Shown here: one piece after another, positions 1 through 64,000 of the stretch
How positions within the stretch are numbered: position 1 is the first letter of the stretch
Layout: every line of letters starts with the position of its first letter
Assembly: GCA_964291415.2 (NCBI GenBank)
Contig: OZ219918.1
Span: 224,001 to 288,000, forward strand
Length of the DNA: 64,000 bases
Source: Alphaproteobacteria bacterium
GTDB lineage: Bacteria > Pseudomonadota > Alphaproteobacteria > SP197
Reading direction: 5' to 3'
Notes under the pieces: model-generated
The model's input: the letters and a program-made list of their open reading frames with translations, nothing else
Databases searched by the model: none
Told to the model about the DNA's origin: nothing
Position numbers and translations under genes: made by a program

Positions 1-1
1 G

Positions 2-1588
2 AGAGCCATTCGTGGCGGCCGCATATCGGTGATCTTCCAGGAGCCCATGACGTCCCTCTCGCCGTTGCACACGGTGGGTGACCAGGTCGGCGAAGCCCTC
101 CATCTCCACCGCCGCTGCTCAAGGGCCGAAGGCCGTGAACTGACCATCGACATGCTGCGTCTCGCCGGTTTTCCGGACGCGCGCGCCGCCTTCAACAGCT
201 ACCCCTTCGAACTCTCGGGCGGCCTGCGCCAGCGCGCCATGATCGCCATGGCGCTGGTCTGTCGTCCGGCGTTGCTGATCGCCGACGAACCCACCACCGC
301 TCTCGATGTCACCGTCCAGGCGCAGATCCTCAAGCTGGTGAACGACCTCAAGGCCGAACTGTCCATGGCGGTGCTGATGATCACCCATGATCTGGGCGTC
401 GTCGCCAACGTCGCCGAGGACATCGTGGTCATGTACCACGGCAGGATCATGGAGCGGGGCTCCCTCGACGACATCTTCCATCGGGCCCGCCATCCCTATC
501 TCAAGGGACTGCTGGCGGCCGTGCCCCGCTTCGGTCTTCGCCCCGGGGAGCGACTGGTCCCGCTGCGCGAGATACCGATGGCGAACGTTGCTTCCATGGG
601 CCGGGCGGGAGCTCGCAGGGACACCGGCGAAGCGCTGCTTTCGGTGGAGGGGCTGACCAAGACATTCACCACCCGCAAGTCCGGGCTGCTGTCCCCCGCC
701 AGACCCCCCCATGTTGCGGTCAACGACGTCAGTTTCGAGGTGCGGCGCGGCGAGTGCCTTGGTCTGGTCGGCGAGTCGGGATGCGGCAAGACCACGACAA
801 GCAAGCTCATACTGAAGGCGCTGGATCCCGATGCGGGGACCATCACCTACTTTGACGACGGCGAGCCACGGGACGTCTTTGCCCTGAAGGACGCGGACCT
901 CTTCGCCTACCGCAGGAAGGTGCAGTTCATCTTCCAGGACCCCTTCGGATCGCTCAATCCGCGCATGACGGTGTTCGACATCATCGTCGAACCGCTGCTG
1001 ATTCACGGTGTGGGCAACGCCGAAGCGCGCGCCGACAGGGTCAAGGACCTCATCAATGTCGTCGGCCTGGATGTCCGCCACCTGCGCCGCTATCCGCACA
1101 GTTTTTCGGGCGGGCAACGCCAGCGGATCGGCATCGCCCGGGCCCTTGCCCTCGAACCGGAGCTGCTGATCTGCGATGAGCCGGTCTCTGCTCTCGACGT
1201 CTCGATCCAGGCGCAGGTTCTCAACCTGCTGAAGGACCTGCAACGGGAGATGGGGCTCACCTACATCTTCATTTCGCACAATCTCGCCGTGGTCGACTAC
1301 ATGGCCGACCGCATTGCCGTGATGTGCGCCGGGCGCCTCGTCGAGCAGGCGAACCGCGAGGAACTCTTCGGCAATCCGGTGCATCCCTACACAAGGGCCC
1401 TGCTCGCCGCGGTTCCGGAGCCCGACCCTGAACGCCAGCTTGACCTGTCGCTCCTCATGGAAGGACGCGCCTCCGTTCCGGCGGAATGGCCCGAGCCCTT
1501 CACGGAGACCGGTGGTCTCGGGATCGTGCGCGTCGGCGACAATCACTGGGTGCGGGCCACGGCAGCGCCGGGGGACGTCCGCTCATGA
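2..1588 (+). CDS. Dipeptide/oligopeptide ABC transporter ATP-binding protein, two fused ABC domains (5' end outside window)
   Basis: LSGGLRQR and FSGGQRQR signatures, [10 protein letters not shown] and [10 protein letters not shown] Walker B, GESGCGKT Walker A, HPY motifs; frame open from window start. Confidence 0.95.
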
Positions 1589-3471
1589 GCGGGCGTGCCG
1601 TCGCGGCGCTCCTCGTGGCGTTTCTTGCCATGCCGGCCCTGGCGTCCGAGGTGCCCTGGCTTGCGGAACGGGTCGCTGCCGGCGATCTGCCGCCCCTTCG
1701 CGAGCGTCTGCCGGATGACCCTCTCGTCGTCGACGACGGCCGGGAAACCGGCGACTACGGCGGCGACTGGAACATGCTGATCGCCCGCAGCAAGGACACG
1801 CGTATTCTCGCGGTCTTCGGCTACGCCCGGCTCGTCGGATACGACGCAACCTTCACCCTGGTGCCGGATCTCCTCGAATCCTTCACTGTCGAGGACGGGC
1901 GCATCTTCACCTTCCGCCTGCGCCGCGGCCACCGATGGTCGGACGGTCATCCCTTCACCTCCGAGGATTTTCGCTACTGGTGGGAGGATGTTGCGGGCAA
2001 CCCGGAGCTCTCTCCGTCGGGCCCGCCGACTGTCATGCGCGCCGGCGGCGCCTTGCCTGTCTTCGAAGTCATCGGCGACGAGACCGTGCGCTACACCTGG
2101 CCCGCTCCCAACCCCGATTTCCTGCCGGCGCTGGCCGGCGCGGCGCCGCTCTTCATCTACCGTCCGGCGCACTACATGAAGCAGTTCCACGTGGATCATG
2201 GTGATGTCGAGGCGATTGCGCGCCAGGCCGCCGAGGCCGGCAAGCCCGGCTGGGCATCGCTCCACAACGCCCACGACAACCTCTATCGCTTCGACAATCC
2301 CGACCTTCCCACGCTGCAGCCATGGGCCATCACCAACGAGGCGCCGGCGCAGCGGTTCATCGCCGAGCGCAATCCCTTCTTTCACAAGGTGGACGCCCGG
2401 GGCCGGCAGCTCCCCTACATCGACCGCGTCGTCATGACCGTCGTCGACAGCAAGCTCATCCCCCTCAAGACGTGGGCGGGAGAAGCCGACCTTCAGGTAC
2501 GGGGACTTGCCTTCAACGACTACACCTTCCTGAAGGAAGGAGAGGAGCACAACGACTACCGGGTGCGGCTGTGGCAGACGGCGAGAGGAAGCCAGCTCGC
2601 GCTCTATCCCAATCTCAACGTGGCCGATCCGGTGTGGCGCACGGTGCTGCGGGACCTCCGCTTCCGGCGGGCCCTTTCGCTGGCCATCAACCGCCGGGAG
2701 ATCAACCAGGTCATCTACTTCGGTCTCGGCATCGAAGGGCAGAACACGGTTCTTCCCGCATCGCCTCTCCACCGCTCCGAGTTCCGGGATGCATGGGCCC
2801 GGTTCGATCTCGAGGAGGCCAACCGGCTGCTCGACGACATGGGGCTCGTCGACGACGACGGCATGCGTCTGCTTCCCGATGGCAGACCGCTGGAAGTCAT
2901 CGTCGAGACCGCGGGCGAGAACCCCGAAGAAACCGACATACTCGAACTGATCCACGATTCATGGGCAGCGGCCGGAATCAAGCTCTATCCCAAGCCCCTG
3001 CAGCGCGAGGTCCTGCGCAACCGCATATTCGCCGGAAAGACCGTGATGGCCATGTGGTTCGGCAACGAGAACGGCGTGCCCGCGGCCGACATGAGCCCCG
3101 GCGAGTTCGCCCCCACCACCCAGCAGCTGCTGATGTGGCCGCGGTGGGGCCAGTACCACGAAACCGGAGGCGCCGCCGGGGAGCCCATCGACATGGAGGC
3201 GCCGCGCCGCCTCATGGATCTCTATCTGGCCTGGCGCGCCAGCCGGACCTCCGACGAGCGCCGGAGCATCTGGGACGAGATGCTGGAGATCTACTGCGAC
3301 GGCGTCTACTCCATCGGTCTGGTTGCCGGAATCCTCCAGCCCCTAGCCGTCTCGAACCGGATGAGGAACGTGCCGGAGGAAGCCATCTACAACTGGGATC
3401 CCGGAGCCCAGCTCGGCGTGTGGCAACCCGACACGTTCTTCTTCGTCGATGGCGACGACGGCCGGCCATGA
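1585..3471 (+). CDS. ABC transporter substrate-binding protein, family 5
   Basis: ATGA overlap with upstream stop; signal peptide [20 protein letters not shown]; LPPLRERLP, FTFRLRRGHRWSDGHPFTSED and LPYIDRV motifs. Confidence 0.93.
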   Translation: MSGRAVAALLVAFLAMPALASEVPWLAERVAAGDLPPLRERLPDDPLVVDDGRETGDYGGDWNMLIARSKDTRILAVFGYARLVGYDATFTLVPDLLESFTVEDGRIFTFRLRRGHRWSDGHPFTSEDFRYWWEDVAGNPELSPSGPPTVMRAGGALPVFEVIGDETVRYTWPAPNPDFLPALAGAAPLFIYRPAHYMKQFHVDHGDVEAIARQAAEAGKPGWASLHNAHDNLYRFDNPDLPTLQPWAITNEAPAQRFIAERNPFFHKVDARGRQLPYIDRVVMTVVDSKLIPLKTWAGEADLQVRGLAFNDYTFLKEGEEHNDYRVRLWQTARGSQLALYPNLNVADPVWRTVLRDLRFRRALSLAINRREINQVIYFGLGIEGQNTVLPASPLHRSEFRDAWARFDLEEANRLLDDMGLVDDDGMRLLPDGRPLEVIVETAGENPEETDILELIHDSWAAAGIKLYPKPLQREVLRNRIFAGKTVMAMWFGNENGVPAADMSPGEFAPTTQQLLMWPRWGQYHETGGAAGEPIDMEAPRRLMDLYLAWRASRTSDERRSIWDEMLEIYCDGVYSIGLVAGILQPLAVSNRMRNVPEEAIYNWDPGAQLGVWQPDTFFFVDGDDGRP

Positions 3472-4466
3472 TCGCCTTCACCGTCCACCGGCTCATCATC
3501 ATGGTGCCGACGCTGATCGGCATCAGCCTCATCACCTTCATCATCATCCAGCTGCCGCCCGGCGACTTCCTGTCGACCATGATCGCCGAATGCGAGGCCC
3601 AGGGTGAATCGGGCTGCATGGAACAGATCGGCATCTACCGCCAGGAGTTCGGCCTCGACCGGCCCATGTGGCAGCAGTACGTGATCTGGGTCGCCGACCT
3701 TGTCCAGGGCGACATGGGAATCAGCTTCGAATACAACAAGCCGGTGGCCGAGGTCATAGGCGAGAGTCTCTGGCTCACCATCATTGTTTCCGGCGCGACC
3801 ATCATCTTCACCTGGGTCGTCGCCTTTCCCATCGGCATCTACTCGGCGACCCACCAGTACTCCTGGGGCGATCACGGTCTCACCTTCCTCGGATTTCTGG
3901 GTCTGGCCACGCCCAATTTCCTGCTGGCCCTGGTGCTGCTGTTCCTCGGCAACGTGTGGTTCGGGACGTCGATCGGCGGCCTCATGGATCCCGTCTACAT
4001 CGATCAGCCGTGGACCTGGGGCAAGTTCCTCTCGATCCTGGAACACCTGTGGATTCCGGTGGTGGTGATCGGCACCTCCGGCACGGCGGGCATGATCCGC
4101 CGCCTGCGCGCCAATCTGCTTGACGAACTCCACAAACAGTACGTCGTCACGGCGAAGGCGAAGGGGCTGCATCCGACGAGAGTGCTCGTCCGCTACCCGC
4201 TGCGCATGGCCCTCAATCCGTTCATCGCGGATATCGGCAACCTGCTTCCCCAGGTCATCTCCGGAGCGGTCATCGTGTCGGTGGTGCTGTCGCTCCCCAC
4301 CACCGGCCCCATTCTGCTGCGTGCCCTGCAGACCCAGGACATGTATCTCGCCGGCTCGTTCCTGATGTGCCTGGCACTGCTGACCGTCCTCGGGGTGCTG
4401 GTCTCCGATCTGCTGCTGGCGCTGCTCGATCCGCGCATCCGGCTGGGCGCGAGCGGGAACCGGTGA
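3468..4466 (+). CDS. Peptide ABC transporter permease (OppB/DppB-like)
   Basis: ATGA overlap; IIQLPPGD N-terminus, hydrophobic helices, YVVTAKAKGL EAA-loop, DPRIR C-terminus. Confidence 0.95.
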   Translation: MIAFTVHRLIIMVPTLIGISLITFIIIQLPPGDFLSTMIAECEAQGESGCMEQIGIYRQEFGLDRPMWQQYVIWVADLVQGDMGISFEYNKPVAEVIGESLWLTIIVSGATIIFTWVVAFPIGIYSATHQYSWGDHGLTFLGFLGLATPNFLLALVLLFLGNVWFGTSIGGLMDPVYIDQPWTWGKFLSILEHLWIPVVVIGTSGTAGMIRRLRANLLDELHKQYVVTAKAKGLHPTRVLVRYPLRMALNPFIADIGNLLPQVISGAVIVSVVLSLPTTGPILLRALQTQDMYLAGSFLMCLALLTVLGVLVSDLLLALLDPRIRLGASGNR

Positions 4467-5629
4467 TGCGCGGCGCACCCGGCCAGGGCGATCACTGGAC
4501 CGACACCCGGCCGTGGGACCCTCATGACGTCGACAGGCTGACGCCGGAACTGGAGCGCTTCTATCTCGCCAACCAGTGGACGCTGATGTGGTGGAAGTTC
4601 CGCCGCCACCGCCTCGCCGTCATCTCCGGCATCATTCTTCTGGCGACGTTCCTTTCCATCGCCATTTCGGAGATTCTCGCCCCCTACAATCTGCATACGC
4701 GCAACACCGATCACATCTATGCGCCGCCGCAGATGGTGCGGCTGTTTCACGAAGGCCGGTTCGTCGGACCCTTCGTCTACGGCTACGACTACCACCTCGA
4801 CATGTCCAACCTGCAGCGGGTCTACACCCCGGACCGGACCCGGATCGAACGCCTGCGGTTCTTCTGCCTGGGCGATGCGTACACGTTCTGGGGCATGGTC
4901 GAGATGCGCTTCCACGTCGTCTGTCCGGCCGAGGGCGGCACGCTCTTCCTGCTGGGGACCGACAGGCTGGGACGCGACCTGCTGTCGAGAATCCTCATGG
5001 GCGCCCGGATTTCGCTCACCGTGGGCCTCATCGGCATCGCCATCAGCTTCCTTCTGGGCATCGTCCTGGGTGGCCTTTCGGGCTACTACGGCGGCTGGGT
5101 CGACAGCCTTGTCCAGCGCACGATCGAGATCATTCGCAGCTTCCCGGAACTGCCCTTGTGGATGGCGTTGTCGGCGGCCCTGCCGATCACCTGGAGTCCG
5201 GTCCTGGTCTACTTCGGCATCACCATCATTCTCGGTCTCTTCGACTGGACCGGTCTGGCGCGGGCCGTGCGTTCCAAACTGCTGGCCCTGCGGGAGGAGG
5301 ACTTTGCCACGGCCGCCGTGCTCATGGGTGCGAAGCCGTCACGGGTGATCTTCCGTCACCTGCTTCCCGGTTTCACCAGCCATCTCATTGCCTCGGCGAC
5401 CCTGTCCGTTCCCGGCATGATCCTCGGCGAGACGGCGCTCTCCTTCCTGGGCCTGGGCCTGAGGCCGCCGATCACGAGCTGGGGCGTTCTCCTGAACGAG
5501 GCCCAGAACATCAACATCGTGGCGCTCTACCCCTGGCTCATGCTGCCGGTCGTGCCCGTCATCATTGTCGTTCTCGCCTTCAACTTTCTCGGCGACGGAT
5601 TGCGCGACGCCGCCGATCCCTATCGCTGA
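4466..5629 (+). CDS. Peptide ABC transporter permease (OppC/DppC-like)
   Basis: TGATG overlap; LLGTDRLGRDLLSR, ETALSFLGLG, FNFLGDGLRDAADPY. Confidence 0.95.
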   Translation: MRGAPGQGDHWTDTRPWDPHDVDRLTPELERFYLANQWTLMWWKFRRHRLAVISGIILLATFLSIAISEILAPYNLHTRNTDHIYAPPQMVRLFHEGRFVGPFVYGYDYHLDMSNLQRVYTPDRTRIERLRFFCLGDAYTFWGMVEMRFHVVCPAEGGTLFLLGTDRLGRDLLSRILMGARISLTVGLIGIAISFLLGIVLGGLSGYYGGWVDSLVQRTIEIIRSFPELPLWMALSAALPITWSPVLVYFGITIILGLFDWTGLARAVRSKLLALREEDFATAAVLMGAKPSRVIFRHLLPGFTSHLIASATLSVPGMILGETALSFLGLGLRPPITSWGVLLNEAQNINIVALYPWLMLPVVPVIIVVLAFNFLGDGLRDAADPYR

Positions 5630-6715
5630 TCAGCCGTCGAGGCGGTATTCGCTGAAGACGATCCTGCCGGCATAAGGGGCGCGGGCGACGCGCATGACGC
5701 GCTCCGTCGTATCCATGATCACCGTGGCGACGGTTGACGAGGGCTCCATGTCCCCCTGGCTGTCGGCGCCGGGGGAGGCGAGAACGGCCGACGGCGCTCC
5801 CCATGTATCGGCGAAGGCCTCCTCCACGTCGGCGCACGTGATGTGGCCAAGGCTCTGGCTGAGACGCCGCTCCACCCGGCTGTCGCGGTAGATCGAACTG
5901 GGCGCCTGGGCAAGGCCCGTGTCGATCACCCGGGCCCGCGCCGCGGCGGTGCGGAAATGATTGGCGTGAACAAGGAGCCCGCGCCCGGGCTTCTCCCAGA
6001 AAACTTCCTGGGGTGTCGTCTCGAGGTCCACGGCCTCGCCCGCCGCGTCGGAGATCATCAGGTTGGCGGGGAAGGATCGCCTTGCATTGAGAACGCAGCC
6101 CAGGGCCACCGCGAGCCCGGCCGATTCGAGAATCCGGCGGCGGATGAACGGGATCGGCACGGCGTCTTGCGGGGGAGATCCGGGACAGGCCAGGAAATTG
6201 CCGGTGACGGCGATCCCGTGGCTGTTCATGCCGGCGCGGGCGACGATTCCCGCCTCCACGAAGATCAGCAGCCGCAGGCCGTCCTCGCGTTCGATGCGCA
6301 GGACCACGGCCGTGTCCTTGCAGGCATCGAACCAGTCCCAGTTCTGACCGTGGAGAAGGTGCCCGTTGGCCGTTGCTTCCGGCAGGGCGACGGCGCCGGT
6401 GCAGCCGTCGGGACCGGCGATGCCGCCGAAATCATGAATGAGTTCGGTCCGGGCGTTGAGGGCGACAATGTCACCGATCGTCCGCTCCGCCCCCGCCGCC
6501 ATGCCGCGCATTTCCTCGACGACGGCCGAATCGAAGGCCTCGAGACGCGGCAGGTATCTGATGGCGATGCGGCGGACATCCTCCCAGTCGGCGTCAAGCA
6601 GCCGGTCGTAGAGGGCAATGCTCCTCGCGATCCTGTCGCCGCCCTGGCGCCCGATCGCCACCCCGCGCTCGAACGGCGGCCCCGCCGCCTCGATGAGAGG
6701 AAACGCCTCCGTCAC
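5630..6715 (-). CDS. C45 family autoproteolytic acyltransferase/peptidase (Ntn hydrolase)
   Basis: ALNARTEL..DGCT autocleavage motif, GQNWDW, GMNSHG, HANHF; start codon uncertain (GTG 6715 or TTG 6742). Confidence 0.85.
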   Translation of the reverse strand: MTEAFPLIEAAGPPFERGVAIGRQGGDRIARSIALYDRLLDADWEDVRRIAIRYLPRLEAFDSAVVEEMRGMAAGAERTIGDIVALNARTELIHDFGGIAGPDGCTGAVALPEATANGHLLHGQNWDWFDACKDTAVVLRIEREDGLRLLIFVEAGIVARAGMNSHGIAVTGNFLACPGSPPQDAVPIPFIRRRILESAGLAVALGCVLNARRSFPANLMISDAAGEAVDLETTPQEVFWEKPGRGLLVHANHFRTAAARARVIDTGLAQAPSSIYRDSRVERRLSQSLGHITCADVEEAFADTWGAPSAVLASPGADSQGDMEPSSTVATVIMDTTERVMRVARAPYAGRIVFSEYRLDG

Positions 6716-6859
6716 GGCGCCCGCCGGGTCGTCATGACCCAATCAAGGGTCTCTGTGGGGTCTGGCGCGCGCATGTCCAAGCCACTCACCTTCACACCAT
6801 GGCTGCACGGATTCATTATGGAAGGCGAGCGCCGCGCCCGGCAAGTTCGCAAAAAGTCG

Positions 6860-6959
6860 TGCAACCCAATCCGGAGACCAGGAGAACCTTCAGGGGGTGG
6901 CGCCTCGTGCCATGCATTCCCGGTCCGACGGGCGCAATCAGGACGTCCGCGGCGACCAC
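6860..6959 (-). pseudogene. Eroded N-terminal relic of a PIN/VapC toxin
   Basis: GTG at the end of the antitoxin reads VVAADVLIA, then after a frameshift RRTGNAWHEA, resembling VapC N-termini; no intact ORF. Confidence 0.4.
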
Positions 6960-7198
6960 CTCTCCGGTTGGTCCATCACGTCGCAGAGAGCGTTCCGGTC
7001 GCTGACGTCCACATTGGGCGGCCGGTCCCCCTTGACGGTTTTCAGCTGCATGCGGAACCGGTCCTTGCTGCGCTGCACCGTTGCGAGGCGCTCCCGCAGA
7101 GCGTCCTCGACAAATCTCGTGAGCGTGATCCCGTCTCGGGCAGCCAGATCGCGAGCCTGACGCAGAACCTGATCATTCAGATTGAGGGTAATCTTCAC
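6938..7198 (-). CDS. VapB-like ribbon-helix-helix antitoxin
   Basis: MKITLNLNDQVLRQARDLAARDGITLTRFVEDALR RHH pattern; C-terminal PNVDVSDRNAL typical of vapB-type antitoxins. Confidence 0.75.
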   Translation of the reverse strand: MKITLNLNDQVLRQARDLAARDGITLTRFVEDALRERLATVQRSKDRFRMQLKTVKGDRPPNVDVSDRNALCDVMDQPERWSPRTS

Positions 7199-7522
7199 CA
7201 GGCTGCCGTCCTGAAGGAGAGGTGCAACCATATCACCGTGCAACCGGCGCCGGAAACGGCGCCCGCGAACGTCCATGGAAAACTGACGAAATCGTCACCT
7301 CTGCAGGTTGATCCATGCCGTCACCGGACGGGACAGACGATGCTGGCGGGTTGCGCTCCGGAGTGCCGCCGAACGGGAGAGACGGTGATCGCCAGGATCA
7401 CCCGTCTGCCCGTGAAGAGCAACAGCACCCTGTCTCGTTGTGGCATCAGGCTGACGATCCATCTGCGATTGCCGAAGCAGCACGAAGCCTTACAGTCCGC
7501 ATGTCGTTCAATGGAGATCATC

Positions 7523-8106
7523 ATGTCCGAGCAAGAAATTGCCGAACTCGAGCGGGAGATCTTCGATCTCACGGCGAGACTGAACAGGTTGCGCAAGGCG
7601 GCAGAGCCGAAGCCGGTGCCGGACTACCGCTTCGCGACCCTGAGTGGTGACGTCACGCTGCTCGAGCTCTTCGCGGACAGGCAGCACCTGCTTGCCATCC
7701 ACAACATGGGCCAGGGATGCCGCTTCTGCACCCTGTGGGCGGATGGCTTCAACGGCGTTCTGGCACACCTGGAATCTGTTATGTCCGTGGTGCTGCTGTC
7801 GCGGGATCCACCCAGCCTCCAGCGTGACTTCGCCAACTCCAGGAATTGGCGCTTCCGTCTCGCTTCTCACGGCGGCGGATCCTACATCCGCGAGCAGACC
7901 GTGTTGGATGGCGGGGACAACATGCCAGGGGCGGTCCTCTACGAGCGCTCTGGAGACCGGTGCTGCGCAGGAACAGCGTTGTCTTCGGTCCCGGTGACCT
8001 CTACTGCTCCCTGTGGAACCTGCTGGCTCTCGCCGGCATGGACGAAGACGACTGGAGACCCCAGTTTCGATACTGGACCCCTCCGGCGAAGCTGGATGAC
8101 GAGTAG
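7523..8106 (+). CDS. DUF899 family thioredoxin-like protein, single frameshift near 7960
   Basis: VPDYRF..VTLLELF..HNMGQGCRFCTLWADGFNG; continues in the next frame as VLRRNSVVFGPGDLYCSLWNLL; one extra G in GG at 7959-7960 restores it. Confidence 0.8.
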
Positions 8107-8296
8107 GGGCGCCTTGTCGGGATCGCGGCTCGCACGGACTCCCGGAAGACTTCTTGCGGACTCAGATGCCGATGTCGCACCGCATCCCGAAGGCGGGTCC
8201 AGCACCGGGATGACGCCCCGGGAGGTCAGGGAATGCCGCCCTGCCGCACGTCCCGTCAATCAGGGGAGAGGCTGCGCGTTCCGTCGCGGAGGCCGT

Positions 8297-9262
8297 TCAT
8301 GACGGTCCATCGCCATAGGTGAATGCCCTGGCCATCCGCGATACCAGATAGTCGCCGCAGGCAATCGGGTCGTGACCCGGAACCTCGCCCTCCGTGCACG
8401 AAACCGACGGATCGATCAGGGTGTCGAAGTCGGGATCGAAAGCCAGAACGATCGACAGTCTCTCGCGTCCCGACCTGTTGATCACCCGGTGCGGTGTCGA
8501 ACGCAGCTTTCGGTTGCTCCACCGCTCCAGCAGGTCACCCACATTGACGACAAGCGTGTCCGGAACGGGAGGTGCGGCGACCCATTCGCCTTCGTAATCC
8601 TGCACGTGGAGACCTCCGACCTCGTCCTGGCGAAGCACGGTCAGAACTCCGAAATCGGTGTGCGGGGACACACCAAAGACCTCCGGACCCAGTGTGTCGG
8701 GTTGAGGCGGATAGTAGGTCAGTGACGCCCGGCTGAGCGGCCTGGAGGTGGTCTGAAGAAAGGTGTCGTCCGGCAGGTCAAGCCCCAGGGCGCAACCGCG
8801 CAGGACATGCCGGGCAACGTCGCTGGCGGCCACGAGATAGCGTTCCAGAACTGGACGCAGGCCCGGCATCGACGCGGGCCACTGGTTGACACCCTGCAAG
8901 GGCCGGTTTCGTTGCGAGAGGGGGAAGTCATGACCCCACACGAAACTCTCCTTGAGATCCGCAATGGCGTCATCATCCATTTTCGAGGCGCCGGGTCTCA
9001 GGTAGCCCCGGTGGTCCTTGTTGATGGAGACTGCCCGCTTGATCTCGTCGTCCTGCCGGAAGAAGGCCAATCCCATGCGATGCGCTTCGGCGATCAGCTC
9101 CGGAGCGATCCCGTGATTGCGGATGTAGAGAAATCCGACATCCCGGCTTGCTTCGTGGATTTCCCTGGCAACACCGAACTCTGCGGAACCGTCGCGCAGC
9201 GGATCGATATCGATGATCGGTATGACAGAGGTGTCGATCTCCTTGTGTGCGGCGTAACCCAT
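8297..9262 (-). CDS. 2-oxoglutarate/Fe(II) oxygenase, isopenicillin N synthase family
   Basis: IPIIDI, GFLYIRNHGI, HTDFG (HxD), distal STPHRV, RLS 2OG-binding motif. Confidence 0.93.
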   Translation of the reverse strand: MGYAAHKEIDTSVIPIIDIDPLRDGSAEFGVAREIHEASRDVGFLYIRNHGIAPELIAEAHRMGLAFFRQDDEIKRAVSINKDHRGYLRPGASKMDDDAIADLKESFVWGHDFPLSQRNRPLQGVNQWPASMPGLRPVLERYLVAASDVARHVLRGCALGLDLPDDTFLQTTSRPLSRASLTYYPPQPDTLGPEVFGVSPHTDFGVLTVLRQDEVGGLHVQDYEGEWVAAPPVPDTLVVNVGDLLERWSNRKLRSTPHRVINRSGRERLSIVLAFDPDFDTLIDPSVSCTEGEVPGHDPIACGDYLVSRMARAFTYGDGPS

Positions 9263-9263
9263 G

Positions 9264-9875
9264 TCAGGTCTCTCCTGTCGTCTCACCGGCTGCTTTCTCG
9301 GGTGAGACGTAGAATCCCACCACGTCGCCCTGGAGGGTCACGCCAAGCCCGTTCAGCAGGCGGTTGACGTAGTTGAAGTAGCCGCAGATCTGGTTGACTT
9401 CAAGAATTGCGCCGTCGTCAACGCCGCATTCCCGCATGGCTGCAAGGTCGCTTTCGACCATGGCGCCGGGTTCGAGGGTCAGTTTCTCGGCATAGCGGAG
9501 CATGGCGAGATGAGCCGTCTCGAAGGCAGTCTCCGGACGTCCGGCCCTGAGCGCTGCCAGGATGGCGTCGGCACGTTCGTCATCCGCGATGAGGTGGCGT
9601 GCATTGGCGAAGTGGTTGGCGAGGGAATAGTCGCAACGGTTGAGAATGCTGACCCAGGAGGCGATCACCTCCTGAAACCACATGGGGAGCTCGTTTCCAT
9701 CGTTGTGCAGGACGCTCATGTAGAGCTCCCAATGGCCCATCATGGTGTGCGGCCGAAGCGAATGGACGCGCATGACGTTGTCCACCCGGCCGGAGGGGCC
9801 GCGGGCCTTTTCGAGAGTGGCCTTCAGCTTGGGCGAGGCCTTCGAATCCTCGATCATGGTGATCCAGGCCGTCAT
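9264..9875 (-). CDS. Peroxidase-related / AhpD-CMD family protein
   Basis: VSILNRCDYSLANH, YAEKLT..P, GYFNYVNR motifs. Confidence 0.88.
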   Translation of the reverse strand: MTAWITMIEDSKASPKLKATLEKARGPSGRVDNVMRVHSLRPHTMMGHWELYMSVLHNDGNELPMWFQEVIASWVSILNRCDYSLANHFANARHLIADDERADAILAALRAGRPETAFETAHLAMLRYAEKLTLEPGAMVESDLAAMRECGVDDGAILEVNQICGYFNYVNRLLNGLGVTLQGDVVGFYVSPEKAAGETTGET

Positions 9876-10035
9876 GGATCGTCTCCTCTTTCATGTCGCT
9901 TTCCGGCAGGAAACCCGGAAGCCGGGGCATCGGGAAACCTTGCCCGGGGGGAGTTCGGCTGAATCGTCAGCCCGGTGGCCGCAAGGATGCCATTGCAGGA
10001 CGCCGGCCACGTCGTTGGACGTTCCCCCGATTGCA

Positions 10036-11502
10036 TCAGTTCCGGGTTCCAGGGCGCGTCAGGCGATCGCCCGCATCGGCGAGCATGGCGACGGTACGGC
10101 GGATGTCGTCTTCGCTGGTTCGGGGATTGATGACGCACATGCGCAGCACCATGCGACCATCCAGAATGGTCGACGAGACGACGGCCTCGCCAGTCGCCAT
10201 GATCTCGCGCGGTATCGCCGCGTTGATCTCCTCGAGCCTCGCTCGCCCGTGCAGTCCGTTGCCTACATAGCGAAAGGTGACAATGCCCAGACAGGCCGGT
10301 GAGGTTACCTCGAACCGGTCATCGCGCTCGACTTCCCGGGCCGCCATCTCTGCAAGGACAATGCCCTTGTCGACCGCCTCCCTGATGGCGTCCAGTCCCA
10401 GGCACTGAAGGCTCACCCAGAGCTTGAGGGCCCGGAATCCGCGGCTCAACTGGATGCCGTAGTCGCAGAAGTTGATCTCCTGCCCGGTTGGCTTCGCGTC
10501 CTGCATGTAGTCGGCCGAAGTACGGAATGCCTCGGCCAACAGGGTCTTGTCACGAACCAGGACGGCGCCGATTTCGAACGGCTGGAACATCCACTTGTGG
10601 GGATCGAGGACCAGGGAGTCGGCACGACCGAGGTCCGCCAGCAGGTCCCCGGATCGGCGGCCGAGTGCCGCACTCGCTCCGTAGGCGCCGTCGACATGAA
10701 ACCACATCTCCTCCTCATTGCAGATGTCGGCCAGGGGAGCCAATGGATCGACGGCACCGGTGTTGGTCGAACCTGCATTGGCAACGACACAGAACGGCCG
10801 TTTTCCCTGGGCGCGATCCCTGGCGACGGCCTGGCGAAGATGATCGGGATCGAGCCTGAAATCGCTGTCGCTCCCGATCCGGTGCAGTTGATGCGATCCG
10901 AAGCCGAGCAGGTAGAGCGCCTTGTCGACGGACGCGTGCACCTGATCGGAACAATAGATGACAGCGTCGTCCGTTCGATCATCGAGCCTGTGGCGGCGCG
11001 CGACCGCCAGACCGGTCAGATTGGCCACCGAACCACCACTGACAAACAGACCCCCCGATTGTGGCGGCAGGCCGACCGTCTGGCACAACCAGTCGATCAG
11101 GGAGAGTTCAAGGGCAGCCGGTCCGGAGCTTTCGAGCCAGGTGCCGGTAAAGACATTGAAACCGGACGCCAAGACGTCGCCCAGCACGCCATAGAAGTTG
11201 CTGGGACCGGGTACGAAGGCGAAATAGCGCGGGTGATTGCAAAGCAGGCTGTTGGCGAAAACACCGTCCCTTGCATGTGACAGGACCTCCGCGAACGGGC
11301 GTCCCTTGTCGGGTGGATCGGCCGAAAAGAGTTCCGCCATCTCGCCCGCGGAACCGACCTGGCCGACCGAACGGTCCGAGAGCGTGGCGAGGTGTTCAAC
11401 CAGCAGGTCGATAGCGGCGTAGCCGTCACGTCGCATCTCTTCGAGGTCGGGCTCAAGCCGCCCAATCCCGGGCGGGTGCCTTTGCTCCGGCCGGCGGTTC
11501 AT
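10036..11502 (-). CDS. Group II PLP-dependent amino acid decarboxylase (aromatic/DABA type)
   Basis: HPRYFAFVP, GGSVANL, AGSTNTGAVD, HVDGAYG, DPHKW (PLP lysine), LSRGFRALKLW. Confidence 0.93.
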   Translation of the reverse strand: MNRRPEQRHPPGIGRLEPDLEEMRRDGYAAIDLLVEHLATLSDRSVGQVGSAGEMAELFSADPPDKGRPFAEVLSHARDGVFANSLLCNHPRYFAFVPGPSNFYGVLGDVLASGFNVFTGTWLESSGPAALELSLIDWLCQTVGLPPQSGGLFVSGGSVANLTGLAVARRHRLDDRTDDAVIYCSDQVHASVDKALYLLGFGSHQLHRIGSDSDFRLDPDHLRQAVARDRAQGKRPFCVVANAGSTNTGAVDPLAPLADICNEEEMWFHVDGAYGASAALGRRSGDLLADLGRADSLVLDPHKWMFQPFEIGAVLVRDKTLLAEAFRTSADYMQDAKPTGQEINFCDYGIQLSRGFRALKLWVSLQCLGLDAIREAVDKGIVLAEMAAREVERDDRFEVTSPACLGIVTFRYVGNGLHGRARLEEINAAIPREIMATGEAVVSSTILDGRMVLRMCVINPRTSEDDIRRTVAMLADAGDRLTRPGTRN

Positions 11503-11834
11503 GGCGCTGACCCCAGGACATCCGATTTCCTGTCCGCCGCCGTCGCATCCGCCCTGGCAACATCGCCAACGGGATGGCGAAGATCGGCGCCTTGACGGGT
11601 CCGGGCGTCGTCGCAGCTGGCAAGCCGCACGACCGGTGCCAGACACCCTTCGGGCAGGACGTTGCCGCGGCAGTGGCCATCGGACCGGCAGACTGGTTTC
11701 GGGTGCACTGACACAGCCTTGCAGAGACGGTGCACCGAACCCGCGGGACGTCGGATCTCATCAGAGATCTCGGCGAGAAGGCCGTCGGCATGCTCCGGTT
11801 CAACTATGTCAAGCCAGCAGATCGGGTCGGCCAT
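11499..11834 (-). pseudogene. Degenerate second peroxidase-related (AhpD-like) gene
   Basis: RBS plus ATG; N-terminus and fragments (GNVLPEG, LRHPVGDVARAD) parallel the intact paralog at 9264-9875 but about half the length is missing; stop overlaps the decarboxylase ATG. Confidence 0.6.
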
Positions 11835-11912
11835 CGTCCTTTCCCCGAAAGGCCCGTCGTGACGCATTCACAAAGCACCGACCTTCCACGACTGCCAGCC
11901 TAGGTAGCCGGT

Positions 11913-11940
11913 CCGCCACCCGTCAAGACTGTGATCACAG
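11913..11940 (+). repeat. 28-bp direct repeat, left copy, containing palindrome CTGTGATCACAG
   Basis: CCGCCACCCGTCAAGACTGTGATCACAG vs CCGCCGCCCGTCCAGACTGTGATCACAG at 15664-15691 (2 mismatches). Confidence 0.9.
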
Positions 11941-12097
11941 TACTGGGCAGTGTTGGTCAGCAGTTTGATCGCGTCGCAGTACTCCACGCAGGCATTTCGC
12001 AAAGGTTCAGTAGCTGCGTTCAGCGGGACTCTCCGGGCATTCCGCAAAGCATCCTCAGAGCCCGTCGCGCTCTTGGGGCAGGGTGGCGTGAACGGCG

Positions 12098-12127
12098 TTG
12101 ACCGGACGCCAGTGCCGCATTCATAGT
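12098..12127 (+). promoter_or_regulatory. Candidate sigma70 promoter for the mini GIY-YIG/SIR2 operon
   Basis: TTGACC-N18-CATAGT, followed by AAGGAGG RBS before ATG 12150. Confidence 0.35.
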
Positions 12128-12149
12128 GCTGGGCCAAGGAGGACGCGTC

Positions 12150-12362
12150 ATGGTGGCCGAGACTACCTTCAGATACCGTTTCAAGGTGGGAGGCAGGGTC
12201 GTGCACTGCGGTTTCACGATCGACTTGGCGCGCCGCGAGCAAGAGCACCGCCGCCGGTGGCCGACGGGCCATATCGAACAGGTGGGTGGGCCGACCACGC
12301 GCGAAGAGGCGTGGAAGTGGGAGAGGCAGCAAGCCGAACAGCGGTTCCGTTCCGCGTCCTGA
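12150..12362 (+). CDS. 70-aa protein resembling a minimal GIY-YIG domain
   Basis: Strong RBS; FRY..VHCGFTIDLARREQEH..TREEAWKWE matches the GIY-YIG layout (beta hairpin, Arg helix, distal Glu) with YIG read as HCG; stop overlaps the next start (TGATG). Confidence 0.7.
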   Translation: MVAETTFRYRFKVGGRVVHCGFTIDLARREQEHRRRWPTGHIEQVGGPTTREEAWKWERQQAEQRFRSAS

Positions 12363-13456
12363 TGGCTTCACAGGAGCCCTCTGCGGGGCAGGCGGCCACA
12401 GCACAAAGCGTCCCCCGCAATCATGTTGTTGTCACCGGAGCCGGCTTCAGCCGCGCCTTGGTCCCCGGCGCGCCGCTGCTCGTTGACAATTTCAACAACG
12501 ATGCCCTTGAAAACAAAGTCCGAGGTCTGCCCAATGCGAGCCGGTTGCTGGAGTGGGAACGAAGCCTCCATCCGAGCGGTTACATCGATATTGAGCGTTT
12601 GATGACGCGACTCGATGCCTTGATGCCGTACGACTATGCCGAGAACGCTGGCAACGCAGCGAACGAATATGGATACCTCCTTTCGGAGCTGAAGAGAACG
12701 TTCGTTGACCGTCTCCATGAAGCTCGAAATGGGGACATCCATCGCGAAGACCTGAAACGCTTCGCGAACTTCTGTGAGACGCATCGCTGCTGCTGCATCA
12801 CGTTCAACTACGACGACTTCCTCGACGAGGCGCTGGCGCAGACCAAGAGTTGGAACCCTTACTGGGGTTACGGATTCTTCTGCCAGTCATCACTGGACAC
12901 CATGGCTAGTTTCGACGAACTGGAACGTAACTCGGCTTTGCGGCTGCTCAAGCTTCACGGATCGATCAATTGGCGGCCGAAGCTCGGCTATGCGAACCCG
13001 GTGGCAATCGACACCATCACGCATCATCACGAGTGGTCCAACAACAGTCTCCGGTATCCGCAAGTAGCCGGGAACCTCGAACCCGAACCGGTCATGGTCC
13101 CGCCTGTCCTGTCAAAGTCCAGCCTCGTCGAACAACCGGTCCTTCGGCTTGTCTGGTCGCATGCGCTTGCAAGCCTGGAGATAGCTCACGAAGTCACGTT
13201 CATTGGCTATTCGTTTCCGGCGACGGACGTGGCCGCAAGGACCTTGTTTACCGAAGCGTTGAAGGACCTGCCAGCAGAGGACATAAATGTTGTCAATCTA
13301 AGCCGCGACAAATCAGAGGCTGAAACCACGCGGGAGCGATATCGATCCGTGCTCGGCGATATCCCCGATGAGCAGTTTCATTTCAACGGCGCTCTGGAGT
13401 GGATAAGAGGCCTGCCGTCCAACCATCGGGGTAACGAATTGTTCAACCGGGGCTAG
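12362..13456 (+). CDS. SIR2-like domain protein (NADase-type sirtuin)
   Basis: VVVTGAGFS, ITFNYD, LLKLHGSINW, FIGYSFPATD motifs. Confidence 0.9.
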   Translation: MASQEPSAGQAATAQSVPRNHVVVTGAGFSRALVPGAPLLVDNFNNDALENKVRGLPNASRLLEWERSLHPSGYIDIERLMTRLDALMPYDYAENAGNAANEYGYLLSELKRTFVDRLHEARNGDIHREDLKRFANFCETHRCCCITFNYDDFLDEALAQTKSWNPYWGYGFFCQSSLDTMASFDELERNSALRLLKLHGSINWRPKLGYANPVAIDTITHHHEWSNNSLRYPQVAGNLEPEPVMVPPVLSKSSLVEQPVLRLVWSHALASLEIAHEVTFIGYSFPATDVAARTLFTEALKDLPAEDINVVNLSRDKSEAETTRERYRSVLGDIPDEQFHFNGALEWIRGLPSNHRGNELFNRG

Positions 13457-13845
13457 GTCATGCTCTTGGTTGGTACTCGACCATTTCGCCCGAAGTCCCA
13501 TGTATCGGGGCGTTCTTGCTGGACGACACATGCAAACAACTCGATCCCTTCCGGCTGTGCCGACCGAGATCAGCGCAAGTCGGTTCCCGGGACGTTCCCG
13601 GACATCCAGCCCGCTCATTAAATCTCGCTTCCGTCTGTCATATCGCGAATCTCGTTGCAGATTGCATCGAACTGTTCACTGACCAGACGCGACCGTTTCA
13701 GCACGAAACTCTCGCGACGCGGGATGGTATCGACGTAGCTTTTCGCGACCGTCGAACAGAGAGCGGCGGGATGAACTACTTCGAGGTGACGTGTTGACGG
13801 GAGATCCTCCCCGGCCGCTGAACGTGGTTCAACGGAGACGGGCGA

Positions 13846-13948
13846 TGAGTTCGGAGGTAAAGAACTCGCTTGCCCCCCTGAAATCCGGTAGCCACGTATT
13901 TGCGGGCAATGTTCGGCGATCGGGATGCGCATAGTCGCGTGGAACTGC
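13846..13948 (+). repeat. 103-bp direct repeat copy 1 (upstream region plus first 8 codons of the EEP gene)
   Basis: Ungapped match to 14716-14818 with 9 mismatches by my count; last 34 bp identical, encoding MRIVAWNC. Confidence 0.95.
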
Positions 13949-13959
13949 CAACACATAAA

Positions 13960-14370
13960 TCAGAAGTACGGTACTTCCTCGATGTCGAGCTCTTCCAGTC
14001 GCCATGAGTCCGTTCGTGTCGAGTATCTGATCTTGGCGATGTAGTGCATTCGCGACACCGAGCCGGAGCCGCTCTGGACGTCCACGTAAGACATCACGGT
14101 CCACATGCACGTCTCGGGAGGATCTGCCTGGTCCCTGAACTCAGACACGCCAGGGTCGACAATCTTAGCGAATTCGGCCGCGAACGAGGAAGGGATTCTG
14201 TCCTCAACGAAGAGCTTGGCGATGACAAAGGCGGATCTCCCGCCATCCTCGCAGTTGAACTGCCAGGGGTCCTGATCGCAGGCGCCTACAACGATAGCGC
14301 TCGTCAGCAGCATGGAGGCAAGCTTCGGCAGCGCAGATTCTCTCACAAGGCGTCCGTCAGACTCGTGCAT
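13960..14370 (-). CDS. Hypothetical protein, putative lipoprotein
   Basis: Hydrophobic stretch ending in VVGA-C lipobox-like site; C-terminal SYVDVQSGSGSVSRMHY..WRL; start uncertain. Confidence 0.65.
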   Translation of the reverse strand: MHESDGRLVRESALPKLASMLLTSAIVVGACDQDPWQFNCEDGGRSAFVIAKLFVEDRIPSSFAAEFAKIVDPGVSEFRDQADPPETCMWTVMSYVDVQSGSGSVSRMHYIAKIRYSTRTDSWRLEELDIEEVPYF

Positions 14371-14715
14371 TCTTCCGTCGCCGGCCGGATCCCGGATTGC
14401 GGTAATGTCGAAAGTTCTTACGAGCACCTTGCGCACCAGTCCGACCAACAAGGACCTTGCATGCATTCGTTCTTTGGACATGGCTACTTCATGGAAACTA
14501 TTGCGAATGGCGGAAAGGGTACACTCGTGCATGCAGGGCTTGCCAGCTGGAAGGCGGCTTCTTCCTGCTTTCTGCGCCGGAGAGTTGCAACGGGGAGTAT
14601 CCAAAAAAGTGAACGGACGCCCCCACTTCTTGCGTCGCAGCCAACCATGTACGTAGCTTTCTTACCCTGATGGGAGAGCGATGGCACGTTGCCACAATGC
14701 GCAAAAGTCAGACGT

Positions 14716-14818
14716 TGAATTCGGAGGTGAAGAACTCGCTTGACCCCCTGAAGTCCGGTAACCAGGCATTTGCGGGCAATGGTTGGCGATCGGGATGCGC
14801 ATAGTCGCGTGGAACTGC
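14716..14818 (+). repeat. 103-bp direct repeat copy 2 (functional start of the EEP gene)
   Basis: Offset of 870 bp from copy 1. Confidence 0.95.
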
Positions 14819-15556
14819 AGGATGGCGCTGCATCGCAAGATCGATGCCCTGATGGCCTTGCGCCCGGACCTTGCCGTGATTCCGGAAGCGGGCGCGCCGG
14901 AACGTCTTGTTGACCGGAATCCGGCCCTGGCGGAAGCGTCCCTGGTCTGGGTCGGCAGGAATCCGCACAAGGGACTCTTGGTGGCAGGATTCGGCACGAC
15001 CCGTCTCGATTTCAGTCGACGCCGCCAAGACGGCAACCTGCACTGGATGGCGCCTGTCGCTGCGCACGGGCTTCCAGGGATGGACGGGCCTCTCCACCTT
15101 CTCGGCGTCTGGGCACAGAACGCCAGCGAAGGCGATTGGCGAAAGGACAATCCCGGATACGTTCAGCAGGCGCTTCAGCGCTATCGCAGGTTCCTGCGGT
15201 CGGCCCCCTCGGTCGTTGCGGGCGATTTCAACAATCACGTTCTGTGGGACCGTCCCGGATGGCGGATGAACCACGCCAACGAAGTCCGCAGCCTGGCGCG
15301 CCTCGGACTGGTCAGCGCCTACCATGTCTCACGCGGTGTCGAGGCCGGTGACGAGCCGGAACCGACATTCTACTGGCGCAGCCGGACAATCGACTCTCCG
15401 ACCTACCACATCGACTACGTGTTCATGCCGCAGGAATGGACGAGGCGTCCCTTCGACCTGGACGTCGGTCGATACGAGGACTGGATCGGTTCAGGCTTGA
15501 GTGACCACGTACCGCTGGTGCTCGACGTCACGCCTTCGCAGGGCGGGCCGCCATGA
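14795..15556 (+). CDS. Endonuclease/exonuclease/phosphatase (EEP) family protein
   Basis: MRIVAWNC, PDLAVIPE, AGDFN, YHIDY, SDHVP. Confidence 0.92.
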   Translation: MRIVAWNCRMALHRKIDALMALRPDLAVIPEAGAPERLVDRNPALAEASLVWVGRNPHKGLLVAGFGTTRLDFSRRRQDGNLHWMAPVAAHGLPGMDGPLHLLGVWAQNASEGDWRKDNPGYVQQALQRYRRFLRSAPSVVAGDFNNHVLWDRPGWRMNHANEVRSLARLGLVSAYHVSRGVEAGDEPEPTFYWRSRTIDSPTYHIDYVFMPQEWTRRPFDLDVGRYEDWIGSGLSDHVPLVLDVTPSQGGPP

Positions 15557-15663
15557 ACATGGGGCGGGCAGTCGCCGGTCCTTGTCCGCTCCGACGTGCC
15601 CGCAGCAAAGCCAGGCACTCCCGGATCCCCGAACGAATGTCGAGCCTCCCTCATGTGCATCCC

Positions 15664-15691
15664 CCGCCGCCCGTCCAGACTGTGATCACAG
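15664..15691 (+). repeat. 28-bp direct repeat, right copy; putative GntR operator upstream of soxB
   Basis: Matches 11913-11940; palindrome is followed by TTGACA and lies about 45 bp before the soxB ATG. Confidence 0.9.
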
Positions 15692-15735
15692 ATTGACAGG
15701 AAAGGTCGGGACCGAGCAGATTGCCGATACGTGCC

Positions 15736-16992
15736 ATGGCCCACTACTCCTTCTTTCACCTGGCGGCCTCTGCTCTCGGTCTTGGTCCCCGTTCGGGGCC
15801 CGTGTTCGGCCGGGCCGATCCCCGGCCACGATACGACGTCGCGATCATAGGCGGCGGAGGGCACGGTCTGGCGACCGCCTACTACCTGGCCAGGGAGCAT
15901 GGTGTCAGCGATGTCGTGGTCATCGAGAAGGGCTGGCTGGGCGGTGGCAACACCGGGCGCAACACGACCATCGTGCGGGCGGACTATCTGCTGCCGGGCA
16001 ACCTGGAGTTCTTCGGCCATGCGCTCTCCATGTGGCCGGACCTGTCGCGCGAACTCAATTTCAATGTCATGTTCAGCCCGCGCGGATACCTGGACCTTGC
16101 CCATACGGACAGCCAGCTCGACCTCTTCATGCGCCGCGCCAACATGCTGAGCCTCAAGGGGATTCAGGCCCGCGTTGTCGGTCCCCAGGCCCTGCGCGAC
16201 CTGGAGCCCGCCCTCGACATTGGCCCCGACCCACCGGTCCCGGTGCTCGGCGGCCTCGTCCAGGACGGCGCCGGGACGGCGCGCCATGACGCCGTCGCCT
16301 GGGGGTACGCCAGGGGCGCTCACGGGCTGGGCGTCGACATCGTGCAGAATTGCGAGGTGACCGGTCTGAAGCTTGAGCATGGACACATCGCCGGCGTCGA
16401 GACGAGTCGCGGCATGATCCGGGCCGATACTGTCGTCGTTTCCGTCGCCGGCCATTCCAGCCGGCTTGCGGCCATGGCGGGGATCGACCTGCCGATCGAG
16501 ACCTATGCCGTACAGGCCTTCGTCTCGGAGCCCTTGAAGCCGGTTCTCAACCGCGTCACCAACATGAACATCGGCTTCGCCTATGCCAGCCAGACGGACA
16601 AGGGCGAAATCGTCATGGGTGGCAACCTGGAACCGCTGGCGAGCTATGCCCAGCGCGGCAGCGTCGTCAGGATCGGCGAGACCGCGTCCAGGCTCGTGCA
16701 TATCCTGCCCTTCCTGAGCCGTGTGCGCCTGCTGCGTGCCTGGGGCGGCATTGCCGATGTCTCCGCCGACGGCAGCGCGATCGTCGGTCCGACGCCGGTC
16801 GGCGGCCTCTATCTCAACGCCGGCTGGGGATACTCCGGCTTCAAGGCGACACCGGCCGCCGGCTGGTGCATGGCCCATACGGTGGCGACCGGCGAGGTCC
16901 ACCCCCTGATCCGGCCGCTGGGTCTCGATCGGTTCACGACCGGCGCCCTGCTCGATGAAGGCGGCGCCGGTCCCTACACCTGGCTCCACTGA
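15736..16992 (+). CDS. soxB: Sarcosine oxidase subunit beta family
   Basis: GGGGHGLATAYYLA, GGGNTGRNTT, ARHDAVAWGYA, GWGYSGFKATP. Confidence 0.93.
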   Translation: MAHYSFFHLAASALGLGPRSGPVFGRADPRPRYDVAIIGGGGHGLATAYYLAREHGVSDVVVIEKGWLGGGNTGRNTTIVRADYLLPGNLEFFGHALSMWPDLSRELNFNVMFSPRGYLDLAHTDSQLDLFMRRANMLSLKGIQARVVGPQALRDLEPALDIGPDPPVPVLGGLVQDGAGTARHDAVAWGYARGAHGLGVDIVQNCEVTGLKLEHGHIAGVETSRGMIRADTVVVSVAGHSSRLAAMAGIDLPIETYAVQAFVSEPLKPVLNRVTNMNIGFAYASQTDKGEIVMGGNLEPLASYAQRGSVVRIGETASRLVHILPFLSRVRLLRAWGGIADVSADGSAIVGPTPVGGLYLNAGWGYSGFKATPAAGWCMAHTVATGEVHPLIRPLGLDRFTTGALLDEGGAGPYTWLH

Positions 16993-17001
16993 CTTCGCGC
17001 C

Positions 17002-17259
17002 ATGCTGATCATTCCCTGCCCGTGGTGCGGCGAACGCGACGAGAGCGAATTCAGCTATGGCGGCCCCGCGCGACCCTTGCCGGCACTGGATGCGGACGCG
17101 GCGGCCTGGCGCCGCGCCCTCTACTCCCATGACAACCCAAAGGGGTGGCGCGAGGAACTGTGGTTCCACGGCTTTGGCTGCCGGCAATGGATCGTCGTCT
17201 CCAGGCACACGGTGACCCAGGAGATTGCCGATAGCCGCCCAATGGAGCCCCCGCCGTGA
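17002..17259 (+). CDS. soxD: Sarcosine oxidase subunit delta family
   Basis: CPWCGERDESEF, NPKG, WFHGFGCRQW zinc ligands. Confidence 0.93.
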   Translation: MLIIPCPWCGERDESEFSYGGPARPLPALDADAAAWRRALYSHDNPKGWREELWFHGFGCRQWIVVSRHTVTQEIADSRPMEPPP

Positions 17260-20222
17260 CCGGCGGAGGCCAGACCCGCCGTCTGGCGGAGGGCGGACTG
17301 ATCGACCGCGCGCGGTCGCTGGCCTTCACCTTCAATGGCCGGACCCTGTCCGGGTACGAGGGCGATACCCTGGCTTCGGCCCTGATGGCCAACGGCGTCG
17401 ACGTGGTGGCGCGCAGCCTCAAGTATCACCGGCCGCGCGGCATCATGACCGACGGCCCCGAGGAGCCCAATGCCGTCGTCGCAATCGGCGAAGGTCCGTC
17501 GCGCACACCCAACCTCAAGGCCACGGAGGTCGTTCTCCACGATGGGCTCGTCGCACGGTCGCAGAACTGCTGGCCGTCCGTGGATCATGACGCGGGCGCC
17601 GTGGCGGGCCTCGCAACACCCCTGCTTGGCGCCGGGTTCTACTACAAGACGTTCATGGCCCCCCGCGCAGCCTGGCCACGTCTCTACGAGCGGCTGATTC
17701 GCCGTGCCGCCGGCCTGGGGCGTGCCCCGGAAGGCCATGACCCCGATCTCTACGAGCATCGGCACCGCCATTGTGATGTCCTCGTCGTCGGTGCTGGCCC
17801 GGCGGGGCTCGCGGCTGCACGTGTGTTCGCCCAGGCCGGGCTGCGTTTCGTGCTGTGCGACGAGCGACCAAGACCCGGCGGTTCCCTGACCGGCACGACG
17901 CAGCGCATCGACGGCGAGGCAGGCAACGCATGGGCGCAGCAGATCGCCGCGGACGTCGCTGCTTCACCGCGTGCGACGGTGTTGCCGGAGACGTGCGCCG
18001 TGTGGCTGGGAGATCATCGACTGGTGACCCTGGTCGAGCGCAGACGTGGCGCAGACGGCGTTGCCGAGCGGCTCTGGCTCGTTCGGCCACGCCATGTCGT
18101 GCTGGCGACCGGGGCGATCGAGCGGCCTCTTTGCTTCCCCGGGAACGACCGGCCCGGCATCATGCTGGCCTCGGCCGCCGTGGCCTACATCCACCGATAC
18201 GCCGTTGTGCCCGGCAAACGCGCGGTGATCCATACCAACAACGACTCCGGCTACGGCGTCCTCCAGCATCTCCGCGAGGCGGGAATCGACGTGAAGGCCG
18301 TCATCGATACGCGGCCCCGTGACCTGATCGGTGAAGCGGCGCTCAGCATGATCCGCGATGTCGACGTGCTGGCTGGCCACCGGATCGTCTCGACCGCCGG
18401 CCGTCACCGGCTCCGCCGCATCGATGTCGGGCCTGCTGACGGAGCCCGGCGATCCAGTGTCATCGAAGCCGATCTCCTGTGTGTCGCGGGTGGCTGGTCC
18501 CAGACGCTCCACTTGCTGGGTCATCGCGGCGGCACCATGCGCCACGAGGAACCGAACGCCGCCACTTCGGCCGCGGCACCCGGAGACGACGTGGCAATCG
18601 CGGGCGCCGCAGCCGGCGTCACGGGTCTTGCCGCATGTCTCGCCAACGGTACCAGAGTGGCCGGGGCGGTGCTCGAGGCGTTGGACCGGGAAGTCCCGGC
18701 GCTCCGGATCCCGGTGTCTGACGCCAAGACAGGGACGTTGTCGGGAAAGCCGAACGGTCCCTCCTGCCCGACCCTCGACGTCAGGCAGCAGCGCAGAGCC
18801 TTCGTCGATCTGCAGAACGACGTCACGGCCCTCGATGTGATGCGGGCGGTCGACGAGGGATACGGCGCCATCGAGCACCTGAAGCGCTACACGACGTCCG
18901 GCATGGGAACGGATCAGGGCAAGCTCGGCAACGTCATGACGATCGACATGGTTGCCGAAGCGACCGGCCAGTCGGCTGAAAGGATCGGCCACACGACATT
19001 TCGCCCGCCCTACACGCCGGTGACGCTGGGCGCGCTTGTCGGACACGCCAGGGGCGAGCGCCTGTTCCCGACCCGCCAGACCCCGTTCCACCGCCGTCAT
19101 CTGTCCAACGGCGCGCTGATGGAACTCGCGGGAGCCTGGCACTACCCGAAATGCTTTCCGCGCGACGGAGAAACGGTGGATGCCGCGATCGAGCGTGAAG
19201 TGCGGACCGTGCGCAACGCGGTCGGGTTCGTCGACATGTCCACCCTGGGCAAGTTCGAGATCATGGGCCCCGATGCCGGGGTCTTCCTCGATCGCGCCTA
19301 TGCCGGCCGACTCTCCACCCTTGCCGAGGGACGCTGCCGTTATGCGCTGATGTTGCGCGAGGACGGGGTCGTGCGCGATGACGGCACCGTGGCCCGATTG
19401 GCCGCCGATCGCTGGCACGTCACCGCATCGACGGCCCATGCCGACGACGTCTGGCGTCATCTCGAGCGCCTGCGACAGGTCGAATGGCCGGAGCTCGACG
19501 TCCTCCTCGTCGATGTCGGCGAACAGTGGGCCAGTCTTGCCATAGCCGGACCGCGCGCGCGTGATGTTCTCGCCGCCGTCACACCGGAACTCGACGTCTC
19601 GCCCGAGGCGCTGCCGTTCCTGGGTTGTCGGGAAACCAGGTTCGACGGCGTTCGCGCACGCGTCTTCCGAATCAGCTATTCCGGGGAGCTGGGCTTTGAG
19701 GTCTATGTCGGCGCACGGCACGGCGACCGGCTGTGGGATGCGGTGGTGGAGGCCGGTGCGCCCTTCGGCATCGCGCCCTACGGCGTCGAGGCCCTTGATG
19801 TCATGCGTATCGAAAAAGGCCACTGCGCCGGCAGCGAGTTCGACGGCCGCACGACACCGGCCGACCTGGGTCTGGGCCGCATGATCAAGCGTGACACAGG
19901 GTTCCTGGGTCACGCGCTTGCGCGCCAGCACTCCCTTCGTCAGCGTCTGATCGGGCTCGTTTCGGCGGACCGGCGCACGCCCATCCCCCGCGGCGCGATT
20001 CTCGTTGCCGGTGCGGCCCGGTCCCGGGCTCTCGGCCACGTCACCGCATCCGTCGCCAGTCCGACTCTCGGCCAGCCGATCGCATTGGCCATGCTGCAGG
20101 GATCAGTCAGCCCCGGCGACAGCGAACTCCGTGCCGTCTCGCCCGTCGCCGGCCTCGATGTCGCGGTCGAGATCAACGAATTGCCTTTCTACGACGCCGA
20201 TGGCGCCAGGATGCGCGCATGA
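17256..20222 (+). CDS. soxA: Sarcosine oxidase subunit alpha family
   Basis: GDTLASALMANG, RSLKYHRPRG, GFYYKTF, HLKRYTTSGMGTDQGK, GcvT-like C-terminus (DMSTLGK, RIEKG). Confidence 0.93.
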   Translation: MTGGGQTRRLAEGGLIDRARSLAFTFNGRTLSGYEGDTLASALMANGVDVVARSLKYHRPRGIMTDGPEEPNAVVAIGEGPSRTPNLKATEVVLHDGLVARSQNCWPSVDHDAGAVAGLATPLLGAGFYYKTFMAPRAAWPRLYERLIRRAAGLGRAPEGHDPDLYEHRHRHCDVLVVGAGPAGLAAARVFAQAGLRFVLCDERPRPGGSLTGTTQRIDGEAGNAWAQQIAADVAASPRATVLPETCAVWLGDHRLVTLVERRRGADGVAERLWLVRPRHVVLATGAIERPLCFPGNDRPGIMLASAAVAYIHRYAVVPGKRAVIHTNNDSGYGVLQHLREAGIDVKAVIDTRPRDLIGEAALSMIRDVDVLAGHRIVSTAGRHRLRRIDVGPADGARRSSVIEADLLCVAGGWSQTLHLLGHRGGTMRHEEPNAATSAAAPGDDVAIAGAAAGVTGLAACLANGTRVAGAVLEALDREVPALRIPVSDAKTGTLSGKPNGPSCPTLDVRQQRRAFVDLQNDVTALDVMRAVDEGYGAIEHLKRYTTSGMGTDQGKLGNVMTIDMVAEATGQSAERIGHTTFRPPYTPVTLGALVGHARGERLFPTRQTPFHRRHLSNGALMELAGAWHYPKCFPRDGETVDAAIEREVRTVRNAVGFVDMSTLGKFEIMGPDAGVFLDRAYAGRLSTLAEGRCRYALMLREDGVVRDDGTVARLAADRWHVTASTAHADDVWRHLERLRQVEWPELDVLLVDVGEQWASLAIAGPRARDVLAAVTPELDVSPEALPFLGCRETRFDGVRARVFRISYSGELGFEVYVGARHGDRLWDAVVEAGAPFGIAPYGVEALDVMRIEKGHCAGSEFDGRTTPADLGLGRMIKRDTGFLGHALARQHSLRQRLIGLVSADRRTPIPRGAILVAGAARSRALGHVTASVASPTLGQPIALAMLQGSVSPGDSELRAVSPVAGLDVAVEINELPFYDADGARMRA

Positions 20223-20707
20223 CGGCCTTGTCGGAAATCGCACCGCTGTCGGTTCATCGACTCCTCGGCACCCGGCGAGGCAGCAATGTCATGGACGGAC
20301 CGAAGCTGCCGTCACGGATCAACGAAGGCGTGTTTGACGGGTCAAGGACGGTGATGATGCTCGGCCCGACAGATTGGCTCGTCCTGGACAAGGATCCGAA
20401 GGGCCCGACAGACCTGACGATCGATCCCGGGCAGCCGTTCGCAGTGTTTGACGAAAGCGACGCGTGGAGGCTGTTCCGGCTGCACGGAGAGGACGCCGAA
20501 CAAGTCGTCACGCAGTTCTGTCCGATCGATGTCGGCGCTGTCGAAGGAACAGCCAGCGCCACCCATCTCGCCAGGCACCCGGCCATCGTGATGCCACGGT
20601 CGATCAGCGAGATCGAGATCCTCGTGCCGCGCAGTTACGCGGCTTCTCTCATCAATCTGATGGATGACGCAATCACGCGCTCTGTTTCGTCGGAGCGCTC
20701 TGGCTGA
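20219..20707 (+). CDS. soxG: Sarcosine oxidase subunit gamma family (divergent)
   Basis: Operon position with ATGA overlap; LGPTDWLV, CPID, VPRSYA. Confidence 0.8.
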   Translation: MTALSEIAPLSVHRLLGTRRGSNVMDGPKLPSRINEGVFDGSRTVMMLGPTDWLVLDKDPKGPTDLTIDPGQPFAVFDESDAWRLFRLHGEDAEQVVTQFCPIDVGAVEGTASATHLARHPAIVMPRSISEIEILVPRSYAASLINLMDDAITRSVSSERSG

Positions 20708-21386
20708 CCGAAGTGCCGCTGTCGGCCAGTTGATTGTAGACCTTCGTGCCCCAGCCGATGTCCTGTTCGACCAGGTCGCGGGCGAGCCTGGCGTTGCGGG
20801 CCCGAATGGCTTCGGCAATGCGTGCGTGAAGCAGGCGCCAGTCCTCGGTCGTCTCCAGCACCCCTACGACATCGGCGAGGTAGGGTCCCGACTGCGCCCA
20901 CAATCCCTCGATGATCGACGTCAGCTCCGGATTGCCGGCGCCGGCGTAGATGGTGAAATGGAACCTGTAGTTGTTGGCGAGATAGTCTCCCCTGACTCCG
21001 CTCTCGATGTCCCTGTTTGTCTGGTGTGCGAGCTCTTCCAGCTGGTCGATCTCGGCCGGGGTCATGCGCGGCGTGGCGAGTTCGGTCGCCGCGCCTTCCA
21101 GGTTGGCGCGCAGGAAAAAGAGGTCGGAGACCCGCTCAGGATCGTGCCTGGGAACGCGGAACGAGCGGTTCGCGGAGGCGATGAGAGCGCGTTCCGATGC
21201 CAGGCGCTTGAGCGCTTCGCGTACCGGCATCATGCTTGTGCCCATCCTCTCGGCGACCGTGCGGATCGAGAGAGCGCTGTCAGGTCCGTGTTCGCCGACG
21301 ATCAGCGACCACTTGAGCTGCTGATAGATCTGGTCGCTGAGCGACATGTCGCTTCGCGCGGATCGTGAATTTCCGCCGCGCTGCAT
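20673..21386 (-). CDS. GntR/FCD family transcriptional regulator
   Basis: GTSMMPVREALKRL wHTH, RANLE, NYRFHF FCD domain; last gene of the ABC operon. Confidence 0.92.
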   Translation of the reverse strand: MQRGGNSRSARSDMSLSDQIYQQLKWSLIVGEHGPDSALSIRTVAERMGTSMMPVREALKRLASERALIASANRSFRVPRHDPERVSDLFFLRANLEGAATELATPRMTPAEIDQLEELAHQTNRDIESGVRGDYLANNYRFHFTIYAGAGNPELTSIIEGLWAQSGPYLADVVGVLETTEDWRLLHARIAEAIRARNARLARDLVEQDIGWGTKVYNQLADSGTSVSQSAPTKQSA

Positions 21387-23041
21387 CAGTTTCCGGCCGC
21401 CTGCTGGCCGGTCCGCCGCCGGTGTTCCATGACGGTCTCGAGCCAGCCGACCTTGAGGTCGGGAACGGACCTCACCAGGAGATCGGTGTAGTCATGGTGA
21501 GGCGGCCGCAGCACCTCGGCTGTCGGTCCTGCCTCGACGATTTCGCCGTCACGCATGACCGCCACCCTGTCGGCGATGCGCGCGATCGTCGAGATATCGT
21601 GGGAGATGAAGATGTAGGCCACGTTCAACCGGTCCTGCAGGGACACGAGAAGGTCCAGAATGGCCTCGGCGACCACCGTGTCGAGAGCCGATGTGATCTC
21701 GTCGCAGATGATGAGCTGGGGATCGGCGGCAAGGGCCCGGGCCAGGTTGACCCGCTGCTTCTGACCGCCTGAAAGCTCGCGCGGAAGGCGCCGTCCGAAG
21801 GCGGGATCGAGACCGACCAGTTCCAGGAGTTCGTCGACCCGGCTCTCGATCGCCCTGCGATCCGCGCCGAAATAGAATGCCAGCGGCCGGCCCAGGATCT
21901 TTGCGACGGTGTGACGCGGATTGAGCGCCACATCGGCCATCTGGAAGACGATCTGGATATCGCGCAGCTCGTCGCGTGTGCGTTGCTTCAGCGATGCGGC
22001 AAGCGGCTCGCCCCTGAGCAGGGTCTCGCCTTTCCAGGGCGTCATGAGGCCACTGATGACGCGGCCGAGCGTCGACTTTCCCGAACCGGATTCACCGATG
22101 ACGCCAACGGTTTCCGCGACACGCACGTCGAGGGAAACGTCGCGCAGGGCCGGCACCTCCCGCTGGCGGCCATACCCGGCCAGGACACCGTTGACCGAGA
22201 GCAGGGGCGCACCGTCGCCTCTCGAGGCTCTCTGCTTGACCTCGGTCGGCATGACATGGGCGGCGGAGATCAATTGCCTGGTGTAGTCCTGCCGAGGAAC
22301 GGTGATGATCGTTTCCGTGGAACCGTACTCGACCATTCGGCCGTCTTTGAGCACCAGAATCTCGTCGGCAATCTGGGCAACGACGGCAAGGTCATGGCTG
22401 ACATAGATGGCCGAGGTCTGGTTCTCGCGAACCAGGTTCTTGAACGCCTGCAACACTTCGATCTGGGTCGTGACGTCGAGTGCGGTGGTCGGCTCGTCCA
22501 GGATCAGCAGCTTCGGGCTGCACATCATCGCCATGGCCGCCATCAGGCGTTGCAACTGGCCGCCGCTGACCTGGTGGGGATAGCGTCGGCCGATTGTCTC
22601 CGGCGACGGCAGGTCGAGTTCGCCATAGAGCGCGGCTGCCTTGCGGGTCGCGTCATCCCGGCTCATCAGGTTCCGGATCAGCGGGATCTCGGTGACCTGG
22701 TGGTTGATCGAGAGCGAGCTGTTGAACGACGCGGCGGCACTCTGCGCGACATAGGAGATGTCGACGCCGCGAATCTGCTGGCGCCTGGCGAGGTCGAACC
22801 GCAAGACGTCACTGCCGTCAAGCAGGATCTCGCCGCCCTTGAATGCGCAGCCCGGGCGGGTATAGCCCAGACAGGCAAGCGAGATGGTCGTCTTTCCCGA
22901 ACCGGACTCGCCGATCAGCGCCACCACCCTTCCGGGAGCGACCGAGAAGGAGACATCCTGGACGATCGGTGTGCGCTCGCCGCGTTTGGCGACGGCATCG
23001 ACCGACAGGTTGCGCACATCGATGACGTTGCCGGTCATCAC
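21386..23041 (-). CDS. Peptide-type ABC transporter ATP-binding protein, two fused domains
   Basis: Two GESGSGK Walker A; SGGQLQR and LSGGQKQR signatures. Confidence 0.95.
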   Translation of the reverse strand: MMTGNVIDVRNLSVDAVAKRGERTPIVQDVSFSVAPGRVVALIGESGSGKTTISLACLGYTRPGCAFKGGEILLDGSDVLRFDLARRQQIRGVDISYVAQSAAASFNSSLSINHQVTEIPLIRNLMSRDDATRKAAALYGELDLPSPETIGRRYPHQVSGGQLQRLMAAMAMMCSPKLLILDEPTTALDVTTQIEVLQAFKNLVRENQTSAIYVSHDLAVVAQIADEILVLKDGRMVEYGSTETIITVPRQDYTRQLISAAHVMPTEVKQRASRGDGAPLLSVNGVLAGYGRQREVPALRDVSLDVRVAETVGVIGESGSGKSTLGRVISGLMTPWKGETLLRGEPLAASLKQRTRDELRDIQIVFQMADVALNPRHTVAKILGRPLAFYFGADRRAIESRVDELLELVGLDPAFGRRLPRELSGGQKQRVNLARALAADPQLIICDEITSALDTVVAEAILDLLVSLQDRLNVAYIFISHDISTIARIADRVAVMRDGEIVEAGPTAEVLRPPHHDYTDLLVRSVPDLKVGWLETVMEHRRRTGQQAAGN

Positions 23042-23895
23042 TGGAGATCTTCCGGCGAGCTGGCGTCGTTGCGGCGCAGATACCAGTCGACCAGGAGATT
23101 GATGCTGACCGTGATCGCGGCGATGCAGAGTGCGGGATAGAGCGGCGAGAATGTGCCGTAGAGGAGGCCCTGCATGTTCTCCCGAATCAGGACGCCGAGA
23201 TCCGCCTGCGGCGGCTGGACGCCAAGGCCGAGGAAGCTCAGCGCGGAGATGAAGAGGATCGCGTAGGTGAAGCGGATGCCGAATTCCGCCGCCAGCGGGA
23301 CCAGGGCGTTGGGCAGGATTTCATGCCACATCAGCCAGCCGAACCGCTCGCCACGCACGGTCGCTGCCTCGATGTAGTCCTGGACCACGATATCGACGCC
23401 GAGTGCCCGGGCCACCCGGAAGACCCGGGTCGAATCGATGAAGGCGATGGTGACCACAAGAACCGGGATCGACGGGCCGAGCGCCGTGAGGACGATCAGC
23501 GCCAGCATGATCGCCGGGAAGGCGATGAGGGCATCGACCAGACGGCTGATCAGCATGTCGAACCGGCCTCCGAGGACGGCGGCCAGGAAGCCCAGGCTGC
23601 AGCCGACGAGGAAAGCCAGGAAAGCGATCATGAAGGAAACGACGACGGTCAGCCTGAGACCGTAGAACAGCCGGGAAAAGAGGTCGCGCCCCAGATAGTC
23701 GCTGCCCAGCAGCAAGCCCCCGCCCGGCGACACGAAGCTGCCGGTGGTCAGGATCTCGCCTTCCCTGTAGGGCGCCAGGAATGGCGCCAGGATCGCGGCA
23801 AGCAGGACCAGAGTGATGATCGCCAGGCACACCGTGGCCGTCGGTGTCAGATCGCGCCTGGCTTCGCGAAGCGCCATGGCGATGCGTTCGACCAT
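23038..23895 (-). CDS. ABC transporter permease (DppC-like)
   Basis: LGSDYLGRDLFSR, LSFLGLGVQPP. Confidence 0.93.
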   Translation of the reverse strand: MVERIAMALREARRDLTPTATVCLAIITLVLLAAILAPFLAPYREGEILTTGSFVSPGGGLLLGSDYLGRDLFSRLFYGLRLTVVVSFMIAFLAFLVGCSLGFLAAVLGGRFDMLISRLVDALIAFPAIMLALIVLTALGPSIPVLVVTIAFIDSTRVFRVARALGVDIVVQDYIEAATVRGERFGWLMWHEILPNALVPLAAEFGIRFTYAILFISALSFLGLGVQPPQADLGVLIRENMQGLLYGTFSPLYPALCIAAITVSINLLVDWYLRRNDASSPEDLQ

Positions 23896-24849
23896 CTACT
23901 TGGGATGCCTGACGCGCGGATTGGCGATCAGCGAGACGATGTCGGCAGCCAGGTTCAGCACGACATAGGTCGAGCAGAAGATCATCGCCGCGGCCTGCAC
24001 CAGCGGGATGTCGCGCGTCGTCACGCCCTCGACCATCAGCCTGCCAACGCCTGGAAAGTTGAACATGGATTCGATCACGACGATGCCGGTGATGAGGTAG
24101 GCGAGGTTGAGCGCGATGACGTTGATGATCGGTGCAATGGCGTTGGGCAGCGCATGAACCAGGATGATCCGCCACTTCGGCACGCCCTTGAGGATCGCCA
24201 TTTCGATCGGCGACGAGGTCAGCACGTTCAGGACGGCGCTGCGCGTCATCCGCGCCATGTGGGCCATGACGGTGAAGGAGAGCGCGGTCACCGGCAGGGC
24301 CAGAACCCGCGCGTACTCGAGGAAGCCGTCGACGCGGTTCAGATTGGCGATCGCCGGCAGCCAGCCGAGCTGAACGGCGAACAGGGATACCAGGAGGACC
24401 GCAATCAGGAAATCGGGTACGGAAATGAGCGCCAGGGTCGAGGTCGAGATCAGCCGGTCAATCGCGCTGTCGGGTCGTGTCGAGGCGACCAGGCCGAGCA
24501 CGATGGAGAGCGGCACGGCGATTGCCGCCGTGACGGCTGCCAGCAGAACCGTGTTGCCGATGCGCTCGCCGATGACATCGTTCAGGATCGCCCCGTTGGC
24601 CAGCGAAGTGCCGAGATCGCCACGCAACAGTTCACCCAGCCAGGCGAGGTAGCGCAGGTGGGCGGGTTCATCGAGGCCCAGCCGTTCCCGGATGTTGGCG
24701 ACCAGTTCCGGAGTCGCCCCCTGGCCAAGGATGGCATGGGCGACATCACCGGGCAGGATCTCGGTGCCGACAAAGACCAGGAGCGAGACGATCAGCACGG
24801 TCACAATGCCCAGCCCCAAACGCTGCACGATGACGCTGAGGATGTTCAT
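23896..24849 (-). CDS. ABC transporter permease (DppB-like)
   Basis: ILPGDVA, EMAILKG, RDIPLVQ, NPRVR. Confidence 0.93.
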   Translation of the reverse strand: MNILSVIVQRLGLGIVTVLIVSLLVFVGTEILPGDVAHAILGQGATPELVANIRERLGLDEPAHLRYLAWLGELLRGDLGTSLANGAILNDVIGERIGNTVLLAAVTAAIAVPLSIVLGLVASTRPDSAIDRLISTSTLALISVPDFLIAVLLVSLFAVQLGWLPAIANLNRVDGFLEYARVLALPVTALSFTVMAHMARMTRSAVLNVLTSSPIEMAILKGVPKWRIILVHALPNAIAPIINVIALNLAYLITGIVVIESMFNFPGVGRLMVEGVTTRDIPLVQAAAMIFCSTYVVLNLAADIVSLIANPRVRHPK

Positions 24850-24961
24850 GGATTGTGCCTGGCCCGCCCCCGCTTCCTAACGCCTCCAGACTATCATGGA
24901 ACGGCCACCGCGGAAGCGACGCCCCGCGGTGGCCGTTACAGGTGAAGAGGAGCGGTCAGCC

Positions 24962-26560
24962 TCAGCTCTCGGCGCGCTCGATCCAGGCGGTACGCGCAAT
25001 CTGGTAGAAACCGAGCGGCCCGGACGGGTGCGGGTCGACACCCTGGACTTCGGATCTGGCGGCATCCATGTAGTCGGCGAACGCCATGGTGATATGGCCT
25101 CCGTCGTCCTGGAGCATGCGTTGCAGCTCGCAATACATCTCGCTGCGCAGGTCGAAGTCGGTGACACCACGCGCTTCGACCATGATCCGGTCGAAGTCCG
25201 GGTTGTTCCATGCCGTCTCGTTGTACGAGGCGCCGCCTGCAAAGGCGATCGACAGGATGAGGTCGGGCACGGGTCGCGCGTCCCAACCGGAAACGCACAT
25301 GGGCTTCACCAGCCACGCGGTCTGCCAATAGGTATCCGCCGGCGGCTGGATCAGGTTGATGTCGATGCCCGCTGCCCGCGCCGATTCCTGGAAGACCTGG
25401 CCTGCGGCAAGGCCACCCTGGCCCGGCACGTCGGAGGCATAGAAATCGATGGGCGTGCCCTCGAGCCCGGTCTTCTGGAAATGGAACCTGGCCTTGTCCG
25501 GATCATAGGCGCGCTGTTCGATGGCGTCGCAGTAGTAGGGATCGATCGGCGAGACCGGGTGATCGTTGCCGACATGGGCGAAACCCTTCATCACGTTGTT
25601 GACGATCGCCTCGCGGTCGATGGCGTACTTCATCGCCAGGCGGAAGTCGGGATCGCTCGTCGGCTCGCGGTCGAGCATCATGGCGATGTTGAGGAAGGAG
25701 GCGCTCTTCGCGTTCAGAACCCTGACGTCGTCGCGCTGGTCGATCAGGCCGACCGCCTTGGGATCGAGATAGAGCAGCACGTTGATGTCGTCGGACAGCA
25801 GCGCGTTGGTCCGCGCCGTCGGATCACCGATCGCCACCGTCTCGAATTCGTCGACCCAGGGTCCGTCATCACCCCAATAGTCATTGTTGCGCTCGAAGAT
25901 GTAGCTCAAGCCGGCCTGGAAGTCCTTGACCTTGAACGGTCCCGTGCCGGAGGTGTTGTTCGTGAAGTCGGTCCAGCCTTCCTGGGAGACGTGAACGCGC
26001 GTATCGCTCAGGACGATCGGAAAGTCCGCATTGGGCGACGACAACCTGAACTTGACGACGTGATCGCCGTCCTTCGTCATCTCGACGATCTGTCCCAGAT
26101 AGGCCTTGGCGGGCGATTCCGAATCCTCCGTCAGGTGGCGGGCAAAGGAGAAGATGACGTCGTCGGCGTTGAAGGTCTTGCCGCTGTGAAAAGTGACGCC
26201 CTTGCGCAGTTCGAAGGTCCACTCCGTCGCGTCGTCGTTGACGTCCCAACCCGTGGCGAGCCAGGGAACGGGACGCAGATCGGGTCCGCGGTTGACCATG
26301 AGGTCATAGACCGAGAATCCGCGCAGGATATCGGAGGTCGAGTAGAACCCTGTCGGATCGAGCGAATCGACGTTCTGCGCGGCCTCGACTCCAACCGTGA
26401 GACGGCCGCCCTTTTTCGGCGACTGCGCCCTGGCGGCGCTCGTGATCAGCCCCGGAAGGACCGAAGCGCCGACTCCGGCAGCGGCCATGCGGCCGCCAAA
26501 CTCGCGTCGCGAAATGCGCCGCTTGACGAACAAGTCAGTCAGATAGTCGATTTTCGACAT
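24962..26560 (-). CDS. ABC transporter substrate-binding protein, family 5, Tat-exported
   Basis: SRREFG twin-arginine signal; [19 protein letters not shown]; GAGGAG RBS before ATG 26560. Confidence 0.93.
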
Positions 26561-26622
26561 GGGTGTCTCCTCTTCAGTCGCAGGACCGCCCGCGTGGGGC
26601 AATGATACGATCAATTCGAAAC

Positions 26623-26632
26623 TGTGATCACA
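26623..26632. promoter_or_regulatory. Palindromic operator TGTGATCACA (putative GntR site)
   Basis: Third copy of the palindrome, about 60 bp upstream of the ABC-GntR operon. Confidence 0.7.
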
Positions 26633-26815
26633 CATTGTAGAGGCTTGGCAAGGCGATGCAAGGACGATGCGGACAACAGTATCCGGACGACTCTCCGGGC
26701 GTCGGTTCGCGGAATCTCCTCCTTGCGGCACGCCACGATGTCGCGCGGTTCCTCAGCAAGTTCCTTTCCCTGCATTCCAGGACTCGACATCGTACGTTGG
26801 TCTTGCCTCTTGATG

Positions 26816-26831
26816 AACGGTGATCACCGTT
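26816..26831. promoter_or_regulatory. Perfect 16-bp palindrome AACGGTGATCACCGTT (operator variant)
   Basis: Same GTGATCAC core, about 35 bp upstream of the flavoprotein ATG. Confidence 0.6.
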
Positions 26832-26865
26832 GTCGTCCAATGATCCCGGGTGCAGTGGGGCTGTC

Positions 26866-28953
26866 ATGACATCGCATAACGAACCGCTGACGACACGCGA
26901 TTCTCGCTACGACATCCTTTTCGAACCGGTAGCGATCGGACCGGTCACGGCGAAGAACCGCTTCTACCAGGTTCCCCACGCGACGGGCACCGGGTGCGCC
27001 ATGGCCAACACGCGCGCCGGGATTCGCGCGGTCAAGGCCGAGGGTGGCTGGGCAGTCGTGTGCACGGGCTACTGTTCGATCCATCCGACGTCCGATGATC
27101 GGCACTATCCGTTCTCGAGCCTGTGGAACGACGCCGACGTCAAGGCCCAGGCCATCATGGTCGATGCGGTTCACGCCCACGGTGCGCTGGCCGGCGTCGA
27201 GCTGTGGCACGGCGGTGGCGTGGTCGCCAACAAGGTGACGCGCGAGGCACCGCTGTCTCCCTCGGGGATCGGCGAGCCGGTCTGGATCACCCACCCGGTC
27301 CAGCCGCGCACGATGGACAGGTCCGACATCGCTCACCTTCTTTCGTGGCAACGCGACGCTGCGAAGAGGGCGCGCTCGGCAGGGTTCGACATCGTCTACG
27401 TCTATGCCGGCATGGGATACCTGCCGTTCCAGTTTCTGCTGTCACGCTACAATAAGCGGACCGACAGCTATGGCGGCGCCTTCGAGAACCGCGCGCGCCT
27501 GCTGCGCGAGATGATCGAGATCACCCGGGACGCCGTCGGCGATGACTGCGCGGTCGCCGTGCGCCTCACCGCCGAAGAGAACATGGGTGTGAGGGGCTTC
27601 CGGGGCGAGGTGGAGGGCGAGGCTCTCCTGGACCTGATCGGCGACTTGCCCGACCTGTGGGACGTCAAGCTGGGCTTCACCGACGACGGCGTGACATCAC
27701 GCTTTGCCGAGGAGGCGTACCAAGAACCCTTCATCCGCTACGTCAAGACGAAAACCGGCAAGCCGGTCGTCGGTGTCGGTCGCTTCACCTCGCCCGACAC
27801 CATGGTGCGCCAGGTCCGCGAAGGCATCCTCGACCTGATCGGCGCGGCGCGGCCCTCCATCGCCGATCCGTTCCTGCCCAGGAAGATCGAGGAAGGCCGG
27901 ATCGACGAGATTCGCGAGTGCATCGGCTGCAACGTCTGCGTGGCGACCTATGCCGAGGGCGTGCCGATCCGCTGCACCCAGAACCCGACCATGGGCGAGG
28001 AATGGCGCCGTGGCTGGCATCCCGAGAAGATCCCGGCACGGGGCAGCGATGACGGTGTCCTCGTGGTGGGAGCGGGACCGGCTGGCCTGGAATGCGCCCG
28101 TGCCCTCGGCCAGCGCGGATATCGGGTGACTCTGGCCGAGGCGGGCAGGGACCTTGGCGGAAGGGTGCTGCGGGAAAGCCGCTTGCCGGGCCTTGCCGCC
28201 TGGGGCCGCGTCAGCGCCTGGCGGCTCGGTCGCCTCGAGACCATGCGCCATGTCGAGATCTATCGCGAAAGCCGCCTTGCCGCCGCCGATGTCGTGGAAT
28301 TCGGCGCCAGCAGGGTGGTGCTGGCCACCGGAGCGCGCTGGACGACTCATTTGCCGGAAAGCCCAGACGGCGGCGAACCGGAGGTCGCGGTTGAGGTCAT
28401 GACGCCCGATGACGTCATGGACGGCCGCACGCCATCGGGCGCCGTGTTCGTGCTCGATCTCGATCCCTACTACATGGGCGGCGTGATCGCCGAGAAACTG
28501 GCTCGCGACGGCCACCAGGTCAGCCTCGCCACATCCGCTCCGGTCGTCTCGCCCTGGACAGACTACACCGGTGAACAGCACAGGATCATGGTGCGCCTCT
28601 TGGAGTGCGGGATCGACGTCGTGACGGCCCATCGTCTTGTCGCGGTCGATGACCGCGGCGCGGAACTCGCCTGCGTCTACGGCGGACCATTGCGCAAACT
28701 GGCCTGCGATACCCTGATCGTTGTCGGTTCACGCGCACCGGTCGACGATCTCGAGCGGGCGCTTGCCGAACGTTCCGACGACGTTGAGGCCGCCGGCATC
28801 GCAGAAGTCCGGACCATCGGCGATCTCCATGCGCCGGGCGCGATCGTCCATGCGGTGGCTTCGGGACACCGCTTTGCCCGCGAACTCGACGTCAGGGGCC
28901 CCGTTGTGCGCGTCGAACCGGGCGTCGGCACGTACGCGACAGCGAGCAACTGA
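26866..28953 (+). CDS. Trimethylamine/histamine dehydrogenase-like iron-sulfur flavoprotein (OYE-like family)
   Basis: KNRFYQVPH, KAEGGW, NKRTDSYGG, ARPSIADPFLP, CIGCNVC..C 4Fe-4S motif, TQNPTMGEEWRRGWHPE. Confidence 0.92.
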   Translation: MTSHNEPLTTRDSRYDILFEPVAIGPVTAKNRFYQVPHATGTGCAMANTRAGIRAVKAEGGWAVVCTGYCSIHPTSDDRHYPFSSLWNDADVKAQAIMVDAVHAHGALAGVELWHGGGVVANKVTREAPLSPSGIGEPVWITHPVQPRTMDRSDIAHLLSWQRDAAKRARSAGFDIVYVYAGMGYLPFQFLLSRYNKRTDSYGGAFENRARLLREMIEITRDAVGDDCAVAVRLTAEENMGVRGFRGEVEGEALLDLIGDLPDLWDVKLGFTDDGVTSRFAEEAYQEPFIRYVKTKTGKPVVGVGRFTSPDTMVRQVREGILDLIGAARPSIADPFLPRKIEEGRIDEIRECIGCNVCVATYAEGVPIRCTQNPTMGEEWRRGWHPEKIPARGSDDGVLVVGAGPAGLECARALGQRGYRVTLAEAGRDLGGRVLRESRLPGLAAWGRVSAWRLGRLETMRHVEIYRESRLAAADVVEFGASRVVLATGARWTTHLPESPDGGEPEVAVEVMTPDDVMDGRTPSGAVFVLDLDPYYMGGVIAEKLARDGHQVSLATSAPVVSPWTDYTGEQHRIMVRLLECGIDVVTAHRLVAVDDRGAELACVYGGPLRKLACDTLIVVGSRAPVDDLERALAERSDDVEAAGIAEVRTIGDLHAPGAIVHAVASGHRFARELDVRGPVVRVEPGVGTYATASN

Positions 28954-28964
28954 CCGGAAGCGCT

Positions 28965-29384
28965 CTACCGGGTCGCTCCTCGCTGTGCATTACGTTGTTC
29001 CGAGATCCACTCGTACTCGTAGCTCGTGATCTCGAACGGATTGCCGTAGGGATCGCTGAAGTAGATCGACCACGATGAATCGTGGTCCACAAGGTCGATC
29101 GTCACGTCGAGCACATCGCTGAGATGGTGTTGCCAACTGAGCAGCCCCTTGCCATCGACCTTGAATGCGATTGTTGCGTGATTGTGCGGCATTTCACGCT
29201 CGAACATCGCCAGATGGACGCTGCCGTCAGCATCCTGGATGGTGAGCGGCCCCCCGCCGGCGGCCCAGTTCTCAAGCGCTGCCACGCGCTCGAATCCCAG
29301 AACCTCACGGTACCATTCCTCTGCCTGCGGCCGGTCGGGCACATACACGTGGATATGGTCTATTCCTTGAAGTCCGGGAATCAT
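28965..29384 (-). CDS. VOC/glyoxalase family protein
   Basis: IDHIHVYV..WYREVLG, SIYFSDPYGNPFEI. Confidence 0.9.
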   Translation of the reverse strand: MIPGLQGIDHIHVYVPDRPQAEEWYREVLGFERVAALENWAAGGGPLTIQDADGSVHLAMFEREMPHNHATIAFKVDGKGLLSWQHHLSDVLDVTIDLVDHDSSWSIYFSDPYGNPFEITSYEYEWISEQRNAQRGATR

Positions 29385-29593
29385 GGCTACCCTCCTTCCT
29401 TATGAATCATCAACCGGGCGTCCTGCGCTTGGCATCGCTCCATTGTGTGCGCTGCCGTCCTGTTCGCGCAAGCTAGGGAGTGGTGCTCCCGGTTGATGCT
29501 GGTCGTCTTCAGCGCCCGTCCGTTCAGAACTCCACGGCACGGCACGCAGATTCAATCTGCGCAAAATCCCGACAGAACCTCAACATCTGGCTT

Positions 29594-30544
29594 TCATGGC
29601 CCCTTGACCTTGTCCCGGGCGAGGTGACGGAACAGCTCCTCTTCGCGTTCCCTGAGCAGCGCCGAGCCGTCGCGGTCGCTCCAGTCGTACACGCCCCGCC
29701 CCGATGGCAAACCGCGATGTCCCGCATCAACCAGCTCGGCAATCGCCGAAGCGGGTTGGGATCCCGTCTTCAGGTGCGGAATGAGGTAGGCTCCGAATGC
29801 GTGCAGCGTATCAAGGCCTCCGAGATCGGCCGACTCGATGGGTCCGGTGATCGCAAGACGTCGCCCGATGGATGCCTTGACCACCATGTCGATCGCCTCG
29901 GCCGATGCCACCCCCTCCGCCCACAGTGCCCAGGCTTCGCGCAGAATCGCGTACTGAAGTCGGTTGCCAATGAAGCCCGGAACCTCCTTGTCGACGATCA
30001 CAGGTTCCTTTCCGGCTGCCCGCAGGACATCGCAGAGCCACGGTGCCACGTCCGGGTCGGTCTCCGGCCCGGCGCAGACTTCGACGAGGGGAACGAGCTG
30101 CGGCGGATACCAGAAATGGGCGGCGACCACACGACCACGGTGTGTGACATTCGACACGAGTTCGCTGGCAGGCTGTCCGCTCCCGGAAGCGAGGACCGCC
30201 GACGGGGCGCAGACGTCGTCAAGCCGTCCGTACACTTCGTCCTGCACGCGCCGATCGGCTGGAACCGCCTCGAGGACGAGTTGCGCATCCGCCGCGTCCT
30301 CGAGTTTGATCGAGGTGCGGATGCGTCCGAGTGCTGCGCTCACTTCGCTGGACGTGACGAGCCCTTGCGTTTCGAAGGCGGCGAGGCTCTTCGCAATCCT
30401 GATTGTCGCTGCGGCGAGGCTCTCCTCGCGCCGGCCGATCATGACGACCCGGTGGCCCGCAGCTGCAAAAATCTGGGCCATGCCGTGGCCCATGAGGCCA
30501 TTGCCGACGACGGCAACGGTATCGAGCGTTGCGGGGACTGTCAT
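29594..30544 (-). CDS. 3-hydroxyacyl-CoA dehydrogenase family protein
   Basis: GNGLMGHG, AHFWYPPQLVPLVEV, PGFIGNRLQ. Confidence 0.92.
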   Translation of the reverse strand: MTVPATLDTVAVVGNGLMGHGMAQIFAAAGHRVVMIGRREESLAAATIRIAKSLAAFETQGLVTSSEVSAALGRIRTSIKLEDAADAQLVLEAVPADRRVQDEVYGRLDDVCAPSAVLASGSGQPASELVSNVTHRGRVVAAHFWYPPQLVPLVEVCAGPETDPDVAPWLCDVLRAAGKEPVIVDKEVPGFIGNRLQYAILREAWALWAEGVASAEAIDMVVKASIGRRLAITGPIESADLGGLDTLHAFGAYLIPHLKTGSQPASAIAELVDAGHRGLPSGRGVYDWSDRDGSALLREREEELFRHLARDKVKGP

Positions 30545-31077
30545 CGAACGTTCTCCTTCGCATGCGCTTGCCGCCGCACCCAGGCTTCAGCATGGCGTGG
30601 CGCATCTGTGGGAGTATGTGGACGCCCACACTGGATGCAAGCGCCCACCCGGCTTGCGTCAGTCTCGCCATCAGTGCGGTTCCCCGGTCTCCAGGCGATG
30701 CCGGCGGCAATAACTGGAAGAGGCCATGAGATCAGAACGGACACTGGACGAATTGGCGCATGACGGAAGATCCCGAACCCCCTGATATTGAAAGATGAAG
30801 TTTCTTGGTTGTCGGGTCTCCGGCATGTCCATGCCGTCGAGGCGGTCTGCACCCGATGGAGACCTCGGCTTTCCGGTCTGCGTGCTGAGGACATCCGAGC
30901 ATCCATGGAGCACCATGGGTCATGCGGCAAGGAGGCGTAGCCCCGCAAACTTGCGTCGTATCACCTCGGGTGGTGGAGTCTTCGTGGGACGAGGTGCAGG
31001 CCGGCATCCAGCGGTGGACCTGCCGCTGCGGTGTCCCGAGCGTTGTTGGGTTGATCCCAATCCAAGGAGTGCCGAGC

Positions 31078-31929
31078 ATGGAACTCTCACGTCTGCCGGC
31101 GAGCGCCGGCAAGGTTGCGATCCTCGAGGCGTTGATCGAGGCCGGCGCGGTCGTGGTCGAGGACATCTTCGATCGATCCATGGTGAAGCGTTGCTGGGAT
31201 GAACTCGCCGGCAAGCGGGAAGGGCACGGGCCGGGACCGACCATCCCCGGCGAGGAGAACGAGATCTTCTGGGGCCGCAACACGATCCGCTTTGCGAGTC
31301 TTGCCCAGCACAGTGACGCCTTCATCGAGATCATGCTGAACCCGCTCGTCAAGGAGGTCGCCGATTCCTTCCTGGAAGAGGTCGGGACCGACTACTGGAT
31401 GAACACGGCACAGTTCATCGGCATTGGCCCTGGCGAATCCGCCCAGGAGCTTCACCGCGACAACGATCTGTGGCAACGCGTCTGCGAGTGGGCCTGGCCG
31501 AAGATGCCGGAATTGAGCTTCAACACGCTCTTTCCCTTTCACACCGTTACCGAGGAGATGGGCGCGACGCGAGTCATTCCCGGCAGCCATCGCTGGAACG
31601 AAAGGGAACGGCGCCCCGATCCTGCCGAAACGGTGCCGGCAGAAATGGAGGCTGGCTCCGTTCTCTTCTACTCCGGCTACATGTTTCACGGTGGTGGCCA
31701 CAACAGGACGAAGGACATGTGGCGCTATGCCGTGCAGATGAGTTTCAACGCCGGCTGGCTGACGCCGGAGGAGGCGCATCCCCTGGCCGTCACGAGGGAG
31801 CGCGCGCTCGGGCTTCCCCGCCGAGCCCAGCGTCTGCTCGGCTGGCGCAGCTATCTGCCCGGAGGCGACGGCGGCTATGACCGACTGTGGGTCAAGGACT
31901 ATGAGGATATCCTGGCTGGCGAGGTCTGA
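31078..31929 (+). CDS. Phytanoyl-CoA dioxygenase (PhyH) family protein
   Basis: QELHRD, GATRVIPGSH, HGGGHN. Confidence 0.9.
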   Translation: MELSRLPASAGKVAILEALIEAGAVVVEDIFDRSMVKRCWDELAGKREGHGPGPTIPGEENEIFWGRNTIRFASLAQHSDAFIEIMLNPLVKEVADSFLEEVGTDYWMNTAQFIGIGPGESAQELHRDNDLWQRVCEWAWPKMPELSFNTLFPFHTVTEEMGATRVIPGSHRWNERERRPDPAETVPAEMEAGSVLFYSGYMFHGGGHNRTKDMWRYAVQMSFNAGWLTPEEAHPLAVTRERALGLPRRAQRLLGWRSYLPGGDGGYDRLWVKDYEDILAGEV

Positions 31930-32008
31930 TGGAACCCTTGACTCCGCGTGTGCCGGTGGTTCATGCCGGCCATGACATTCTTGCCGCTGGTCTCGAGGAG
32001 CAGGGCTC

Positions 32009-32773
32009 ATGCAGATTGACTTTGGCGACAGGCGCGTCCTGGTGACGGGCGGTTCGCGTGGAATCGGACGTGCCATCGTGGAGATGTTCCTGGAGTCCGG
32101 CGCGCGGGTCGCCCTCAATGGCAGCACGGAGGAGAGCACCGCCAGGGCCGTTGCCGAGATCGGCGCCGGAGACCGCGTCGTCGCGGCGCCAGGTTCGGTT
32201 GCCCATGTTGCCGACTGCAGACGAATCGTGGAGTCGGCCGTCGCGGGCCTCGACGGACTCGACGTGCTCATCAACAACGCAGGCTGGGGTGATGTCACGG
32301 AGCTCGGCACGACGACGGAGGAGAGCTGGAACCGGACCCTCGATACCAACCTCAAGGCCGTCTACTTCATGACCCAGTTCGCGGCTCCCCACCTCAGGGA
32401 AGCGAAGGGCTCGATCGTGAACTTCTCGTCGGTCTTTGCTCTGGTTGGCGCGCCCGGATCTTCGGTCTACGGCGCGGCCAAGGCCGGAGTCATCAACCTT
32501 ACCAAGGCTCACGCGCTGGAACTCGCACCTGACGTCCGCGTCAATGCCGTCTGTCCCGGCGGTGTCGACACCGACATGCTGCGCGAGATGGCGCTCACCC
32601 TCGCCGATTCGGTCGAGGAGGGTTACGCAATCCTCAAGGAAGACGCGACGGCTCTCAGGCGAATTGCGGACCCGCGCGAGCTTGCCGGACCGGTCCTCTA
32701 CCTGTGCTCGGACCTCGCACGATTCGTCACCGGTTCCGTTCACGTTGTCGACGGCGGAGAGACGATCGACTGA
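32009..32773 (+). CDS. SDR family oxidoreductase
   Basis: TGGSRGIG, NNAG, YGAAK, VNAVCPG. Confidence 0.93.
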   Translation: MQIDFGDRRVLVTGGSRGIGRAIVEMFLESGARVALNGSTEESTARAVAEIGAGDRVVAAPGSVAHVADCRRIVESAVAGLDGLDVLINNAGWGDVTELGTTTEESWNRTLDTNLKAVYFMTQFAAPHLREAKGSIVNFSSVFALVGAPGSSVYGAAKAGVINLTKAHALELAPDVRVNAVCPGGVDTDMLREMALTLADSVEEGYAILKEDATALRRIADPRELAGPVLYLCSDLARFVTGSVHVVDGGETID

Positions 32774-32905
32774 TACCGGTCACGTCGTGTCCCGGGACGG
32801 AGCATCGTGATCGAGCACCCCGAGCAGCCGAATGACACGCACATGATTCGCGCGTGCCAGCACTCCGATTTCGACCGTCGGTCGATATCGCGAGAACGGT
32901 GGTGA

Positions 32906-33799
32906 TCATGGCGCCGGAACCATGGCTTCGGTGACGGCCTCGAAGTCGTGTCCGCCGTGGCCGTCGGTGATTGCACGGGAAAGAAGGACATGAATGGCAT
33001 CCAGGTGGCCCGTATCGAGACCCGCTTTCCGGCTCTCCTCGATGACTTGTTCAAGTGAGAGCCTCCAGACATCCAGCGTTGCTCCCACGTCCTCGCCGTA
33101 ACTCCTGGTCGTGGCCGACGCCACCATCTTCTCGAGATCGGCCGACAAGGGGCCTTCACGCATGTAGTCCGACACCATGAGCCTCAGGAACACCGAGGGG
33201 TCCATGTCGGCTGCCCTGCACATCGCAGCGCCGTGCAGGGCTCCGACATAGGCGTGCAGGGCGAAGGCGAGTTGGCCGGCGACCAGAGTGGTCGCACCGC
33301 CCGGCGCTTCGGAAACATGAAGGAGGCGCGCCGAAGCGGCGCTCAGTGCAGGACGCGCGGTCTCGAATACCGGCGTGGGGCCGGAACACAGGATGGTCGC
33401 ATTGCCCGTGCGCACCGCCGAGGGATAGTCCTGGATCTGGGCTTCCAGGTAGGCGATGCCATGTCGTCCAGCCCATGCGTCCAGACCGCGCGAATCTTTT
33501 GCGGTCATGCTCGAAAGGACGACCAGCGTGTTCCCGCCAAGTGCTTCTGCCACTGCCGCGTTCTTCACGCTGGCGACAGTGGCGGCGTGGTCGCGCAGGC
33601 ATGTCAGGACGACTGTCCCGCGACGCACCGCTTCGGCAATGGTGGGAGCCGCCCGGTCGCCGTAGGGACGCGCCCGGTCGGGACGACGATTCCACACGCT
33701 CACGTCAAGTCCCTGCATGATCAGCCGGTCGGCAAACGCGCTTCCCATCTTGCCAAGACCCAGTACCGCTACCGCCGGCAAGCTCGAATCCGATGTCAT
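32906..33799 (-). CDS. NAD(P)-dependent oxidoreductase, imine reductase / beta-hydroxyacid dehydrogenase-like
   Basis: GLGKMGSA, VWNR, YLEAQIQDYP (IRED-like segment), helical C-terminal domain. Confidence 0.8.
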   Translation of the reverse strand: MTSDSSLPAVAVLGLGKMGSAFADRLIMQGLDVSVWNRRPDRARPYGDRAAPTIAEAVRRGTVVLTCLRDHAATVASVKNAAVAEALGGNTLVVLSSMTAKDSRGLDAWAGRHGIAYLEAQIQDYPSAVRTGNATILCSGPTPVFETARPALSAASARLLHVSEAPGGATTLVAGQLAFALHAYVGALHGAAMCRAADMDPSVFLRLMVSDYMREGPLSADLEKMVASATTRSYGEDVGATLDVWRLSLEQVIEESRKAGLDTGHLDAIHVLLSRAITDGHGGHDFEAVTEAMVPAP

Positions 33800-33845
33800 G
33801 ACAGCACCTTTCCCAAGACTGCGCGCGAGCGTCACGAACGCGGAC

Positions 33846-34343
33846 CTAGAAGAACGTCGACATGGTCCGCGGCACCAGAGTCTGGTCGAGAATGACCTTG
33901 CGACGCGCGATACGCCAATGCTGGCCATGGCGGCGGAGCCGGTCTTCGCGGCGTCCGACGTACATGACCTCCGTGCGCTCGAGGCGCGACTGGTAGACGA
34001 GGAGATTGCACCTGACGTCGAGCCCGTCATCGTTCGCTTCGCGGATCTCGACATTCGAGATGAAGTAGCGCATCCGCGAGGGTGGCTGTTCCGCATGGGC
34101 AAGCGACGAACGCAGGCGTTCGATGCGGGCGGCGAGGAACGCCTTGTCGTCGTCGAAGTACGCCATCTCGCCGTCGGCGGAAACAGCGTCGGGCTGCCCG
34201 TCGACCGTTTCGCGCGCCGGCATCCAGTAGCGCGCGTCGTCGGTGAAGAGATCGAGCCATTCTTCCAGGCGAAGCTCGCTCAGCAGGCGAACTTCGCGAT
34301 AGAGGAACTGTTCAACGCGGTGCTGCAGCGCGACGCTGACCAT
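33846..34343 (-). CDS. Aromatic ring-hydroxylating dioxygenase beta subunit
   Basis: EQFLYREVRLL, WLDLF..YWMP, ISNV, GRREDRLR. Confidence 0.92.
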   Translation of the reverse strand: MVSVALQHRVEQFLYREVRLLSELRLEEWLDLFTDDARYWMPARETVDGQPDAVSADGEMAYFDDDKAFLAARIERLRSSLAHAEQPPSRMRYFISNVEIREANDDGLDVRCNLLVYQSRLERTEVMYVGRREDRLRRHGQHWRIARRKVILDQTLVPRTMSTFF

Positions 34344-35657
34344 GGGACGTTCCAGACCAGGGCGAGTTCACAAGAGTCGCCCAGTGCCGATAGAAGTTCA
34401 GCTGGTTGGTCTCCGAGATGTACGGCGAAAACCGTCCGGGACATCCCTCAGGTCCGTCCAGCAACGGTTGCCCGACGTTCATCTGGTAGTTGAAGTCGAG
34501 CCTCTGTCCCACGACGCCCCGCGTCGCCTCGGTCACCTGCTCGAAATTCTCGGTATCGTCCTGCGCGGCGATACCGCTGACTGCCTGGATGCGCGTGTAG
34601 TCGACACGCGCGAGGTCCTTGATGACCTTCGGCGCATCCCGATCGACCGCGCACCAGTTCCAGGCCTCCAGACGATCGGGGCCCTTTGGAAGCCACAGGT
34701 AGAATCCGATCGGCCGCAACGCGCTGAAGTCATTGAACGAAAGATTGGGGAACATGTTGCTGAACGAGGGCGCGTAGACACCGGCCTGGCGTTTCGGAAA
34801 GGCCCTGATCAGTCGCTGCTGACACTCCTCGACATAGTCGACCACTTCCGGCCCGTAGGTTTGGCGAGTTCCCGGTCGACCTCGTAGCGCTCGCCGTCGA
34901 AGACGACTCCCGTCATGCCATGGCCGTTGTCGAGGCCGATGTTGTAGTACCGGGCCTCCTTGCCGCGGAAGTTCGGATTGGCCGGATTGATCTGCCGGAT
35001 GTCGAGCTTGAACATCGACCCGTGCGAATAGGGAAGATGATAGGTGTCGCCCGCAAAGTTCTCGCTGGCGATCTTCCAGTTGGCGTTGAGGGAATAGCGC
35101 TGGATGCCGGGAATGAACTCGATTCCTCCGACCTGGCGTTCGATCATGACATCCAGGTACCAGCGGAGATCTCCCAGGAAGTCGTCGAGACTCCCGGCTC
35201 CGGCGTCCCAGTTGCCGAAGATCATGCCTCCGTAGATCGCCAGGTTCGGGACCTCGAGCAGACCCCACCGCTCCCTGTCAAGGCGATCGCCGTAGGCCTC
35301 CTTTTCCAGAGGTACGCCCTTGAGCCGACCGGTGTTGGAGTAGGTCCAGCCATGAAAGCTGCAGGTGAACTGGCGGGCATTGCCGCGGTCCGCCCGACAG
35401 ACCTTCATGCCTCGATGACGGCACGAGTTCAGAAACGCCCGGATGATCCCGTCTTCTCCGCGACACACGAGAACGGGATCCTCACCCATGTAGGCCGCCA
35501 TGTAGTCCCCGGGCCTGGGGACTTGCGATTCATGACCGAGGAAGAGCCAGCAGCGTGCGAACACGCGCTCCAGCTCTACCTGGTAGATATCCGGGTCGAA
35601 GAATATCCTGCGGCTGACGAGTCCTTCATCGATCCTGACGTAACGGTCCGCCTCCAT
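34312..35657 (-). CDS. Rieske ring-hydroxylating dioxygenase alpha subunit, single frameshift near 34861
   Basis: CRHRG..CSFHGW Rieske motif, NWK..ENFAGDTYH..SH iron ligands, C-terminal QDDTEN and SETNQLNFY in the other frame; one extra A in an AAA run restores it. Confidence 0.9.
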
Positions 35658-35820
35658 GGGCCTCCCTCGATCGGTTCGAAGCCGACGATACGCCAACAGT
35701 ACCGGAATCCCGATCGAAACCCCAACGCGAGCCCGAAACTTCAGGACAGCTGCCGGCGAACGGCACCGGTCGACGAACGGGCTGCGATGGACCGGGACGA
35801 GAACCGGCCCGAGCGCGGGC

Positions 35821-36708
35821 CTAGTCGCCGAACCGGAACACCGCCGACATGGCGCAATGGTCGGGATGCGGATCGCGCCGTGGCTCTTCGCGGAAGGATC
35901 CCGGCGCCAGCATCGCCTGCGCGCCGCCTCCGGCCACCATGTGATCAATGAACGCCGGAAAGCGTGGATCGCAGCGGAACGGCACGTCCTTCGTCAACAG
36001 CAGCAGAGGCGCCGAGGCTGGCGAGAGCAGCCGCCACGCCCAGTCGTCGGCGAGCGTCAGGCGGCGGTTGAAATCTCCCAGGATGACGAAGGGCTGAGCC
36101 TGGGCCCGGCGGGTGTCGGCCCACGCCTTCAACTCCTCGATCTGGCCGCGCAGCGTCGCGCAGGTTTCCGCGCTCCCGCTGTCGCCGTCCTGACCGGCGC
36201 CCCAGCACCCGGTCTTGAGATGGACCGAGAGCAGGCGCAGTTCCCGGTCTTGCGACGTCACGACGATGTCGGTCGCCCATCGCTGGAACGCGTCGCCGGC
36301 GCCCAGCGTTGTCAGGTCTCCGTTGCGACGGTATTGGACGCCGTGCCTGATCGCGAACCCCGTCGCCAGGTGTCCGAGCCGTGCCTGAGGTCTGTCCCAG
36401 CAGGCCGGGCCGTTCTCCGCCGGCGGACGCCGCGACACTTCGACCTGCCAGTCGGATGCCGGAAACACCCGGTGCGCCGCTGCCACATTTTCCACCTCCT
36501 GGAAGGCGACGATATCGGCGTCCAGTTCGGCGACCCGCCCGGCGAGGACCGCGTAGTCGGCAGCGCTGCGCCCGACGCAGCCGGCGCCGTCGCTGTCGTC
36601 CAGGTGTTCCAGGTTCCAGGCCGCAATGCGCAGTTCATCGCCCGATCCCGATTGCGGCGCGAACGCCAGGACCAGGCACGCCAACACCCCCCATCCGGCA
36701 ACACGCAT
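35821..36708 (-). CDS. Secreted endonuclease/exonuclease/phosphatase family protein
   Basis: Signal peptide, AWNLEH, FQEV, VHLKTGC, GDFN, DHC. Confidence 0.9.
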   Translation of the reverse strand: MRVAGWGVLACLVLAFAPQSGSGDELRIAAWNLEHLDDSDGAGCVGRSAADYAVLAGRVAELDADIVAFQEVENVAAAHRVFPASDWQVEVSRRPPAENGPACWDRPQARLGHLATGFAIRHGVQYRRNGDLTTLGAGDAFQRWATDIVVTSQDRELRLLSVHLKTGCWGAGQDGDSGSAETCATLRGQIEELKAWADTRRAQAQPFVILGDFNRRLTLADDWAWRLLSPASAPLLLLTKDVPFRCDPRFPAFIDHMVAGGGAQAMLAPGSFREEPRRDPHPDHCAMSAVFRFGD

Positions 36709-36760
36709 CGTCGTCTCCTTCGCCTTCCGGTCCGCAACGCCGTTCCTGCAGGACGGGCCG

Positions 36761-38293
36761 CTATCGGAGGAGGGCGCGTTCCTCCGTCCTCTGCCATGCC
36801 TCGCGATAGCTGCGCTGGTAGGTGTGGAAGGGATCGCTGGTGACGGCGTAGTCCCACACCGGCGGGCGGCCGTGCCTGTTGGCCTCGAAGATCGTCGTGC
36901 GCCGCCGGACGCTCTCTTCCACGAGGCCCGGCAGGTCGGCCACGTCCCACTGCCTCAGGATCTCCTGATGCAGGTCCTCCCGTGTCGCGGCATGGGCGGC
37001 ATCCTGCGCCAGGTCGCGACGCTCTTCGGGGTCCCTGGCGAGATCGAACAGCAGGGGGGCCGTCGTCTCGCAGTGAACGAACTTGTGGCGGCCGCGCCTG
37101 ATCATGAACCACGGTGCCGGCACGCCCTCGCCGCAGTACTCCGCGAGCACATCGCGCGGGGCGCCCGCGTCGTTTCCGCGCAGAACGTGCGCGAGGCTCC
37201 TGCCGTCGACCGGACCTGCGATGCTGCCGGTCTCCTCGTCGCCGGCAAGCTCCGCCAGCGTCGGGAGCATGTCGACGAGCGAGACGGGAGTCCGCACCCG
37301 TTTCGCAGCAAAGGCAGCGGGACAGTGGAACACGAGAGGCACCCGTTCTGCCCACTCGAAGAAGGTGCGCAACCCCCAGAGGCCGCGCTCTCCCAGCATG
37401 TTGCCGTGGTCGGCGGTGATGATGACGACGGTGTCGCTATCGAGGCGTGAGGCCTCGAGCGCGCCGAGGATCTGGCCGATCCTGTCGTCGATGTGACTGA
37501 GCATCGCGTAGTAGGCGTGACGTGCCCGGCGCACATGATCGTCGGTCACGCCGGCCTGCCCCATGCCGCCGTACTCGTGGAGATAGCGACTCAGTTCGTC
37601 ATGATCATCGACCGGGATCGGCGCGACCGCCGGCATGGGGATGTTCCCGTCGTCGTAACGATTCCAGTACTCGGCCGGCGAGGCGAAGGGAGGGTGGGGC
37701 TGGATGAACGAGACGGTCATCAGGAAGGGCCGGTCGGCCTCCTCGCGGGCCAGCTGGTAGATCCTGTTGACGGAGGTGAAGGTCACCTCGTCGTCAAAGT
37801 CGATTCCCAGGCAGCGCACGCAGGGGCCCGCCTCGATCACTTCGTCGAGATTCGGATAGTCGGGAAATCCCTCGTCCTCCCAGCGCGCGCCTCCGGGTGG
37901 CGGGCCCCAGCCGAAATCCGACGGCACCACGTCGGTCGTCAAGCGCTCCTCGAAGCCGTGCAGCTGATCGGGGCCCACGAAGTGCATCTTTCCGGAAAGA
38001 ATGGTCTGGTAGCCCGCCAGGCGCAGGTGGTGGGCAAAGGTGGGAACACTCGCCGGAAGCTCGCTGCCGTTGTCGTAAACACCGACCTTCGAGGGCAGGA
38101 GCCCTGTCAGGAACGAAGCGCGGGACGGTCCGCACAGGGGAGCGTTGCAGTACGCATTCTCGAAGACGATGCCCTCCTCGCCGAGCCGCTTCATGTGGGG
38201 CGCCCTGATCGTGCCGTCGCCGTACATGGGCAGCGCCAGGGCGCTCATGAAGTCGGCCATGATGATCACGATGTTGGGTTGGTTCCTGGTCAT
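36761..38293 (-). CDS. betC: Choline-sulfatase-like sulfatase
   Basis: CGPSR formylglycine motif, GKMHFVGPDQLHGFEERLTTD and PTFAHHLR typical of BetC. Confidence 0.8.
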   Translation of the reverse strand: MTRNQPNIVIIMADFMSALALPMYGDGTIRAPHMKRLGEEGIVFENAYCNAPLCGPSRASFLTGLLPSKVGVYDNGSELPASVPTFAHHLRLAGYQTILSGKMHFVGPDQLHGFEERLTTDVVPSDFGWGPPPGGARWEDEGFPDYPNLDEVIEAGPCVRCLGIDFDDEVTFTSVNRIYQLAREEADRPFLMTVSFIQPHPPFASPAEYWNRYDDGNIPMPAVAPIPVDDHDELSRYLHEYGGMGQAGVTDDHVRRARHAYYAMLSHIDDRIGQILGALEASRLDSDTVVIITADHGNMLGERGLWGLRTFFEWAERVPLVFHCPAAFAAKRVRTPVSLVDMLPTLAELAGDEETGSIAGPVDGRSLAHVLRGNDAGAPRDVLAEYCGEGVPAPWFMIRRGRHKFVHCETTAPLLFDLARDPEERRDLAQDAAHAATREDLHQEILRQWDVADLPGLVEESVRRRTTIFEANRHGRPPVWDYAVTSDPFHTYQRSYREAWQRTEERALLR

Positions 38294-38478
38294 GATGTCT
38301 CCCTCATCTCATGTCGAAGGGGCGCGCCATGCCACCGGGACTGAGGTCACGGAGCACACCGAGGAGGTTCCGGCGCCGTCGAGGGCGCCGTGCGTGAAAC
38401 GAGCCTGCTGTGCGCTCGCCCGGTTGACGGAATCGCGGTCATACACCTTGAACTGTGTCGGTGGGGAGTGACCGTCAT

Positions 38479-39186
38479 TCAACCCCCTTCTCCTGTTGGA
38501 TGAAGACTCTCCAACCGGTTGAGCCAGTCGGAAAAGTGAGGGCATTGCGTGCACATGCGCTGCAGGCCGATTTCCAGTGCGGCGAGAATACCCAGAAGTG
38601 GTTTCTCATATCCGTCAATCAGAGCCATGATCCGCTTCGACGGCGCTCCTTCCGGCGACTCATCGATCTCTTCCGGCGTCGGGAAGGTGTTCCTGATGTC
38701 CTGCAACCGCGGAGTCAGGTCCGGCCGCTCGATTCCAGTGCCGAACCTTTCGCAGTCGCTGAACAGCAGCGCCTCGTACTCGTGCATCATCACATACGGA
38801 ACGAATCGGCGCGTGTCGAAGCCGCCGCCCATTTCTCCGGCGATGTCTGCCAACAGGGCGTCCTGAATCGACGAGGCTCTGTCGGCAAAGGGACGCTGTG
38901 ACGCTTCCGCACGTCCCGGCCACGCTCCACCACCGCTCTGCGGAAGGCCGTAGTAATCCACCATCGTGGTGACGATGCGGTCCTGATCCTCGTGGAGATG
39001 GCGCACGATGTCCCGTCGCGCAGAGGGCCAGCCTCTGATGCCCCCTCGGTGGTCGCGCTGGCGCGCGTTTCCCATCAACCGCGCCCCGACCAACGAAAAG
39101 CCGCGGTCATAGAGGTGCGGCGCGAGAACCTCGTTGACGAAACTCTCTTCAGTCTGACCTTCGACGTGGACGAGGAGACGTGTCAT
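38479..39186 (-). CDS. DUF4276 family (TOPRIM-like) protein
   Basis: VEGQTEE, TTMVDYYGLP, HEYEALLFSD, PEEID..PSKRI, CPHFSDWL. Confidence 0.88.
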   Translation of the reverse strand: MTRLLVHVEGQTEESFVNEVLAPHLYDRGFSLVGARLMGNARQRDHRGGIRGWPSARRDIVRHLHEDQDRIVTTMVDYYGLPQSGGGAWPGRAEASQRPFADRASSIQDALLADIAGEMGGGFDTRRFVPYVMMHEYEALLFSDCERFGTGIERPDLTPRLQDIRNTFPTPEEIDESPEGAPSKRIMALIDGYEKPLLGILAALEIGLQRMCTQCPHFSDWLNRLESLHPTGEGG

Positions 39187-40220
39187 GCCTCGGGGGTGGG
39201 ACGCCCACCGAATTCATTCTTCTCCCAAAGTTGCCCGAGGCTGTACTCGTTCAGCCAGTCCCTCAGCCTCTCCGGTTCCAGCCTCGTCAGCTTGGTCGCC
39301 CCGTCCTCCCGATCAGCCACAAGCACGTCTTCCGGGTCGAAGTGATCGAGCAACAAGGGCGACTGTGTGGCGAGAATGACCTGAGTCTCTACGGATGCTT
39401 GTTTGACGAGCGATGCCAGAAGCGTGACTGCGTAGGGGTGCAAGCCGAGTTCCGGTTCGTCCATGAGGATGACGGACGGGCGGAGCGTCGCGGGCAGGAA
39501 CAGCAGCGTCGCGAGGGCGATGAATCTCAAGGTTCCGTCAGAAAGGGACGACGCGTCGAAATAGGCGTCCGACTTCCGATGCCGCCATTCAAGACGGATG
39601 GTGTCTTCATTCAACGCCAAGGGTTCCAGTTCAAAATCGTCGAAGAACGGTGCAGCGAGCCGCACCGTGCGTCGGATCATGCGGTACGCATCGGGGTGCT
39701 TTTGGCGCAGGCGATACAGAACGGCGGCGACGTTCGATCCATCCGCCTTCAGGTGGCGGTTGTCGTTCAGATCGGTCGTTTTCTTCATCGGAGACAACGG
39801 GCCGGTATCCTGAAAATGGTAGCAACGGAACTGACGGACTACGGCGAGTAGAGTCTTGGGAAAACTCCAGTTCTGGTCCCCCACAACAGGAAGCCTTCGT
39901 GCAACAAGCCTGTCGCCTGCAACTGCAATCAACTCTTGTCTGTACACCCTATGTATCTCATTGAATTTTATTTCGAAACTGATTCTCTCTGTGTTCTTGG
40001 CTCCAAAGTGCAGGATCTTGTCCGCTCCACCCGAGCGTACGACATGGTCGTCCACTTCACTGTCGTCACGAAGGGTGGTGCGCAACAGCGCCATGGCGCC
40101 GAAGACATTCGATTTGCCCGATCCGTTGGGTCCGATCAGCACGTTGATCCGGCCGAGACGCAATTCGAGACACCTGATGCTCTTGAAGCCTTCGATGGTG
40201 ATTCGGTCGAGCGCGGGCAT
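39183..40220 (-). CDS. AAA_21/ABC-type ATPase coupled to DUF4276
   Basis: GFKSI, GPNGSGKSN, YHF, LSDGTLR, DEPELGLHP, TQS; ATGA overlap with the downstream gene. Confidence 0.92.
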   Translation of the reverse strand: MPALDRITIEGFKSIRCLELRLGRINVLIGPNGSGKSNVFGAMALLRTTLRDDSEVDDHVVRSGGADKILHFGAKNTERISFEIKFNEIHRVYRQELIAVAGDRLVARRLPVVGDQNWSFPKTLLAVVRQFRCYHFQDTGPLSPMKKTTDLNDNRHLKADGSNVAAVLYRLRQKHPDAYRMIRRTVRLAAPFFDDFELEPLALNEDTIRLEWRHRKSDAYFDASSLSDGTLRFIALATLLFLPATLRPSVILMDEPELGLHPYAVTLLASLVKQASVETQVILATQSPLLLDHFDPEDVLVADREDGATKLTRLEPERLRDWLNEYSLGQLWEKNEFGGRPTPEA

Positions 40221-40318
40221 GGCGTCCCCCTCCTACACGCGGAACACCTTCAGCGCCACATCACCAGAGCGGTTGACGACCCTGAAGGCGATTCCGACAG
40301 AGCGTCAATATCGTACCT

Positions 40319-40966
40319 TTAAGACCCCTGGTCCTTCTGGGCGGCAATCCATTCCGCGTAGACAAGCTGGACGCTTGGCCGGGACATGACGGCGTCGGCA
40401 ATCCGCCTGACGTTGGGGAATTCCGCCGTCGTTGGATGGCCGAGCGACGGAGCAAGCCAGGTGGTCAGCATGAAGAGGTAGATATCGACCGCGCTGAACC
40501 GTTCGCCCAGGACCCATGCATGGTCGCCAATCTGATCGTCGATCACGTTCCACGTCTGGCGCAGTCGCCTGATGCCTCGTCTTCGGGCACTTGATTCGTC
40601 AGCGGGCGCATCGACGAAACGATCCGGATAATAGAAGGTCTGGAAGGCCATCTGCACGGTGTTCGAAAAGTACACCAGCGTCTGCAGGTACCGTGCACGT
40701 TCCGGCTCGTCGAACCCGGGCGCCAGGTTTGCCTCGGGATGACGATCGCACAGGAACACCGTGATCGCGGCGCACTCGTACATGCCCTTGTCGTCCCACA
40801 AGAGAACCGGTACCCAGCCGTTGGGGTTGACTGCCAGCTGTTCCGGCGGGCGTGGCGCGTCCATGTTGATCGTCGACTGGATCAGTTCGTAGGGCTTGCC
40901 GATTTCTTCCAGGATCACCCGAACCCCCTGGGCGGCACTGCCCTGTGCATAGAACAGTTTGTACAT
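40319..40966 (-). CDS. Glutathione S-transferase family protein
   Basis: NPNGWVPVL, ECAAI, GERFSAVDIYL. Confidence 0.9.
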   Translation of the reverse strand: MYKLFYAQGSAAQGVRVILEEIGKPYELIQSTINMDAPRPPEQLAVNPNGWVPVLLWDDKGMYECAAITVFLCDRHPEANLAPGFDEPERARYLQTLVYFSNTVQMAFQTFYYPDRFVDAPADESSARRRGIRRLRQTWNVIDDQIGDHAWVLGERFSAVDIYLFMLTTWLAPSLGHPTTAEFPNVRRIADAVMSRPSVQLVYAEWIAAQKDQGS

Positions 40967-41166
40967 GATGGGTTTCCTCCCCGTTCGTCCTTCAACAGCT
41001 TCACATGTCTGCGCAGGACTGTCCCCACTGGACACATGCGGATGCAGAGCGTCAAGACCTGAGTACAGCACAACTCCGGGAGCGCTCGAGAAGAGGTGGA
41101 GGAGTTGGTTGTCCGCTGTTCGAATGAGAGCGCATTGCAGCGGCGCCGGTGTTCGGCTTGCGGGCG

Positions 41167-41703
41167 TCAGCCGCGGCGCAGGATCCGAACCATGGCGTCG
41201 ACGGCGTGATCGACCGGACCGTCGTTGACCAGGGACTCCACATCGTCCCCCTCGACCGGGACGGCGCGCTGGATCCGTTCCTCCTGCTCGCCCGCTGGTT
41301 CCCGGCGCCTTCGGGCAAGCCGCTGCATCAGCAGCGTGGAGGGCGCATCGACATGGATGACGCGGACCCTTGGAAAGGCCCTGCGGGCTTCGGTAATGAC
41401 GCTGCGCGAGACGTTGGCGATGACGCAGCGGCCCTCTGCCAGCGCCTTCGAGATGTCCCGGGGCACGCCGTAGGCGAGGCCATGGGCGCGCCACGAGAGG
41501 GCGAACGCGCCTCGCCGTCTCTCCGCTTCGAAGTCCTCGGGAGCCATCGCGGTCTCGCCCGGGGCATGGCCCGGGCGGGTGACAGTGCGCCGGGCAAAGA
41601 CGAACCGTGCGTCCGCCTGCAGGCGGCACCGCGCACCATTGATGAGCGTGTCCTTGCCCGCCCCGCTTGGGCCGACGACGAGGAAGAGGGTGCCTGGCGC
41701 CAT
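41167..41703 (-). CDS. phnN: Ribose 1,5-bisphosphokinase PhnN
   Basis: VVGPSGAGKDTL, RRTVTRP, FALSWRAHGLAYG, ANVSR. Confidence 0.9.
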   Translation of the reverse strand: MAPGTLFLVVGPSGAGKDTLINGARCRLQADARFVFARRTVTRPGHAPGETAMAPEDFEAERRRGAFALSWRAHGLAYGVPRDISKALAEGRCVIANVSRSVITEARRAFPRVRVIHVDAPSTLLMQRLARRRREPAGEQEERIQRAVPVEGDDVESLVNDGPVDHAVDAMVRILRRG

Positions 41704-42635
41704 CAGGCGGGGCGCCGGAACGGTTCGCCCAGGGTTCTTGCGAATTGCTCGAAGTAGGTCGAGGTCACCGGTTCCTCGCCGCGCGCCGCGATGATTGCCT
41801 GGTGAAGTGCGGCAAGGCGGTGAAAGGGAACGCCTGGGTAGGTGTGGTGGGCCGTATGGTAGACCATCTGCCACGCCAGCCAGCGCATGAGAGGATTCGT
41901 GCGTACCGTGCGGGTGTTCGTCCAGGTGTCGCTGGTGAACGGCATGCCGGTGTGCTCGATGATGTTCTGGATCTGGTGTGTGAAGGACATGACCATCATC
42001 GGAGCCAGCCACATCGTGACGGCTGCCCACGAGCCGGTCCATAGGGAGAGCGCGGCGATGAGTGTGTAGCCGGCGAGATGCCAGCGAGCCTCGGCGACGA
42101 CGCGGCGCTCCATCTGCTCATCGAGGTAGTACTCGAATCGAGGCTGCTTGCGCCCGGTCACGGCGTGGCCAATGAGATTGGCGACGAGGCCCCGCCAGAA
42201 CGAGAGTCCGCTGAGACTGAACCAGCCTGCGAAGCGCCCGGAGTTCTCGAAGACGAGTTCCGAATCCCGTTCAGGGTCCTGGGTATGGCGATGGTGACAC
42301 AGGTGCTGCCAGCGATCGTGGTCGCGCGGATAGATCAGGATGAATCCGGTTATGCGGCCAAGCCACTCGTTCATCCACCGGCGGCGGAAGACCGTGTCAT
42401 GGCTCGCCTCGTGCTGAGCCGCGTAGAGCCAGTTGACGAGCATGCCGTGCACGGCGAAGAGGGGCACGCCCCACCAGCTTCCCCAGGTCAGCCACAGTCC
42501 GGTTCCGGTACAGGCGATCGCCGCGAGATGGCTTGCCAGCTGGAGGCCGCCCGCCATGTCGGACTTCTTCATGAGGCCGCGCAACAGGCCGGGGTCGACC
42601 CGCGCCTTGCCCGGTGCGGCAAAGTCCTCGTTCAA
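41703..42635 (-). CDS. Fatty acid desaturase family membrane protein
   Basis: His boxes HEASH, HLCHH, EH and HTAHH. Confidence 0.88.
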   Translation of the reverse strand: MNEDFAAPGKARVDPGLLRGLMKKSDMAGGLQLASHLAAIACTGTGLWLTWGSWWGVPLFAVHGMLVNWLYAAQHEASHDTVFRRRWMNEWLGRITGFILIYPRDHDRWQHLCHHRHTQDPERDSELVFENSGRFAGWFSLSGLSFWRGLVANLIGHAVTGRKQPRFEYYLDEQMERRVVAEARWHLAGYTLIAALSLWTGSWAAVTMWLAPMMVMSFTHQIQNIIEHTGMPFTSDTWTNTRTVRTNPLMRWLAWQMVYHTAHHTYPGVPFHRLAALHQAIIAARGEEPVTSTYFEQFARTLGEPFRRPA

Positions 42636-42715
42636 CGATGCCTCCCCGTGATCTGCCCGGTTTCCTGTTTCATTGTCCCATCATGGCAAGAGGAAGGCGA
42701 GGGTCCGAAGATCCG

Positions 42716-43048
42716 TCAGCGCAGGCGCCAGACGAGAAGCGCGGCAAACATGGCGACCGCAACGGGCCAGTGCCAGAAGGCCAGGCCTCCCTCGAGGCAG
42801 GCCAGCGCCAGCACGGAACTGATCGGGAGAAAGAAGCATCCGGCCGGAGTGGCCCAGATGAGCAGCCAGTCGTTGGTGAACTCCAGCAGGAAGCGGATGA
42901 CGCCGGGCGCTCTCCCTGGCACCGGCACCCTGGGATTGAGAAACAGGAACCAGATGCTGACGGCCATGACGCCGAGAGACATCAGGAAGAGTTGCAGCCG
43001 GTCGCCCTCCATGCCGGCGACGGAAATGACATCACCCGTGAAGAACAT
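42716..43048 (-). CDS. Small hypothetical membrane protein
   Basis: Three hydrophobic segments; fills the gap in a same-strand operon; start uncertain. Confidence 0.55.
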   Translation of the reverse strand: MFFTGDVISVAGMEGDRLQLFLMSLGVMAVSIWFLFLNPRVPVPGRAPGVIRFLLEFTNDWLLIWATPAGCFFLPISSVLALACLEGGLAFWHWPVAVAMFAALLVWRLR

Positions 43049-43870
43049 TCACGCACCCACCGGTTCGCCGGTGCCCGTACCTGACATCATGCCGGCACCG
43101 GCCTTCTCCAGCATCGTCATGGAGGGATAGTCGAGGATCATCAGGCCGCCGTCGACGATGAGTGTCTGCCCGGTGACGAAACTCGCTTCGTCGCTGGCAA
43201 GAAAGAGGACCGCCGCGGCGATCTCGGCCGGGGTGCCCATGCGTCCCAGGGCCGACGGCGGGAGAAACCACCCGTCCCCGCCCGAAGGCGGTTCCTCGGC
43301 GTCTCGTTCGGTGGTGATCCAGCCGGGTGAGACACCATTGCAGCGTACGCCGAGGCGCGCTCCTTCCGCCGCGAAGCTCCGCACCAGCGCCTCCACGCCG
43401 GCCTTTGCAATCCCGTAGGTCCCCCAGTTGCCATGCCAGGTCGCCGTCGAACTGATGCACACGATACTGCCGCGCCGGCGAGCCAGATGCGGCAGCGCGT
43501 GCGAGCTGACGAACCAGGGAGCATCGAGGTTGGGACCACGCAGTTTCTGCCAGCGCACTCCCGGTGGATCGTCGTCCCCGACTCCGGCGCGCCGGCCGCC
43601 GACCCCGGCGTTGTTGACGACAACATCGATGCCGCCGAACCGATCCACCACGCCCGCAACCATGGCGGCGCTGGCGTCTTCCGAGGAGAGTTCGCAAGGC
43701 CAGAATTCGGCTTCGGCGCCCGCCGCCTCAAGCTCGCCCAGCACGCGCTTTCCCCTTTTCTCGTTGCGCCCGACAATGGCGATTCGTGCCCCCTCGGCAG
43801 CGAATCTCTTCGCGATTCCCCGGCCGATTCCCGAGTTGCCTCCGGTGATCAGTGCCACCTTGTCTTTCAT
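43049..43870 (-). CDS. SDR family oxidoreductase
   Basis: TGGNSGIG, NNAG, YGIAK. Confidence 0.92.
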   Translation of the reverse strand: MKDKVALITGGNSGIGRGIAKRFAAEGARIAIVGRNEKRGKRVLGELEAAGAEAEFWPCELSSEDASAAMVAGVVDRFGGIDVVVNNAGVGGRRAGVGDDDPPGVRWQKLRGPNLDAPWFVSSHALPHLARRRGSIVCISSTATWHGNWGTYGIAKAGVEALVRSFAAEGARLGVRCNGVSPGWITTERDAEEPPSGGDGWFLPPSALGRMGTPAEIAAAVLFLASDEASFVTGQTLIVDGGLMILDYPSMTMLEKAGAGMMSGTGTGEPVGA

Positions 43871-43884
43871 GTGTCGTACCCCCT

Positions 43885-45255
43885 TCACGTGTTGAGGACG
43901 GCGATGTCCATCGGTGCGGCCACTCCCTCGACATCGCACGCGGCGACAACCTCCAGTGAATGTCCGGTCAACCCCTGTTGCTGCGCCAGATCAAGGGCGG
44001 CACGGGTCGCAACGAGTGACGAACCCTCAACCTTGCAGTGCTTTTCGAGCTTGGCGGCAAGATTGACCGCTTCGCCGATCACCGTGTACTCGAGCCGGGT
44101 TTCGTCACCGACGGTGCCAAAGATCACGGTCCCTGTGGCAAGGCCCATGCCCCACGCCAGGAGGCGCTGATCGCGCGATTGTCGGCGCTGGTTCCAGGCA
44201 TTCATCTGGTGATCGATGTCGAGCGCCGCCACGATGGCATCAGCCGCGAAGTTCTCGCTCGGCGCCGTGGCGCCAAAGGTGATCATCACGCCATCGCCCA
44301 TAAACTTGTCGATGGTGCCGCCATGTTTGCGGGCCGTCGACACGACGAGATGCTGGTAGCGCGACAGCATGGAAAGCGTCTGGCCCGGGCCGACACGGCC
44401 GGACAGCGCGGTGAATCCCCGCAGGTCCACGAACAGGATCGCGGCATCCCGCAGGACACCTTCTCCGGCTGCCACCACATCCTCGGAGTGGGTGATTCGG
44501 TCGGCGACTTCCGGAGCGAAGAAGCGGGTGAGATCCTTCGCCGCCTCGCTGACCGCCACCGAGCGGATGAGCTGCTTGTGCGCCCGGGTGAGCGCGATGA
44601 CGAGAATGCCGGTGACGAGGAGGAAGGTCAGAATCTTGTCGACCTCGCCGCCGATCAGGATATCGCTGGTGTAGAGGTAGTGGACGTAGTCGCGCGTGAC
44701 CTCGCTGGGAACCGGCGCCACGTAGAGCGCATAGAAGAGCAGCGCCAGCCATCCGACAATGGCCGTGGCGCCCGCCATCAGGACGTAGCGCGGATCAAAG
44801 CGCAGGGTGCGCAGCGCGATCAGAACGAAGAGATAGAGCATGGTCGGCACCTGCAGGGAGAAGCCCGGGGGCTGGGCGTACTGCAGGTGGAAACTCCAGA
44901 TCGTCACCAGCAGGACGGCGATGTCGACCACGATCGACATGACGATCATCCAGTTGGGCAGGCGCCTGGCATGAGCAAGGAAGAGGCGTGTCACCGTGAA
45001 CAGGAAATAAGTGCCGAGCGCCCAGGGCACCGGCTCGAGCATGGTGTCTTCGGGGAATGTCTTGGGCGAGATCGTGTAAAGCACGGCGAAGAGGATGATG
45101 CCGATCATCTGGACCCAACCGATCAGCACCTCGCTGTCGGCCTGGTCGCGGGCTATCTGGTTCCTGACACGCTCGGGCAGGTGGCCTTCCACCGGTTCGC
45201 CGAAGAGCAGGGTCCGAAGCCTGGCGGCAGTGGCCTTCATGACCGGGTCATCCAC
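43885..45255 (-). CDS. Membrane-bound class III adenylate/guanylate cyclase
   Basis: N-terminal TM helices; ILFVDLRGFT, DKFMGDG, EYTVIGEAVNLAAKL. Confidence 0.92.
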   Translation of the reverse strand: MDDPVMKATAARLRTLLFGEPVEGHLPERVRNQIARDQADSEVLIGWVQMIGIILFAVLYTISPKTFPEDTMLEPVPWALGTYFLFTVTRLFLAHARRLPNWMIVMSIVVDIAVLLVTIWSFHLQYAQPPGFSLQVPTMLYLFVLIALRTLRFDPRYVLMAGATAIVGWLALLFYALYVAPVPSEVTRDYVHYLYTSDILIGGEVDKILTFLLVTGILVIALTRAHKQLIRSVAVSEAAKDLTRFFAPEVADRITHSEDVVAAGEGVLRDAAILFVDLRGFTALSGRVGPGQTLSMLSRYQHLVVSTARKHGGTIDKFMGDGVMITFGATAPSENFAADAIVAALDIDHQMNAWNQRRQSRDQRLLAWGMGLATGTVIFGTVGDETRLEYTVIGEAVNLAAKLEKHCKVEGSSLVATRAALDLAQQQGLTGHSLEVVAACDVEGVAAPMDIAVLNT

Positions 45256-46073
45256 AGGCTGGTCTCGAGAGCGCCCGTCGCAAGCGGGATGTCTCCCAGA
45301 ACACCCGAAGAGAGGCGCTCCGGATGCCGCCGGGTCATGTAGTGGCTGGCAAAGAGCGGCGTCCAGGATCCTCCGGTCAGCATGGGCGCCACCACGAGTT
45401 GCTCATTGTAGGCGCGCCAGTCCCAGGCGCGCGGGTAGTCGAAGGGCAGAAAGATGTCGTGGACATGGACGATGACCCCAACGGGGAGGTCGGGCACGAT
45501 CCGGTTGAAGATTTCGTCCACGTCGCTTCCCGGCATGGCGACATGGCTTGAGTCGATGAACAGCATATCGCCCTTTCCCAGATCTTCCACGACAGCGGGA
45601 TCGGCGTCGTGAAGCATGGATTTCATCCACGTGACGCCTTGGGCGGGAAGGGGGGCCCGCGGTTCGGGGTCGATGGCGACAAGGCGGGTGTTCAGGGCGC
45701 CGTCGGCAATGGCGCGGGCCATGAAACGGGTGCTGTGTCCAGAACCGATTTCGACGATGCGCGAGGGCTTCCGCATACGCACCATGGCATAGAGAACGGC
45801 AGCGTCCAGCCGCGGAAACCAGTCCTGGCTCCAGCGCGCTCCGGGAGCCGGATTGTCATGACCGATGGCCTTCAGGTCATCACGGAACTGCTCGAGCCCG
45901 GTGACGATGTCGCAGAAGGAATCGACATGTGAGGCGAACAGCCGGTCGACCGCCTGATAGCCCGCGATGGCGGGGAAGTTGCCGGCATGACGGCACGGAA
46001 TGAAGTACCCCTGACGGTCCAGTCCCGTCACCGTCGCAAGCGCCATTCCCAGGCGCCGGGCATAGCCGGTCAA
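45237..46073 (-). CDS. Class I SAM-dependent methyltransferase (Methyltransf_24-like)
   Basis: VEIGSGHST, LFIDSSH, HVHDIFLPFDYP. Confidence 0.88.
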   Translation of the reverse strand: MTGYARRLGMALATVTGLDRQGYFIPCRHAGNFPAIAGYQAVDRLFASHVDSFCDIVTGLEQFRDDLKAIGHDNPAPGARWSQDWFPRLDAAVLYAMVRMRKPSRIVEIGSGHSTRFMARAIADGALNTRLVAIDPEPRAPLPAQGVTWMKSMLHDADPAVVEDLGKGDMLFIDSSHVAMPGSDVDEIFNRIVPDLPVGVIVHVHDIFLPFDYPRAWDWRAYNEQLVVAPMLTGGSWTPLFASHYMTRRHPERLSSGVLGDIPLATGALETSLWMTRS

Positions 46074-46900
46074 GGGATGAGCACCAGACCTTCGCGCGCA
46101 ACGACGGACCCGGGGCGCCGCTGCTCGATCTCGGCGGCGATCGCATCCATGCGGTCATCGTCGTGCGAGGGGTCATGGTGAAAGGCAACGAAGGTTTTCA
46201 CCGAGGCGGCATCGGCGAGTCGCACGCCTTCCTGCCATGTCGAGTGACCCCAGTTCACGAAGGCCGGAAACTCCTCGTCGGTGTAGGATGAATCGTAAAT
46301 CATCAGATCACACCCGGCGATGAGGTCGAGGATGTTGCGGTCCGGCGCCCCCACCACATGCTCGGTGTCGGTCACGTAGCACAGCGCCCTGCCATCATGT
46401 TCGACGCGGTAGCCGCAGGCGCCGTTGGGATGGTTGAGGGGCGCGGTGGCGATCTTCAGTCCCGCGTGGGGTGCGAGGACGTCACCGGCGCGGAAGGTCT
46501 TCCACGTGATGGTGGCGCGAAGCGAGTCCGCGGTCACCGGCGTTTGCGGATCTTCCAGGAAGTGACGCACCACGTTCTCGAGAACCCGGGGCGATTCGAT
46601 GTGGCCGGCCCACACCGTCAGGCGTGTTTCGGGGTGATTGAGAGCGTTGAAGAGGGCCACGCCACAGACATGGTCGAGGTGGGTGTGCGTGAGGAAGAGA
46701 TCCGCATCGACCGGTCCCTCGCCAAGAGAATCGGACAGGGACCCGAGCCCGGTTCCGGCATCGAAGATGAGGAGCCTGTTGGCGCAGCGGACCTCGAGGC
46801 AGGACGTGTTGCCGCCATAGCGCCGGGTTCCGGGATCGCTGCAGGCGATGCTGCCGCGCACTCCACGGAACCTGACCATGAACTCAAGTGCCGATGGCAT
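46070..46900 (-). CDS. MBL-fold metallo-hydrolase (phosphodiesterase / RNase Z-like)
   Basis: GVRGS, YGGNTSC, THTHLDH, WGHS, FHHDP. Confidence 0.92.
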   Translation of the reverse strand: MPSALEFMVRFRGVRGSIACSDPGTRRYGGNTSCLEVRCANRLLIFDAGTGLGSLSDSLGEGPVDADLFLTHTHLDHVCGVALFNALNHPETRLTVWAGHIESPRVLENVVRHFLEDPQTPVTADSLRATITWKTFRAGDVLAPHAGLKIATAPLNHPNGACGYRVEHDGRALCYVTDTEHVVGAPDRNILDLIAGCDLMIYDSSYTDEEFPAFVNWGHSTWQEGVRLADAASVKTFVAFHHDPSHDDDRMDAIAAEIEQRRPGSVVAREGLVLIP

Positions 46901-46990
46901 GGCTGCCTCACGTTGGTATGGACGGTCGTTTCATGGTTCCTGCCAAGGGTATATGGTCGCGGTCCCCTTGACCACGCCGGGAGACATGGG

Positions 46991-47548
46991 ATGTCCGGGA
47001 ACCGGGAGACAGTCCTGCGGCTGATCCGCGAGCTCGCCGTGATGAACGGAGGCGATTTTGAACTTGCGTCCGGCGAGCGGTCTGCCCTCTACATCGATCT
47101 TCGCCGGGTGACGATGCATCCTCTCGGGGCCAGCGCCATAGGACACATGATCAACGACCGTCTGGCCGATGCCGGTGTCGATTCCGTGGGAGGCATGGCG
47201 ACGGCTGCCATACCCGTCGTCGCGGCGGTGGTCTGCGAGAGCCAGCGGCGGAACGTTCCCGTCAGGGGTTTCTACGTGCGCGACAAGGCGAAGACCCGCG
47301 GTACGCAACGTCGAATCGAAGGTCTTCTCGAGGAAGGAGACAGGGTTGCCCTCCTCGAGGACACGATGACGACGGGACAGTCGACCATGGCCGCCGTCGA
47401 GGCGGTTCGCGAGGCAGGAGCAACGGTGGTGCGCGTGATCACGGTGGTCGACCGTCTCAGGGGCGGCGCGGAGCTGTTTGCGCAATCGGGCATTTCATTC
47501 GAGGCTCTTTTCACGCTTGACGGGATTACAGGCGACGGGCGTCCATGA
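46991..47548 (+). CDS. pyrE: Orotate phosphoribosyltransferase
   Basis: FELASGERSALYID, RDKAKTRG, LLEDTMTTGQS PRPP loop, VVDR. Confidence 0.9.
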   Translation: MSGNRETVLRLIRELAVMNGGDFELASGERSALYIDLRRVTMHPLGASAIGHMINDRLADAGVDSVGGMATAAIPVVAAVVCESQRRNVPVRGFYVRDKAKTRGTQRRIEGLLEEGDRVALLEDTMTTGQSTMAAVEAVREAGATVVRVITVVDRLRGGAELFAQSGISFEALFTLDGITGDGRP

Positions 47549-48726
47549 GTTCCCCCCGGAGAAGTGACTGGGGAGGTATCTGGCTCGGTCTGGCGGTGTC
47601 CAGTTTCGCGGCATTCCAGATGCTGAAACTGCCTCCGTCGCTGCCCCTGTTCATCGAGGCCTACGGCTACGGACGCGTCATCGCCGGCGCTCTCGTCTCG
47701 GTCTATGCCCTTGCCGGGATCTTCTTTTCGTTGACCGCCGGCACCCTGACCGGGCGGCATCCGATTCACGTGCTTGCAGGATCGCTCGCCTGTTTCTTCC
47801 TAGGCAATGCGGTCACCCTCATCTTTCCCGAGGTTGCCTGGCTCAATCTCGCGGCGCGCACGATCGAGGGTCTCGCCTACACCGTGTTCGCCATCGCCGG
47901 CGCCGCCATCGCCAACCGTTCGGCCGCGCCGGCGGACCTTTCCCTGGTGGCTGGCATCGTCGCTGTCTGGGTGCCGGTCGGCCAGATTCTGGCTCTTGTG
48001 ACCGGTTACCTCTTCTTCGATTCCCTGGGCTGGCAACCGCTGTGGTGGTTGTCGCTTTTCCTCACCCTCGCCCTCGCCCTGTGGCTCCTTTACCGTCGGG
48101 CCGGCGTGGAAAGGGCTCTTCGCGTCGAGGTTCAGGACAAGGGAGCAGGCCAGCTTCGCCAGCGGTTCTCCCTGTGGCTGGCGGCAGGCGTCTTTGCCGC
48201 CTGGGCCGGCCAGTACCTCGCCTTCATGACCTGGCTGCCCGACTACGTGGTCGGCCAGTTCCAGGTGGGCGCCGACGAGGCGGCCGCCATCAATGCGGTG
48301 TCCGTGGCAGGCGTTCTGGTGAGCTGCCTGGCGACCGGATGGCTGTTGCGCAAGGGGGTATCCTTCGGACTCCTCTTCACCGGGGCCACCCTGATCCAGG
48401 CCGTTGTCTGGATTGCCGGTCCCTACCTCGACAGCCTCGCCGGGCTCATCGCCATCACCGCCTACGGCATCGTGGCCGGAGCGCCACCCACGTGCATGTT
48501 CGCGGTTCCTGCGCGTCTCTTTGGCGGGGAACGTGCCGGTCCTTCGGCGTTTGCGCCCATGATGACCGGGCGCAGCCTGGGCGTTCTGCTGGCCCCCGTC
48601 GTGGCCGGTGGCCTTGTTGACAGCGAAGGCTGGACTGTCTTCGCCTGGTCCTATGGACTCCTCACCTTCGCTGCGGCTGCCGCCGGTGGCCTGATGGCCG
48701 TTCATGTGACGCGACGAGGCAGATAG
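47545..48726 (+). CDS. MFS transporter
   Basis: About 12 hydrophobic helices; ATGA overlap with pyrE. Confidence 0.88.
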   Translation: MSSPRRSDWGGIWLGLAVSSFAAFQMLKLPPSLPLFIEAYGYGRVIAGALVSVYALAGIFFSLTAGTLTGRHPIHVLAGSLACFFLGNAVTLIFPEVAWLNLAARTIEGLAYTVFAIAGAAIANRSAAPADLSLVAGIVAVWVPVGQILALVTGYLFFDSLGWQPLWWLSLFLTLALALWLLYRRAGVERALRVEVQDKGAGQLRQRFSLWLAAGVFAAWAGQYLAFMTWLPDYVVGQFQVGADEAAAINAVSVAGVLVSCLATGWLLRKGVSFGLLFTGATLIQAVVWIAGPYLDSLAGLIAITAYGIVAGAPPTCMFAVPARLFGGERAGPSAFAPMMTGRSLGVLLAPVVAGGLVDSEGWTVFAWSYGLLTFAAAAAGGLMAVHVTRRGR

Positions 48727-48731
48727 AACGC

Positions 48732-49388
48732 TCAGGTCTTCAGGCGATAGCCGCCTGGCACGTTGAGGAGAATTCGGGCACGTGACCGGTCCTCCCCGAG
48801 TTTGCGGCGCAGCCGCCAGATATGGGTCTCAAGGGTGTGGGTCCTGATACGCGTGTCGTGTCCCCAGACTCTCTCGAGAAGGGCGTTGCGACCGACCGGA
48901 ACATCCCCGGCGAGGAGAAGTTCGATGAGAATGAGCGACTCCTTCTCGGTGAGGCGGTTCGACGTGCCGCTTGCCCGGTGCTCCAGTGCACGGGATTCGG
49001 GATGGAAGGTGAAGGGTCCGACCTCCACCGGCGCCGGCAGGGCGAGTGCCGGGTGCTCGATCAATTCCCTCACTCTTGCCATCAACGTGCCGAGACGGAA
49101 CGGCTTGGTGATCGCGTTGTTGGAGATTCCAGAACCGATCCTGACGACCAATATGGTTCCTTCCATGCGGGCAAGTGTCTGCCGAAGGGTATCGGCGCGG
49201 TCGTCCGCCAGGTCGTCATCGGCGATGACAGCTGCGAACCGGTCAGTCGCGAGATGATCGAGGGCATCTTTCGACCCCGAACAGACGACCGGTGTCATGC
49301 CGGGAATCACGTTCAGCTGTTCTGCAACGGCTTCGCCAAGGGGGGCGTCGGCCGTCACGACAAGGATCGGTCTGCCTGCTAGGCTCAT
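48732..49388 (-). CDS. cenR: OmpR-family response regulator, CenR/OtpR-like
   Basis: ITKPFR, LTEKE, THTLETHIWRLRRKL..GGYRL; divergent from an L,D-transpeptidase, an arrangement I recall from Alphaproteobacteria. Confidence 0.7.
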   Translation of the reverse strand: MSLAGRPILVVTADAPLGEAVAEQLNVIPGMTPVVCSGSKDALDHLATDRFAAVIADDDLADDRADTLRQTLARMEGTILVVRIGSGISNNAITKPFRLGTLMARVRELIEHPALALPAPVEVGPFTFHPESRALEHRASGTSNRLTEKESLILIELLLAGDVPVGRNALLERVWGHDTRIRTHTLETHIWRLRRKLGEDRSRARILLNVPGGYRLKT

Positions 49389-49414
49389 GGCGCTGCCACA
49401 GGGACATTGCCGGC

Positions 49415-49918
49415 GTGACTGATATCGTGGTGCACGGGAAGGGAAGCGCGCGCTTTGGCGCCTGCGAGTTTCGCTGTGCGCTCGGTTCTGCCGGTATCGT
49501 CGATCGAAAGGTGGAGGGGGACGGCGGCACTCCGGCCGGAGTGTGGCCACTCAGAAGGGTGCTCTTCAGGCCCGACCGGGAGGTGCGGCCCGAGTGTTCG
49601 CTGCCGGTATCGGCGATCACGCCGACGGACGGGTGGTGCGACGACCCCCGGCACGACGACTACAACAGGCCGGTTTCCGTGCCCTTTGCCGGAAGCCACG
49701 AAGTCATGTGGCGCCGTGACCATCTCTACGACCTCGTCATCATCGTCGGATTCAACGACGATCCGCCGCTTGCGGGCGCCGGCAGCGCCATCTTCGTGCA
49801 CCTGGCATCGGCCGATCGTGCGCCGACCGCCGGATGCGTTGCCTTTGCACGCGAAGACCTCCTGACGATTCTTCCGGGCCTCGACCGGACGAGCGCCCTC
49901 GTCGTGCGTCATTCGTAG
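49415..49918 (+). CDS. L,D-transpeptidase (YkuD) family protein
   Basis: KVEGDGGTPAG, GWCDDP..YN, GSAIFVH..PTAGCVA. Confidence 0.9.
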   Translation: MTDIVVHGKGSARFGACEFRCALGSAGIVDRKVEGDGGTPAGVWPLRRVLFRPDREVRPECSLPVSAITPTDGWCDDPRHDDYNRPVSVPFAGSHEVMWRRDHLYDLVIIVGFNDDPPLAGAGSAIFVHLASADRAPTAGCVAFAREDLLTILPGLDRTSALVVRHS

Positions 49919-50262
49919 CCGTGGATTTCCCGCCAGTTGACGGGCTCGACGACGATCACCGCCTTCGCGAATTCGGCGCGGTAGACCATCCAGGTGCCGT
50001 TGGGCAGCCAGATGCCGTCACCGGGTTCAAGATCAAACGTTCCCTCGCGGGTCTCGAGACTGAGCGTGCCCTCGAGGATGTACATGTACTCGTCGTAGAG
50101 AACCGTCCACTCCATGTCGCAGTTCTCGAAGAGGCCGATCGACGCTCCGAACGACTGGCTCTCCTTCGTCGAGACGTCACGCGAGACGGCGATGGTCCCT
50201 GGAGGGCCGCCGATCTGATTGAATACGCGTTCGGATGGCCGGACACGGCGGATGGCTGGCAT
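49909..50262 (-). CDS. EutQ-like cupin
   Basis: EWTVLYDEYMYILEG..PGDGIWLPNG. Confidence 0.82.
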   Translation of the reverse strand: MPAIRRVRPSERVFNQIGGPPGTIAVSRDVSTKESQSFGASIGLFENCDMEWTVLYDEYMYILEGTLSLETREGTFDLEPGDGIWLPNGTWMVYRAEFAKAVIVVEPVNWREIHGYE

Positions 50263-50267
50263 GACGG

Positions 50268-51227
50268 TTACCTCTTCTCTGGAAGGTTCGAAAGGTGCGG
50301 GCCGGTGAACCCCTTCGCCACATCTCCCCCGGCTGCCGGACCGGCCGCCGGCTCGATATCGCCGAGGCGCACAGGCTCGATGGCCTGGCTGCGCAGATCG
50401 ATCTCCCGGCGTGAACGCTGTGGCAGGCCGTCGCGCGGTGGCTCGAGCAGACGATGGGGGTCGTCACCGTTGACGAAGCCGAGATAGGGGCCGCCGAAGT
50501 CGTAGCCGATGAGGCGGGCAAGCCTCTCGTCGTAAGTCCGGGCGACGTCCGGAGGATTGGCCAGGTACTGGTTTTCTTCCTGGCGCAGCCAGCTCCAGCT
50601 GTACTGCAGGGCAAGGCCGGTCCTGACGGCATTGGAACGGTTGGTGCCGCCGCCATGCCAGACACCGCCCGTGTAGAGCAGCACCGAACCGGCCGGCATC
50701 TCGACGGGAACCACCTCGTCTGTCCTCGCAAGGCGATCGTGGTCCCACCGGTGGCTGCCCGGAACGATGCACGTCCCGCCGTTTGCGGCGGTGAAGTCGG
50801 TGAGCGCCCACATGGTGGCGATAACCATGGGAGGAGAGGGGTGGCGCACCGGATAGATGCTGCCGTCACGGTGCAGTCCCTGGGCATCGGCTCCGGGTTC
50901 GAGGTGCATGATGCCGGAAAAGTTGAGCTGCCAGTTGGGCGTGTAGGGCGTGAACATCCTTTCGACGAGATCCATGACGACGGGCGCCAGCACGAGGTCG
51001 CGTGCCGCCGCCGATCGGGCAAGGACGCCGCCGAGCCGCCTTGTGTGGCGTCCCAGGAACTCGTCGTGTCCCAGGGGTGCTGCGGCGATGTGGGGCGCCA
51101 GTTCGCCGAGGGCCCGTTGCGTCGTGTCCGGGGCAAGGCGGCTCACCACCAGATAGCCGTTCTCCTGGAAGAACTCGTGGAGAACATCCCCCGGCGTGGA
51201 GGGTTCGAAATCGGCAAGGGACGTCAT
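50268..51227 (-). CDS. Phytanoyl-CoA dioxygenase (PhyH) family protein
   Basis: QGLHRD, DFTAANGGT..PGSH, WHGGG, WLRQEENQYL. Confidence 0.92.
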   Translation of the reverse strand: MTSLADFEPSTPGDVLHEFFQENGYLVVSRLAPDTTQRALGELAPHIAAAPLGHDEFLGRHTRRLGGVLARSAAARDLVLAPVVMDLVERMFTPYTPNWQLNFSGIMHLEPGADAQGLHRDGSIYPVRHPSPPMVIATMWALTDFTAANGGTCIVPGSHRWDHDRLARTDEVVPVEMPAGSVLLYTGGVWHGGGTNRSNAVRTGLALQYSWSWLRQEENQYLANPPDVARTYDERLARLIGYDFGGPYLGFVNGDDPHRLLEPPRDGLPQRSRREIDLRSQAIEPVRLGDIEPAAGPAAGGDVAKGFTGPHLSNLPEKR

Positions 51228-51499
51228 GGCGCACCCGTCATCGTGACCACCGGCAACGATCCCGCTCCGCCGCCGCCTGTCGTCACGCCCTGCCGTTTCG
51301 TCGCTTGCGGGCTTGCAACACGGCCGCGTGCCGCCAGGATCGCTTTCCGGCACACAGAATTGTCAATGCGGATGGCGCCCCTAGTCATCGGCCCGGCAAC
51401 GGGGTCCCGTCACCCGCCGGCAGCGCGCGCGTAGCGACCGGGAGTGACAGCGGCGTATCACCTGACCGGGATGTTCCACAGCCATGGCGTGACCCCTCG

Positions 51500-51680
51500 C
51501 GACTTCGACAACAAGTGTAGGGCATCGGCATGTTGCCATGCCACGACAATCCTTGAAGACGGTATCAGCCGGTGTTGTCTCGTCACCTGTTGCCGCCTGC
51601 CGCGCGGGGACACGGTTCTGTCGAGACGGAGGTTGGCGCCAGCCGACGGATATCGTTGTCGCATCGTACGTGGGACCACG
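51500..51680 (-). pseudogene. Degenerate IS5-family transposase C-terminal fragment
   Basis: YDA..PSRQNRVP..(RQHRL)..FKDCRGMAT.RCPT resembles the IS5 C-terminal YDA..PSRKNR..LKDWRRIATRYDRC region. Confidence 0.4.
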
Positions 51681-51799
51681 TACCTCCAGGCGATCACCAA
51701 GATCTGCACCCGGAACACGAAGATCCCGGGCACAGTTACTGATGACGTCAGCCGATGAGGCCACCCTGCCCGACGACGGGACGATGCCTTCAAGCCACA

Positions 51800-51992
51800 A
51801 GCGAAAACCCTGGACGTTCGCGGTCTTGATATCCGGGACCGTGTTGTTCGCCCGCATCGCGTGCCCGTCTGCGACAGCGGCTGAAACCGCGACATTCACA
51901 CCCAGGCGCGCGGCAGCGAGGCGGCGGCTCAAGCCTCCGGGCACCGCCTCGTGAACCCAAACCCGAAGGTCAAGGGAAGGCGCTCTCGACAT
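51800..51992 (-). pseudogene. Degenerate IS630-family transposase N-terminal (HTH) fragment
   Basis: MSRAPSLDLRVWVHEAVPGGLSRRLAAARLGV matches IS630 N-termini (SxDLRxRV..SRRxAAARFGV); no DDE domain follows. Confidence 0.7.
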
Positions 51993-52365
51993 GTCTGCCG
52001 AACCTCGTTCCCGGCAGACAGTGTGAATCACAAACCAGACGCCTTGTCAGCCGATCCCCGGGCTGACGAAGCCCGCCGCCAGATGAACTTGGGGTCGTCC
52101 GGGACGCTCCAAAAAAAGCGCCCGTTCTCCCCAGTTTTGGGGAAGCGCGAAGGGAAACAGTCCGACTATCGTCTGCGCCACTTTCAGCGGGGCCCTCACG
52201 AATCGATCGCAAGGCCCGCCGCGATCCAGGGGAGGGCCCGGGGTGTGATTTCGAAGATATCGCGGAGCGGAGGGACGCCGGAATCCGGCGCATCGCCTGT
52301 CTCGCCCGTGGTTGCCGTGGTGGAGATTTCGCTCATCACGCATGGGGCTGCCGGGACGTCGTGCG

Positions 52366-52530
52366 ATGGCTGATGTGCCTCACCACCGTGTCGGCGGACG
52401 CAGGGCTCCAGGCAACGCGGTGCCCTTGGGCGATGTCACGAAGCCAGTGACGGGCGAGGTCGTCGCGCGGGTGCCGTTCGGATCGGTGTCGCTGGTGGCC
52501 GACGCGCTGCGCGTTGCGGCGGAGGCGCCG
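52366..52530 (+). pseudogene. N-terminal fragment of a methylmalonate-semialdehyde (aldehyde) dehydrogenase
   Basis: VPHHRVGG..GDVTKPVTGEVVARVPFGS..ADALRVAAEA, after which similarity stops. Confidence 0.6.
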
Positions 52531-52664
52531 CGGAACTACGCCGGGGTCGTCAAGGCTCTGGACGACCGGACCGCAAGCCAACGGCGGCCTTCTTTGCCAG
52601 GTTGTCCGTCGCCGCGCTTGGCGGGCCAAGCCACAATTCATCCGACAGGGGGGACGACAGTTCC

Positions 52665-53027
52665 ATGAGTCTGACGAGCAAAAGCAAGGTGAATCTGACG
52701 AGTAAACTCACGGGCGACATCATGACGATCTGGGCCGAAGGCCGCGTCGACAGCGTCAACGCATCGTTCTTCAGGACGGAAGTGTTGCGCCACGCCCGCG
52801 AGGCCGACGTGAACGTGGTCCTCGACTTGTCAGAACTGCGCTACTTGAGCTCCGCCGGGATAGGCGCACTGATCGTCATCGCGAGAGACATCCGGGCGAG
52901 GGAACTTGCCGTGTCGCTGTGCAGACTGTCCGAACCGGTACGGCTCACGCTGGAACTCTCAGGCGTTGACACGATTATTCCGACGGCTTCGACGCACGAG
53001 GAAGCAGTCGCGTCGTTTTCTTCATGA
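52665..53027 (+). CDS. STAS domain anti-sigma factor antagonist
   Basis: EGRVDS, VVLDLSELRYLSSAGI phospho-Ser motif; start may be GTG 52689. Confidence 0.88.
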   Translation: MSLTSKSKVNLTSKLTGDIMTIWAEGRVDSVNASFFRTEVLRHAREADVNVVLDLSELRYLSSAGIGALIVIARDIRARELAVSLCRLSEPVRLTLELSGVDTIIPTASTHEEAVASFSS

Positions 53028-53390
53028 CCGGGCGCGGTCTTCTGGAGGAGCTCGTGGGGACACGCGGGCGCCGGGTGGTCTCCGGGCCCGTGGAAGATGT
53101 CCGACCGATCACATGTGATGAACGGATCGCCGGCCTCAATGACGGCCGCCGCCGGCGCATCCGTCAACCCGACGCGCACTTGGCAACCCGAGGCACCGTC
53201 CTCCATCGCCTTGATGCGCACGCAGCAGGTCCCGGGAGCGAGCGCCGTTGGCAGTCAATCGACTGTCCTGTCGCGCAACGGCGGCCACGTCACTGTGGCC
53301 ACGTGGCTCTCGGCGCTCGCCGGTTTCTCGTTGAAGTGAGACCGTGAATCAGTCAGTCTATGAACGAAACCCTTCAAGGGAGGAGATATT

Positions 53391-54392
53391 GTGACATTGC
53401 CAAAACTTGCAACATGCGCGCTGGCTGCAGTGGCCCTGATCGGGCTTGGATTCAGCGCCTCTGACGAGGCAAGCGCAGACGAAAAGACATTCATCTCGAT
53501 TGGCACGGGTGGCCCGACCGGCGTCTACTTCGTGGTCGGAAACTCCGTGTGCCGCATGGTCCACAAGGAAGCCGCCGAGGGCCGGTCGTCAGGCCGCCAG
53601 CACGGCATTCGCTGTGCCGCGCCTTCCACCGGTGGTTCCACCTACAACATCGGCCAGATTTGCCAGGGCGAGCTCGAGTTCGGCGTGGCCCAGTCCGACT
53701 GGCAGTTCCACGCTGTGAACGGCAGTTCCGAAAAGGTCACCAACTGTCCCGGCCTTCGCGCGGTCTTCTCCGTGCACGGCGAACCCTTCCACCTCATCGC
53801 CAGTGCCGGGACCGATATCGGTTCCTTCACCGACACCAAGGGCATGCGCATGAACATCGGCAATCCCGGTTCGGGCCAGCGCGGCACGACCGAGGTTCTG
53901 ATGGAAGGCTACGGCATGACCACCGACGATTTTGCGGCGGCAACGGAGCTGACCTCGACGGAGCAGTCCCAGGCTCTCTGTGACGGCAAGATCGATGCCT
54001 ATGGCTACACCGTCGGTGTGCCCAATGCCGGCGTGTCCGTGGCAACCGACGGATGCGATGCCTACATCGTCAATCTCACCGGTGAGGTCGAGCAGCAGCT
54101 GGTGGCCGACAACCCCTTCTATGCCTTCACCACCATTCCGGCGGGGACGTACAAGACCACAACCGACGACGTGACCACCTTCGGCGTGATGGCGACCTTC
54201 GTCAGTCACGAGAACGTGCCTGAGGACGTGGTGTACGAGGTCACCCGAGCCGTGATGGAGAACCTGGACGACTTCAGGTCGCTGCATCCTGCCTTCAGGA
54301 ATCTCGATCCCGCAGACATGATCGTGAACGGGCTGTCCGCACCGATCCATCCCGGCGCGGCCAAGTACTACGCTGAACAGGGCTGGATGTAA
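53391..54392 (+). CDS. TAXI-family TRAP transporter solute-binding subunit
   Basis: GGAGGAG RBS, signal peptide, IGTGGPTGVYF, STGGS..N, AQSD, GNPGSGQR, PIHPGA. Confidence 0.95.
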   Translation: MTLPKLATCALAAVALIGLGFSASDEASADEKTFISIGTGGPTGVYFVVGNSVCRMVHKEAAEGRSSGRQHGIRCAAPSTGGSTYNIGQICQGELEFGVAQSDWQFHAVNGSSEKVTNCPGLRAVFSVHGEPFHLIASAGTDIGSFTDTKGMRMNIGNPGSGQRGTTEVLMEGYGMTTDDFAAATELTSTEQSQALCDGKIDAYGYTVGVPNAGVSVATDGCDAYIVNLTGEVEQQLVADNPFYAFTTIPAGTYKTTTDDVTTFGVMATFVSHENVPEDVVYEVTRAVMENLDDFRSLHPAFRNLDPADMIVNGLSAPIHPGAAKYYAEQGWM

Positions 54393-54404
54393 TCCTCGAG
54401 CCTG

Positions 54405-54440
54405 AAACGGCCGGCACCGCTCAGCGGTTGCCGGCCGTTT
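54405..54440 (+). terminator. Intergenic hairpin (terminator-like / mRNA stabiliser)
   Basis: AAACGGCCGGCA-CCGC-TCA-GCGG-T-TGCCGGCCGTTT immediately after the TAXI stop. Confidence 0.75.
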
Positions 54441-54456
54441 GCTTGCAGTTTTGCCC

Positions 54457-56823
54457 GTGACGAAGAGCGAGCCGGTATCGGAACCGGCTGGAGCCGCAGG
54501 GCTTGCGGAAACATTCGAGTACCAGGGACGTCGGCTTGGTCCAGGCGTGGCGCAGGTCGTCGGCCTTCTCTGTTTCGTGTGGTCCGTCTATCAGCTGTGG
54601 ATCGCCTCACCCTTTCCCTTCATGCTGGATTTCGCCGTCATCGGCGACGTGCCGGCGCGTGGGCTCCATCTCTCGTTCGCATTGCTGCTGTGTTTCCTGA
54701 TCTACCCGGTGTCGCGGCGCTGGAGGGAGCGCGGACTGCCGCCCTGGGACATCGTCCTGGCGATCACCGGCCTGGTCGTCGCCTCCTATCTCTTCTTCGG
54801 GTGGGACGGCCTCGTCTCCCGTCACGGTCTGCTCTATGTCTGGAATGGCATTCCGGTCGAGGCCATCCTCGGCGGTGTCGGAATCCTGCTCTTGCTGGAC
54901 GCCACGCGCCGCGCAATCGGCATCCCGCTGGTCGTCGTCTGCGGCGTTTTCCTGGTCTATTCGATCTTCGGCCAGTCGATGCCCGACATCATCTCGCACA
55001 AGGGGCTCAGCCTGACACGGCTGATCGGCTATCAGTGGCTGACGGGCGAGGCCGTCTTTGGCATCCCCATCAGCGTTTCGGTCAGCTTCGTCTTTCTGTT
55101 CGTTCTGTTTGGTGCGCTGCTCGAGAAGGCCGGGGCGGGGCGATACTTCCTTCACATTTCCTTCGCCATGGTCGGACGCTTCAGCGGAGGCCCCGCCAAG
55201 GCGGCAATTCTGGCGTCGGGCATGACGGGCATGATCTCCGGCTCGTCGATCGCCAATGTCGTGACCACCGGCACGTTCACCATTCCCGTCATGAGACGGA
55301 TCGGCATGCCCGCGGTGAAGGCGGGCGCCATCGAGGTCGCTGCATCGACCAACGGCCAGATCATGCCACCCATCATGGGCGCAGCCGCCTTCATCATCGC
55401 CGAGTTCATCGGAATCTCCTATTTCGACGTGGTCGTGGCCGCAGCCATTCCGGCCGTCCTCAGCTATGTCGCGCTGCTCTACATCTCCCATCTCGAGGCG
55501 GCGAAACTCGGTCTCAAGGGGCTTCCTTCGGCAGAGATTCCGCCGCTTGGCACGACCTTCGTCGCCGGGATCCATCACCTGGTTCCCATCGTCATTCTCG
55601 TCTATCTGCTCATGGTGGAGCGCTGGAGTGCGCACAGCGCCGTCTTCTATTCGATCCTCTCGGTCATGGTGATCATCATGGCGCACCGGATCGTCGCCTC
55701 GGTTCGCGGGCGCGGCCAGCCACTGGCAGAGGCGGTCCGCGACGGCTTCACCGAAATCTACCTCGGGATGGTTGCCGGCGCGCGCAACATGGTGGGGATC
55801 GCCATCGCCGTGGCGGCGGCCGGCATCATCGTCGGCGCCGTGTCGTCGACGGGCCTCAACAACGCCATGGTCGGCGTGGTCGAGGCGATCGCCGGAGGCA
55901 ATATCTACATCCTGCTGGGGCTGACCGCCATTCTCTGCATCATCCTCGGCATGGGGCTCCCGACGACCGCCAACTACCTGGTCGTCGCTTCCCTCCTGGC
56001 CGGCGTGCTGGTGGAACTCGGGGGTGCGGCAGGGCTCGTTCTGCCGCTCATCGCCGTTCACCTCTACGTCTTCTACTACGGCCTGCTGGCGGACTCGACA
56101 CCTCCCGTCTGTCTCGCCGCCTTCGCCGCCTCGGCGATCTCCAGGGCAGATCCCCTGAAGACCGGTGTGCAGTCGTTCCTCTACGACATTCGCACCGCGA
56201 TCCTACCGCTGGTGTTCCTGTTCAACACGGAACTGCTGCTTATCGGTGTCGAGAGCATCTGGCATGGTGCCCTGGTGACGGTGATGTCGCTGCTCGCCAT
56301 CCTCGCCTTCAGTTCCCTCACCCAGGGCTGGATGTTCATCAAGGTACGCTGGCACGAGTCGATCCTGCTGGCGGTCGCCTGCTTCATGCTCTTTCGCCCC
56401 GGCTTCTTCATGGACCAGCTGGCGCCGCCGTTCGAGACCGTGGCATTCGATGCCTTCGTCTCGGGCGAGTTCACGCCCGAGCCCGGCCGCCAGGTCCGCC
56501 TCCACGTCACGCGCGCAACGGACTACGGCGATCGCTTCAAGCTGTTCGTGCTGGAGACCCCGGACGAACAGGCGGCGACACCGTCGGAGACCTTCGGTGT
56601 CCACCTGGCGAGGGAGGACGAGGACACGTTCGTCGTGACCGACCTTGCCTGGAACGGCATGGCGGAACAGGCAGGCATGGACTGGGGCGACTACGTGACG
56701 GGCGTCGACGTGGAGCAGCTCGATCTGCCTCCCAAGGAGCTCGTCTATCCGGCCGGCCTGTTGCTGCTGGGCCTGGTCCTCGCATCGCAGTACCTGCGCG
56801 GCCGGCGCACCGCCTCACCCTGA
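54457..56823 (+). CDS. TRAP transporter fused 4TM/12TM permease
   Basis: GGPAKAA, GSSIANVVTTG, ASTNGQIMPPIMGAAAF, GMGLPTTANY, TPPV; start uncertain. Confidence 0.95.
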   Translation: MTKSEPVSEPAGAAGLAETFEYQGRRLGPGVAQVVGLLCFVWSVYQLWIASPFPFMLDFAVIGDVPARGLHLSFALLLCFLIYPVSRRWRERGLPPWDIVLAITGLVVASYLFFGWDGLVSRHGLLYVWNGIPVEAILGGVGILLLLDATRRAIGIPLVVVCGVFLVYSIFGQSMPDIISHKGLSLTRLIGYQWLTGEAVFGIPISVSVSFVFLFVLFGALLEKAGAGRYFLHISFAMVGRFSGGPAKAAILASGMTGMISGSSIANVVTTGTFTIPVMRRIGMPAVKAGAIEVAASTNGQIMPPIMGAAAFIIAEFIGISYFDVVVAAAIPAVLSYVALLYISHLEAAKLGLKGLPSAEIPPLGTTFVAGIHHLVPIVILVYLLMVERWSAHSAVFYSILSVMVIIMAHRIVASVRGRGQPLAEAVRDGFTEIYLGMVAGARNMVGIAIAVAAAGIIVGAVSSTGLNNAMVGVVEAIAGGNIYILLGLTAILCIILGMGLPTTANYLVVASLLAGVLVELGGAAGLVLPLIAVHLYVFYYGLLADSTPPVCLAAFAASAISRADPLKTGVQSFLYDIRTAILPLVFLFNTELLLIGVESIWHGALVTVMSLLAILAFSSLTQGWMFIKVRWHESILLAVACFMLFRPGFFMDQLAPPFETVAFDAFVSGEFTPEPGRQVRLHVTRATDYGDRFKLFVLETPDEQAATPSETFGVHLAREDEDTFVVTDLAWNGMAEQAGMDWGDYVTGVDVEQLDLPPKELVYPAGLLLLGLVLASQYLRGRRTASP

Positions 56824-56887
56824 AGAGACCGGTTGCAACTGTCCAGACCGGAGCCGCCTTGAAGCGTGGGGAAGGACGTGGCGGACG

Positions 56888-58508
56888 TCATCCCGGAGAC
56901 GTTTCATGAGCGGTTCGCTGGTTGGAACTGCCGGCCTTGATCAGGTCGGCAGCCTTCTCGCCGACCATGATCGAGGGCGCGTTGAGATTGCCGCTGGTGA
57001 TGGATGGAAAGATCGAACTGTCGACAACCCTCAGGCCGGAAAGACCGCGGACCCGGCATTCGGGATCGACCACGGCAAGGTCATCCGTTCCCATCCTGCA
57101 GGTGGAGCAGGGGTGGTAGCCGGTTTCGGCCTTGTGCCGGATCACCTCGTCGATGTCGGCATCGCTCCGGGCGCTTGCCCAGGTGTCCTCTTCGCGTGTC
57201 CGATAGGGATCAAGGGCCGCCTGCATGGCAATGTCGCGCGCCTGGCGGACACAGATCCTGAGGTCTTCGAGGTCCGAGGGTTCACTCAGGAAACGGAAAT
57301 CGACGGCGGGCCGGATGGCGGGGTCGGCGGACCGGAGTCTCACTTCGCCGCGACTGCGCTCCCGCAGGGTCCCGACACACATGGTGAAACCGCCGGTATC
57401 GGACGGGATGTCGTGGTCGCGGAGAAAGAACGGAAAGAAGTGATACTGGATGTCCGGGTGCGCCACGCTTTCGCGGGTCTTCGTGAAGGCGCCGGTGAAG
57501 ACGCCGTTGGTGGCGCAGATTCCGCTGCGGTTCAGGAACCAGCGGGCACCGGCCAGAGCCTTGGACAGCGGACCCGCATACCGGTTGAGCGAATGGCGAA
57601 CGGGACCCGCGAACGGGATGTGAAGCTCGACGTGTTCCTGGAGGTTCTGTCCGACGCCGGGCAGGTCGTGACGCACCGCGATTCCGACGTCCGAGAGGTG
57701 GGAAGCCGGACCGATGCCCGACAGCATCAGGATGTGCGGCGACCCGAAGGGGCCGGCCGACAGGATGATATCCCGGGAGCAGTGGACGACTTCGACGTCA
57801 CGGCCCCGTCTGATCCTGACGCCGATGGCGCGGTCCTCGTCGATCTCGATTCCGACAACTTCGGCATGGGTGCGGATATCGAGGTTGGGACGATGGCGCG
57901 CGGGTTCGAGATAGGCACTGGCGGTGCTGACGCGCCTGCCGTCGGCGATCGAGGCATCGAACCAGCCCATGCCTTCCTGATTCTCGCCGTTGAAATCGTC
58001 GCTGAGGCGAAACCCCGCCTCGAGTCCGGCCTCGACGAAGGCATCGCTCATCGGCAGGTGAAACGACAGGGGCCCCGTGCGCACCGGTCCGCTTCCGCCG
58101 CGAAAGGCCGTTTCGCCGCCGGCGTGTGTTTCGAGCCGCTTGAAGAAGGGCAGCACGTCGCGGAACGACCAGCCCGTGGCGCCTTCGTCCTGCCAGCGGT
58201 CGAAGTCCATCGGGTGCCCCCTCAGGAACGCCATGCCGTTGATGGCGGACGAGCCACCAAGACCCTTGCCGCGGGGCTGGAAGATCCGCCGCCCCGCCAT
58301 GTTGTCCTGGGGCTCCGACCACCAGGCCCAGTTGTAGGATCCGCTCGGTCCAGTTCAGATAGTAGCCAAGCGGCATGTCGATCGACCAGTGCCGCGCCCT
58401 GCCGCCGGCCTCGAGGAGCAGCACCCGTATCTCCGGATCCTCGCTCAGACGCGCCGCCAGCGCGCAGCCCGACGATCCGGCTCCGACGATGATGTAGTCC
58501 GGCGTCAC
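56888..58508 (-). CDS. GMC oxidoreductase, choline dehydrogenase-like, single frameshift near 58346
   Basis: [17 protein letters not shown] in one frame; [25 protein letters not shown] and SGNLNAP in the other. Confidence 0.88.
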
Positions 58509-58823
58509 GGGCCTTGCCAGGCAGGACGCCGTGAAGGCATTTGCCCCTCGCACAAGGCTTGATTCCGGGAGCGCCCAGTCCCACTGGCCATTCTGCCATG
58601 TCCTCAAAGAAGAACGTGATCCTTGTGTACCGGGTTTCAGCCATGGATCGCAATTCGCCGGCCGCTCGCCACCAGCCCGGTCCGGGCGGCCCGGCAGACT
58701 TCAAGCCCGTGCAGCGCGACGGTGTCGTGTCGGCGGGGCCTGCGGGACCTGTTGCCGAGGGACGGTCCGACAAGCATCATGCCAGGGGTCCGCGTCAGCG
58801 GACGGCATGTGGGAGACAAGCAG

Positions 58824-60029
58824 ATGGTTCACCTCAATCGCATGAAGTCGTGGCCCTGGGCCTACGATGACGTCATCGATCTGCCCCTGACGCTCTACGA
58901 GACGGAACCCTGGACGCCGGCCAGACCCCTCGCCGAGTCCCGAATCGCCCTGGTGTCGACGGCCGCCGTTCATCGCCGCGACGACAAGCGTTTCAGTCTG
59001 TCGGCCCGGGATTTCCGCCGTCTTGGAACGCATGACCGGGATCTCATCCAGAGCCATCACTCGGGCGACCATGACCGCACCGGCTTTCAGCAGGACCTCA
59101 ACCTGATCCTGCCGTTTGATCGCCTTGGCGAACTGGTCGAGGCCGGCGAACTCGGATCCATCGGGCCGACACACTATTCGTTCCTCGGCGGATCGCCGCC
59201 CGACCAGATGGAACGCGCCGCCCGTAAGGCGGCCGGTGAGATGAAGGCCGAGGGCGTCGACACGGTGCTGCTCTGTCCCGTTTGACCGTTCTGCACGCGC
59301 GCCGTGAGCGGGCTTGCCCATTACCTCGAGGAAGACGGACTGACGACGGTGACGCTGGCCTTTGTGCGCCCTCATGTCGAAGCCATGCGCCCGCCGCGGG
59401 CGCTGTGGGTGCCGTTCGAGCTCGGCAAGCCCTTCGGCGAGCCCATGGATGCGCCGTTCCAGATGCACGTTCTGCGCGCCGCGCTCGAGCTCCTCAAGGA
59501 ACCCAGCGGACCGGTCCTGGTCGACTACCCCGGACCGGTTTCCGACTACGACGGGAAGCTTGGCTGGTCGTGCCGTTCCCCGAAGCTGCAATCCGATGCC
59601 GAACGAACTGACCCTGCCACTTTGCTGGCCCGCATCGGTCAGGAAGACCGTACCATCCGGTCTCTCTACACCAGGGCCGTGGCCAGCCGCGGGCGCTCGA
59701 GTGTCGGTGCCAGCGGTGTGCCGCTTGACGATCTCGCTGGCTTCCTGACGGGTTTCCTCGCCAAGGACCCACCGGCCAATCCGGTCAGGAGCCTCTCCCT
59801 TCCGCAGACGTTCCGTTTTGCCCTTGACGATCTGATGGCCTACTACACCGAGGCCAAGAGCTTCGAGGGGGAACTCACCACGAGCACCGACCTGGGCCGA
59901 TGGTTCTGGGACGAGACGGCGGCGGGGCGCCTCCTGATCGAGCTCGAGTACGCATGCCGCAGCAGTTCGAACAGGACATTGCGCTGGATGTCCGAGATCG
60001 GGATTCTCGTTCCGTTCTATCCGGAATAG
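58824..60029 (+). CDS. Glycine/sarcosine/betaine/D-proline reductase selenoprotein B family protein with in-frame UGA (Sec154)
   Basis: RIALVSTAA, D.N..P.DRL.EL, VDTVLLCPV-TGA-PFCTRAVSGLAHYLEEDG, RPPRALWVPF..G.PFG; both halves in one frame; GGGAGA RBS. Confidence 0.85.
59286..59324 (+). promoter_or_regulatory. Candidate bacterial SECIS element
   Basis: Two alternative hairpins 3' of the UGA: CCGTT-CTG-CACG-CGCGC-CGTG-AGCGG and GTGA-GC-GGG-CTTG-CCC-A-TTAC. Confidence 0.5.
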
Positions 60030-60151
60030 CACCGGCACAGCGGCGATGCAGTCGTCCTGCCGTGCGGAGCAGCCCTGGCCGCCGGGTCCGAGGGCGGCAA
60101 ATCAAGTGTGGGACGACAGCGCATTCACGCTCCCGTCCCACACGGGACGAA

Positions 60152-61188
60152 CTACTTCATGACGTTCGTCCACACCTGGTCGTAGAGCCTCACGACATCG
60201 TCTTCGCAGGCAGGCACGAACTCGGGATCCGGCGTTCCTTCCGGAGCGTTGAGTTCCGGCGCCGTGGCGAGTTCGGGATCGAAGTATTGCGCCGCGCCCA
60301 TGATGCCCCCGTTCACCCCGACATAGTTCGATTCAAGGGCGATGTTCTCCGGCACCATCATGAAGTCCATGAAGATCATGGCATTCTCGATGTTCTCGGC
60401 GCCCCTGGGCACGGCCAGGTTGTCCATCCACCCGGTATAGCCCTCCCGGGGATGCGCAAACGCCACTGACGGCTTTTCAGCGCGTGTGCGGATGGCGTAT
60501 CCGTCCCAGTTCATCGTCGCATCGACCTCACCCGAGACGATCAGTTCCTTCGGGTCCATGGAGTAGGAGCGCACCCATTCCTTTTGCCGCAGAAGCAGTT
60601 CCTGAACCTGGCGCATTTCGTCCGGATTTGAGTTGCAGCGCGGGAACCCGAGATAGCGCAAGGCCATGTTGATGACCTCCACGGAGTCCTGGAACATGTT
60701 GATGCGGCCCTTGAGCACGTCCGGTGGATCGAAGAGGACGGCCAGCGTGTGGATGTCGCCGTCAAAGACGTCCGTGTTCACGTTGAAGCTTGTGGTGCCC
60801 CACATCCAGGGAATGGAGTAGTGGCGGCCTGGATCCCAGTAGACATCGACCCAGCGTGGCTCGACGTTCTTGAAGTTGGGGAGTTCGTTGGGCTCGACAC
60901 GCAGAAGCAGATCCTCCTTGATCAGGATCTCGACGAGATAGTCGCCCGGCACGATGATGTCATAGCCGGTCGCTCCGGCCATCATCTTGGCGAGCAGGTC
61001 TTCGTTGCTTGCGAACGTATCGATGTTGACCGTGATCCCGGTCTCGGCTTCGAACTTCTCGATGAGCTCGGGACTGGTGTAGTCCGCCCATGTGTAGAAG
61101 TTGACCTCTCCCTCGGCGCTGGCCCGGGGACGCCGAGCGAGGCGACCAGCAAGATGGCCCCCGTCACGCCAAGCAATTGTCTCAACAT
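60152..61188 (-). CDS. Polyamine ABC transporter substrate-binding protein (PotD/PotF-like), frameshift near 61124
   Basis: GGAGG RBS and signal peptide in one frame, then VNFYTWADY..FEAETGI..SNE, GYDIIVP, PWMWGTT, W.DNLAVP; one extra G restores it. Confidence 0.88.
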
Positions 61189-61626
61189 GATTGACCTCCC
61201 TTTGAATACGATTTGGATACAGACTGTAACCTTAACCCGGTCCGGGAGAAAGGCCAGTCGGGACAGTTTGACCTTTCAACGCGCAAGGCCCCGGGAACGA
61301 TGGTTTCGGCCGGGCTGGCCCTTGCGCCGAAGTCCGAGCCGGACAAGCCCCCTCGAAAGGGTCAGGCCGCCTTCGTTCTGGATTCTTTCGAGGTCGAGGA
61401 CGAATGGTTCGCGCTCGAGTTGGTCGCCTTCCAGGTGTTGTCCGGCGAAGGACCGCCTTCCGCGATCGCCGCGGAAGCAATCGAGACGATCAGGCGCTTG
61501 CGACTCAATGATGAGGAATGCTGTGGTGCGTGCGCCGAATACGCCGAGGATTACTGGCGCGAGGAAATCACAATCGCCGATGTGCGAAAAAATGGGGGAT
61601 TGTATACGCAACTTGACAGAATCGAC

Positions 61627-61655
61627 TTGACATCCAATGGTGTTATCGATATGAA
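61627..61655 (+). promoter_or_regulatory. Candidate sigma70 promoter of tnpB
   Basis: TTGACA-N17-TATGAA in the left end; GGAG RBS before ATG 61697. Confidence 0.45.
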
Positions 61656-61696
61656 TTCGTGTGGTAAATCAGTGCTCGCAATACCGGAGTCCCCGC

Positions 61697-62896
61697 ATGT
61701 CGTCCTCTGTCACCTATCGACAGATCACCTTTCGCCTGCTGCCCGAGAAGCGCAGCACCTGGCGGCGGCTGGAGGCCATGCTCGACACGCAGCGCTGTCT
61801 CTACAACGCGGCGCTGGAAGAACGGATCGACTGCTACCGCAAGACCGGCAAGTCGCTCACCTACTTCGATCAGGCGAAGTCCCTGACCCTTTGCCGCAAG
61901 GCGCTGCCGGACATGGCAGCGGTGCCGGTGGCCATTCAGCGCGGGACGCTCAAGCGCCTCGATCATGCCTTCAAGGGCTTCTTCCAGCGGGTGAAGCAGG
62001 GTGGGGCCGGGTTCCCCCGGTTCCAGGGACGCCGGCACTTCAACAGCCTTTCCGTGGTCTCCGGCGTCAGGGTCGAGGGCAGTCGCCTGCGCATCCCCGG
62101 CCTGGGCTGGCTGACCATCCGCCGCCGGGGCGGCAATCCCTGGCCGCAGGGCACGCCGGTGAGTGCGGTCCTCAAGCGCGAGGAGGGACGCTGGAAGGCT
62201 GTGGTGTGCCATGCGGTGTCGCTGCCGGAAGGGGACGACAACGGCCATGCCGTCGGCGTGGACATGAATGCGGGCCAGGTGGCGACCTCGGACGGGGAGA
62301 TCCTGCGCCTGGAGAGGAGCCGTCGTCTCGAGGCCCGTGCCCGGCGCTACGCCAAGCAGCTGGCGCGGCAGCGCCGTGGCAGCAGGCGGCGGGAGAAGAC
62401 GCGGCGGCGTCTGGCGAAGACCACCCGGCACATGGCCATGAAGCGCCATGACTGGCAGCACCACGTCAGCCGCCGGTTGGCGGATGCGGCGGGAACGGTG
62501 GTGGTCGAGGATCTCAAGGTCCGCACCATGACCCGCAGCGCCAGGGGCACGAAGGAGGAGCCGGGACGTCACGTGCGCTCCAAGGCGGGTCTCAACCGTG
62601 TCATCCTGGAGACGGGCTGGTCGTCGTTCCGGAGAATGCTGGACTACAAGGTTCACCGCGTCATCGCGGTGAACCCGGCCTACAGCAGCCAGACCTGTGC
62701 AGCGTGCGGCGTCACGAGCGCCCAATCACGCAGGACGCGGGACCTGTTTCAATGCGTGGCGTGCGGCCATGCGGATCACGCCGACCTCAATGCAGCGGCG
62801 AACATTCTGGCCTCGGGGACTGAGGCATCTGCGCGGGGAGGTTGCCGGGTTGCCGGGCCTGTGAACCGCGAAATCGATCAGAGGATGGCAGCATGA
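61697..62896 (+). CDS. tnpB: RNA-guided endonuclease TnpB (399 aa)
   Basis: FRLLP..RCLYNAAL N-terminus, GFPRF, RuvC D (GVDMN), E (VEDL), D (HADLNAAANI), zinc finger CAAC..CVAC. Confidence 0.95.
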   Translation: MSSSVTYRQITFRLLPEKRSTWRRLEAMLDTQRCLYNAALEERIDCYRKTGKSLTYFDQAKSLTLCRKALPDMAAVPVAIQRGTLKRLDHAFKGFFQRVKQGGAGFPRFQGRRHFNSLSVVSGVRVEGSRLRIPGLGWLTIRRRGGNPWPQGTPVSAVLKREEGRWKAVVCHAVSLPEGDDNGHAVGVDMNAGQVATSDGEILRLERSRRLEARARRYAKQLARQRRGSRRREKTRRRLAKTTRHMAMKRHDWQHHVSRRLADAAGTVVVEDLKVRTMTRSARGTKEEPGRHVRSKAGLNRVILETGWSSFRRMLDYKVHRVIAVNPAYSSQTCAACGVTSAQSRRTRDLFQCVACGHADHADLNAAANILASGTEASARGGCRVAGPVNREIDQRMAA

Positions 62897-62943
62897 CGCT
62901 GTCAACTTCTCGATATAAGTCCCAAAAAATGCTCCTTCGTTGC
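62790..62943 (+). ncRNA. Putative omegaRNA (reRNA) scaffold overlapping the tnpB 3' end, plus flanking guide
   Basis: Only 27 nt between stop and right end; hairpin GCCTCGG-GGA-CTGAGGC (62810-62826) and CGCGG/CCGCG pairing (62832-62870); boundaries inferred from TnpB biology. Confidence 0.5.
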
Positions 62944-63149
62944 GAGGAAACCGGACGTTCCAGGACGGCCCTAAGCCTCTTGATCACTGGCGATTTCCCT
63001 AGGCGTTTTGTCACAAACGCGAAGTGAGGATAGAGAACAGATGTCCGCTTTCTTGAAACACTCTCGGAAGAAATAGCTGCCGTCCGCATCGAAAGCTTCG
63101 GTGAGCGATCCGGGTTGGAGGCCACAACTCAAGCCGCGTGTCAGCGGTG

Positions 63150-63989
63150 TCAGCGGAACATCAAGGAGCCGCTGCGTTGTTCGATGGCGTCGGAGACGAC
63201 GATGCCACCGCGAAAACGGTCATATGTAGTATCCAGATAGTGGTACTGGAGCGCTTTCAACTGGCCGCCATAGCGCTGCCGAAGGCCTCCTGCGGCGGGC
63301 TGTACGTGAACATTGCTCACGTGGCCTGTGCAGTAGGCGTGGCAGGCAACGGGATAGAGCAGCGCGGAGCACAGGATATCGCAGACTTGGAGGCCGGCGT
63401 GGTTGTCGCTGTGGCCGAAGGTTGGAAGTTCGACGGTCCGAGGGTACGCCCGGGCAGTTTGGCTGAACTTCTGGGTGAAGATCGAGTGGGACACCTTGAC
63501 GTTCTTGAACTTGTTGCGGCTGTCGGCGATGCATGCGCCGACCTCGTTCACGTGGGACAGATAGTGGTCGAAGTAGGTGCAGATGCCTTGGATCGAAGCC
63601 GTGTAAACGGACGTGGGAACGAAGGGCATTCCGATGCCCTTCACGCTGATGCGCGCGACCAACCGAACGTCGTGGCGCCACAGCATTCCGAAAATGCGGT
63701 CCAGGAATCCGACTGCGTGACGTCGCTGACGAGCGTTGCCGCGTAACGCGTTGTTCCGGATATCCGCCCCCTTGATCTCCGGCAGGATCCTGTCAAGGAA
63801 TCTGGCCGATGGGTACGGCAAGTTGGGGAAGTACCGATACTTCAGGTCGAGGAAATCAGCGGTAAAGGCGAGGAGGTTTGCGGCTTCCGCGAAGAGTCCA
63901 CCGACGACCAGGACGGGTTGGTCGTTAGGCTGCGGCGGGTCGGACAGCGGTCCGAGGTCTCCCGCTTCGTCGATAAAGCAGATTCTCAT
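63150..63989 (-). CDS. DUF3800 domain-containing protein
   Basis: FIDEAGD N-terminus, EIKG, and GLQVCDIL (QxxD) motif. Confidence 0.85.
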   Translation of the reverse strand: MRICFIDEAGDLGPLSDPPQPNDQPVLVVGGLFAEAANLLAFTADFLDLKYRYFPNLPYPSARFLDRILPEIKGADIRNNALRGNARQRRHAVGFLDRIFGMLWRHDVRLVARISVKGIGMPFVPTSVYTASIQGICTYFDHYLSHVNEVGACIADSRNKFKNVKVSHSIFTQKFSQTARAYPRTVELPTFGHSDNHAGLQVCDILCSALLYPVACHAYCTGHVSNVHVQPAAGGLRQRYGGQLKALQYHYLDTTYDRFRGGIVVSDAIEQRSGSLMFR

Positions 63990-64000
63990 TCGGTGCCAAA

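Follow-up and report, generated by a model that had tools for sequence, protein, structure and literature searches.

The locus examined here raises the question whether an in-frame TGA, which separates two open reading frames (ORFs) in the DNA of an alphaproteobacterium, is a stop codon or a selenocysteine (Sec) codon, and which kind of enzyme the longer reading would produce. The window referred to throughout is the whole stretch of DNA that was analysed, 64,000 nucleotides long. The two ORFs (58623..59285 and 59304..60029) lie in the same frame and, as the first-pass annotation had noticed, the segment 58824-60029 of the + strand is one frame broken only by the TGA at 59283-59285. Translation from the ATG at 58824 with the TGA read as U yields 401 residues with U at position 154, ends at the TAG at 60027-60029, and gives the peptide LLCPVUPFCTRAVSGLAHYLEE across the site. 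A six-frame scan of the 64-kb window for in-frame TGA codons with at least 60 codons of coding-like GC3 on each side returned this site and no other (1/1). The TGA almost certainly encodes Sec in one real gene of 401 codons, and we consider it very likely that this is a genuine selenoprotein gene. Its features are collected in Table 1.

Table 1. Features of the selenoprotein gene and of its product, in coordinates of the window
Feature	Position	Strand	Evidence or remark
Shine-Dalgarno-like GGGAG	58811..58815	+	8 nt 5' of the ATG; read from the sequence
Complete PrdB/GrdB-like selenoprotein gene, 401 residues, Sec codon 154	58824..60029	+	Translation, tblastn, dN/dS
PrdB/GrdB-homologous alpha/beta domain, residues 30-226	58911..59501	+	TIGR04483, PF07355, AF2
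Cys151 codon, 'extra' Cys at -3, clade-specific	59274..59276	+	12/85 copies; 4/47 rows of alignment A4
In-frame TGA, predicted Sec codon (U154)	59283..59285	+	Same column in homologues
Cys157 codon, partner of Sec in UxxC	59292..59294	+	Invariant, 47/47 rows of A4
Candidate SECIS hairpin, stem and CGUGA apical loop, 10-34 nt 3' of the UGA	59293..59317	+	Folding, frozen codons
Cys250 codon, nearly invariant third Cys, interdomain linker	59571..59573	+	Cys in 43/47 rows of A4
Family-specific all-helical C-terminal domain, residues 258-393	59595..60002	+	AF2; absent from the PrdB/GrdB profiles

The Sec codon is conserved. All the 84 homologous copies at the 80 public loci that were kept, every one of them a Sec form, have TGA at the same column within P-[VI]-U-P-x-C; the loci belong to several phyla and include Alphaproteobacteria, Desulfobacterota, Dehalococcoidia, Entotheonella and others. 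Sec is moreover paired with Cys in this column: of the 25 other proteins in alignment A2, 20 have Cys there, among them full-length proteins of 380-419 aa such as the 415-aa WP_353536255.1 of Cognatishimia. The remaining proteins of A2 have W (P0053, P0175), R (P0269) or G (P0216, P0228) there; the two with W may have been translated with a different code table. An alignment of homologues for Cys or UGA at this column was the check proposed in the first-pass annotation, and the view taken there, that a selenoprotein belonging to the GrdB/PrdB superfamily and carrying a UxxC site lies hidden here, is upheld by the conserved TGA and the Cys forms, as well as by the profile matches reported below. 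The position of the start is shared with homologues (e.g. MVHLNRMKSW in L006), and residues 1-401 of the query were covered by tblastn in loci L001-L008. Both halves of the gene are under purifying selection, with dN/dS values against eight relatives of 0.05-0.11 for codons 1-153 and of 0.10-0.20 for codons 155-401.

The Sec motif is U154-P-F-C157, of the UxxC type, as in PrdB. A longer motif, CxxUxxC, had been read from the window on account of a further Cys three residues before Sec. This residue is indeed present in the window, but it is confined to the close clade of the window plus L046, L060 and L063 (12 of the 85 copies). CxxUxxC was therefore rejected as a motif of the family.

The coding sequence directly 3' of the TGA is constrained at the RNA level. 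Codons +4 to +9 are each represented by nearly a single codon (ACG 77/83, CGC 79/82, GCC 77/85, GGC 59/63, GGG 52/54) and carry 0.2-0.5 bits, compared with 1.3-2.3 bits for other invariant four- to six-fold codons of the same genes. This block of frozen synonymous sites (59295-59312), which is compatible with a SECIS hairpin, is the core of the candidate in Table 1. The core pairs 18-28, 19-27 and 20-26 form in all of the 78 distinct rows, G22 and U23 of the loop are invariant, and pairing over the hairpin reaches 79%, against 25-57% for slid controls. Hairpins immediately downstream had already been seen in the first-pass annotation, and one is predicted at this place (-11.8 kcal/mol). Its stability does not exceed that of shuffled sequence (z = 0.35, with 125 of 200 shuffles folding as well) and is by itself no evidence; what argues for an RNA element is the suppression of synonymous variation. 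Covariation was not significant (250 of 500 shuffles reached the observed number of compensated pairs), a test that is uninformative here because the element hardly varies. The register of the hairpin is ambiguous, a shifted one being favoured by RNAalifold, and Rfam gave no match at the gathering threshold over the whole window, nor at E ≤ 10 for 59150-59450.

In relatives, the gene is linked to the machinery for Sec. At 11 of the 80 loci selA, selB or selD stands beside it; selB was found within 7.5 kb of the gene in eight loci, selA in seven and selD in six, and in L071 a SelD fusion is located directly upstream. A tRNA-Sec is present at 10/80 loci; the 80 loci together yielded 18 tRNA genes, of which these are 10. 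The 64-kb window contains no sel gene and no tRNA, and none was found either in the 21-kb loci of seven relatives (L001-L003, L005-L008; ARAGORN).

Profile searches relate the protein to the B subunits of the Stickland reductases. The NCBIfam model of PrdB (TIGR04483) aligned residues 30-226 with its positions 20-220 of 238 at 99.3 bits (cut-off 300), and PrdB was the best match for 47/47 members of the family, all of them below its cut-off (best E-value 7e-44). The Pfam model GRDB (PF07355) was passed with 33.5 bits (gathering threshold 22; E = 3.6e-8; residues 27-151), while TIGR01918 gave 39.7 bits against a cut-off of 65.45 and was matched only at profile positions ~213-403 of 431. In the AF2 model (pLDDT 88.9, pTM 0.90), residues 1-401 form one unit. 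Strands and helices alternate across residues 30-226, and strand 147-151 is followed by helix 155-170, with U154 and C157 at the helix N-terminus. The linker around Cys250 is modelled with pLDDT below 50 at residues 245-247. The long C-terminal extension noticed at first pass was also borne out: the PrdB match stops at residue 226 of 401, and the 175 residues that are left are an extra, predicted helical domain, in which D336, Y341, E343, W360 and T365 are conserved. This domain has no Pfam or NCBIfam match. Searches of the PDB returned by sequence profile a best E of 0.087, to the unrelated CopM, and by fold no match at E ≤ 0.001 (best E = 6.5e-3, TM ≤ 0.24) and nothing credible.

Judging from its sequence, the protein is a distant relative of PrdB and GrdB, widespread and functionally unstudied. 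It shares with PrdB, as known from Clostridium sticklandii and Clostridioides difficile, the homologous alpha/beta domain and a Sec near the same position, and review tables give UxxC as the PrdB motif (PMC13188914). Unlike PrdB, it reaches 99 bits where the equivalog cut-off is 300, it has 401 residues against the 238 positions of the profile the excess being due to the additional helical domain, it has neither prdA (pyruvoyl proprotein) nor prdC nor a gene for proline racemase in its vicinity, and its hosts are mainly aerobic Alphaproteobacteria, whereas those of PrdB are Stickland fermenters. GrdB, GrdF and GrdH (PF07355, TIGR01918) have in common with it the Sec-x-x-Cys site and the Pfam GRDB model; by analogy with them, the selenolate would attack the alpha-carbon of a substituted acetate. 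In contrast to GrdB, only the C-terminal half of the profile is matched, its N-terminal half of ~210 residues having no counterpart; the second Cys of UxxCxxC, which is the GrdB motif in the same tables (PMC13188914), is absent; and there is no grdA, grdE (or grdG/grdI), grdC or grdD gene nearby. The lack of Grd and Prd partners, already remarked upon in the first-pass annotation, was confirmed with Pfam, which detected no GRDA and no GrdE/PrdA-type family among the 97 window ORFs scanned (49 + 48); no Prd or Grd partner was found among the scanned representatives of neighbour clusters occurring in at least 3 of the 80 loci. It should be noted that a GrdB-like protein, FarB, has been proposed for the reductive defluorination of fluoroacetate in Cloacibacillus (PMC10838667), a precedent for the view that alpha-substituted acetates may be cleaved by GrdB-type selenoproteins at bonds other than C-N. 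FarB, from an anaerobe, keeps the GrdE-like FarE and feeds a GrdA/GrdC system, while the present family has neither partner nearby.

Over the 80 loci, the recurrent neighbours are CoA-transferase III, D-2-hydroxyacid dehydrogenase, MmgE/PrpD, acyl-CoA enzymes and GMC oxidoreductases. In 12 loci the selenoprotein gene is immediately preceded by a CoA-transferase III gene of the same orientation, and the linkage can be tight, with the CoA-transferase stop codon ~15 nt 5' of the selenoprotein start; a D-2-hydroxyacid dehydrogenase gene is directly downstream in 10 loci. In L007, genes for a PrpD-like protein, a RipB-Ich-like hydratase, an acyl-CoA dehydrogenase and a CoA-transferase precede the selenoprotein gene in an operon, and in L063 the order is succinyl-CoA-ligase-like, aldehyde dehydrogenase, GMC, selenoprotein. 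No neighbourhood is conserved family-wide, the largest cluster, counted without the two halves of the gene itself and their shadow ORFs, comprising 15 of the 80 loci and mostly a single marine clade; the substrate is therefore indicated weakly. Taken together, the neighbours point to organic-acid and acyl-CoA metabolism and not specifically to betaines. A role on betaine-type compounds had been suggested at first pass from the divergent choline-dehydrogenase-like GMC gene. This gene falls below the cut-offs of both choline dehydrogenase models (562.8 vs 605 and 517 vs 732), in the window a 1-nt insertion shifts its frame relative to three close relatives, and in the family as a whole GMC oxidoreductases are one of several recurrent kinds of neighbour. 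A betaine-specific role finds no specific support in this, and a betaine-type substrate seems improbable to us.

As a whole, we hold with good confidence that the best explanation is a single Sec-decoding gene, whose product is a self-contained relative of PrdB and GrdB, together with the following proposal of reductive cleavage. The UGA would be decoded as Sec with the help of an RNA element within the next ~35 nt of coding sequence. The helical domain would stand where the PrdB and GrdB enzymes use separate pyruvoyl or partner subunits. If the chemistry is analogous to that of these enzymes, the selenolate may attack a carbon or sulphur of the substrate, Cys157 would resolve the adduct to give a selenenyl-sulphide, and a thiol system, e.g. 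thioredoxin, would re-reduce the latter; overall, a small carboxylic acid or an acyl-CoA would be cleaved reductively. We infer the class of substrate as well as the reductant and the cycle itself, and no structural relative in the PDB backs the mechanism. Taken by itself, reductive C-X cleavage on an organic acid or acyl-CoA is a tentative proposal, which falls a little short of being probable.

The codon itself could be read in two other ways. If the TGA were a real stop, the locus would consist of two genes, a 153-residue GrdB-like fragment and a separately started protein of 241 residues, or else of a decaying pseudogene. This is how gene callers annotate it in nearly all public records (entries of ~153 and ~241 aa), no stop codon is more frequent in the window than TGA, and both genes that flank the selenoprotein gene are frameshifted, at ~58343 and ~61126-61132, which may reflect either indel errors in the assembly or a locus in decay. 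We regard this reading as highly improbable, considering that the parts occur side by side in one frame without exception, that the TGA coincides with the column in which single-chain homologues have Cys, that both parts are under purifying selection, that the family is linked to sel genes and tRNA-Sec, and that AF2 folds the whole chain as one unit. Homologues consistently split into two genes with their own starts, a possibility raised in the first-pass annotation, were not what was found: the supposed GTG start is the codon of Val +7, for which 30 of the 85 copies use GTT, GTC or GTA, and there is thus no conserved second start. Alternatively, the TGA might be read as Trp, Cys or Gly without selenium, through code reassignment or near-cognate read-through, and the W, R and G entries at the Sec column could be quoted in favour of this. 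It appears extremely improbable, as TGA ends 32 of the 42 Pfam-supported ORFs of the window, so that the genetic code is the standard one, and as both the sel genes beside the family at 11/80 loci and the conserved candidate RNA element directly 3' of the codon speak for Sec.

With regard to function, the protein might be a true B subunit of D-proline or of betaine, sarcosine or glycine reductase, with PrdA/GrdE, GrdA and GrdC/D encoded elsewhere in the genome. PrdB is the best profile match, the JGI and NCBI names say so, and sarcosine oxidase and other genes of methylated-amine metabolism are present at 15.7-29 kb of the window. Nevertheless, the scores remain far from the equivalog (99 of 300 bits) and subfamily (39.7 of 65.45) cut-offs, the partner families are missing from the window ORFs and the scanned clusters, the C-terminal domain is absent from both profiles, and most hosts are aerobic Alphaproteobacteria with many oxygenases; we therefore judge it very improbable. 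A selenoprotein acting as a general selenol/thiol-disulphide oxidoreductase, for redox buffering or on protein or low-molecular-weight disulphides, and cleaving no substrate, is unlikely. It would agree with the modelled position of UxxC at the beginning of a helix, in the manner of redox proteins with a thioredoxin fold, with the lack of a pyruvoyl partner to activate an amine substrate, with a gene context that differs between lineages, and with a survey that places 'PrdB' among the thiol-dependent redox selenoproteins (PMC1088965, Table 3). It accounts less well for the conserved polar residues far from UxxC (H78, S80, D84, R85, R100, R192, Q213, D336, Y341, E343), for the conserved extra domain of 175 residues, which suggests a defined small-molecule site, and for the fact that the context, where conserved, is one of tight operon linkage with metabolic enzymes.

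The gene had been called hidden, and this holds for public annotation: in the records examined for close relatives, it is divided between two entries, a fragment of 153 aa named 'selenoprotein B' and a 'hypothetical protein' of 241 aa. This represents a systematic annotation failure, in which gene callers routinely cut the family in two. The idea that the family is new could not be maintained. Surveys (Zhang, Fomenko and Gladyshev, 2005; Zhang and Gladyshev, 2007, 2008; PMC1088965, PMC2398784) already list a 'Proline reductase PrdB' (pfam07355, UxxC), with Sec and Cys forms, among the most abundant marine selenoproteins, counting 42 sequences from the Sargasso Sea and, in GOS surface waters, 235 forms with Sec and 110 with Cys. 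Matched by its descriptors and not sequence by sequence, this family, on record since 2005, probably includes the present gene. The survey passages concerned treat it as D-proline reductase and are silent on the C-terminal domain, the missing PrdA and the gene context; the family is named after an enzyme whose defining partners are missing nearby.

If the two families are the same, the present one is one of the most frequent selenoproteins of the sea, and knowing what it really catalyses would help to explain why aerobic bacteria of the ocean use selenium. A more far-reaching idea, which we consider rather unlikely as a whole, is that the abundant 'PrdB' of marine and soil aerobes is no proline reductase but a self-sufficient, pyruvoyl-independent selenoenzyme in which a PrdB-like domain is joined to a helical domain of its own, that in the catabolism of organic acids and acyl-CoA it performs a hitherto undescribed reductive cleavage together with CoA-transferase III, D-2-hydroxyacid dehydrogenase, MmgE/PrpD or GMC enzymes, and that it is the main reason why many Alphaproteobacteria have kept the Sec machinery; if true, this would explain the selA-selB-selC-selD islands around the gene. 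Starting points for biochemistry are offered by the contexts in which the selenoprotein occurs with CoA-transferase and 2-hydroxyacid dehydrogenase, by the islands of sel genes, and by the natural Cys forms of cultivable roseobacters. Five copies of 'PrdB', and no GrdA or GrdB, are reported for the delta-1 symbiont of Olavius in the surveys of Zhang and Gladyshev, and one locus of the present family (L033) comes from an Olavius-associated Delta 1 genome.

Read-through of the in-frame TGA gives a protein of 401 residues, with a predicted selenocysteine as residue 154 (U154) in the peptide ...VLLCPV-U-PFCTRAVSGLAHYLEE...; an ORF finder returns the two halves of the gene as separate entries in a shared frame (58623..59285 and 59304..60029). 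In a six-frame scan of the whole window (G+C 64.1%), this TGA was the only in-frame one with at least 60 coding-like codons on each flank. TGA is the ordinary stop in 32 of the 42 Pfam-supported ORFs of the window, and the organism therefore uses the standard genetic code.

Features discussed in the text (window coordinates)
Feature	Position	Strand	Remarks
Selenoprotein gene	58824-60029	+	ATG 58824 to TAG 60027-60029; single frame, sole interruption TGA 59283-59285
Shine-Dalgarno-like GGGAG	58811-58815	+	precedes ATG 58824
Predicted hairpin (candidate SECIS)	59293-59317	+	from folding of the synonymous-constrained region
GMC (choline-dehydrogenase-like) gene	56888-58607	-	divergent; split over two frames, insertion near 58343
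PotD-like solute-binding protein gene	60152-61188	-	downstream; frameshifted between about 61126 and 61132
IS605-type OrfB/TnpB gene (Cas12f-like TNB domain)	61661-62896	+	1.6 kb downstream of the selenoprotein gene
DUF3800 gene	63150-63989		adjoins the OrfB/TnpB gene
AAA_21/AbiEii-like ATPase gene and adjacent DUF4276 gene	38479-40220	-	
SIR2_2-domain protein gene	12098-13456		
Methylated-amine and choline-ester metabolism genes	15721-20222, 26830-28953, 34809-38293		20-40 kb from the selenoprotein gene

A word-index database search returned 807 relatives; of the best 120, nearly all were proteins of 221-301 residues that correspond solely to the sequence following the TGA. An exhaustive search gave 1823 relatives at E <= 0.001 (133 at E <= 1e-30), with the alignment beginning at about query residue 161-163 in most, and a cluster (P0122) consisting of the N-terminal piece (153-168 aa). 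These fragments are the footprint of gene callers ending at a conserved TGA. One scan of a species-representative genome collection confirmed 586 relatives, and in the 80 loci retained, four of which hold a second family copy, TGA occupied the same column in 84 of 84 copies, within the motif P-[VI]-U-P-x-C-[TS]-x-A-V. The hosts are chiefly alphaproteobacterial metagenome-assembled genomes, with Desulfobacterota, Dehalococcoidia, Entotheonella, Binatia and an Olavius symbiont among the others; the nearest relatives share 93-95% protein and about 90% DNA identity with the gene. When the query was aligned with 25 database proteins spanning the Sec column, many of them full length (380-419 aa), the column held Cys in 20, Gly in two, Trp in one and Arg in one, the segment being missing in the last. 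Among the database entries, those with Trp (P0053, P0175) may have been translated with a different table, and Arg (P0269) or Gly (P0216, P0228) may have arisen by a one-base change from TGA/TGC.

As to two separate genes, no conserved start codon follows the TGA among 85 copies: the downstream ORF's apparent GTG start is the codon for Val +7 (counted from the Sec codon), which is GTT, GTC or GTA in 30 of the 85. Against eight relatives, dN/dS was 0.05-0.11 upstream and 0.10-0.20 downstream of the TGA, and on this measure both halves of the gene are coding.

Codons +4 to +9 (Thr-Arg-Ala-Val-Gly-Gly) are essentially restricted to one codon apiece across phyla, Val +7 excepted (ACG 77/83, CGC 79/82, GCC 77/85, GGC 59/63, GGG 52/54). 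Codon entropy in this block is 0.2-0.5 bits, except for 1.36 bits at Val +7, which falls in the predicted hairpin loop; at other invariant residues of these genes that allow four to six codons (Arg +28, Arg +38, Gly +47, Pro +49), it is 1.6-2.3 bits. All 78 distinct sequences retain the core pairs of the hairpin, and a G and a U in its loop are invariant. No significant covariation was detected, the element being too conserved to show any; RNAalifold favours a pairing register offset by two bases, the hairpin is no more stable than shuffled sequence (z = 0.35), and Rfam gave no match to the hairpin region or the window. The element is probably a SECIS, a reading that relies on the synonymous-site constraint and not on folding energy.

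The survey of Sec-machinery linkage took in the ORFs up to about 7.5 kb from the gene at all loci, clustered by BLASTP, with Pfam scanning of cluster representatives. Clusters for SelB, SelA and SelD occurred at 8, 7 and 6 of the 80 loci, respectively, and any sel protein gene at 11; ARAGORN detected 18 tRNA genes across all loci, 10 of them tRNA-Sec, which was present at 10 loci. At one locus (L055), tRNA-Sec lies about 120 nt before the selenoprotein gene, and at four (L026, L038, L051, L067) a same-strand selD ends immediately before its start. At L071 only, a pyridine-nucleotide-disulfide oxidoreductase fused to SelD lies directly upstream (7718-9934, + strand; TIGR03169 459.9, cut-off 310; selD TIGR00476 297.8, cut-off 125), with tRNA-Sec at 5704-5799. 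No tRNA or sel gene was found in the 64 kb of the window, nor at the loci of the closest relatives.

The gene product passes the Pfam GRDB model (33.5 bits versus 22) and fails the GrdB-type subfamily model (39.7 versus 65.45 bits). Its top match is the NCBIfam PrdB equivalog (residues 30-226 aligned to profile positions 20-220 of 238; 99.3 bits, below the cut-off of 300), which is also the best match, always below the cut-off, for 47 of 47 family members tested. Residues 227-401 match no Pfam or NCBIfam family. AlphaFold2, run on an alignment of 47 sequences, predicted with confidence a single unit (pLDDT 88.9, pTM 0.90) comprising an alpha/beta domain followed by a C-terminal helical domain (residues 258-393); in the former, strand 147-151 runs into helix 155-170, which U154 and C157 cap. 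Neither sequence profiles nor Foldseek yielded a credible solved relative. C157 is invariant in the family alignment, and H78, S80, D84, R85, R100, R192, Q213, C250, D336, Y341, E343 and W360 are invariant or nearly so. The first-pass annotation, which had called a hidden GrdB/PrdB-type selenoprotein in a non-Stickland setting with a long C-terminal extension, was right in its core, and the extension is borne out by profile and model; its emphasis on a CxxUxxC site is not supported, the Cys at -3 (C151) being present in just 12 of 85 copies. Some genomes carry two Sec-containing paralogues, in tandem about 1.2 kb apart at L032 (TGAs at 10418 and 11647), L058 and L072, and with TGAs at 2122 and 10409 at L048; the motif of the second paralogue diverges (FDLGRP), and its hairpin sequence differs slightly.

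In PrdB/GrdB, according to the retrieved part of PMC13188914 and to general knowledge, Sec attacks the substrate alpha-carbon and Cys resolves the selenoether. By analogy, U154 would be the nucleophile and C157 would form with it a selenenyl-sulfide that a thiol system could recycle, and the fused helical domain would supply the substrate-binding role that PrdA/GrdE have in the clostridial enzymes. The superfamily is thought able to cleave bonds other than C-N, as in the FarB proposal for fluoroacetate (retrieved part of PMC10838667). The main rival to such a reductive cleavage is a plain disulfide-reductase role for the selenoprotein.

No GrdA, GrdE/PrdA-type or GrdC/D family was detected among the 49 + 48 window ORFs scanned, nor was any Grd/Prd partner family found among the scanned representatives of neighbour clusters present in at least three loci; the earlier description of the gene as stand-alone was right. 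A family III CoA-transferase gene immediately precedes the selenoprotein gene in the same orientation at 12 loci (11 of one marine Rhodospirillaceae-like clade, plus L007), and a D-2-hydroxyacid dehydrogenase gene immediately follows it at 10 (that clade and L071). MmgE/PrpD proteins are encoded nearby at L007 and L071, the former having the operon PrpD-like/RipB-Ich-like enoyl-CoA hydratase/acyl-CoA dehydrogenase/CoA-transferase/selenoprotein, and L063 shows the order succinyl-CoA-ligase-like subunits/aldehyde dehydrogenase/GMC oxidoreductase/selenoprotein. GMC oxidoreductase genes are divergent in the clade of the window and on the same strand as the selenoprotein gene at L040 and L063. Such neighbourhoods suggest small organic acids and their CoA esters; they are lineage-specific, however, and do not pin down a substrate. 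The suggestion of betaine-type compounds is unsupported, and the choline-dehydrogenase-like neighbour is itself frameshifted in the window: its FAD-binding N-terminus shares the frame of ORF 57798-58607, with the remainder falling in ORF 56888-58300, because of a 1-nt insertion relative to the close relatives L001, L002 and L005, making it either a pseudogene or the product of an assembly indel. The PotD-like gene, unbroken in L001 and L002, has its signal peptide (MLRQLLGV...LVASLG) and mature protein (RASAEGEVNFYTW...) in different frames. Two broken flanking genes suggest assembly indel errors or local decay.

In retrieved passages of earlier surveys, a UxxC 'Proline reductase PrdB' is listed with 42 sequences from the Sargasso Sea (PMC1088965), pfam07355 with 235 Sec and 110 Cys forms in the GOS data (PMC2398784), five copies in the Olavius delta-1 symbiont, where GrdA/GrdB are absent (PMC1976440), and a 'proline reductase' in Anaeromyxobacter and Geobacter (PMC1794560, Table 3). 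From their descriptions, and not their sequences, we infer that this 'PrdB' is the family of the present gene; one retained locus, L033, comes from an Olavius-associated Delta 1 genome. In public records, the N-terminal stub goes under 'selenoprotein B glycine/betaine/sarcosine/D-proline reductase' and the C-terminal part under 'hypothetical protein'; Cys forms appear either as 'GrdB family protein' or as 'D-proline reductase (dithiol) PrdB'. The literature passages retrieved included no study separating the family from true PrdB or addressing its function, and, as far as they extend, the gene belongs to a selenoprotein family that is catalogued, though uncharacterised and wrongly named.

Elsewhere in the window, the methylated-amine and choline-ester genes (sarcosine oxidase beta/alpha-like, dimethylamine-dehydrogenase-type OYE-like flavoprotein, Rieske oxygenase subunits, sulfatase) show no linkage to the selenoprotein gene in relatives. 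The OrfB/TnpB and DUF3800 genes mark the end of the window as mobile or variable. A SIR2_2-domain protein is also encoded, and the AAA_21/AbiEii-like ATPase and DUF4276 pair resembles known anti-phage (OLD/Gabija-like) modules.

Follow-up and report, generated by a model that had tools for sequence, protein, structure and literature searches.

A tnpB-only element with inverted terminal repeats and 8-bp target duplications in Alphaproteobacteria, probably a non-autonomous transposon moved in trans

The window analysed here, a stretch of 64,000 nucleotides of alphaproteobacterial DNA, contains at positions 61595-62923 a 1329-bp unit with imperfect inverted repeats (TIRs) at its ends, an exact 8-bp duplication (AAAAAATG) on both sides, and tnpB as its only credible gene (Table 1). 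Taken as a whole, this arrangement is probably best explained by a non-autonomous TIR/TSD transposon, with tnpB and an omega RNA as the cargo, that is moved in trans. The clade of related elements to which the unit belongs is large and recently mobile, and is found mainly in marine-type Alphaproteobacteria.

Table 1. Features of the tnpB unit and of its flanks, in window coordinates
Feature	Position	Strand	Remarks
Host ORF, 5' part	61300..61594	+	95/97 identical to P0123 residues 1-97
G directly 5' of the left TSD, candidate last base of the TAM	61586..61586	+	Invariant in clade flanks
Left TSD copy, AAAAAATG	61587..61594	.	Family members have other 8-mers at the same place
Left TIR	61595..61635	+	Best-conserved part 61595-61619; terminus conserved across the clade
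Non-coding leader, left end to tnpB start	61636..61696	+	Conserved in the closest relatives, L001-L003
tnpB, 399 aa (ATG 61697, stop 62896)	61697..62896	+	RuvC D189-E271-D363 and zinc finger intact (Pfam, PDB alignment, conserved columns)
Conserved structured RNA (omega-RNA-like scaffold), tnpB 3' end to right end	62763..62923	+	Covariation
RNA helices	62763-65/62791-93, 62772-74/62781-83, 62810-14/62822-26, 62832-36/62866-70, 62845-48/62853-56	+	
Terminal RNA hairpin around the tnpB stop codon		+	Single-sequence fold
Right TIR	62899..62923	-	Imperfect match reaches 62883; conserved across the clade
Right TSD copy, AAAAAATG	62924..62931	.	Exact match to the left copy
Predicted template of the omega-RNA guide part (duplication copy and flank)	62924..62943	+	Analogy with TnpB elements
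Host ORF, 3' part as read in the uninterrupted relative	62926..63027	+	31/33 identical to P0123 residues 97-129

When the right end (62923) is reverse-complemented and set without gaps against the left end (61595), 17/25 and 26/41 positions are identical, which reproduces the coordinates and identities with which the first-pass annotation had described the unit, its imperfect TIRs and its exact duplication. For 200,000 random window pairs, the frequency of matches of at least 17/25 was 1e-5, and matches of at least 26/41 never occurred; within the window, the end pattern common to both TIRs is met at these two ends only, against 0 expected from shuffles (n = 100). Related loci show these features to be shared by a family. 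The window and the related loci fetched (1.48 Mb) were scanned with a PWM of the ends and a test for 8-bp flanking repeats, yielding 21 inverted-repeat pairs with such a repeat (16 exact, 5 with one mismatch), no two of them with the same 8-mer and every one enclosing a tnpB homologue. That related copies keep exactly the same boundaries with differing 8-mers, as could be checked in these loci, bears out the original reading of the ends as true TIRs and of the repeat as a true TSD. Eighteen of the 21 bounded units measure 1303-1393 bp, leaving room for tnpB only, and the three longer ones hold intron-type reverse transcriptases (L033 and L045) or two ORFs of unknown family (L047); a recognisable transposase gene is found inside none of the 21.

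The 33 alphaproteobacterial rows form one clade in a quick tree (SH-aLRT 100), with ends of the form 5'-GGG(A/G/C)(A/C)TTA(T/C)AT...-3', inverted at the other end, a 14-nt consensus of GGGAATTATATACA at the left terminus, and 8-bp duplications of A/T-rich target. The inverted repeats of L022 and L017 are near-perfect, at 24/25 each as counted by eye. Where both ends could be scored (23 clade loci), the duplication is exact in 13, differs at one position in 3 and at two in 1, and the flanks are unrelated in 6. These six elements without matching flanks, along with the Y1 TnpA genes seen beside relatives outside the clade, are observations that count against the explanation that we prefer. Opening bases of the duplication are common to L012/L013 and to L011/L014 but not to L008/L039/L040, and such sharing was therefore rejected as a rule for copies of one lineage. 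A second TnpB clade, from Acidimicrobiia, likewise duplicates 8 bp (exactly in 3/9 pairs) but has inverted ends of quite another sequence, so the trait spans several end types. Plasmids yielded little that is close: a DNA search with the whole unit gave only 4 weak partial matches, a protein search with the window TnpB gave 2182 records, all below 60% identity, and the three plasmid TnpB relatives inspected are without these ends, one of them having a Y1 TnpA. When an Acidimicrobiia-clade TnpB was used as the query, the top matches listed were 43-49% identical, and the one inspected is of IS605 type, with TnpA.

The site occupied in the window can also be seen in its empty form. The host ORF has 13 homologues of 120-155 aa, of which P0123, from a close relative, joins the left flank to the right flank at residue 97 of an uninterrupted protein, and this amounts to an empty site. 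The initial claim that removal of the unit restores a reading frame stands only in part: with the unit and one repeat copy removed in silico the left ORF does remain open for 23 more codons, but P0123, the closest uninterrupted homologue, carries on into the right flank one base out of that frame.

As to the cargo, the first-pass annotation described an intact tnpB with a D-E-D RuvC domain and a zinc finger, and the protein evidence agrees. The product matches Pfam OrfB_IS605 (PF01385) and Cas12f1-like_TNB (PF07282), and aligns over its full length with the structures of ISDra2 TnpB (PDB 8h1j, E 4.2e-32; 8bf8, E 5.4e-32), at 32-35% identity by eye. This alignment places D189, E271 and D363 as the D-E-D triad, given what we take to be the numbering of the catalytic positions in ISDra2 TnpB. 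The CxxC...CxxC zinc finger (C334, C337, C353 and C356), located between RuvC-II and RuvC-III, is conserved in 40 aligned sequences, and one homologue, P0001, is 97% identical to the window protein over the full length. A search for longer, fused TnpB proteins gave two unrelated matches and no DDE fusion. The 3' end of the gene overlaps a conserved RNA structure, for which RNAalifold, run on 23 elements, gave 20 pairs, 7 of them with compensatory changes; 95.3% of cells in the helices are paired, versus 29-38% with the partners slid, and the covariation score was reached by 0/500 shuffles. Rfam returned 0 matches. A covarying structure at this place is what an omega RNA would be expected to show. 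Judged from its sequence, the window gene is thus a member of the TnpB family, with a RuvC fold carrying the D-E-D triad, a C4 zinc finger and a 3'-overlapping structured RNA. Because the guide of other TnpB elements starts at the right boundary, the guide template would, by analogy, consist of the right duplication copy and the flank that follows it. A consensus scan for promoters and terminators returned 0 sites, the leader included, where no promoter of the sigma-70 type was found; the lack of a promoter counts against the explanation that we prefer.

The base that precedes the left duplication deserves separate consideration. It is a G in 30/30 distinct left flanks of the clade, while on the far side of the right duplication its mirror position holds C in 9/31 (another tally of the same two positions gave G in 21/21 and C in 7/21), and G is also found at the corresponding position in 7/9 of the Acidimicrobiia elements. 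Being orientation-specific, this preference resembles a TnpB TAM, and we infer that the invariant G is part of one. Base preference within the duplication, by comparison, has the mirror symmetry of a dimeric transposase. For a symmetric DDE complex, a target base that depends on orientation is unexpected, and it counts against the explanation that we prefer.

In its architecture, the unit resembles several known systems and is identical to none of them. The tnpB-only elements of the IS200/IS605 family (IS1341 group) encode the same nuclease family and have an omega-RNA-like structure at the 3' end, but the window unit differs from them in its TIRs, its 8-bp duplication and its left end, which lacks an IS605-type hairpin and, as DNA, forms less structure than its shuffled versions (z +1.56), a hairpin being present at the right end only. 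From IS607 it differs in its inverted repeats and duplication, and no resolvase domain was found in the window ORFs, in 98 ORFs beside distant relatives or in 21 ORFs repeated across the loci. The earlier view that the architecture is neither that of IS200/IS605 nor that of IS607, and that the element is non-autonomous, is therefore upheld by the TIRs, the TSD and tnpB as the sole credible gene. Likenesses are also found among DDE transposons. Published work describes six branches of DDE-associated TnpBs between inverted terminal repeats, along with solo TnpBs that have the same ends and were taken as moved in trans (Altae-Tran 2023, PMC10691335), and the general idea of TnpB capture by DDE transposons, possibly new according to the first-pass annotation, had thus already been published. 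These branches (DDE-1 to DDE-6) are like our clade in having tnpB between inverted repeats with its 3' end near the transposon end, and in their solo copies, but the only DDE family named for them is IS630 (for DDE-6), and the main text has neither an 8-bp duplication nor the ends seen here (PMC10691335). Inverted-end, trans-moved tnpB genes are accordingly known in general, and as far as we have seen they have not been reported for the type with 8-bp TSDs. Fanzor, in eukaryotic cut-and-paste transposons, presents another parallel, as a TnpB-type nuclease within TIR/TSD elements whose duplication, according to the parts of these sources available to us, adjoins or lies within the recognised motif (PMC13565253, PMC10711439). 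The window element is, however, bacterial, its TnpB is of standard size, and its transposase lies outside the element.

The enzyme that moves the element was sought in several ways. The 1.48 Mb, a very small fraction of the host genomes, yielded no element that has these ends and encodes a transposase, and orphan copies of the clade ends gave no convincing matches there; no IS1595/ISXO2-type transposase element with the same TIRs thus came to light in this sequence. Among 61 window ORFs scanned, tnpB is the only candidate transposase-related gene, and the 98 ORFs neighbouring distant relatives and the 21 repeated ORFs contain no IS1595- or ISL3-type domain. A zinc-ribbon filter for IS1595-like DDE ORFs gave 8 candidates, none plausible, and no IS1595 copy was present in a Shewanella megaplasmid over its first 50 kb. 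The 21 repeated ORFs comprise 1 IS5-type transposase, 16 members of metabolic, transport, regulatory or repeat-protein families and 4 without a family, and the transposases that are met in the loci (IS5-type, IS4-type, IS110 and Y1) belong with other ends, Y1 TnpA being met in distant relatives only. Several possible partners were rejected. L047 has a further copy of the end at 18516, but this belongs to a different tnpB copy, which an IS5-type element with ends of its own has disrupted; in L033 the 3.3-kb unit is a tnpB element that contains a reverse-transcriptase ORF, interpreted as a group II intron; L029 and L045 contain an IS4-type element and an intron; and the IS5-type element adjoining L007 has different ends.

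IS1595 elements reportedly carry passenger genes, and the clade end consensus, GGGAATTATAT..., fits the ISNwi-group end pattern as quoted in the first-pass annotation. The two features tested for this family, the 8-bp TSD and the 5'-GG...CC-3' termini, are both present. According to the parts of the source available, IS1595 elements usually lie between 8-bp duplications and the termini of Merlin are GG, the ISNwi group and Merlin resembling our unit in both the duplication and the GG...CC termini (PMC8101967). Unlike in that family, the unit and the fetched DNA contain no DDE_Tnp_IS1595 gene. The IS1595-like assignment made at first therefore agrees with the TSD and the termini, and finds no matching transposase element in the 1.48 Mb; since no such element sharing the ends was found, IS1595 stays a candidate only, the leading one for the mover, and a tentative one. 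IS1595 is named 0 times in the main text of PMC10691335 or in the available text of PMC13565253, and our literature searches, judged mostly from titles, found no link of TnpB with IS1595 and nothing relevant on ISNwi1.

The mover may instead be a transposase of another family making duplications of about 8 bp, with the element still a non-autonomous TIR transposon, an alternative that we consider rather unlikely but that has some evidence in its favor: the tie to IS1595 consists of just two generic features (a duplication of 8 bp, termini of the GG...CC form), no IS1595-type gene was seen in the 1.48 Mb, and the Acidimicrobiia clade combines other ends with the same duplication. Against it, no gene of any other candidate family was seen with these ends either, and the IS5-type elements in these loci have their own, different ends. 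The duplications of ISL2, IS630 and IS1031 are much shorter than 8 bp, which also counts against such a partner. A 2026 review, in the part available, names these three as DDE families in connection with TnpB (PMC13565253). An ordinary IS200/IS605-type tnpB-only element, IS1341-like and moved by a Y1 TnpA in trans, with the repeats incidental, would account for the hairpin near the right end and for the Y1 TnpA genes that adjoin tnpB in 8/36 loci of the nearest outgroups (34-40% identity) and occur also in plasmid relatives. Single-strand Y1 transposition in the IS200/IS605 family, as described in the parts of the review at hand, makes neither target duplications nor inverted ends (PMC13565253), however, and this reading, already contradicted by the exact, differing 8-bp duplications in 16 elements, faces in addition the family-wide inverted ends, the left end without a hairpin and the 21 bounded units with no recognisable transposase gene, 18 of them with room for tnpB only; we regard it as extremely improbable.

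The orientation-specific G could also mean that TnpB itself contributes to integration or to the choice of target, the nuclease and its TAM setting the break or the orientation, with or without a transposase. The position of the G exactly at the TAM place (30/30 versus 9/31 at the mirror position, and 7/9 in the second clade) speaks for this, as does the failure to find a partner transposase in the 1.48 Mb. The guide, however, is read from the present flank and so cannot specify new sites, the inverted repeats imply an end-binding transposase, and the preference inside the duplication has the symmetry of a dimeric enzyme; the literature on TnpB transposons, in the parts consulted, provided no precedent. 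We consider such a contribution very unlikely. In a broader version, to which we give slightly more credence while still thinking it unlikely, this clade and its Acidimicrobiia sister clade would have left single-strand, IS605-type transposition for a TIR/8-bp-TSD cycle in which the TAM is coupled to integration, so that the nuclease, and not the transposase alone, would set site and orientation, and in the extreme form would help to make the integration break. With every surviving insertion in one orientation beside a G, the nuclease as well as the transposase would decide where, and in which orientation, the element lives.

In the reading that we prefer, the unit is a non-autonomous cut-or-copy transposon, whose only cargo is an intact tnpB and the omega-RNA gene overlapping its 3' end. 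As the unit encodes no transposase, it would have to be moved in trans, most likely by a DDE-type transposase making 8-bp staggered cuts. TnpB and its omega RNA would then cut the empty version of the site, favoring retention or spread of the element, while the right end of the element (...TCCC), by putting a C at the TAM position, would protect the occupied site.

TnpB, the ancestor of Cas12, has been put to use as a genome editor. Its role in restoring elements after scarless excision is known from IS605 and IS607, whereas its role for transposons that leave a break and duplicate the target is, according to the available text of a recent review, an open point (PMC13565253). The clade described here is abundant, recently mobile and simple (one gene, about 1.3 kb), and its clear boundaries, together with an empty allele and a single base that is a candidate for telling empty sites from occupied ones, make this question directly testable. 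More generally, the clade points to a transposase, possibly of the IS1595 type, that mobilises a tnpB cargo in trans.

The tnpB unit proves to be a genuine non-autonomous transposon that was mobile recently; it has inverted repeats and an 8-bp target duplication, and its cargo is tnpB with its predicted RNA (coordinates are in the table below). As to its boundaries, the two copies of AAAAAATG lie 1329 bp apart, and the left end matches the reverse complement of the right end at 17/25 and 26/41 positions. In 200,000 random pairs drawn from the window, a match of at least 17/25 had a frequency of 1e-5, and one of at least 26/41 never arose. The pattern shared by the ends matches the window twice, both times at the unit ends (0 expected from 100 shuffles), and thus the sequence agrees with the duplication, the unit length, and the imperfect repeats described in the first-pass annotation. 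When folded as DNA, the left end scores worse than shuffled sequence (z +1.56), and a hairpin is found at the right end only. No transposase gene besides tnpB is present among the 61 window ORFs scanned.

The tnpB product has Pfam matches to OrfB_IS605 and Cas12f1-like_TNB, and can be aligned from end to end with the structures of ISDra2 TnpB (8h1j, E 4.2e-32; 8bf8, E 5.4e-32). When it is aligned with 39 homologues, D189 and C337 are invariant, while E271, D363, C334, C353, and C356 are conserved in at least 90%. Relatives are numerous in the protein collection, among them the TnpB homologue P0001, 97% identical, and dozens at 50-90%.

Features of the tnpB unit and its insertion site, in window coordinates
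Feature	Position	Strand	Remark
8-bp target duplication AAAAAATG	61587-61594 and 62924-62931		Exact copies
Host ORF, split by the insertion	61300-61594 with 62926-63027		Homology to P0123, an uninterrupted homologue
tnpB, 399 aa	ATG 61697 to stop 62896	+	Sole credible gene of the unit
Conserved RNA helices	62763-62870		Consensus structure

A genome scan with an alignment of 40 TnpB relatives matched 598 stretches, 560 of them encoding TnpB relatives. Among the best 80 of the 598, retained as loci (L-numbers), about 43 are alphaproteobacterial (48-93% identity), the remainder being distant (34-45%). When flanks are aligned on tnpB, the window's termini prove common to the clade at both ends. A 14-nt end weight matrix (consensus GGGAATTATATACA), used together with a check for 8-bp repeats in the flanks, returned 21 end pairs in the whole 1.48 Mb (window plus loci), 16 with exact repeats and five with one mismatch. 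All 21 surround a tnpB homologue and the 8-mer differs in each, so that homologous copies keep the same boundaries at different targets, as the first-pass annotation had wished to see checked. Unit length is 1303-1393 bp in 18 of these, the three longer ones being in L033, L045, and L047. The same ends also surround TnpBs of only 41% (L042, Steroidobacteraceae) and 37% identity (L047, Dehalococcoidia), and near-perfect inverted repeats, 24/25 as counted by eye, are found in L022 and L017. In the 23 clade loci with both ends scored, the flanking 8-mers are exact in 13, differ by one base in three and by two bases in one, and are unrelated in six (L007, L017, L018, L020, L022, and L027), suggesting rearrangement or recombination between copies.

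Reverse-transcriptase ORFs within or adjoining tnpB elements (L033, 7935-9850, with RVT_1; L045, 10642-11952, with RVT_1 and an intron maturase domain; L022, 5380-6717) are read here as group II introns. The L033 insert lies 21 nt inside the left end, producing a unit of 3289 bp whose 8-bp duplication is still exact. In L047 (8151-11178), the tnpB element is preceded, 1764 bp upstream, by a second left-end copy, which together with the right end delimits 3028 bp flanked by a 7/8 repeat. This larger unit, with its two extra ORFs of unknown family, may be either a remnant or a form that carries cargo. In three assemblies (L019, L027, L031) the right inverted repeat is broken at the identical point by like sequence, in L027 and L031 immediately within the right element boundary; at about 1240-2620, L019 encodes a transposase of the IS110 family (Pfam PF02371, PF01548), L031 has a homologous ORF, and this looks like an IS110-type element targeting the right inverted repeat.

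An empty site is recognizable at the protein level. The left-flank ORF has 13 homologues of 120-155 aa. In the closest of them, P0123, residues 1-97 correspond to the left flank (95/97) and residues 97-129 to the right flank (31/33). As these matches are consecutive, the flanks are contiguous and the element absent in the source of P0123, confirming the boundaries and amounting, for the protein, to the empty allele that had been proposed as a check. The claim that removal restores a reading frame is only loosely right: once the unit and a single repeat copy are taken out, 23 codons can still be read in the window's own frame, but the P0123 join is one base out of frame with the window's left ORF. 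This host-ORF family is small, has no Pfam match, and conserves the stretch LRLNDEECC; the window ORF and P0123 both miss the N-terminal block of other homologues, and their C-terminal frames differ. Defence-like genes occur in the window as well, an ORF with a SIR2_2 domain (12098-13456), a DUF4276 and AAA_21 ATPase pair (38479-40220), and, directly right of the insertion, a DUF3800 ORF (63150-63989).

As to the mobilising transposase, IS200/IS605 and IS607 elements lack inverted repeats and do not duplicate their target (PMC13565253), and the unit, with repeats, a duplication, and a left end devoid of a hairpin, belongs to neither, as initially held. As to the proposed IS1595-like nature, the 8-bp duplication and GG...CC termini fit those described for IS1595 and Merlin (PMC8101967), features not exclusive to that family, but no transposase element with these ends is found in the 1.48 Mb. 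The weight matrix has no convincing match there outside the ends of tnpB copies, a zinc-ribbon filter detects no IS1595-like ORF in the fetched loci, and the transposases that do occur in the loci (IS5-type, IS4-type, IS110, Y1) all have other ends. IS1595 is one candidate for the transposase. A second TnpB clade, from Acidimicrobiia (L041, L051, L053, L054, L056, L062, L069, L073, L077), has different ends, starting with GGTAGTGG and matching each other at 16-21 of 24 positions, with an exact 8-bp duplication in 3/9 pairs, so that the 8-bp habit is not confined to a single end type; a G precedes the left copy in 7/9, and the right end contains a covarying hairpin. Among the nearest outgroups, Y1 TnpA lies beside tnpB in 8/36 distant loci, and it is also present with plasmid relatives of tnpB, the five plasmid loci examined including no member of either inverted-repeat clade. 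In a tree of 68 proteins, built quickly by maximum likelihood, the 33 alphaproteobacterial rows form one clade (support 100), with Y1-linked rows between two distant same-end rows and the second inverted-repeat clade; the tree being unrooted, with several long branches, no order of events is deducible from it.

The final 220 bases of 23 elements share a consensus RNA structure of 20 pairs, seven with compensatory changes, including 4/4 pairs of the hairpin 62845-48/62853-56. Paired cells amount to 95.3%, versus 29-38% with partners slid by 1-3 columns, and none of 500 shuffles reached the observed covariation score. An additional predicted hairpin spans the tnpB stop codon and extends into the right repeat. 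In location and form, the modelled structure resembles a TnpB omega RNA; it has no match in Rfam.

Read in tnpB orientation, the duplicated 8-mers of the 21 elements show an A/T-rich, mirror-symmetric preference, with G never at position 1, C once at position 8, and A or T at position 2 in 21/21 and at position 7 in 20/21. The near-identical same-genome copies L012/L013 and L011/L014 have different duplications with equal first four bases (TATG..., AAAG...), possibly by chance given this preference; the copies L008, L039, and L040 do not share their first four. The base 5' of the left copy is G in all 21 bounded elements and in 30/30 distinct left flanks, including those of elements with a non-matching right flank; at the mirror position, 3' of the right copy, C is found in 9/31. 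Such an orientation-specific G is not expected from a symmetric transposase complex, and its likeliest meaning may be a candidate base of the TnpB target-adjacent motif (TAM). Were the guide to begin at the right duplication copy, the G would sit at the TAM position, and in the occupied site that position would be a C, contributed by the terminus of the element itself (...TCCC).

TnpB has been described in six DDE-associated branches, each with inverted terminal repeats and one of them assigned to IS630, and solo TnpBs that share ends with transposase-bearing copies have been read as mobilised in trans (Altae-Tran et al., 2023, PMC10691335). A 2026 review lists ISL2, IS630, and IS1031 as TnpB-associated DDE families and calls such links rare in prokaryotes (PMC13565253). 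The main texts of both mention neither IS1595 nor an 8-bp duplication, and, among the papers listed, none links TnpB with IS1595. The present clade may be one of the six branches. The element is thus a further case of the TnpB-transposon kind described in 2023, and the G beside its insertion site, bound strictly to one orientation, may be the TAM of the nuclease.

Follow-up and report, generated by a model that had tools for sequence, protein, structure and literature searches.

A TnpB gene between IS1595-type ends, with a predicted omegaRNA that reaches the tip of the element and a candidate single-base TAM

The window, i.e., the whole 64,000-nucleotide stretch of alphaproteobacterial DNA that was analyzed (source genome G000), contains a 1329-bp unit (61595-62923) that is bracketed by an exact 8-bp duplication, AAAAAATG, at 61587 and 62924, and whose sole gene is tnpB. 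The ends of this unit are inverted repeats, the left one (61595..61619, + strand) of the IS1595 type and identical to the right one (62899..62923, - strand) at 17/25 positions, with a likeness that reaches to about 41 bp (26/41, both counts ungapped). Re-derivation from the letters of the window gave the same identities and the same shared pattern as those quoted in the original prediction. Among 200,000 random end pairs drawn from the window, an end match of 17/25 occurred at a frequency of 4e-5, one of 26/41 at 1e-5, and an exact 8-bp duplication at 4.5e-5, all three levels falling below 1/20,000.

The unit interrupts a host gene, the remnant of which lies at 61351..61594 (+ strand), resumes briefly past 62931, and is 65% identical to a frame in genome G002. 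As claimed, removing the unit restores a reading frame: the empty site aligns without gaps to the G002 ortholog (ADVRKNAP compared to YVRRHAP), but the target is only a gene remnant, with roughly 80 codons compared to the 294-codon frame in G002 and a frameshift just past the insertion site. This remnant had no Pfam or NCBIfam match. Directly to the right of the element is a DUF3800 gene (63150-63989, - strand).

The tnpB gene (61697..62896, + strand) begins with ATG and encodes a protein of 399 residues that matches PF07282, PF01385, and NF040570, each above cut-off. These domains, together with an intact RuvC D-E-D triad (D189/E271/D363) and a C4 zinc finger, place it among the TnpB (OMEGA) nucleases, and the closest natural solved structure is that of ISDra2 TnpB (8H1J, E 4e-32). 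Arg82 occupies the position of ISDra2 Q80.

Five full-length copies of the element are present in the source genome, and, as anticipated in the original prediction, they share an identical first and last base while their flanks are unrelated and their duplications differ. The four other full-length copies are 92-97% identical to the one in the window, one of them being split by a 1.8-kb insertion, and a further truncated copy has the same boundaries. Perfect 8-bp duplications flank three of the five (AAAAAATG, ATCGACAA, and CTTCCTTT); the fourth has a 7-bp match (8 bp if its left end has lost a G), and the fifth a mere 4-bp overlap. The tnpB frame is uninterrupted in four of the full-length copies. 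In sequencing run X1, the element had a depth of approximately 150-600 and its flanks one of approximately 12, and loose ends occurred at its boundaries. Compared at the sequence level, the copies show an element that moves as a unit bounded by its inverted repeats and makes 8-bp duplications.

Several other sequences in the source genome belong to the same class of ends. A second tnpB element (C1:387806-389086, L007; 1281 bp) encodes a TnpB that is 39% identical and has a 7/8 duplication, a G at position -1, and the pseudoknot described below; it is inserted next to a putative mnmG/gidA gene. Orphan right ends occur at C1:829121 and C1:1057196, a degenerate remnant at C4:147769-147886, and a small inverted-repeat element at C2:958951-959097. 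The 1.8-kb insertion (C2:85682-87486) splits the tnpB of the copy at C2:84502, and related sequence is found at C1:121838-123053.

To place this TnpB among its relatives, 69 GTDB loci, 80/179 metagenome loci, 9 viral-contig loci, and the copies within the genus were gathered, and a tree was built from 112 uninterrupted proteins. All 83 proteins with at least one IS1595-type end fell on one side of a single branch, which comprises 91 rows (SH-aLRT 89, not starred); the remaining 8 of these rows consist of 5 without a scored end and 3 that are cut by contig ends. The 21 rows across this branch showed no IS1595-type end; most of them have an IS605-type right end, and two lie beside a Y1 TnpA (2/27 frames scanned). 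Each catalytic residue is retained in 90/91 members of the lineage, and an Arg occupies the ISDra2 Q80 position in 89/91 members compared to a Gln in 20/21 outgroup proteins; the members are related, so that neither the Arg count nor the pseudoknot counts given below are independent. Judged by record titles, members occur in Alpha- and Gammaproteobacteria, Dehalococcoidia, Thermodesulfobacteriota, and Spirochaetia, and one viral contig (L393) carries a complete element with a perfect duplication. The best relatives from a plasmid search reached 38% or less. One member of the lineage (L041:5247-5342, genome G051) is a single copy in its genome, has no inverted ends, and is followed by two 30-bp direct repeats separated by a 36-bp spacer with an IS1595-end-like motif; one possibility is that this TnpB has been domesticated and that the repeats form a CRISPR-like mini-array.

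A search of the source genome for Y1 transposases gave 0 matches. The same genome contains two IS1595 transposases above cut-off, in adjacent elements (C2:46358-49518, with its transposase at C2:48464-49444, and 49528-51995) that each carry passenger genes and whose ends are near-identical to those of the tnpB element. The left ends of three tnpB copies match the IS1595 end at C2:49518 at 21-23/25 positions (21/25 for the copy in the window, 22-23/25 for the others). With identical boundaries and differing duplications among the copies, one TnpB lineage bound to such ends, and matching IS1595 elements but no Y1 transposase in the source genome, the proposed capture of TnpB by IS1595-type DDE ends is supported. 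The two IS1595 elements (C2:46358-51995, L011) stand head to head, 9 bp apart, and similar pairs occur in genomes G004 and G049; their passenger genes had no NCBIfam match, and one is a 464-residue lipoprotein-like frame.

IS1595 elements are characterized by inverted repeats that begin with GG and by A/T-rich 8-bp duplications, as described in two earlier reports (PMC8101967, PMC12561309). The GG-starting repeats and variable 8-bp duplication of the tnpB element assign it to the IS1595 family as a non-autonomous member; a DDE_Tnp_IS1595 transposase gene was found neither inside the window element nor inside any related element, so that it falls outside the definition of an autonomous IS1595. 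Elements carrying both genes were also sought. Among the 69 GTDB loci, the only IS1595 match was at L036, where it is a separate neighboring element; there were 0 among the 80 metagenome loci; and among 81 fetched IS1595 loci, a TnpB match was limited to L376, where it is partial and lies outside the delineated elements. From the latter set, 30 autonomous, TnpB-free IS1595 elements could be delineated as controls. These have the same class of ends, near-perfect in their identity to one another (20-25/25), and, like the TnpB elements, favor A/T at positions 2, 6, and 7 of the duplication. IS1595 is present in 18/23 genomes of the genus and in 9/10 other host genomes; in G013 (complete, on one contig), G016, and G047, TnpB elements are present and no IS1595 match was found. 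Since no element carries both genes, the ends are shared with IS1595, and IS1595 co-occurs with the TnpB elements, it is very likely that an IS1595 DDE transposase encoded elsewhere mobilizes the tnpB element in trans.

The 3' end of tnpB overlaps a predicted omegaRNA scaffold of 114 nt (62810..62923, + strand), which is composed of a hairpin (62810-62826, loop 62815-62821), a stem (62832-62836/62866-62870), and a terminal stem-loop. The hairpin loop exposes GGGACU, the complement of the six terminal bases of the element (AGUCCC), such that 62816-62821 is predicted to pair with 62918-62923 in a pseudoknot, one strand of which is thus also the tip of the right inverted repeat. Identified independently of the terminus, the loop was present in 84/91 distinct right ends, and in 70 of these 84 it pairs with its own terminus at six (45) or five (25) of six positions. 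The two strands covary (GGGACT/AGTCCC, GGGATT/AATCCC, GGGAAT/ATTCCC, and GGGACA/TGTCCC). Of 60 elements, 37 have a loop that matches the right end better, 2 have one that matches the left end better, and 21 are ties, and when 25 distinct loop/terminus pairs were shuffled, only 2/10,000 shuffles reached the observed pairing. In alignments of 22 and 21 sequences, which are related to each other, the pseudoknot helix is 95-96% paired, compared to 30-42% for the whole structure in slid controls. An omegaRNA with a pseudoknot at the right end, a further hallmark of TnpB, is thus recognized in this element by covariation alone. The scaffold had 0 Rfam matches at E<=1, 0 candidates passed in a scan of the element for promoters and terminators, and in RNA run X3 the element was covered as contigs only.

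Because the pseudoknot occupies the terminal six bases of the element, the guide is predicted to start within the duplication. The covariation makes us highly confident that the scaffold takes in the whole right repeat, the final base included, closing the pseudoknot, and that the guide would consist of the right duplication (62924..62931, + strand) plus the right flank. The predicted guide in the window (62924..62940, + strand) has a first 12 bases that are unique in the genome. The position of the pseudoknot allows the guide to begin at either the first or the second base of the duplication; the geometry of ISDra2, if it applies here, suggests that the first base would belong to the scaffold and that the guide would start at the second.

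A survey of insertion sites identified a one-sided bias in the base that directly precedes the left duplication (61587..61594, + strand), a sequence that itself differs among copies. In the window, this base is G61586 (+ strand), and over the 38 distinct insertions whose duplications match at 7/8 or better (25 pairs with weaker duplications being excluded), it is a G in 37, compared to 11/30 TnpB-free IS1595 elements (p 2.6e-8). The base preceding this G is a T in 20/38 insertions, and the mirror base on the right is a C in only 12/38. When all 94 distinct left ends are counted, 82 have a G at -1. In the TnpB-free controls, the corresponding counts are 11/30 on the left, 8/30 on the right, and 14/30 at either end. 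In three copies (C4:1339554-1340882 and C4:883416-883589 of the source genome, and L069), the right flank lacks the first 3-4 expected bases of the duplication, and a G still stands nine bases before the left end.

Addition of the G during insertion was considered and ruled out, as the G002 ortholog of the host gene already has it, indicating that the G predates the insertion. An apparently empty site is also present in run X1, on one contig of 397 bases (depth 11.8) that is identical to the window over 356 bases (61229-61584) and then jumps from 61584 to 62923. This single empty allele is one base shorter than expected from precise excision and, by reading of the joint table, is without G61586. 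Arg commonly reads G. On the strength of the insertion-site comparison, we consider it likely that the TAM is minimal, namely a 5'-(T)G-3' directly ahead of the duplication or, should the guide start at the second base, 5'-(T)G[A/C/T]-3'.

In light of the data presented above, the likely function of the module, judged from its sequence features, is to cut emptied sites so that the element is retained. An empty site, consisting of the G, one copy of the duplication, and the flank, would offer both the TAM and a full match to the guide and would be cut. At an occupied site, the right junction would be safe because the terminal C of the element stands where a G is needed, and the left junction because only 7-8 guide bases match, fewer than the approximately 12 needed by ISDra2. 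As to how the bias itself arises, we somewhat favor a scenario in which the transposase inserts regardless of the G, and copies with a neighboring G are regained or multiplied through cut-and-copy repair at emptied sites while the others are lost; the G would then be one-sided because only G-adjacent, and hence protected, copies survive. Retention of this kind requires scarless rejoining of IS1595 donor sites, which is not known to occur. Slippage between the duplications is one route by which empty sites could arise. An IS1595 member has been reported, by inverse PCR, to form a circle (PMC12561309), and for IS605 elements it has been shown that TnpB cuts the emptied site, that the element is then recovered from the sister chromosome, and that retention results (bioRxiv 10.1101/2023.03.14.532601). 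Taking the parts together, we regard as reasonably probable the overall reading that this is a non-autonomous IS1595-type element whose sole cargo is a putatively active TnpB-omegaRNA module, retained through G-dependent cutting.

The principal difficulty for retention comes from a family of tnpB-free MITEs with IS1595-type ends (174-298 bp), seen in the source genome alone among 23 genomes. A G precedes the same end in 4/4 copies (C2:344481-344778, C4:1169275-1169572, C4:883416-883589, and C4:560976-561151), one of which is without a clean duplication. In the two long copies, short direct repeats enclose an insert that contains an antisense piece of the element's omegaRNA. The possibility that the MITEs are standalone omegaRNAs was rejected, as the RNA model finds nothing beyond this antisense fragment of the long pair; none of the four gave a sense omegaRNA match (best E 0.08). 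Since the MITEs are free of tnpB and no sense omegaRNA was detected in them, retention by an element's own guide fails to explain their G, and since they share this G, explanations in which it is chosen at insertion stay alive.

One such explanation is that TnpB, with or without its RNA, contacts the IS1595 transpososome at the right end and sets the orientation of insertion, such that a G directly precedes the left duplication, both in cis and in trans. The G in 4/4 MITEs of a TnpB-bearing genome would fit, as would its occurrence beside perfect duplications, its unchanged spacing to the left end in several copies whose duplications are shortened or degraded, and the value of 37/38, which is extreme for selection after the fact. 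Against this, autonomous IS1595 elements in TnpB-bearing genomes are without the G bias (11/30), contact between TnpB and the transposase is purely hypothetical, and the nuclease site is intact. Moreover, because the flanks of the copies in the source genome are unrelated, insertion is not RNA-guided. We therefore regard it as doubtful that TnpB chooses the target, and equally doubtful that it acts as a partner of the IS1595 transposase that steers insertion, including that of tnpB-free elements in trans, to a one-base TAM and then guards the site.

Alternatively, the G could reflect the transposase itself, if elements with unequal ends are inserted in a fixed orientation beside a G and TnpB is merely a passenger. 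The MITEs both share the G and have unequal ends, and the autonomous controls, being near-symmetric (20-25/25), differ from the TnpB elements in this respect. However, a preference for G at one end should appear at either end of symmetric elements, and it did so in only 14/30; the G also persists across many end types and several phyla, and a functional nuclease is indicated by the pseudoknot, the catalytic triad, and the fixed Arg. These points make a passenger role for TnpB unlikely. We also considered a conventional IS605/IS1341 element, with TTGAC as its target and GTCAA as its right end, nested in an IS1595 miniature, with a scaffold ending at GTCAA (62905) and the outer 18 repeat bases as the guide, but while the ends contain TTGAC and GTCAA and the remnant at C4:147769-147886 stops at GTCAA, TTGAC belongs to the IS1595 repeat itself and is missing from the ends of many relatives, the pseudoknot uses the terminal six bases, the IS605-type right end of the outgroup is absent, and the source genome has no Y1 transposase, so that this highly improbable nesting was rejected as largely refuted by the TTGAC within the repeat, the pseudoknot at the tip, and the missing Y1.

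Retention through G-dependent cutting, if correct, bears on a question that is posed as open in a 2026 review (PMC13565253), namely what an RNA-guided nuclease can offer to a DDE transposon that generates target duplications and lacks a fixed target. The suggested answer is that the TAM has shrunk to a G outside the duplication, that the duplication begins the guide, and that the terminal C confers self-protection. As the transposase, ends, nuclease, and RNA are all in one genome, this is directly testable. If the TAM is (T)G only, nucleases of 400 residues would target far more widely than ISDra2 TnpB (TTGAT). Should steering of the transposase prove true instead, this would be the first TnpB shown to shape the target choice of a DDE transposase, and likewise a compact nuclease with an almost unrestricted TAM.

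DDE-borne TnpBs, and solo TnpBs that would be mobile in trans, have been reported in prokaryotes since 2023, so that the phenomenon as such was already known. Altae-Tran et al. (2023, PMC10691335) describe, in the main text, six DDE-associated TnpB branches (DDE-1 to DDE-6) with inverted repeats and with solo TnpBs between the same ends. The element described here resembles them, as far as that account goes, in the inverted repeats that flank TnpB, in the position of the tnpB 3' end near the end of the element, and in solo copies for which mobility in trans is deduced. Those branches are, however, defined in that text by a transposase beside tnpB, and none is found inside any element of the IS1595-end lineage. 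The main text, as distinct from the supplement, names IS630 and has 0 occurrences of IS1595 and ISXO2, and the passages of it that were compared give no TAM, guide start, or pseudoknot for the DDE TnpBs. The TnpB-bearing DDE families named in the 2026 review are ISL2, IS630, and IS1031 (PMC13565253), and a link between TnpB and IS1595/ISXO2 was not found in the literature as searched by title and abstract, a scope that leaves most subscription papers outside. What is specific here, against an architecture that is known in outline, is the predicted one-base TAM and the apparent doubling of the element's tip as part of the guide RNA.

With respect to the classical hosts of TnpB, IS200/IS605 elements, including IS1341, have neither inverted repeats nor a target duplication according to the review (PMC13565253). 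The present element has both, its left flanks vary, and there are 0 Y1 transposases in the source genome; the repeats and duplication likewise set it apart from IS607, which has neither. The ISDra2 scaffold measures 116 nt, and its pseudoknot joins -2..-6 with -102..-106 (PMC10097598), to which the predicted scaffold is similar in its length of approximately 115 nt, its overlap with the end of the gene, and its pseudoknot of -1..-6 with -103..-108. The same study describes ISDra2 Q80 as contacting TAM base -2 and approximately 12 guide matches as being needed (PMC10097598). Unlike ISDra2 and IS605, the element has no Y1 transposase and no fixed 4-5-base target, and it has inverted ends and an 8-bp duplication; its candidate TAM is a single G that the transposase apparently does not select, and Q80 is replaced by Arg. 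It is like IS1595 passenger or non-autonomous elements in having ends near-identical to those of a resident IS1595, the same start of the repeats, and the same type of duplication, and unlike them in that it has no transposase and that its right end is predicted to serve as RNA, functionally fused to the cargo. Finally, it resembles Fanzors, at least as these are summarized in the review (PMC13565253), in that a duplication-making transposon carries an RNA-guided nuclease. In that summary, the 5' duplication of Fanzors is read as part of the TAM, the 3' copy is placed within the scaffold, and Fanzor1 is without a terminal pseudoknot. In the present element, by contrast, the sequence of the duplication varies, the predicted pseudoknot is retained, and the guide is predicted to start within the duplication.

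Follow-up and report, generated by a model that had tools for sequence, protein, structure and literature searches.

TnpB biology and engineering have been built on IS200/IS605 and IS607 elements, where the fixed target motif of the transposase doubles as a 4–5-nt TAM. The 64-kb stretch of alphaproteobacterial DNA analyzed here (the window) contains one copy of tnpB, and this copy raises the question as to how such a nuclease may recognize its target when it resides on a transposon with inverted terminal repeats and a target-site duplication (TSD). The initial annotation had proposed that the omegaRNA of this TnpB runs through the right inverted repeat, so that the guide would begin with the TSD. 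Since a TSD-making transposase does not obviously supply a fixed TAM, either a relaxed or unusual TAM or another way of telling self from non-self was envisaged.

A tnpB gene between inverted repeats

The product of the window tnpB (Table 1) scores 206.3 bits against the NCBIfam model guided_TnpB (NF040570, cut-off 100) and matches the Pfam families OrfB_IS605 (PF01385) and Cas12f1-like_TNB (PF07282), both above cut-off. Judged by an alignment of 35 sequences, the catalytic residues are intact: D189 and E271 of the RuvC triad and C337, C353, and C356 of the zinc finger are invariant, and D363 and C334 are nearly so (at least 90%). The best natural match among solved structures is ISDra2 TnpB (residues 8–374, E about 5e-32), which comes from an IS200/IS605 element (structures 8H1J, 8BF8, and 8EXA) and has the protein family and domain order in common with the window TnpB. 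One AI-designed nuclease ranks above ISDra2 TnpB among the solved matches.

Table 1. Observed and predicted features of the tnpB locus, numbered from the first letter of the window.
Feature	Position	Strand	Remarks
Left part of interrupted host ORF	61300..61593	+	C-terminal fragment, PtuB-like (Septu) nuclease
Candidate TAM GCG	61584..61586	+	purine at −3, any base at −2, G at −1; directly 5′ of left TSD
Left TSD copy, 8 bp, AAAAAATG	61587..61594	.	identical to 62924–62931
Left terminal inverted repeat	61595..61619	+	starts GGGGATT; found by nhmmer end profile
Non-coding leader	61620..61696	+	left repeat to tnpB start; conserved in six aligned left ends
tnpB, 399 aa	61697..62896	+	RuvC triad and zinc finger intact
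Predicted omegaRNA scaffold	62806..62923	+	overlaps last 30 codons and right inverted repeat
Predicted hairpin H1	62810–14/62822–26	+	loop GGGGACT
Predicted hairpin H2	62832–36/62866–70	+	inner hairpin 62845–48/62853–56
Predicted hairpin H3	62873–62914	+	single-stranded tail after, 62915–62923
Right terminal inverted repeat	62899..62923	+	ends AAGTCCC; found by nhmmer end profile
Right TSD copy, 8 bp	62924..62931	.	identical to 61587–61594
Predicted guide if the RNA reads through (16–20 nt)	62924..62943	+	TSD and flank; inferred

This gene is intact and is the only one between the ends of an element of 1,329 bp (61595–62923). The element is bounded by imperfect terminal inverted repeats of 25 nt (GGG...CCC), which are complementary at 17 of 25 positions without gaps and differ at the remaining 8. 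A search of the 64-kb window that allowed up to 3 mismatches found the right repeat a single time, with 0 occurrences expected. Conservation among close copies begins at the left repeat, and four close copies that share an identity of about 0.9 within the element show just 0.32 and 0.41 beyond its two ends. The same architecture recurs in thirty related copies. The left ends on which the conservation of the leader is based are those of the window copy, L001–L003, L011, and L065; a consensus scan of positions 61500–63150 revealed no promoter or terminator, and no sigma-70-type promoter in the leader. Between the tnpB stop codon (TGA, 62894–62896) and the right end there are 27 nt, exactly as annotated. 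That it lies within an extended inverted repeat is true for the relatives L007, L022, and L023, where the repeat spans the stop codon, but in the window copy the stop sits 2 nt inward of the recognizable 25-nt repeat.

The direct duplication that flanks the window element measures 8 bp (AAAAAATG), not 7, and with this length the two inverted repeats align gap-free. An nhmmer profile of the ends located both ends in 30 loci. The two flanking 8-mers match at 8/8 positions in 15 of these loci, at 7/8 in 5, and at 6/8 in 1; the other 9 copies (5 matches or fewer) have no recognizable TSD. The duplicated sequence is different in each matching copy. The duplication is a true, variable TSD. Some positional bias is nevertheless apparent within it: A or T occupies position 6 in 36 and position 7 in 39 of 43 sequences, G is found at position 8 in 24 of 43, and positions 1–2 and 7–8 are roughly symmetric.

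Insertion disrupted a host open reading frame, the left fragment of which is recognized by the PADLOC PtuB profile (E = 2.3e-14). Mobility of the element is supported by an uninterrupted allele of this frame in a close relative, P0121, which is 98% identical and continues into the translation of the right flank. At the junction, P0121 differs from the empty allele as reconstructed in the initial annotation, being 1 nt shorter. The alternative frames of the P0121 tail score 52.0 and 51.4 bits under the PADLOC PtuB profile, which does not discriminate the ancestral frame, and BLASTP with the 22-residue tail returned no match.

Transposon class and mobility

IS200/IS605 elements have neither terminal inverted repeats nor TSDs; they carry subterminal hairpins and insert 3′ of a fixed 4–5-nt motif. 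Assignment to this family, as a tnpB-only element of the IS1341 group, is ruled out by the 25-nt inverted repeats and the variable 8-bp TSD. IS607 elements encode a serine recombinase TnpA, lack inverted repeats and TSD, and end in GG. The single gene, the inverted repeats, and the TSD rule out this family as well, and the NCBIfam IS607_TnpB model scores the window TnpB with 95 bits (cut-off 350). Hairpin-type ends do occur in L080, a relative with 38% identity from a Bosea plasmid.

Inverted-repeat ends combined with an 8-bp TSD point to a DDE-type transposase acting in trans. Which family this enzyme might belong to can be surmised from the ends: they resemble those of the IS1595/Merlin group in their terminal GG, their inverted repeat of roughly 25 bp, and their 8-bp duplication, features that are also found in other families. 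The ISfinder consensus of the ISNwi1 subgroup, which we take to be GGnnatTAT with an 8-bp direct repeat, fits GGGAATTAT and GGGACTTAT. IS1595 elements are described as usually generating 8-bp TSDs, and Merlin inverted repeats as starting with GG (PMC8101967); the window element has both features but, unlike this group, no DDE_Tnp_IS1595 gene was found in it.

In some cases several loci of the family stem from a single genome assembly (by our tally, one assembly accounts for about a dozen and another for six), which also speaks for mobility, and a source of transposase was sought around these copies. There is no transposase gene inside the element, and no transposase family was recognized among 52 of the 55 main open reading frames of the window. 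The end profile, run against the window and about 3 kb of flanking DNA at 79 loci, matches only the ends of tnpB elements themselves; no DDE_Tnp_IS1595 transposase sharing these ends was found in the element, the 52 window frames, or the flanks of the 79 loci. Annotated plasmids returned only four short blastn matches to the element (67–79% identity), no tblastn match at E ≤ 1e-40 and none above 38% identity at E ≤ 1e-10, and chance matches only for the 116-nt left end. Two longer copies were considered as autonomous forms and rejected. The first (L024) is 3,289 bp long and contains a group II intron reverse transcriptase; the second (L043) is a mosaic, one open reading frame of which has no Pfam family.

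Predicted omegaRNA and its guide

The hairpins that had been noticed in the last codons of tnpB were borne out: the segment 62806–62923 is predicted to fold into three hairpins with −49.6 kcal/mol (z = −2.34; 6 of 200 shuffled sequences fold equally well). The stop codon falls into the loop of the third hairpin, and the right inverted repeat makes up both this hairpin and the single-stranded tail of the predicted scaffold. Among 29 relatives, two of the three hairpins show compensatory changes. Of the 13 pairs in the consensus structure of these sequences, 6 show such changes, and the covariation score of the structure, 0.246 (0.098 in shuffles), was reached by 0 of 500 shuffled alignments. 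Bases are paired in 92.7% of the alignment cells, as opposed to 32–45% when the partners are slid. The predicted RNA structure at the 3′ end of the element is conserved. Identity at third codon positions also peaks here, with a maximum of 0.967 at 62791–62850. An Rfam search of positions 61000–64000 (E ≤ 1) matched no family.

A possible pseudoknot pairs the last 6 nt of the right repeat with the H1 loop (62816–62821; 88.5% of the cells paired). We rejected this pairing as a demonstrated feature, given that it shows little covariation and that one position is unpaired in 10 of the 29 sequences. If formed, such a pseudoknot would define where the scaffold ends on its 3′ side.

In the 29 relatives, the sequence is conserved precisely up to the terminal CCC, beyond which the bases vary. 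With conserved structure and sequence reaching this point and ending there, the proposal of an omegaRNA scaffold that extends through the right inverted repeat gains support. The same holds for the proposed guide: because conservation ends at the CCC, and because the duplication is a true and variable TSD, the TSD would come first in a read-through guide. Both the production of this RNA and the start site of the guide are predictions from sequence.

Neither the location of a TnpB inside an inverted-repeat transposon nor a guide RNA that traverses repeat and TSD is unprecedented. According to Altae-Tran et al. (2023, PMC10691335), inverted terminal repeats flank all six DDE-associated TnpB branches, the 3′ end of tnpB lies no more than 250 bp from the transposon terminus, and movement in trans is presumed for the solo TnpBs found between the same ends. 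The window element resembles these systems in its inverted terminal repeats, in the proximity of the tnpB 3′ end to the transposon end, and in carrying tnpB alone. The DDE partners named for TnpB are IS630, IS1031, and "ISL2" (PMC13565253, citing PMC10691335), a list that, in the available excerpts, does not include the IS1595 family suggested for the window element; the same excerpts of both papers give neither a TSD logo nor a TAM for DDE-associated TnpB elements. Fanzor guide RNAs are reported to traverse the right inverted repeat and the TSD and to extend beyond it (PMC10711439). The TSD is counted as scaffold rather than guide, and in Fanzor1 and Fanzor2* the 5′ TSD is part of the TAM (PMC10711439, PMC13565253). 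Like Fanzor1 and Fanzor2*, the window element has its right inverted repeat inside the predicted scaffold. Its family departs from Fanzors in having a long TSD of variable sequence and a conserved base located outside this duplication.

The one-sided G and what may read it

The left TSD copy is preceded by GTGCG (61582–61586) and the right copy by GTCCC (62919–62923), as the initial annotation had stated. Its idea that no fixed TAM is supplied holds only in part. The base directly 5′ of the left TSD (position −1) is a near-invariant G: it occurs in all 21 copies with a TSD match of at least 7/8 (p = 4e-11 in a binomial test with a background of 0.32) and in 38 of 43 left flanks overall. At conservative end placement, 5 of the 43 flanks lack the G; C never occurs at this position. 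Of the 21 copies with a TSD match at this level, 20 have a purine at −3. The preference is confined to the left side, the mirror position after the right TSD being C in merely 6 of 21. A scan of the flanks (−40 to +40, leaving out 5 loci with ambiguous ends) revealed no further motif at −40 to −5 or +1 to +40. In a second TnpB clade from Acidimicrobiia, which has a different inverted repeat (GGTAGTGG...) and an 8-bp TSD, the G is found at −1 in 3 of 3 copies.

The shorter P0121 allele suggested that the G might be added during insertion. At the locus L002 this option was rejected: the insertion splits a MoCoBD_1 domain, and the reading frames of its two halves join up only with G plus the 8 nt in the empty site. 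The G at −1 belongs to the target DNA. A test of its origin based on the length of open reading frames across 21 reconstructed sites was too noisy in DNA of 64% G+C.

What survives of the earlier idea is a relaxed or short TAM, now as a concrete hypothesis (RNG or G): by its position in the sequence, this motif is a short TAM candidate in the conventional place. To our knowledge, a motif of 1–3 nt is far below the length of any known TnpB TAM. Our literature search retrieved general papers only; neither a one-base TAM nor this tnpB family was found to be described in them. At the positions of the RNG candidate, the element itself has CCC at its right end. Because the candidate TAM differs from this end, no new mechanism for distinguishing self from non-self needs to be invoked.

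We surmise, with about even confidence, that the locus is a non-autonomous DDE-type element with IS1595/Merlin-like ends that is moved in trans and carries a TnpB with a very short RNG or G TAM. The 1,329-bp transposon would bear just tnpB and its guide RNA, and a DDE-type (cut-or-copy-and-paste) transposase, instead of the IS200/IS605 or IS607 enzymes, would be supplied from elsewhere. The last ~115 nt, in which the end of tnpB is followed by the right inverted repeat, would form the omegaRNA scaffold, and transcription leaving the element would append the guide: the 8-bp duplication followed by the right flank. At an empty site, the guide match would be preceded by the left flank ending in G, usually purine-N-G, which TnpB would presumably read as TAM. 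At an occupied site, the match would be preceded by the CCC end of the element, and the element would thereby be spared from self-cutting. In part, this layout resembles ISDra2, where the scaffold also overlaps the 3′ end of the gene and stops at the right end of the element, and where the TAM ends the left flank. ISDra2 is described as lacking inverted repeats and TSD, being moved by a Y1 TnpA, and using the 5-nt TAM TTGAT (PMC13565253); in contrast, the window element has inverted repeats and an 8-bp TSD, lacks TnpA, and offers a motif of at most 1–3 nt.

An arrangement as published for Fanzor1 and Fanzor2* (PMC10711439, PMC13565253) would assign these parts differently. The 3′ TSD would be scaffold or an ignored linker, the guide would start at 62932, the 5′ TSD with its W-W-K end would be the TAM, and the G would be irrelevant. 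The bias of TSD positions 6–8 toward W-W-K agrees with this model, but these positions together hold only about 1.3 bits, as compared to 1.5–1.6 bits for the single G. Moreover, Fanzor TSDs are short and nearly fixed, while those of the window family are 8 bp long and variable, and a variable 8-mer permits no fixed contact with the scaffold. We regard this model as unlikely. The G could also be an asymmetric target preference of the transposase, in which case TnpB would have another TAM, none, or a lost homing role. Such a preference could be one-sided because the two inverted repeats differ (8 of 25 positions). Decayed, frameshifted copies also bear the G, as would fit a preference at insertion better than later selection. 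DDE chemistry would direct the 3′ OH of the right end at precisely the G^M bond of the top strand. On the other hand, TSD positions 1–2 and 7–8 are roughly symmetric, as would fit a dimeric transposase, which leaves the flank base as the only asymmetric position, and the G recurs in the clade with an unrelated inverted repeat but a related TnpB. A transposase preference seems improbable to a similar degree. It would be compatible with our main proposal, since a canonical TAM is likewise set by the target choice of a transposase.

We know of no precedent for strand transfer by TnpB, and mobilization of the element by TnpB itself, or by TnpB and host factors, without a separate transposase appears very improbable. 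This option draws on tnpB being the lone gene between the ends of a multi-copy family, and on the lack of a partner in the window or the 3-kb flanks of the loci. Yet the search for a partner covered just these flanks and one window, and the published explanation for solo TnpBs is movement in trans (PMC10691335). A TSD produced by the staggered cut of TnpB is rejected, because no conserved motif lies 5–40 nt from the TSD on either side and hence no distal motif fits such a cut. A bolder version of the main proposal, which we put forward tentatively as less probable than not, is a nearly TAM-free miniature nuclease: the TAM would be G (purine-N-G), the TSD would supply the first 8 nt of the guide, and the nuclease would fix the site and orientation of insertion. 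The argument for it is that the one-sided G is common to two TnpB clades with unrelated inverted repeats, which would make the nuclease rather than the transposase the shared factor.

This multi-copy bacterial family places an ISDra2-like TnpB on a TSD-making inverted-repeat element, with a single G as the only fixed base beside the guide-matching sequence. If TnpB reads this G, the family would show that the guide/TAM logic is retained when the nuclease switches transposon type, and it would provide a compact nuclease with a very short TAM as well as a bacterial counterpart to the Fanzor situation. If the nuclease fixes where the element settles, this would represent a bacterial coupling of an RNA-guided nuclease with a TSD-making transposase. 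Should the G belong to the transposase instead, the family would still be a clean DDE-type case of oriented target preference.

Element boundaries, copies and the interrupted gene

The window element, a transposon carrying only tnpB, ends in imperfect inverted repeats that start with GGG and finish with CCC (17 of 25 positions matched, ungapped). It is flanked by a direct repeat of 8 bp, not of 7 bp; the initial annotation correctly placed the tnpB stop 27 nt from the right end. The right inverted repeat occurs once in the window. A protein search that scored 8,000 candidates returned 2,225 relatives at E ≤ 1e-20. A scan that covered a single genome for each species gave 601 matching stretches; a relative is encoded in 574 of them, and we retained the best 79 loci. 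For the three full-length copies closest to the window element (89–93% protein identity), similarity starts and stops at the window element's two end positions; mean pairwise identity is about 0.9 within the element versus 0.32 and 0.41 beyond its ends. Several genome assemblies contain many copies (by our own tally, about a dozen of the best 79 loci lie in one assembly), and stop codons in 9 of 46 translated locus rows mark decayed ones.

An end profile built from 22 end pairs placed both ends in 30 loci. The 8-mers beside the two ends agree at 8/8 positions in 15 loci, 7/8 in 5, 6/8 in 1 and at most 5 in 9. Since they match at both ends yet differ between copies (for example CAAGAAAG, ATCCCTTG, AAAGGGTA and CTTTCTTT), they represent a true target-site duplication (TSD). 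This variable TSD distinguishes the family from IS200/IS605 elements with their fixed end sequence. Two loci from bacteria of different families, L008 and L039, have the identical TSD CAATGAAG in unrelated flanks, which fits a marked target preference (G, then C/A, A, A/T and so on). At locus L009, the left 8-mer nearly equals the reverse complement of its right counterpart, and at L013 the inverted repeat reaches about 10 nt into both flanks; such inverted flank repeats may have arisen by recombination between copies or by insertion into a palindrome.

The ORF interrupted by the window copy is a PtuB-like fragment. A relative of this ORF, P0121, is 98% identical to it and continues from the left flank into the right-flank translation. 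Because P0121 is uninterrupted across the insertion point, an element-free allele exists. The 95 residues preceding its junction are identical to the interrupted ORF. The junction itself lacks 1 nt relative to the reconstructed empty site and has 2–3 other base differences, every one of them no more than about 12 nt from the insertion point; P0121 could represent a scar or an escape allele, or plain polymorphism. At the protein level, P0121 reads ADV-QEMPL-RCEE; the window has ADV-RKN before the element and KMLL-RCEE after it. The hosting remnant, related to the Septu nuclease, is truncated, without its N-terminal half and without an adjacent PtuA. Together with a neighbouring DUF3800 gene, it has the appearance of a defence or variable patch in decay. 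Elsewhere in the window, two genes adjacent to each other match HEC-01, a candidate defence system in PADLOC (A component, AAA_21 ATPase, E = 1.5e-122; B component, DUF4276, E = 9.6e-73), and another protein, with a weakly scoring SIR2_2 domain, weakly matches defence-type SIR2 models (E about 1e-6).

Coordinates of the window element, its surroundings and selected related loci
Feature	Sequence	Position	Strand	Remarks
Element	Window	61595..62923		1,329 bp; encloses tnpB
tnpB	Window	61697..62896	+	399 aa; sole tnpB of the window
Direct repeat, left	Window	61587-61594		AAAAAATG
Direct repeat, right	Window	62924-62931		AAAAAATG
P0121 junction comparison	Window	61582-61594 / 62924-62945
Third-position identity peak	Window	62791-62850		Four close copies
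PtuB-like remnant	Window	61300-61593	+
DUF3800 gene	Window	63150-63989	-
HEC-01 pair	Window	38482-40220	-
SIR2_2 protein	Window	12098-13453	+
TSD	L008	2866-2873		CAATGAAG
TSD	L039	2852-2859		CAATGAAG
Left and right 8-mers	L009	1522-1529, 2923-2930
Element with insertion	L024	914-4202		TSD ATTGCAAA, 8/8
Reverse transcriptase + maturase	L024	1295-2773		Group II intron; left part
Acidimicrobiia copy	L057	2944-4194
Acidimicrobiia copy	L077	2922-4185
Acidimicrobiia copy	L078	2956-4211
Bosea plasmid copy	L080	about 2900-4290		NZ_AP022849.1

TnpB and its predicted guide RNA

The encoded protein scores 206 bits against the NCBIfam model guided_TnpB (cut-off 100) and matches OrfB_IS605 and Cas12f1-like_TNB in Pfam. 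An alignment of 35 family members indicates that the RuvC residues D189, E271 and D363 and four zinc-finger cysteines are retained. When its sequence is compared with solved structures, ISDra2 TnpB (8h1j, 8bf8; E about 5e-32) is the nearest natural protein; an AI-designed nuclease is placed just above it.

RNA folding of the last 118 nt of the element predicts three hairpins and, after them, a 9-nt tail. In an alignment of 29 relatives, conservation extends to the terminal CCC and ends there. The consensus fold retains hairpin 1 as well as the outer stem and inner hairpin of hairpin 2, with compensatory changes in 6 of 13 pairs. Third-codon-position identity among four close copies peaks at 0.967. 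The loop of hairpin 1 (GGGACT) may form a pseudoknot with the last six bases of the element (AGTCCC). When this possible pseudoknot is included, 92.7% of cells are paired, versus 32–45% with slid partners, and the covariation score is reached by 0 of 500 shuffles. The pseudoknot itself is 88.5% paired and shows hardly any covariation, and we therefore treat it as a suggestion. No Rfam family matches the candidate guide RNA. The predicted scaffold would include the right inverted repeat, and the first variable bases of a read-through RNA would be those of the TSD. As conservation stops at CCC and the TSD follows, the initial proposal that the guide starts with the TSD is the most likely arrangement.

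A one-sided G where a target-adjacent motif would be expected

The initial annotation had also doubted that a TSD-making transposase would supply a fixed target-adjacent motif (TAM). A logo of the bases 5' of the TSD does contain a fixed G at position -1, immediately upstream of the left TSD, on the left side only. With profile-placed ends, one of them shifted by 1 nt within a G run and one added by hand, G occupies this position in 41 of the 43 left flanks. When ends are instead snapped conservatively to GG or CC, the counts are 38 G, 4 A, 1 T and never C. In all 21 copies with a TSD of at least 7/8, the base is G (binomial p = 4e-11, background 0.32); 20 of these have a purine at -3 and 12 a G at -4. 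Within 40 nt on either side, no further motif emerged (5 loci with ambiguous ends excluded). An Acidimicrobiia TnpB clade, about 40% identical, has a different inverted repeat (GGTAGTGG..., also given as GGTAGTGGG...) and an 8-bp TSD (8/8, 6/8, 6/8), again with G at -1 in all three copies. In the single testable case, L002, the G belongs to target DNA: the insertion divides a MoCoBD_1 domain (right fragment to profile position 162, left fragment 206–241), and the halves share a reading frame only if G + 8 nt stood in the empty site.

A fixed one-sided base thus occupies the place expected of a TAM. The logic is that of IS200/IS605 elements, whose TAM is the motif that closes the left flank; the candidate motif of the present family is much shorter. 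The observation made in the initial annotation holds, and its interpretation holds in part. In the empty site, purine-N-G precedes the putative guide match (TSD plus right flank), and in the occupied site the element's CCC precedes the guide-matching sequence; at the left junction, the match is limited to the 8 nt of the TSD.

The G may be imposed by TnpB or by the transposase, and the two readings are not exclusive. The TSD starts with A or C in 19 of 21 copies, followed by A or T in all 21, and its last two positions lean to the complementary bases (A or T at the first of the two, mostly G or T at the second), roughly as expected of a symmetric transposase. A C follows the right TSD in only 6 of 21, so the flanking G is not mirrored. 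A Fanzor-like arrangement remains a rival to a guide that starts with the TSD: passages in PMC10711439 and PMC13565253 describe Fanzor TSDs that lie within the scaffold, the 5' TSD serving as TAM. Against this rival speaks that the TSD considered here is long and variable.

Mobilization, phylogeny and published relatives

The element ends enclose tnpB and no other gene, Pfam detected no transposase among the 52 of 55 main window ORFs scanned, and the end profile found nothing in the window and the flanks of the 79 loci besides the tnpB elements' own ends. Since these searches revealed no transposase gene, the element is non-autonomous. Two longer elements were rejected as possible autonomous forms: L024 owes its length to an insertion that encodes the reverse transcriptase of a group II intron, and its tnpB is frameshifted; L043, a mosaic, is likewise long because of an insertion. 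We take the element's ends to be compatible with the ISNwi1 subgroup consensus (ISfinder). The 8-bp TSD and inverted repeats starting with GG resemble those described for the IS1595 family and Merlin in a study of Merlin elements (PMC8101967), and we tentatively assign the element to an IS1595/Merlin-type family.

After removal of 9 rows with stop codons, the tree comprised 39 rows. The main inverted-repeat clade (23 rows) has full support. Two gammaproteobacterial copies with this clade's repeat type (L052, L054) group with the Bosea sp. plasmid copy L080, and the Acidimicrobiia clade is sister to Deinococcus-type copies. These groupings of differing end types suggest that ends were exchanged more than once, although long branches make this unsure. 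The L080 element has a 38% identical tnpB and IS605-like hairpin ends; the 9-mer CTTTGTTAG occurs at its left flank and at its right end, within a nucleoside monophosphate kinase gene.

Altae-Tran et al. (2023, PMC10691335) describe, in the sections concerned, six DDE-transposase-associated TnpB branches, all with inverted terminal repeats, and solo TnpBs within such ends. The relevant part of a 2026 review (PMC13565253) names IS630, IS1031 and 'ISL2' as partners and states that prokaryotic OMEGA systems beyond IS200/IS605 and IS607 await characterisation. Our literature searches returned no account of the present TnpB family, which the supplements of PMC10691335 may list, nor an IS1595-type TnpB association or a one-base TAM. 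The hypothesis that the TnpB of the window element uses a short TAM, purine-N-G or G, is directly testable.
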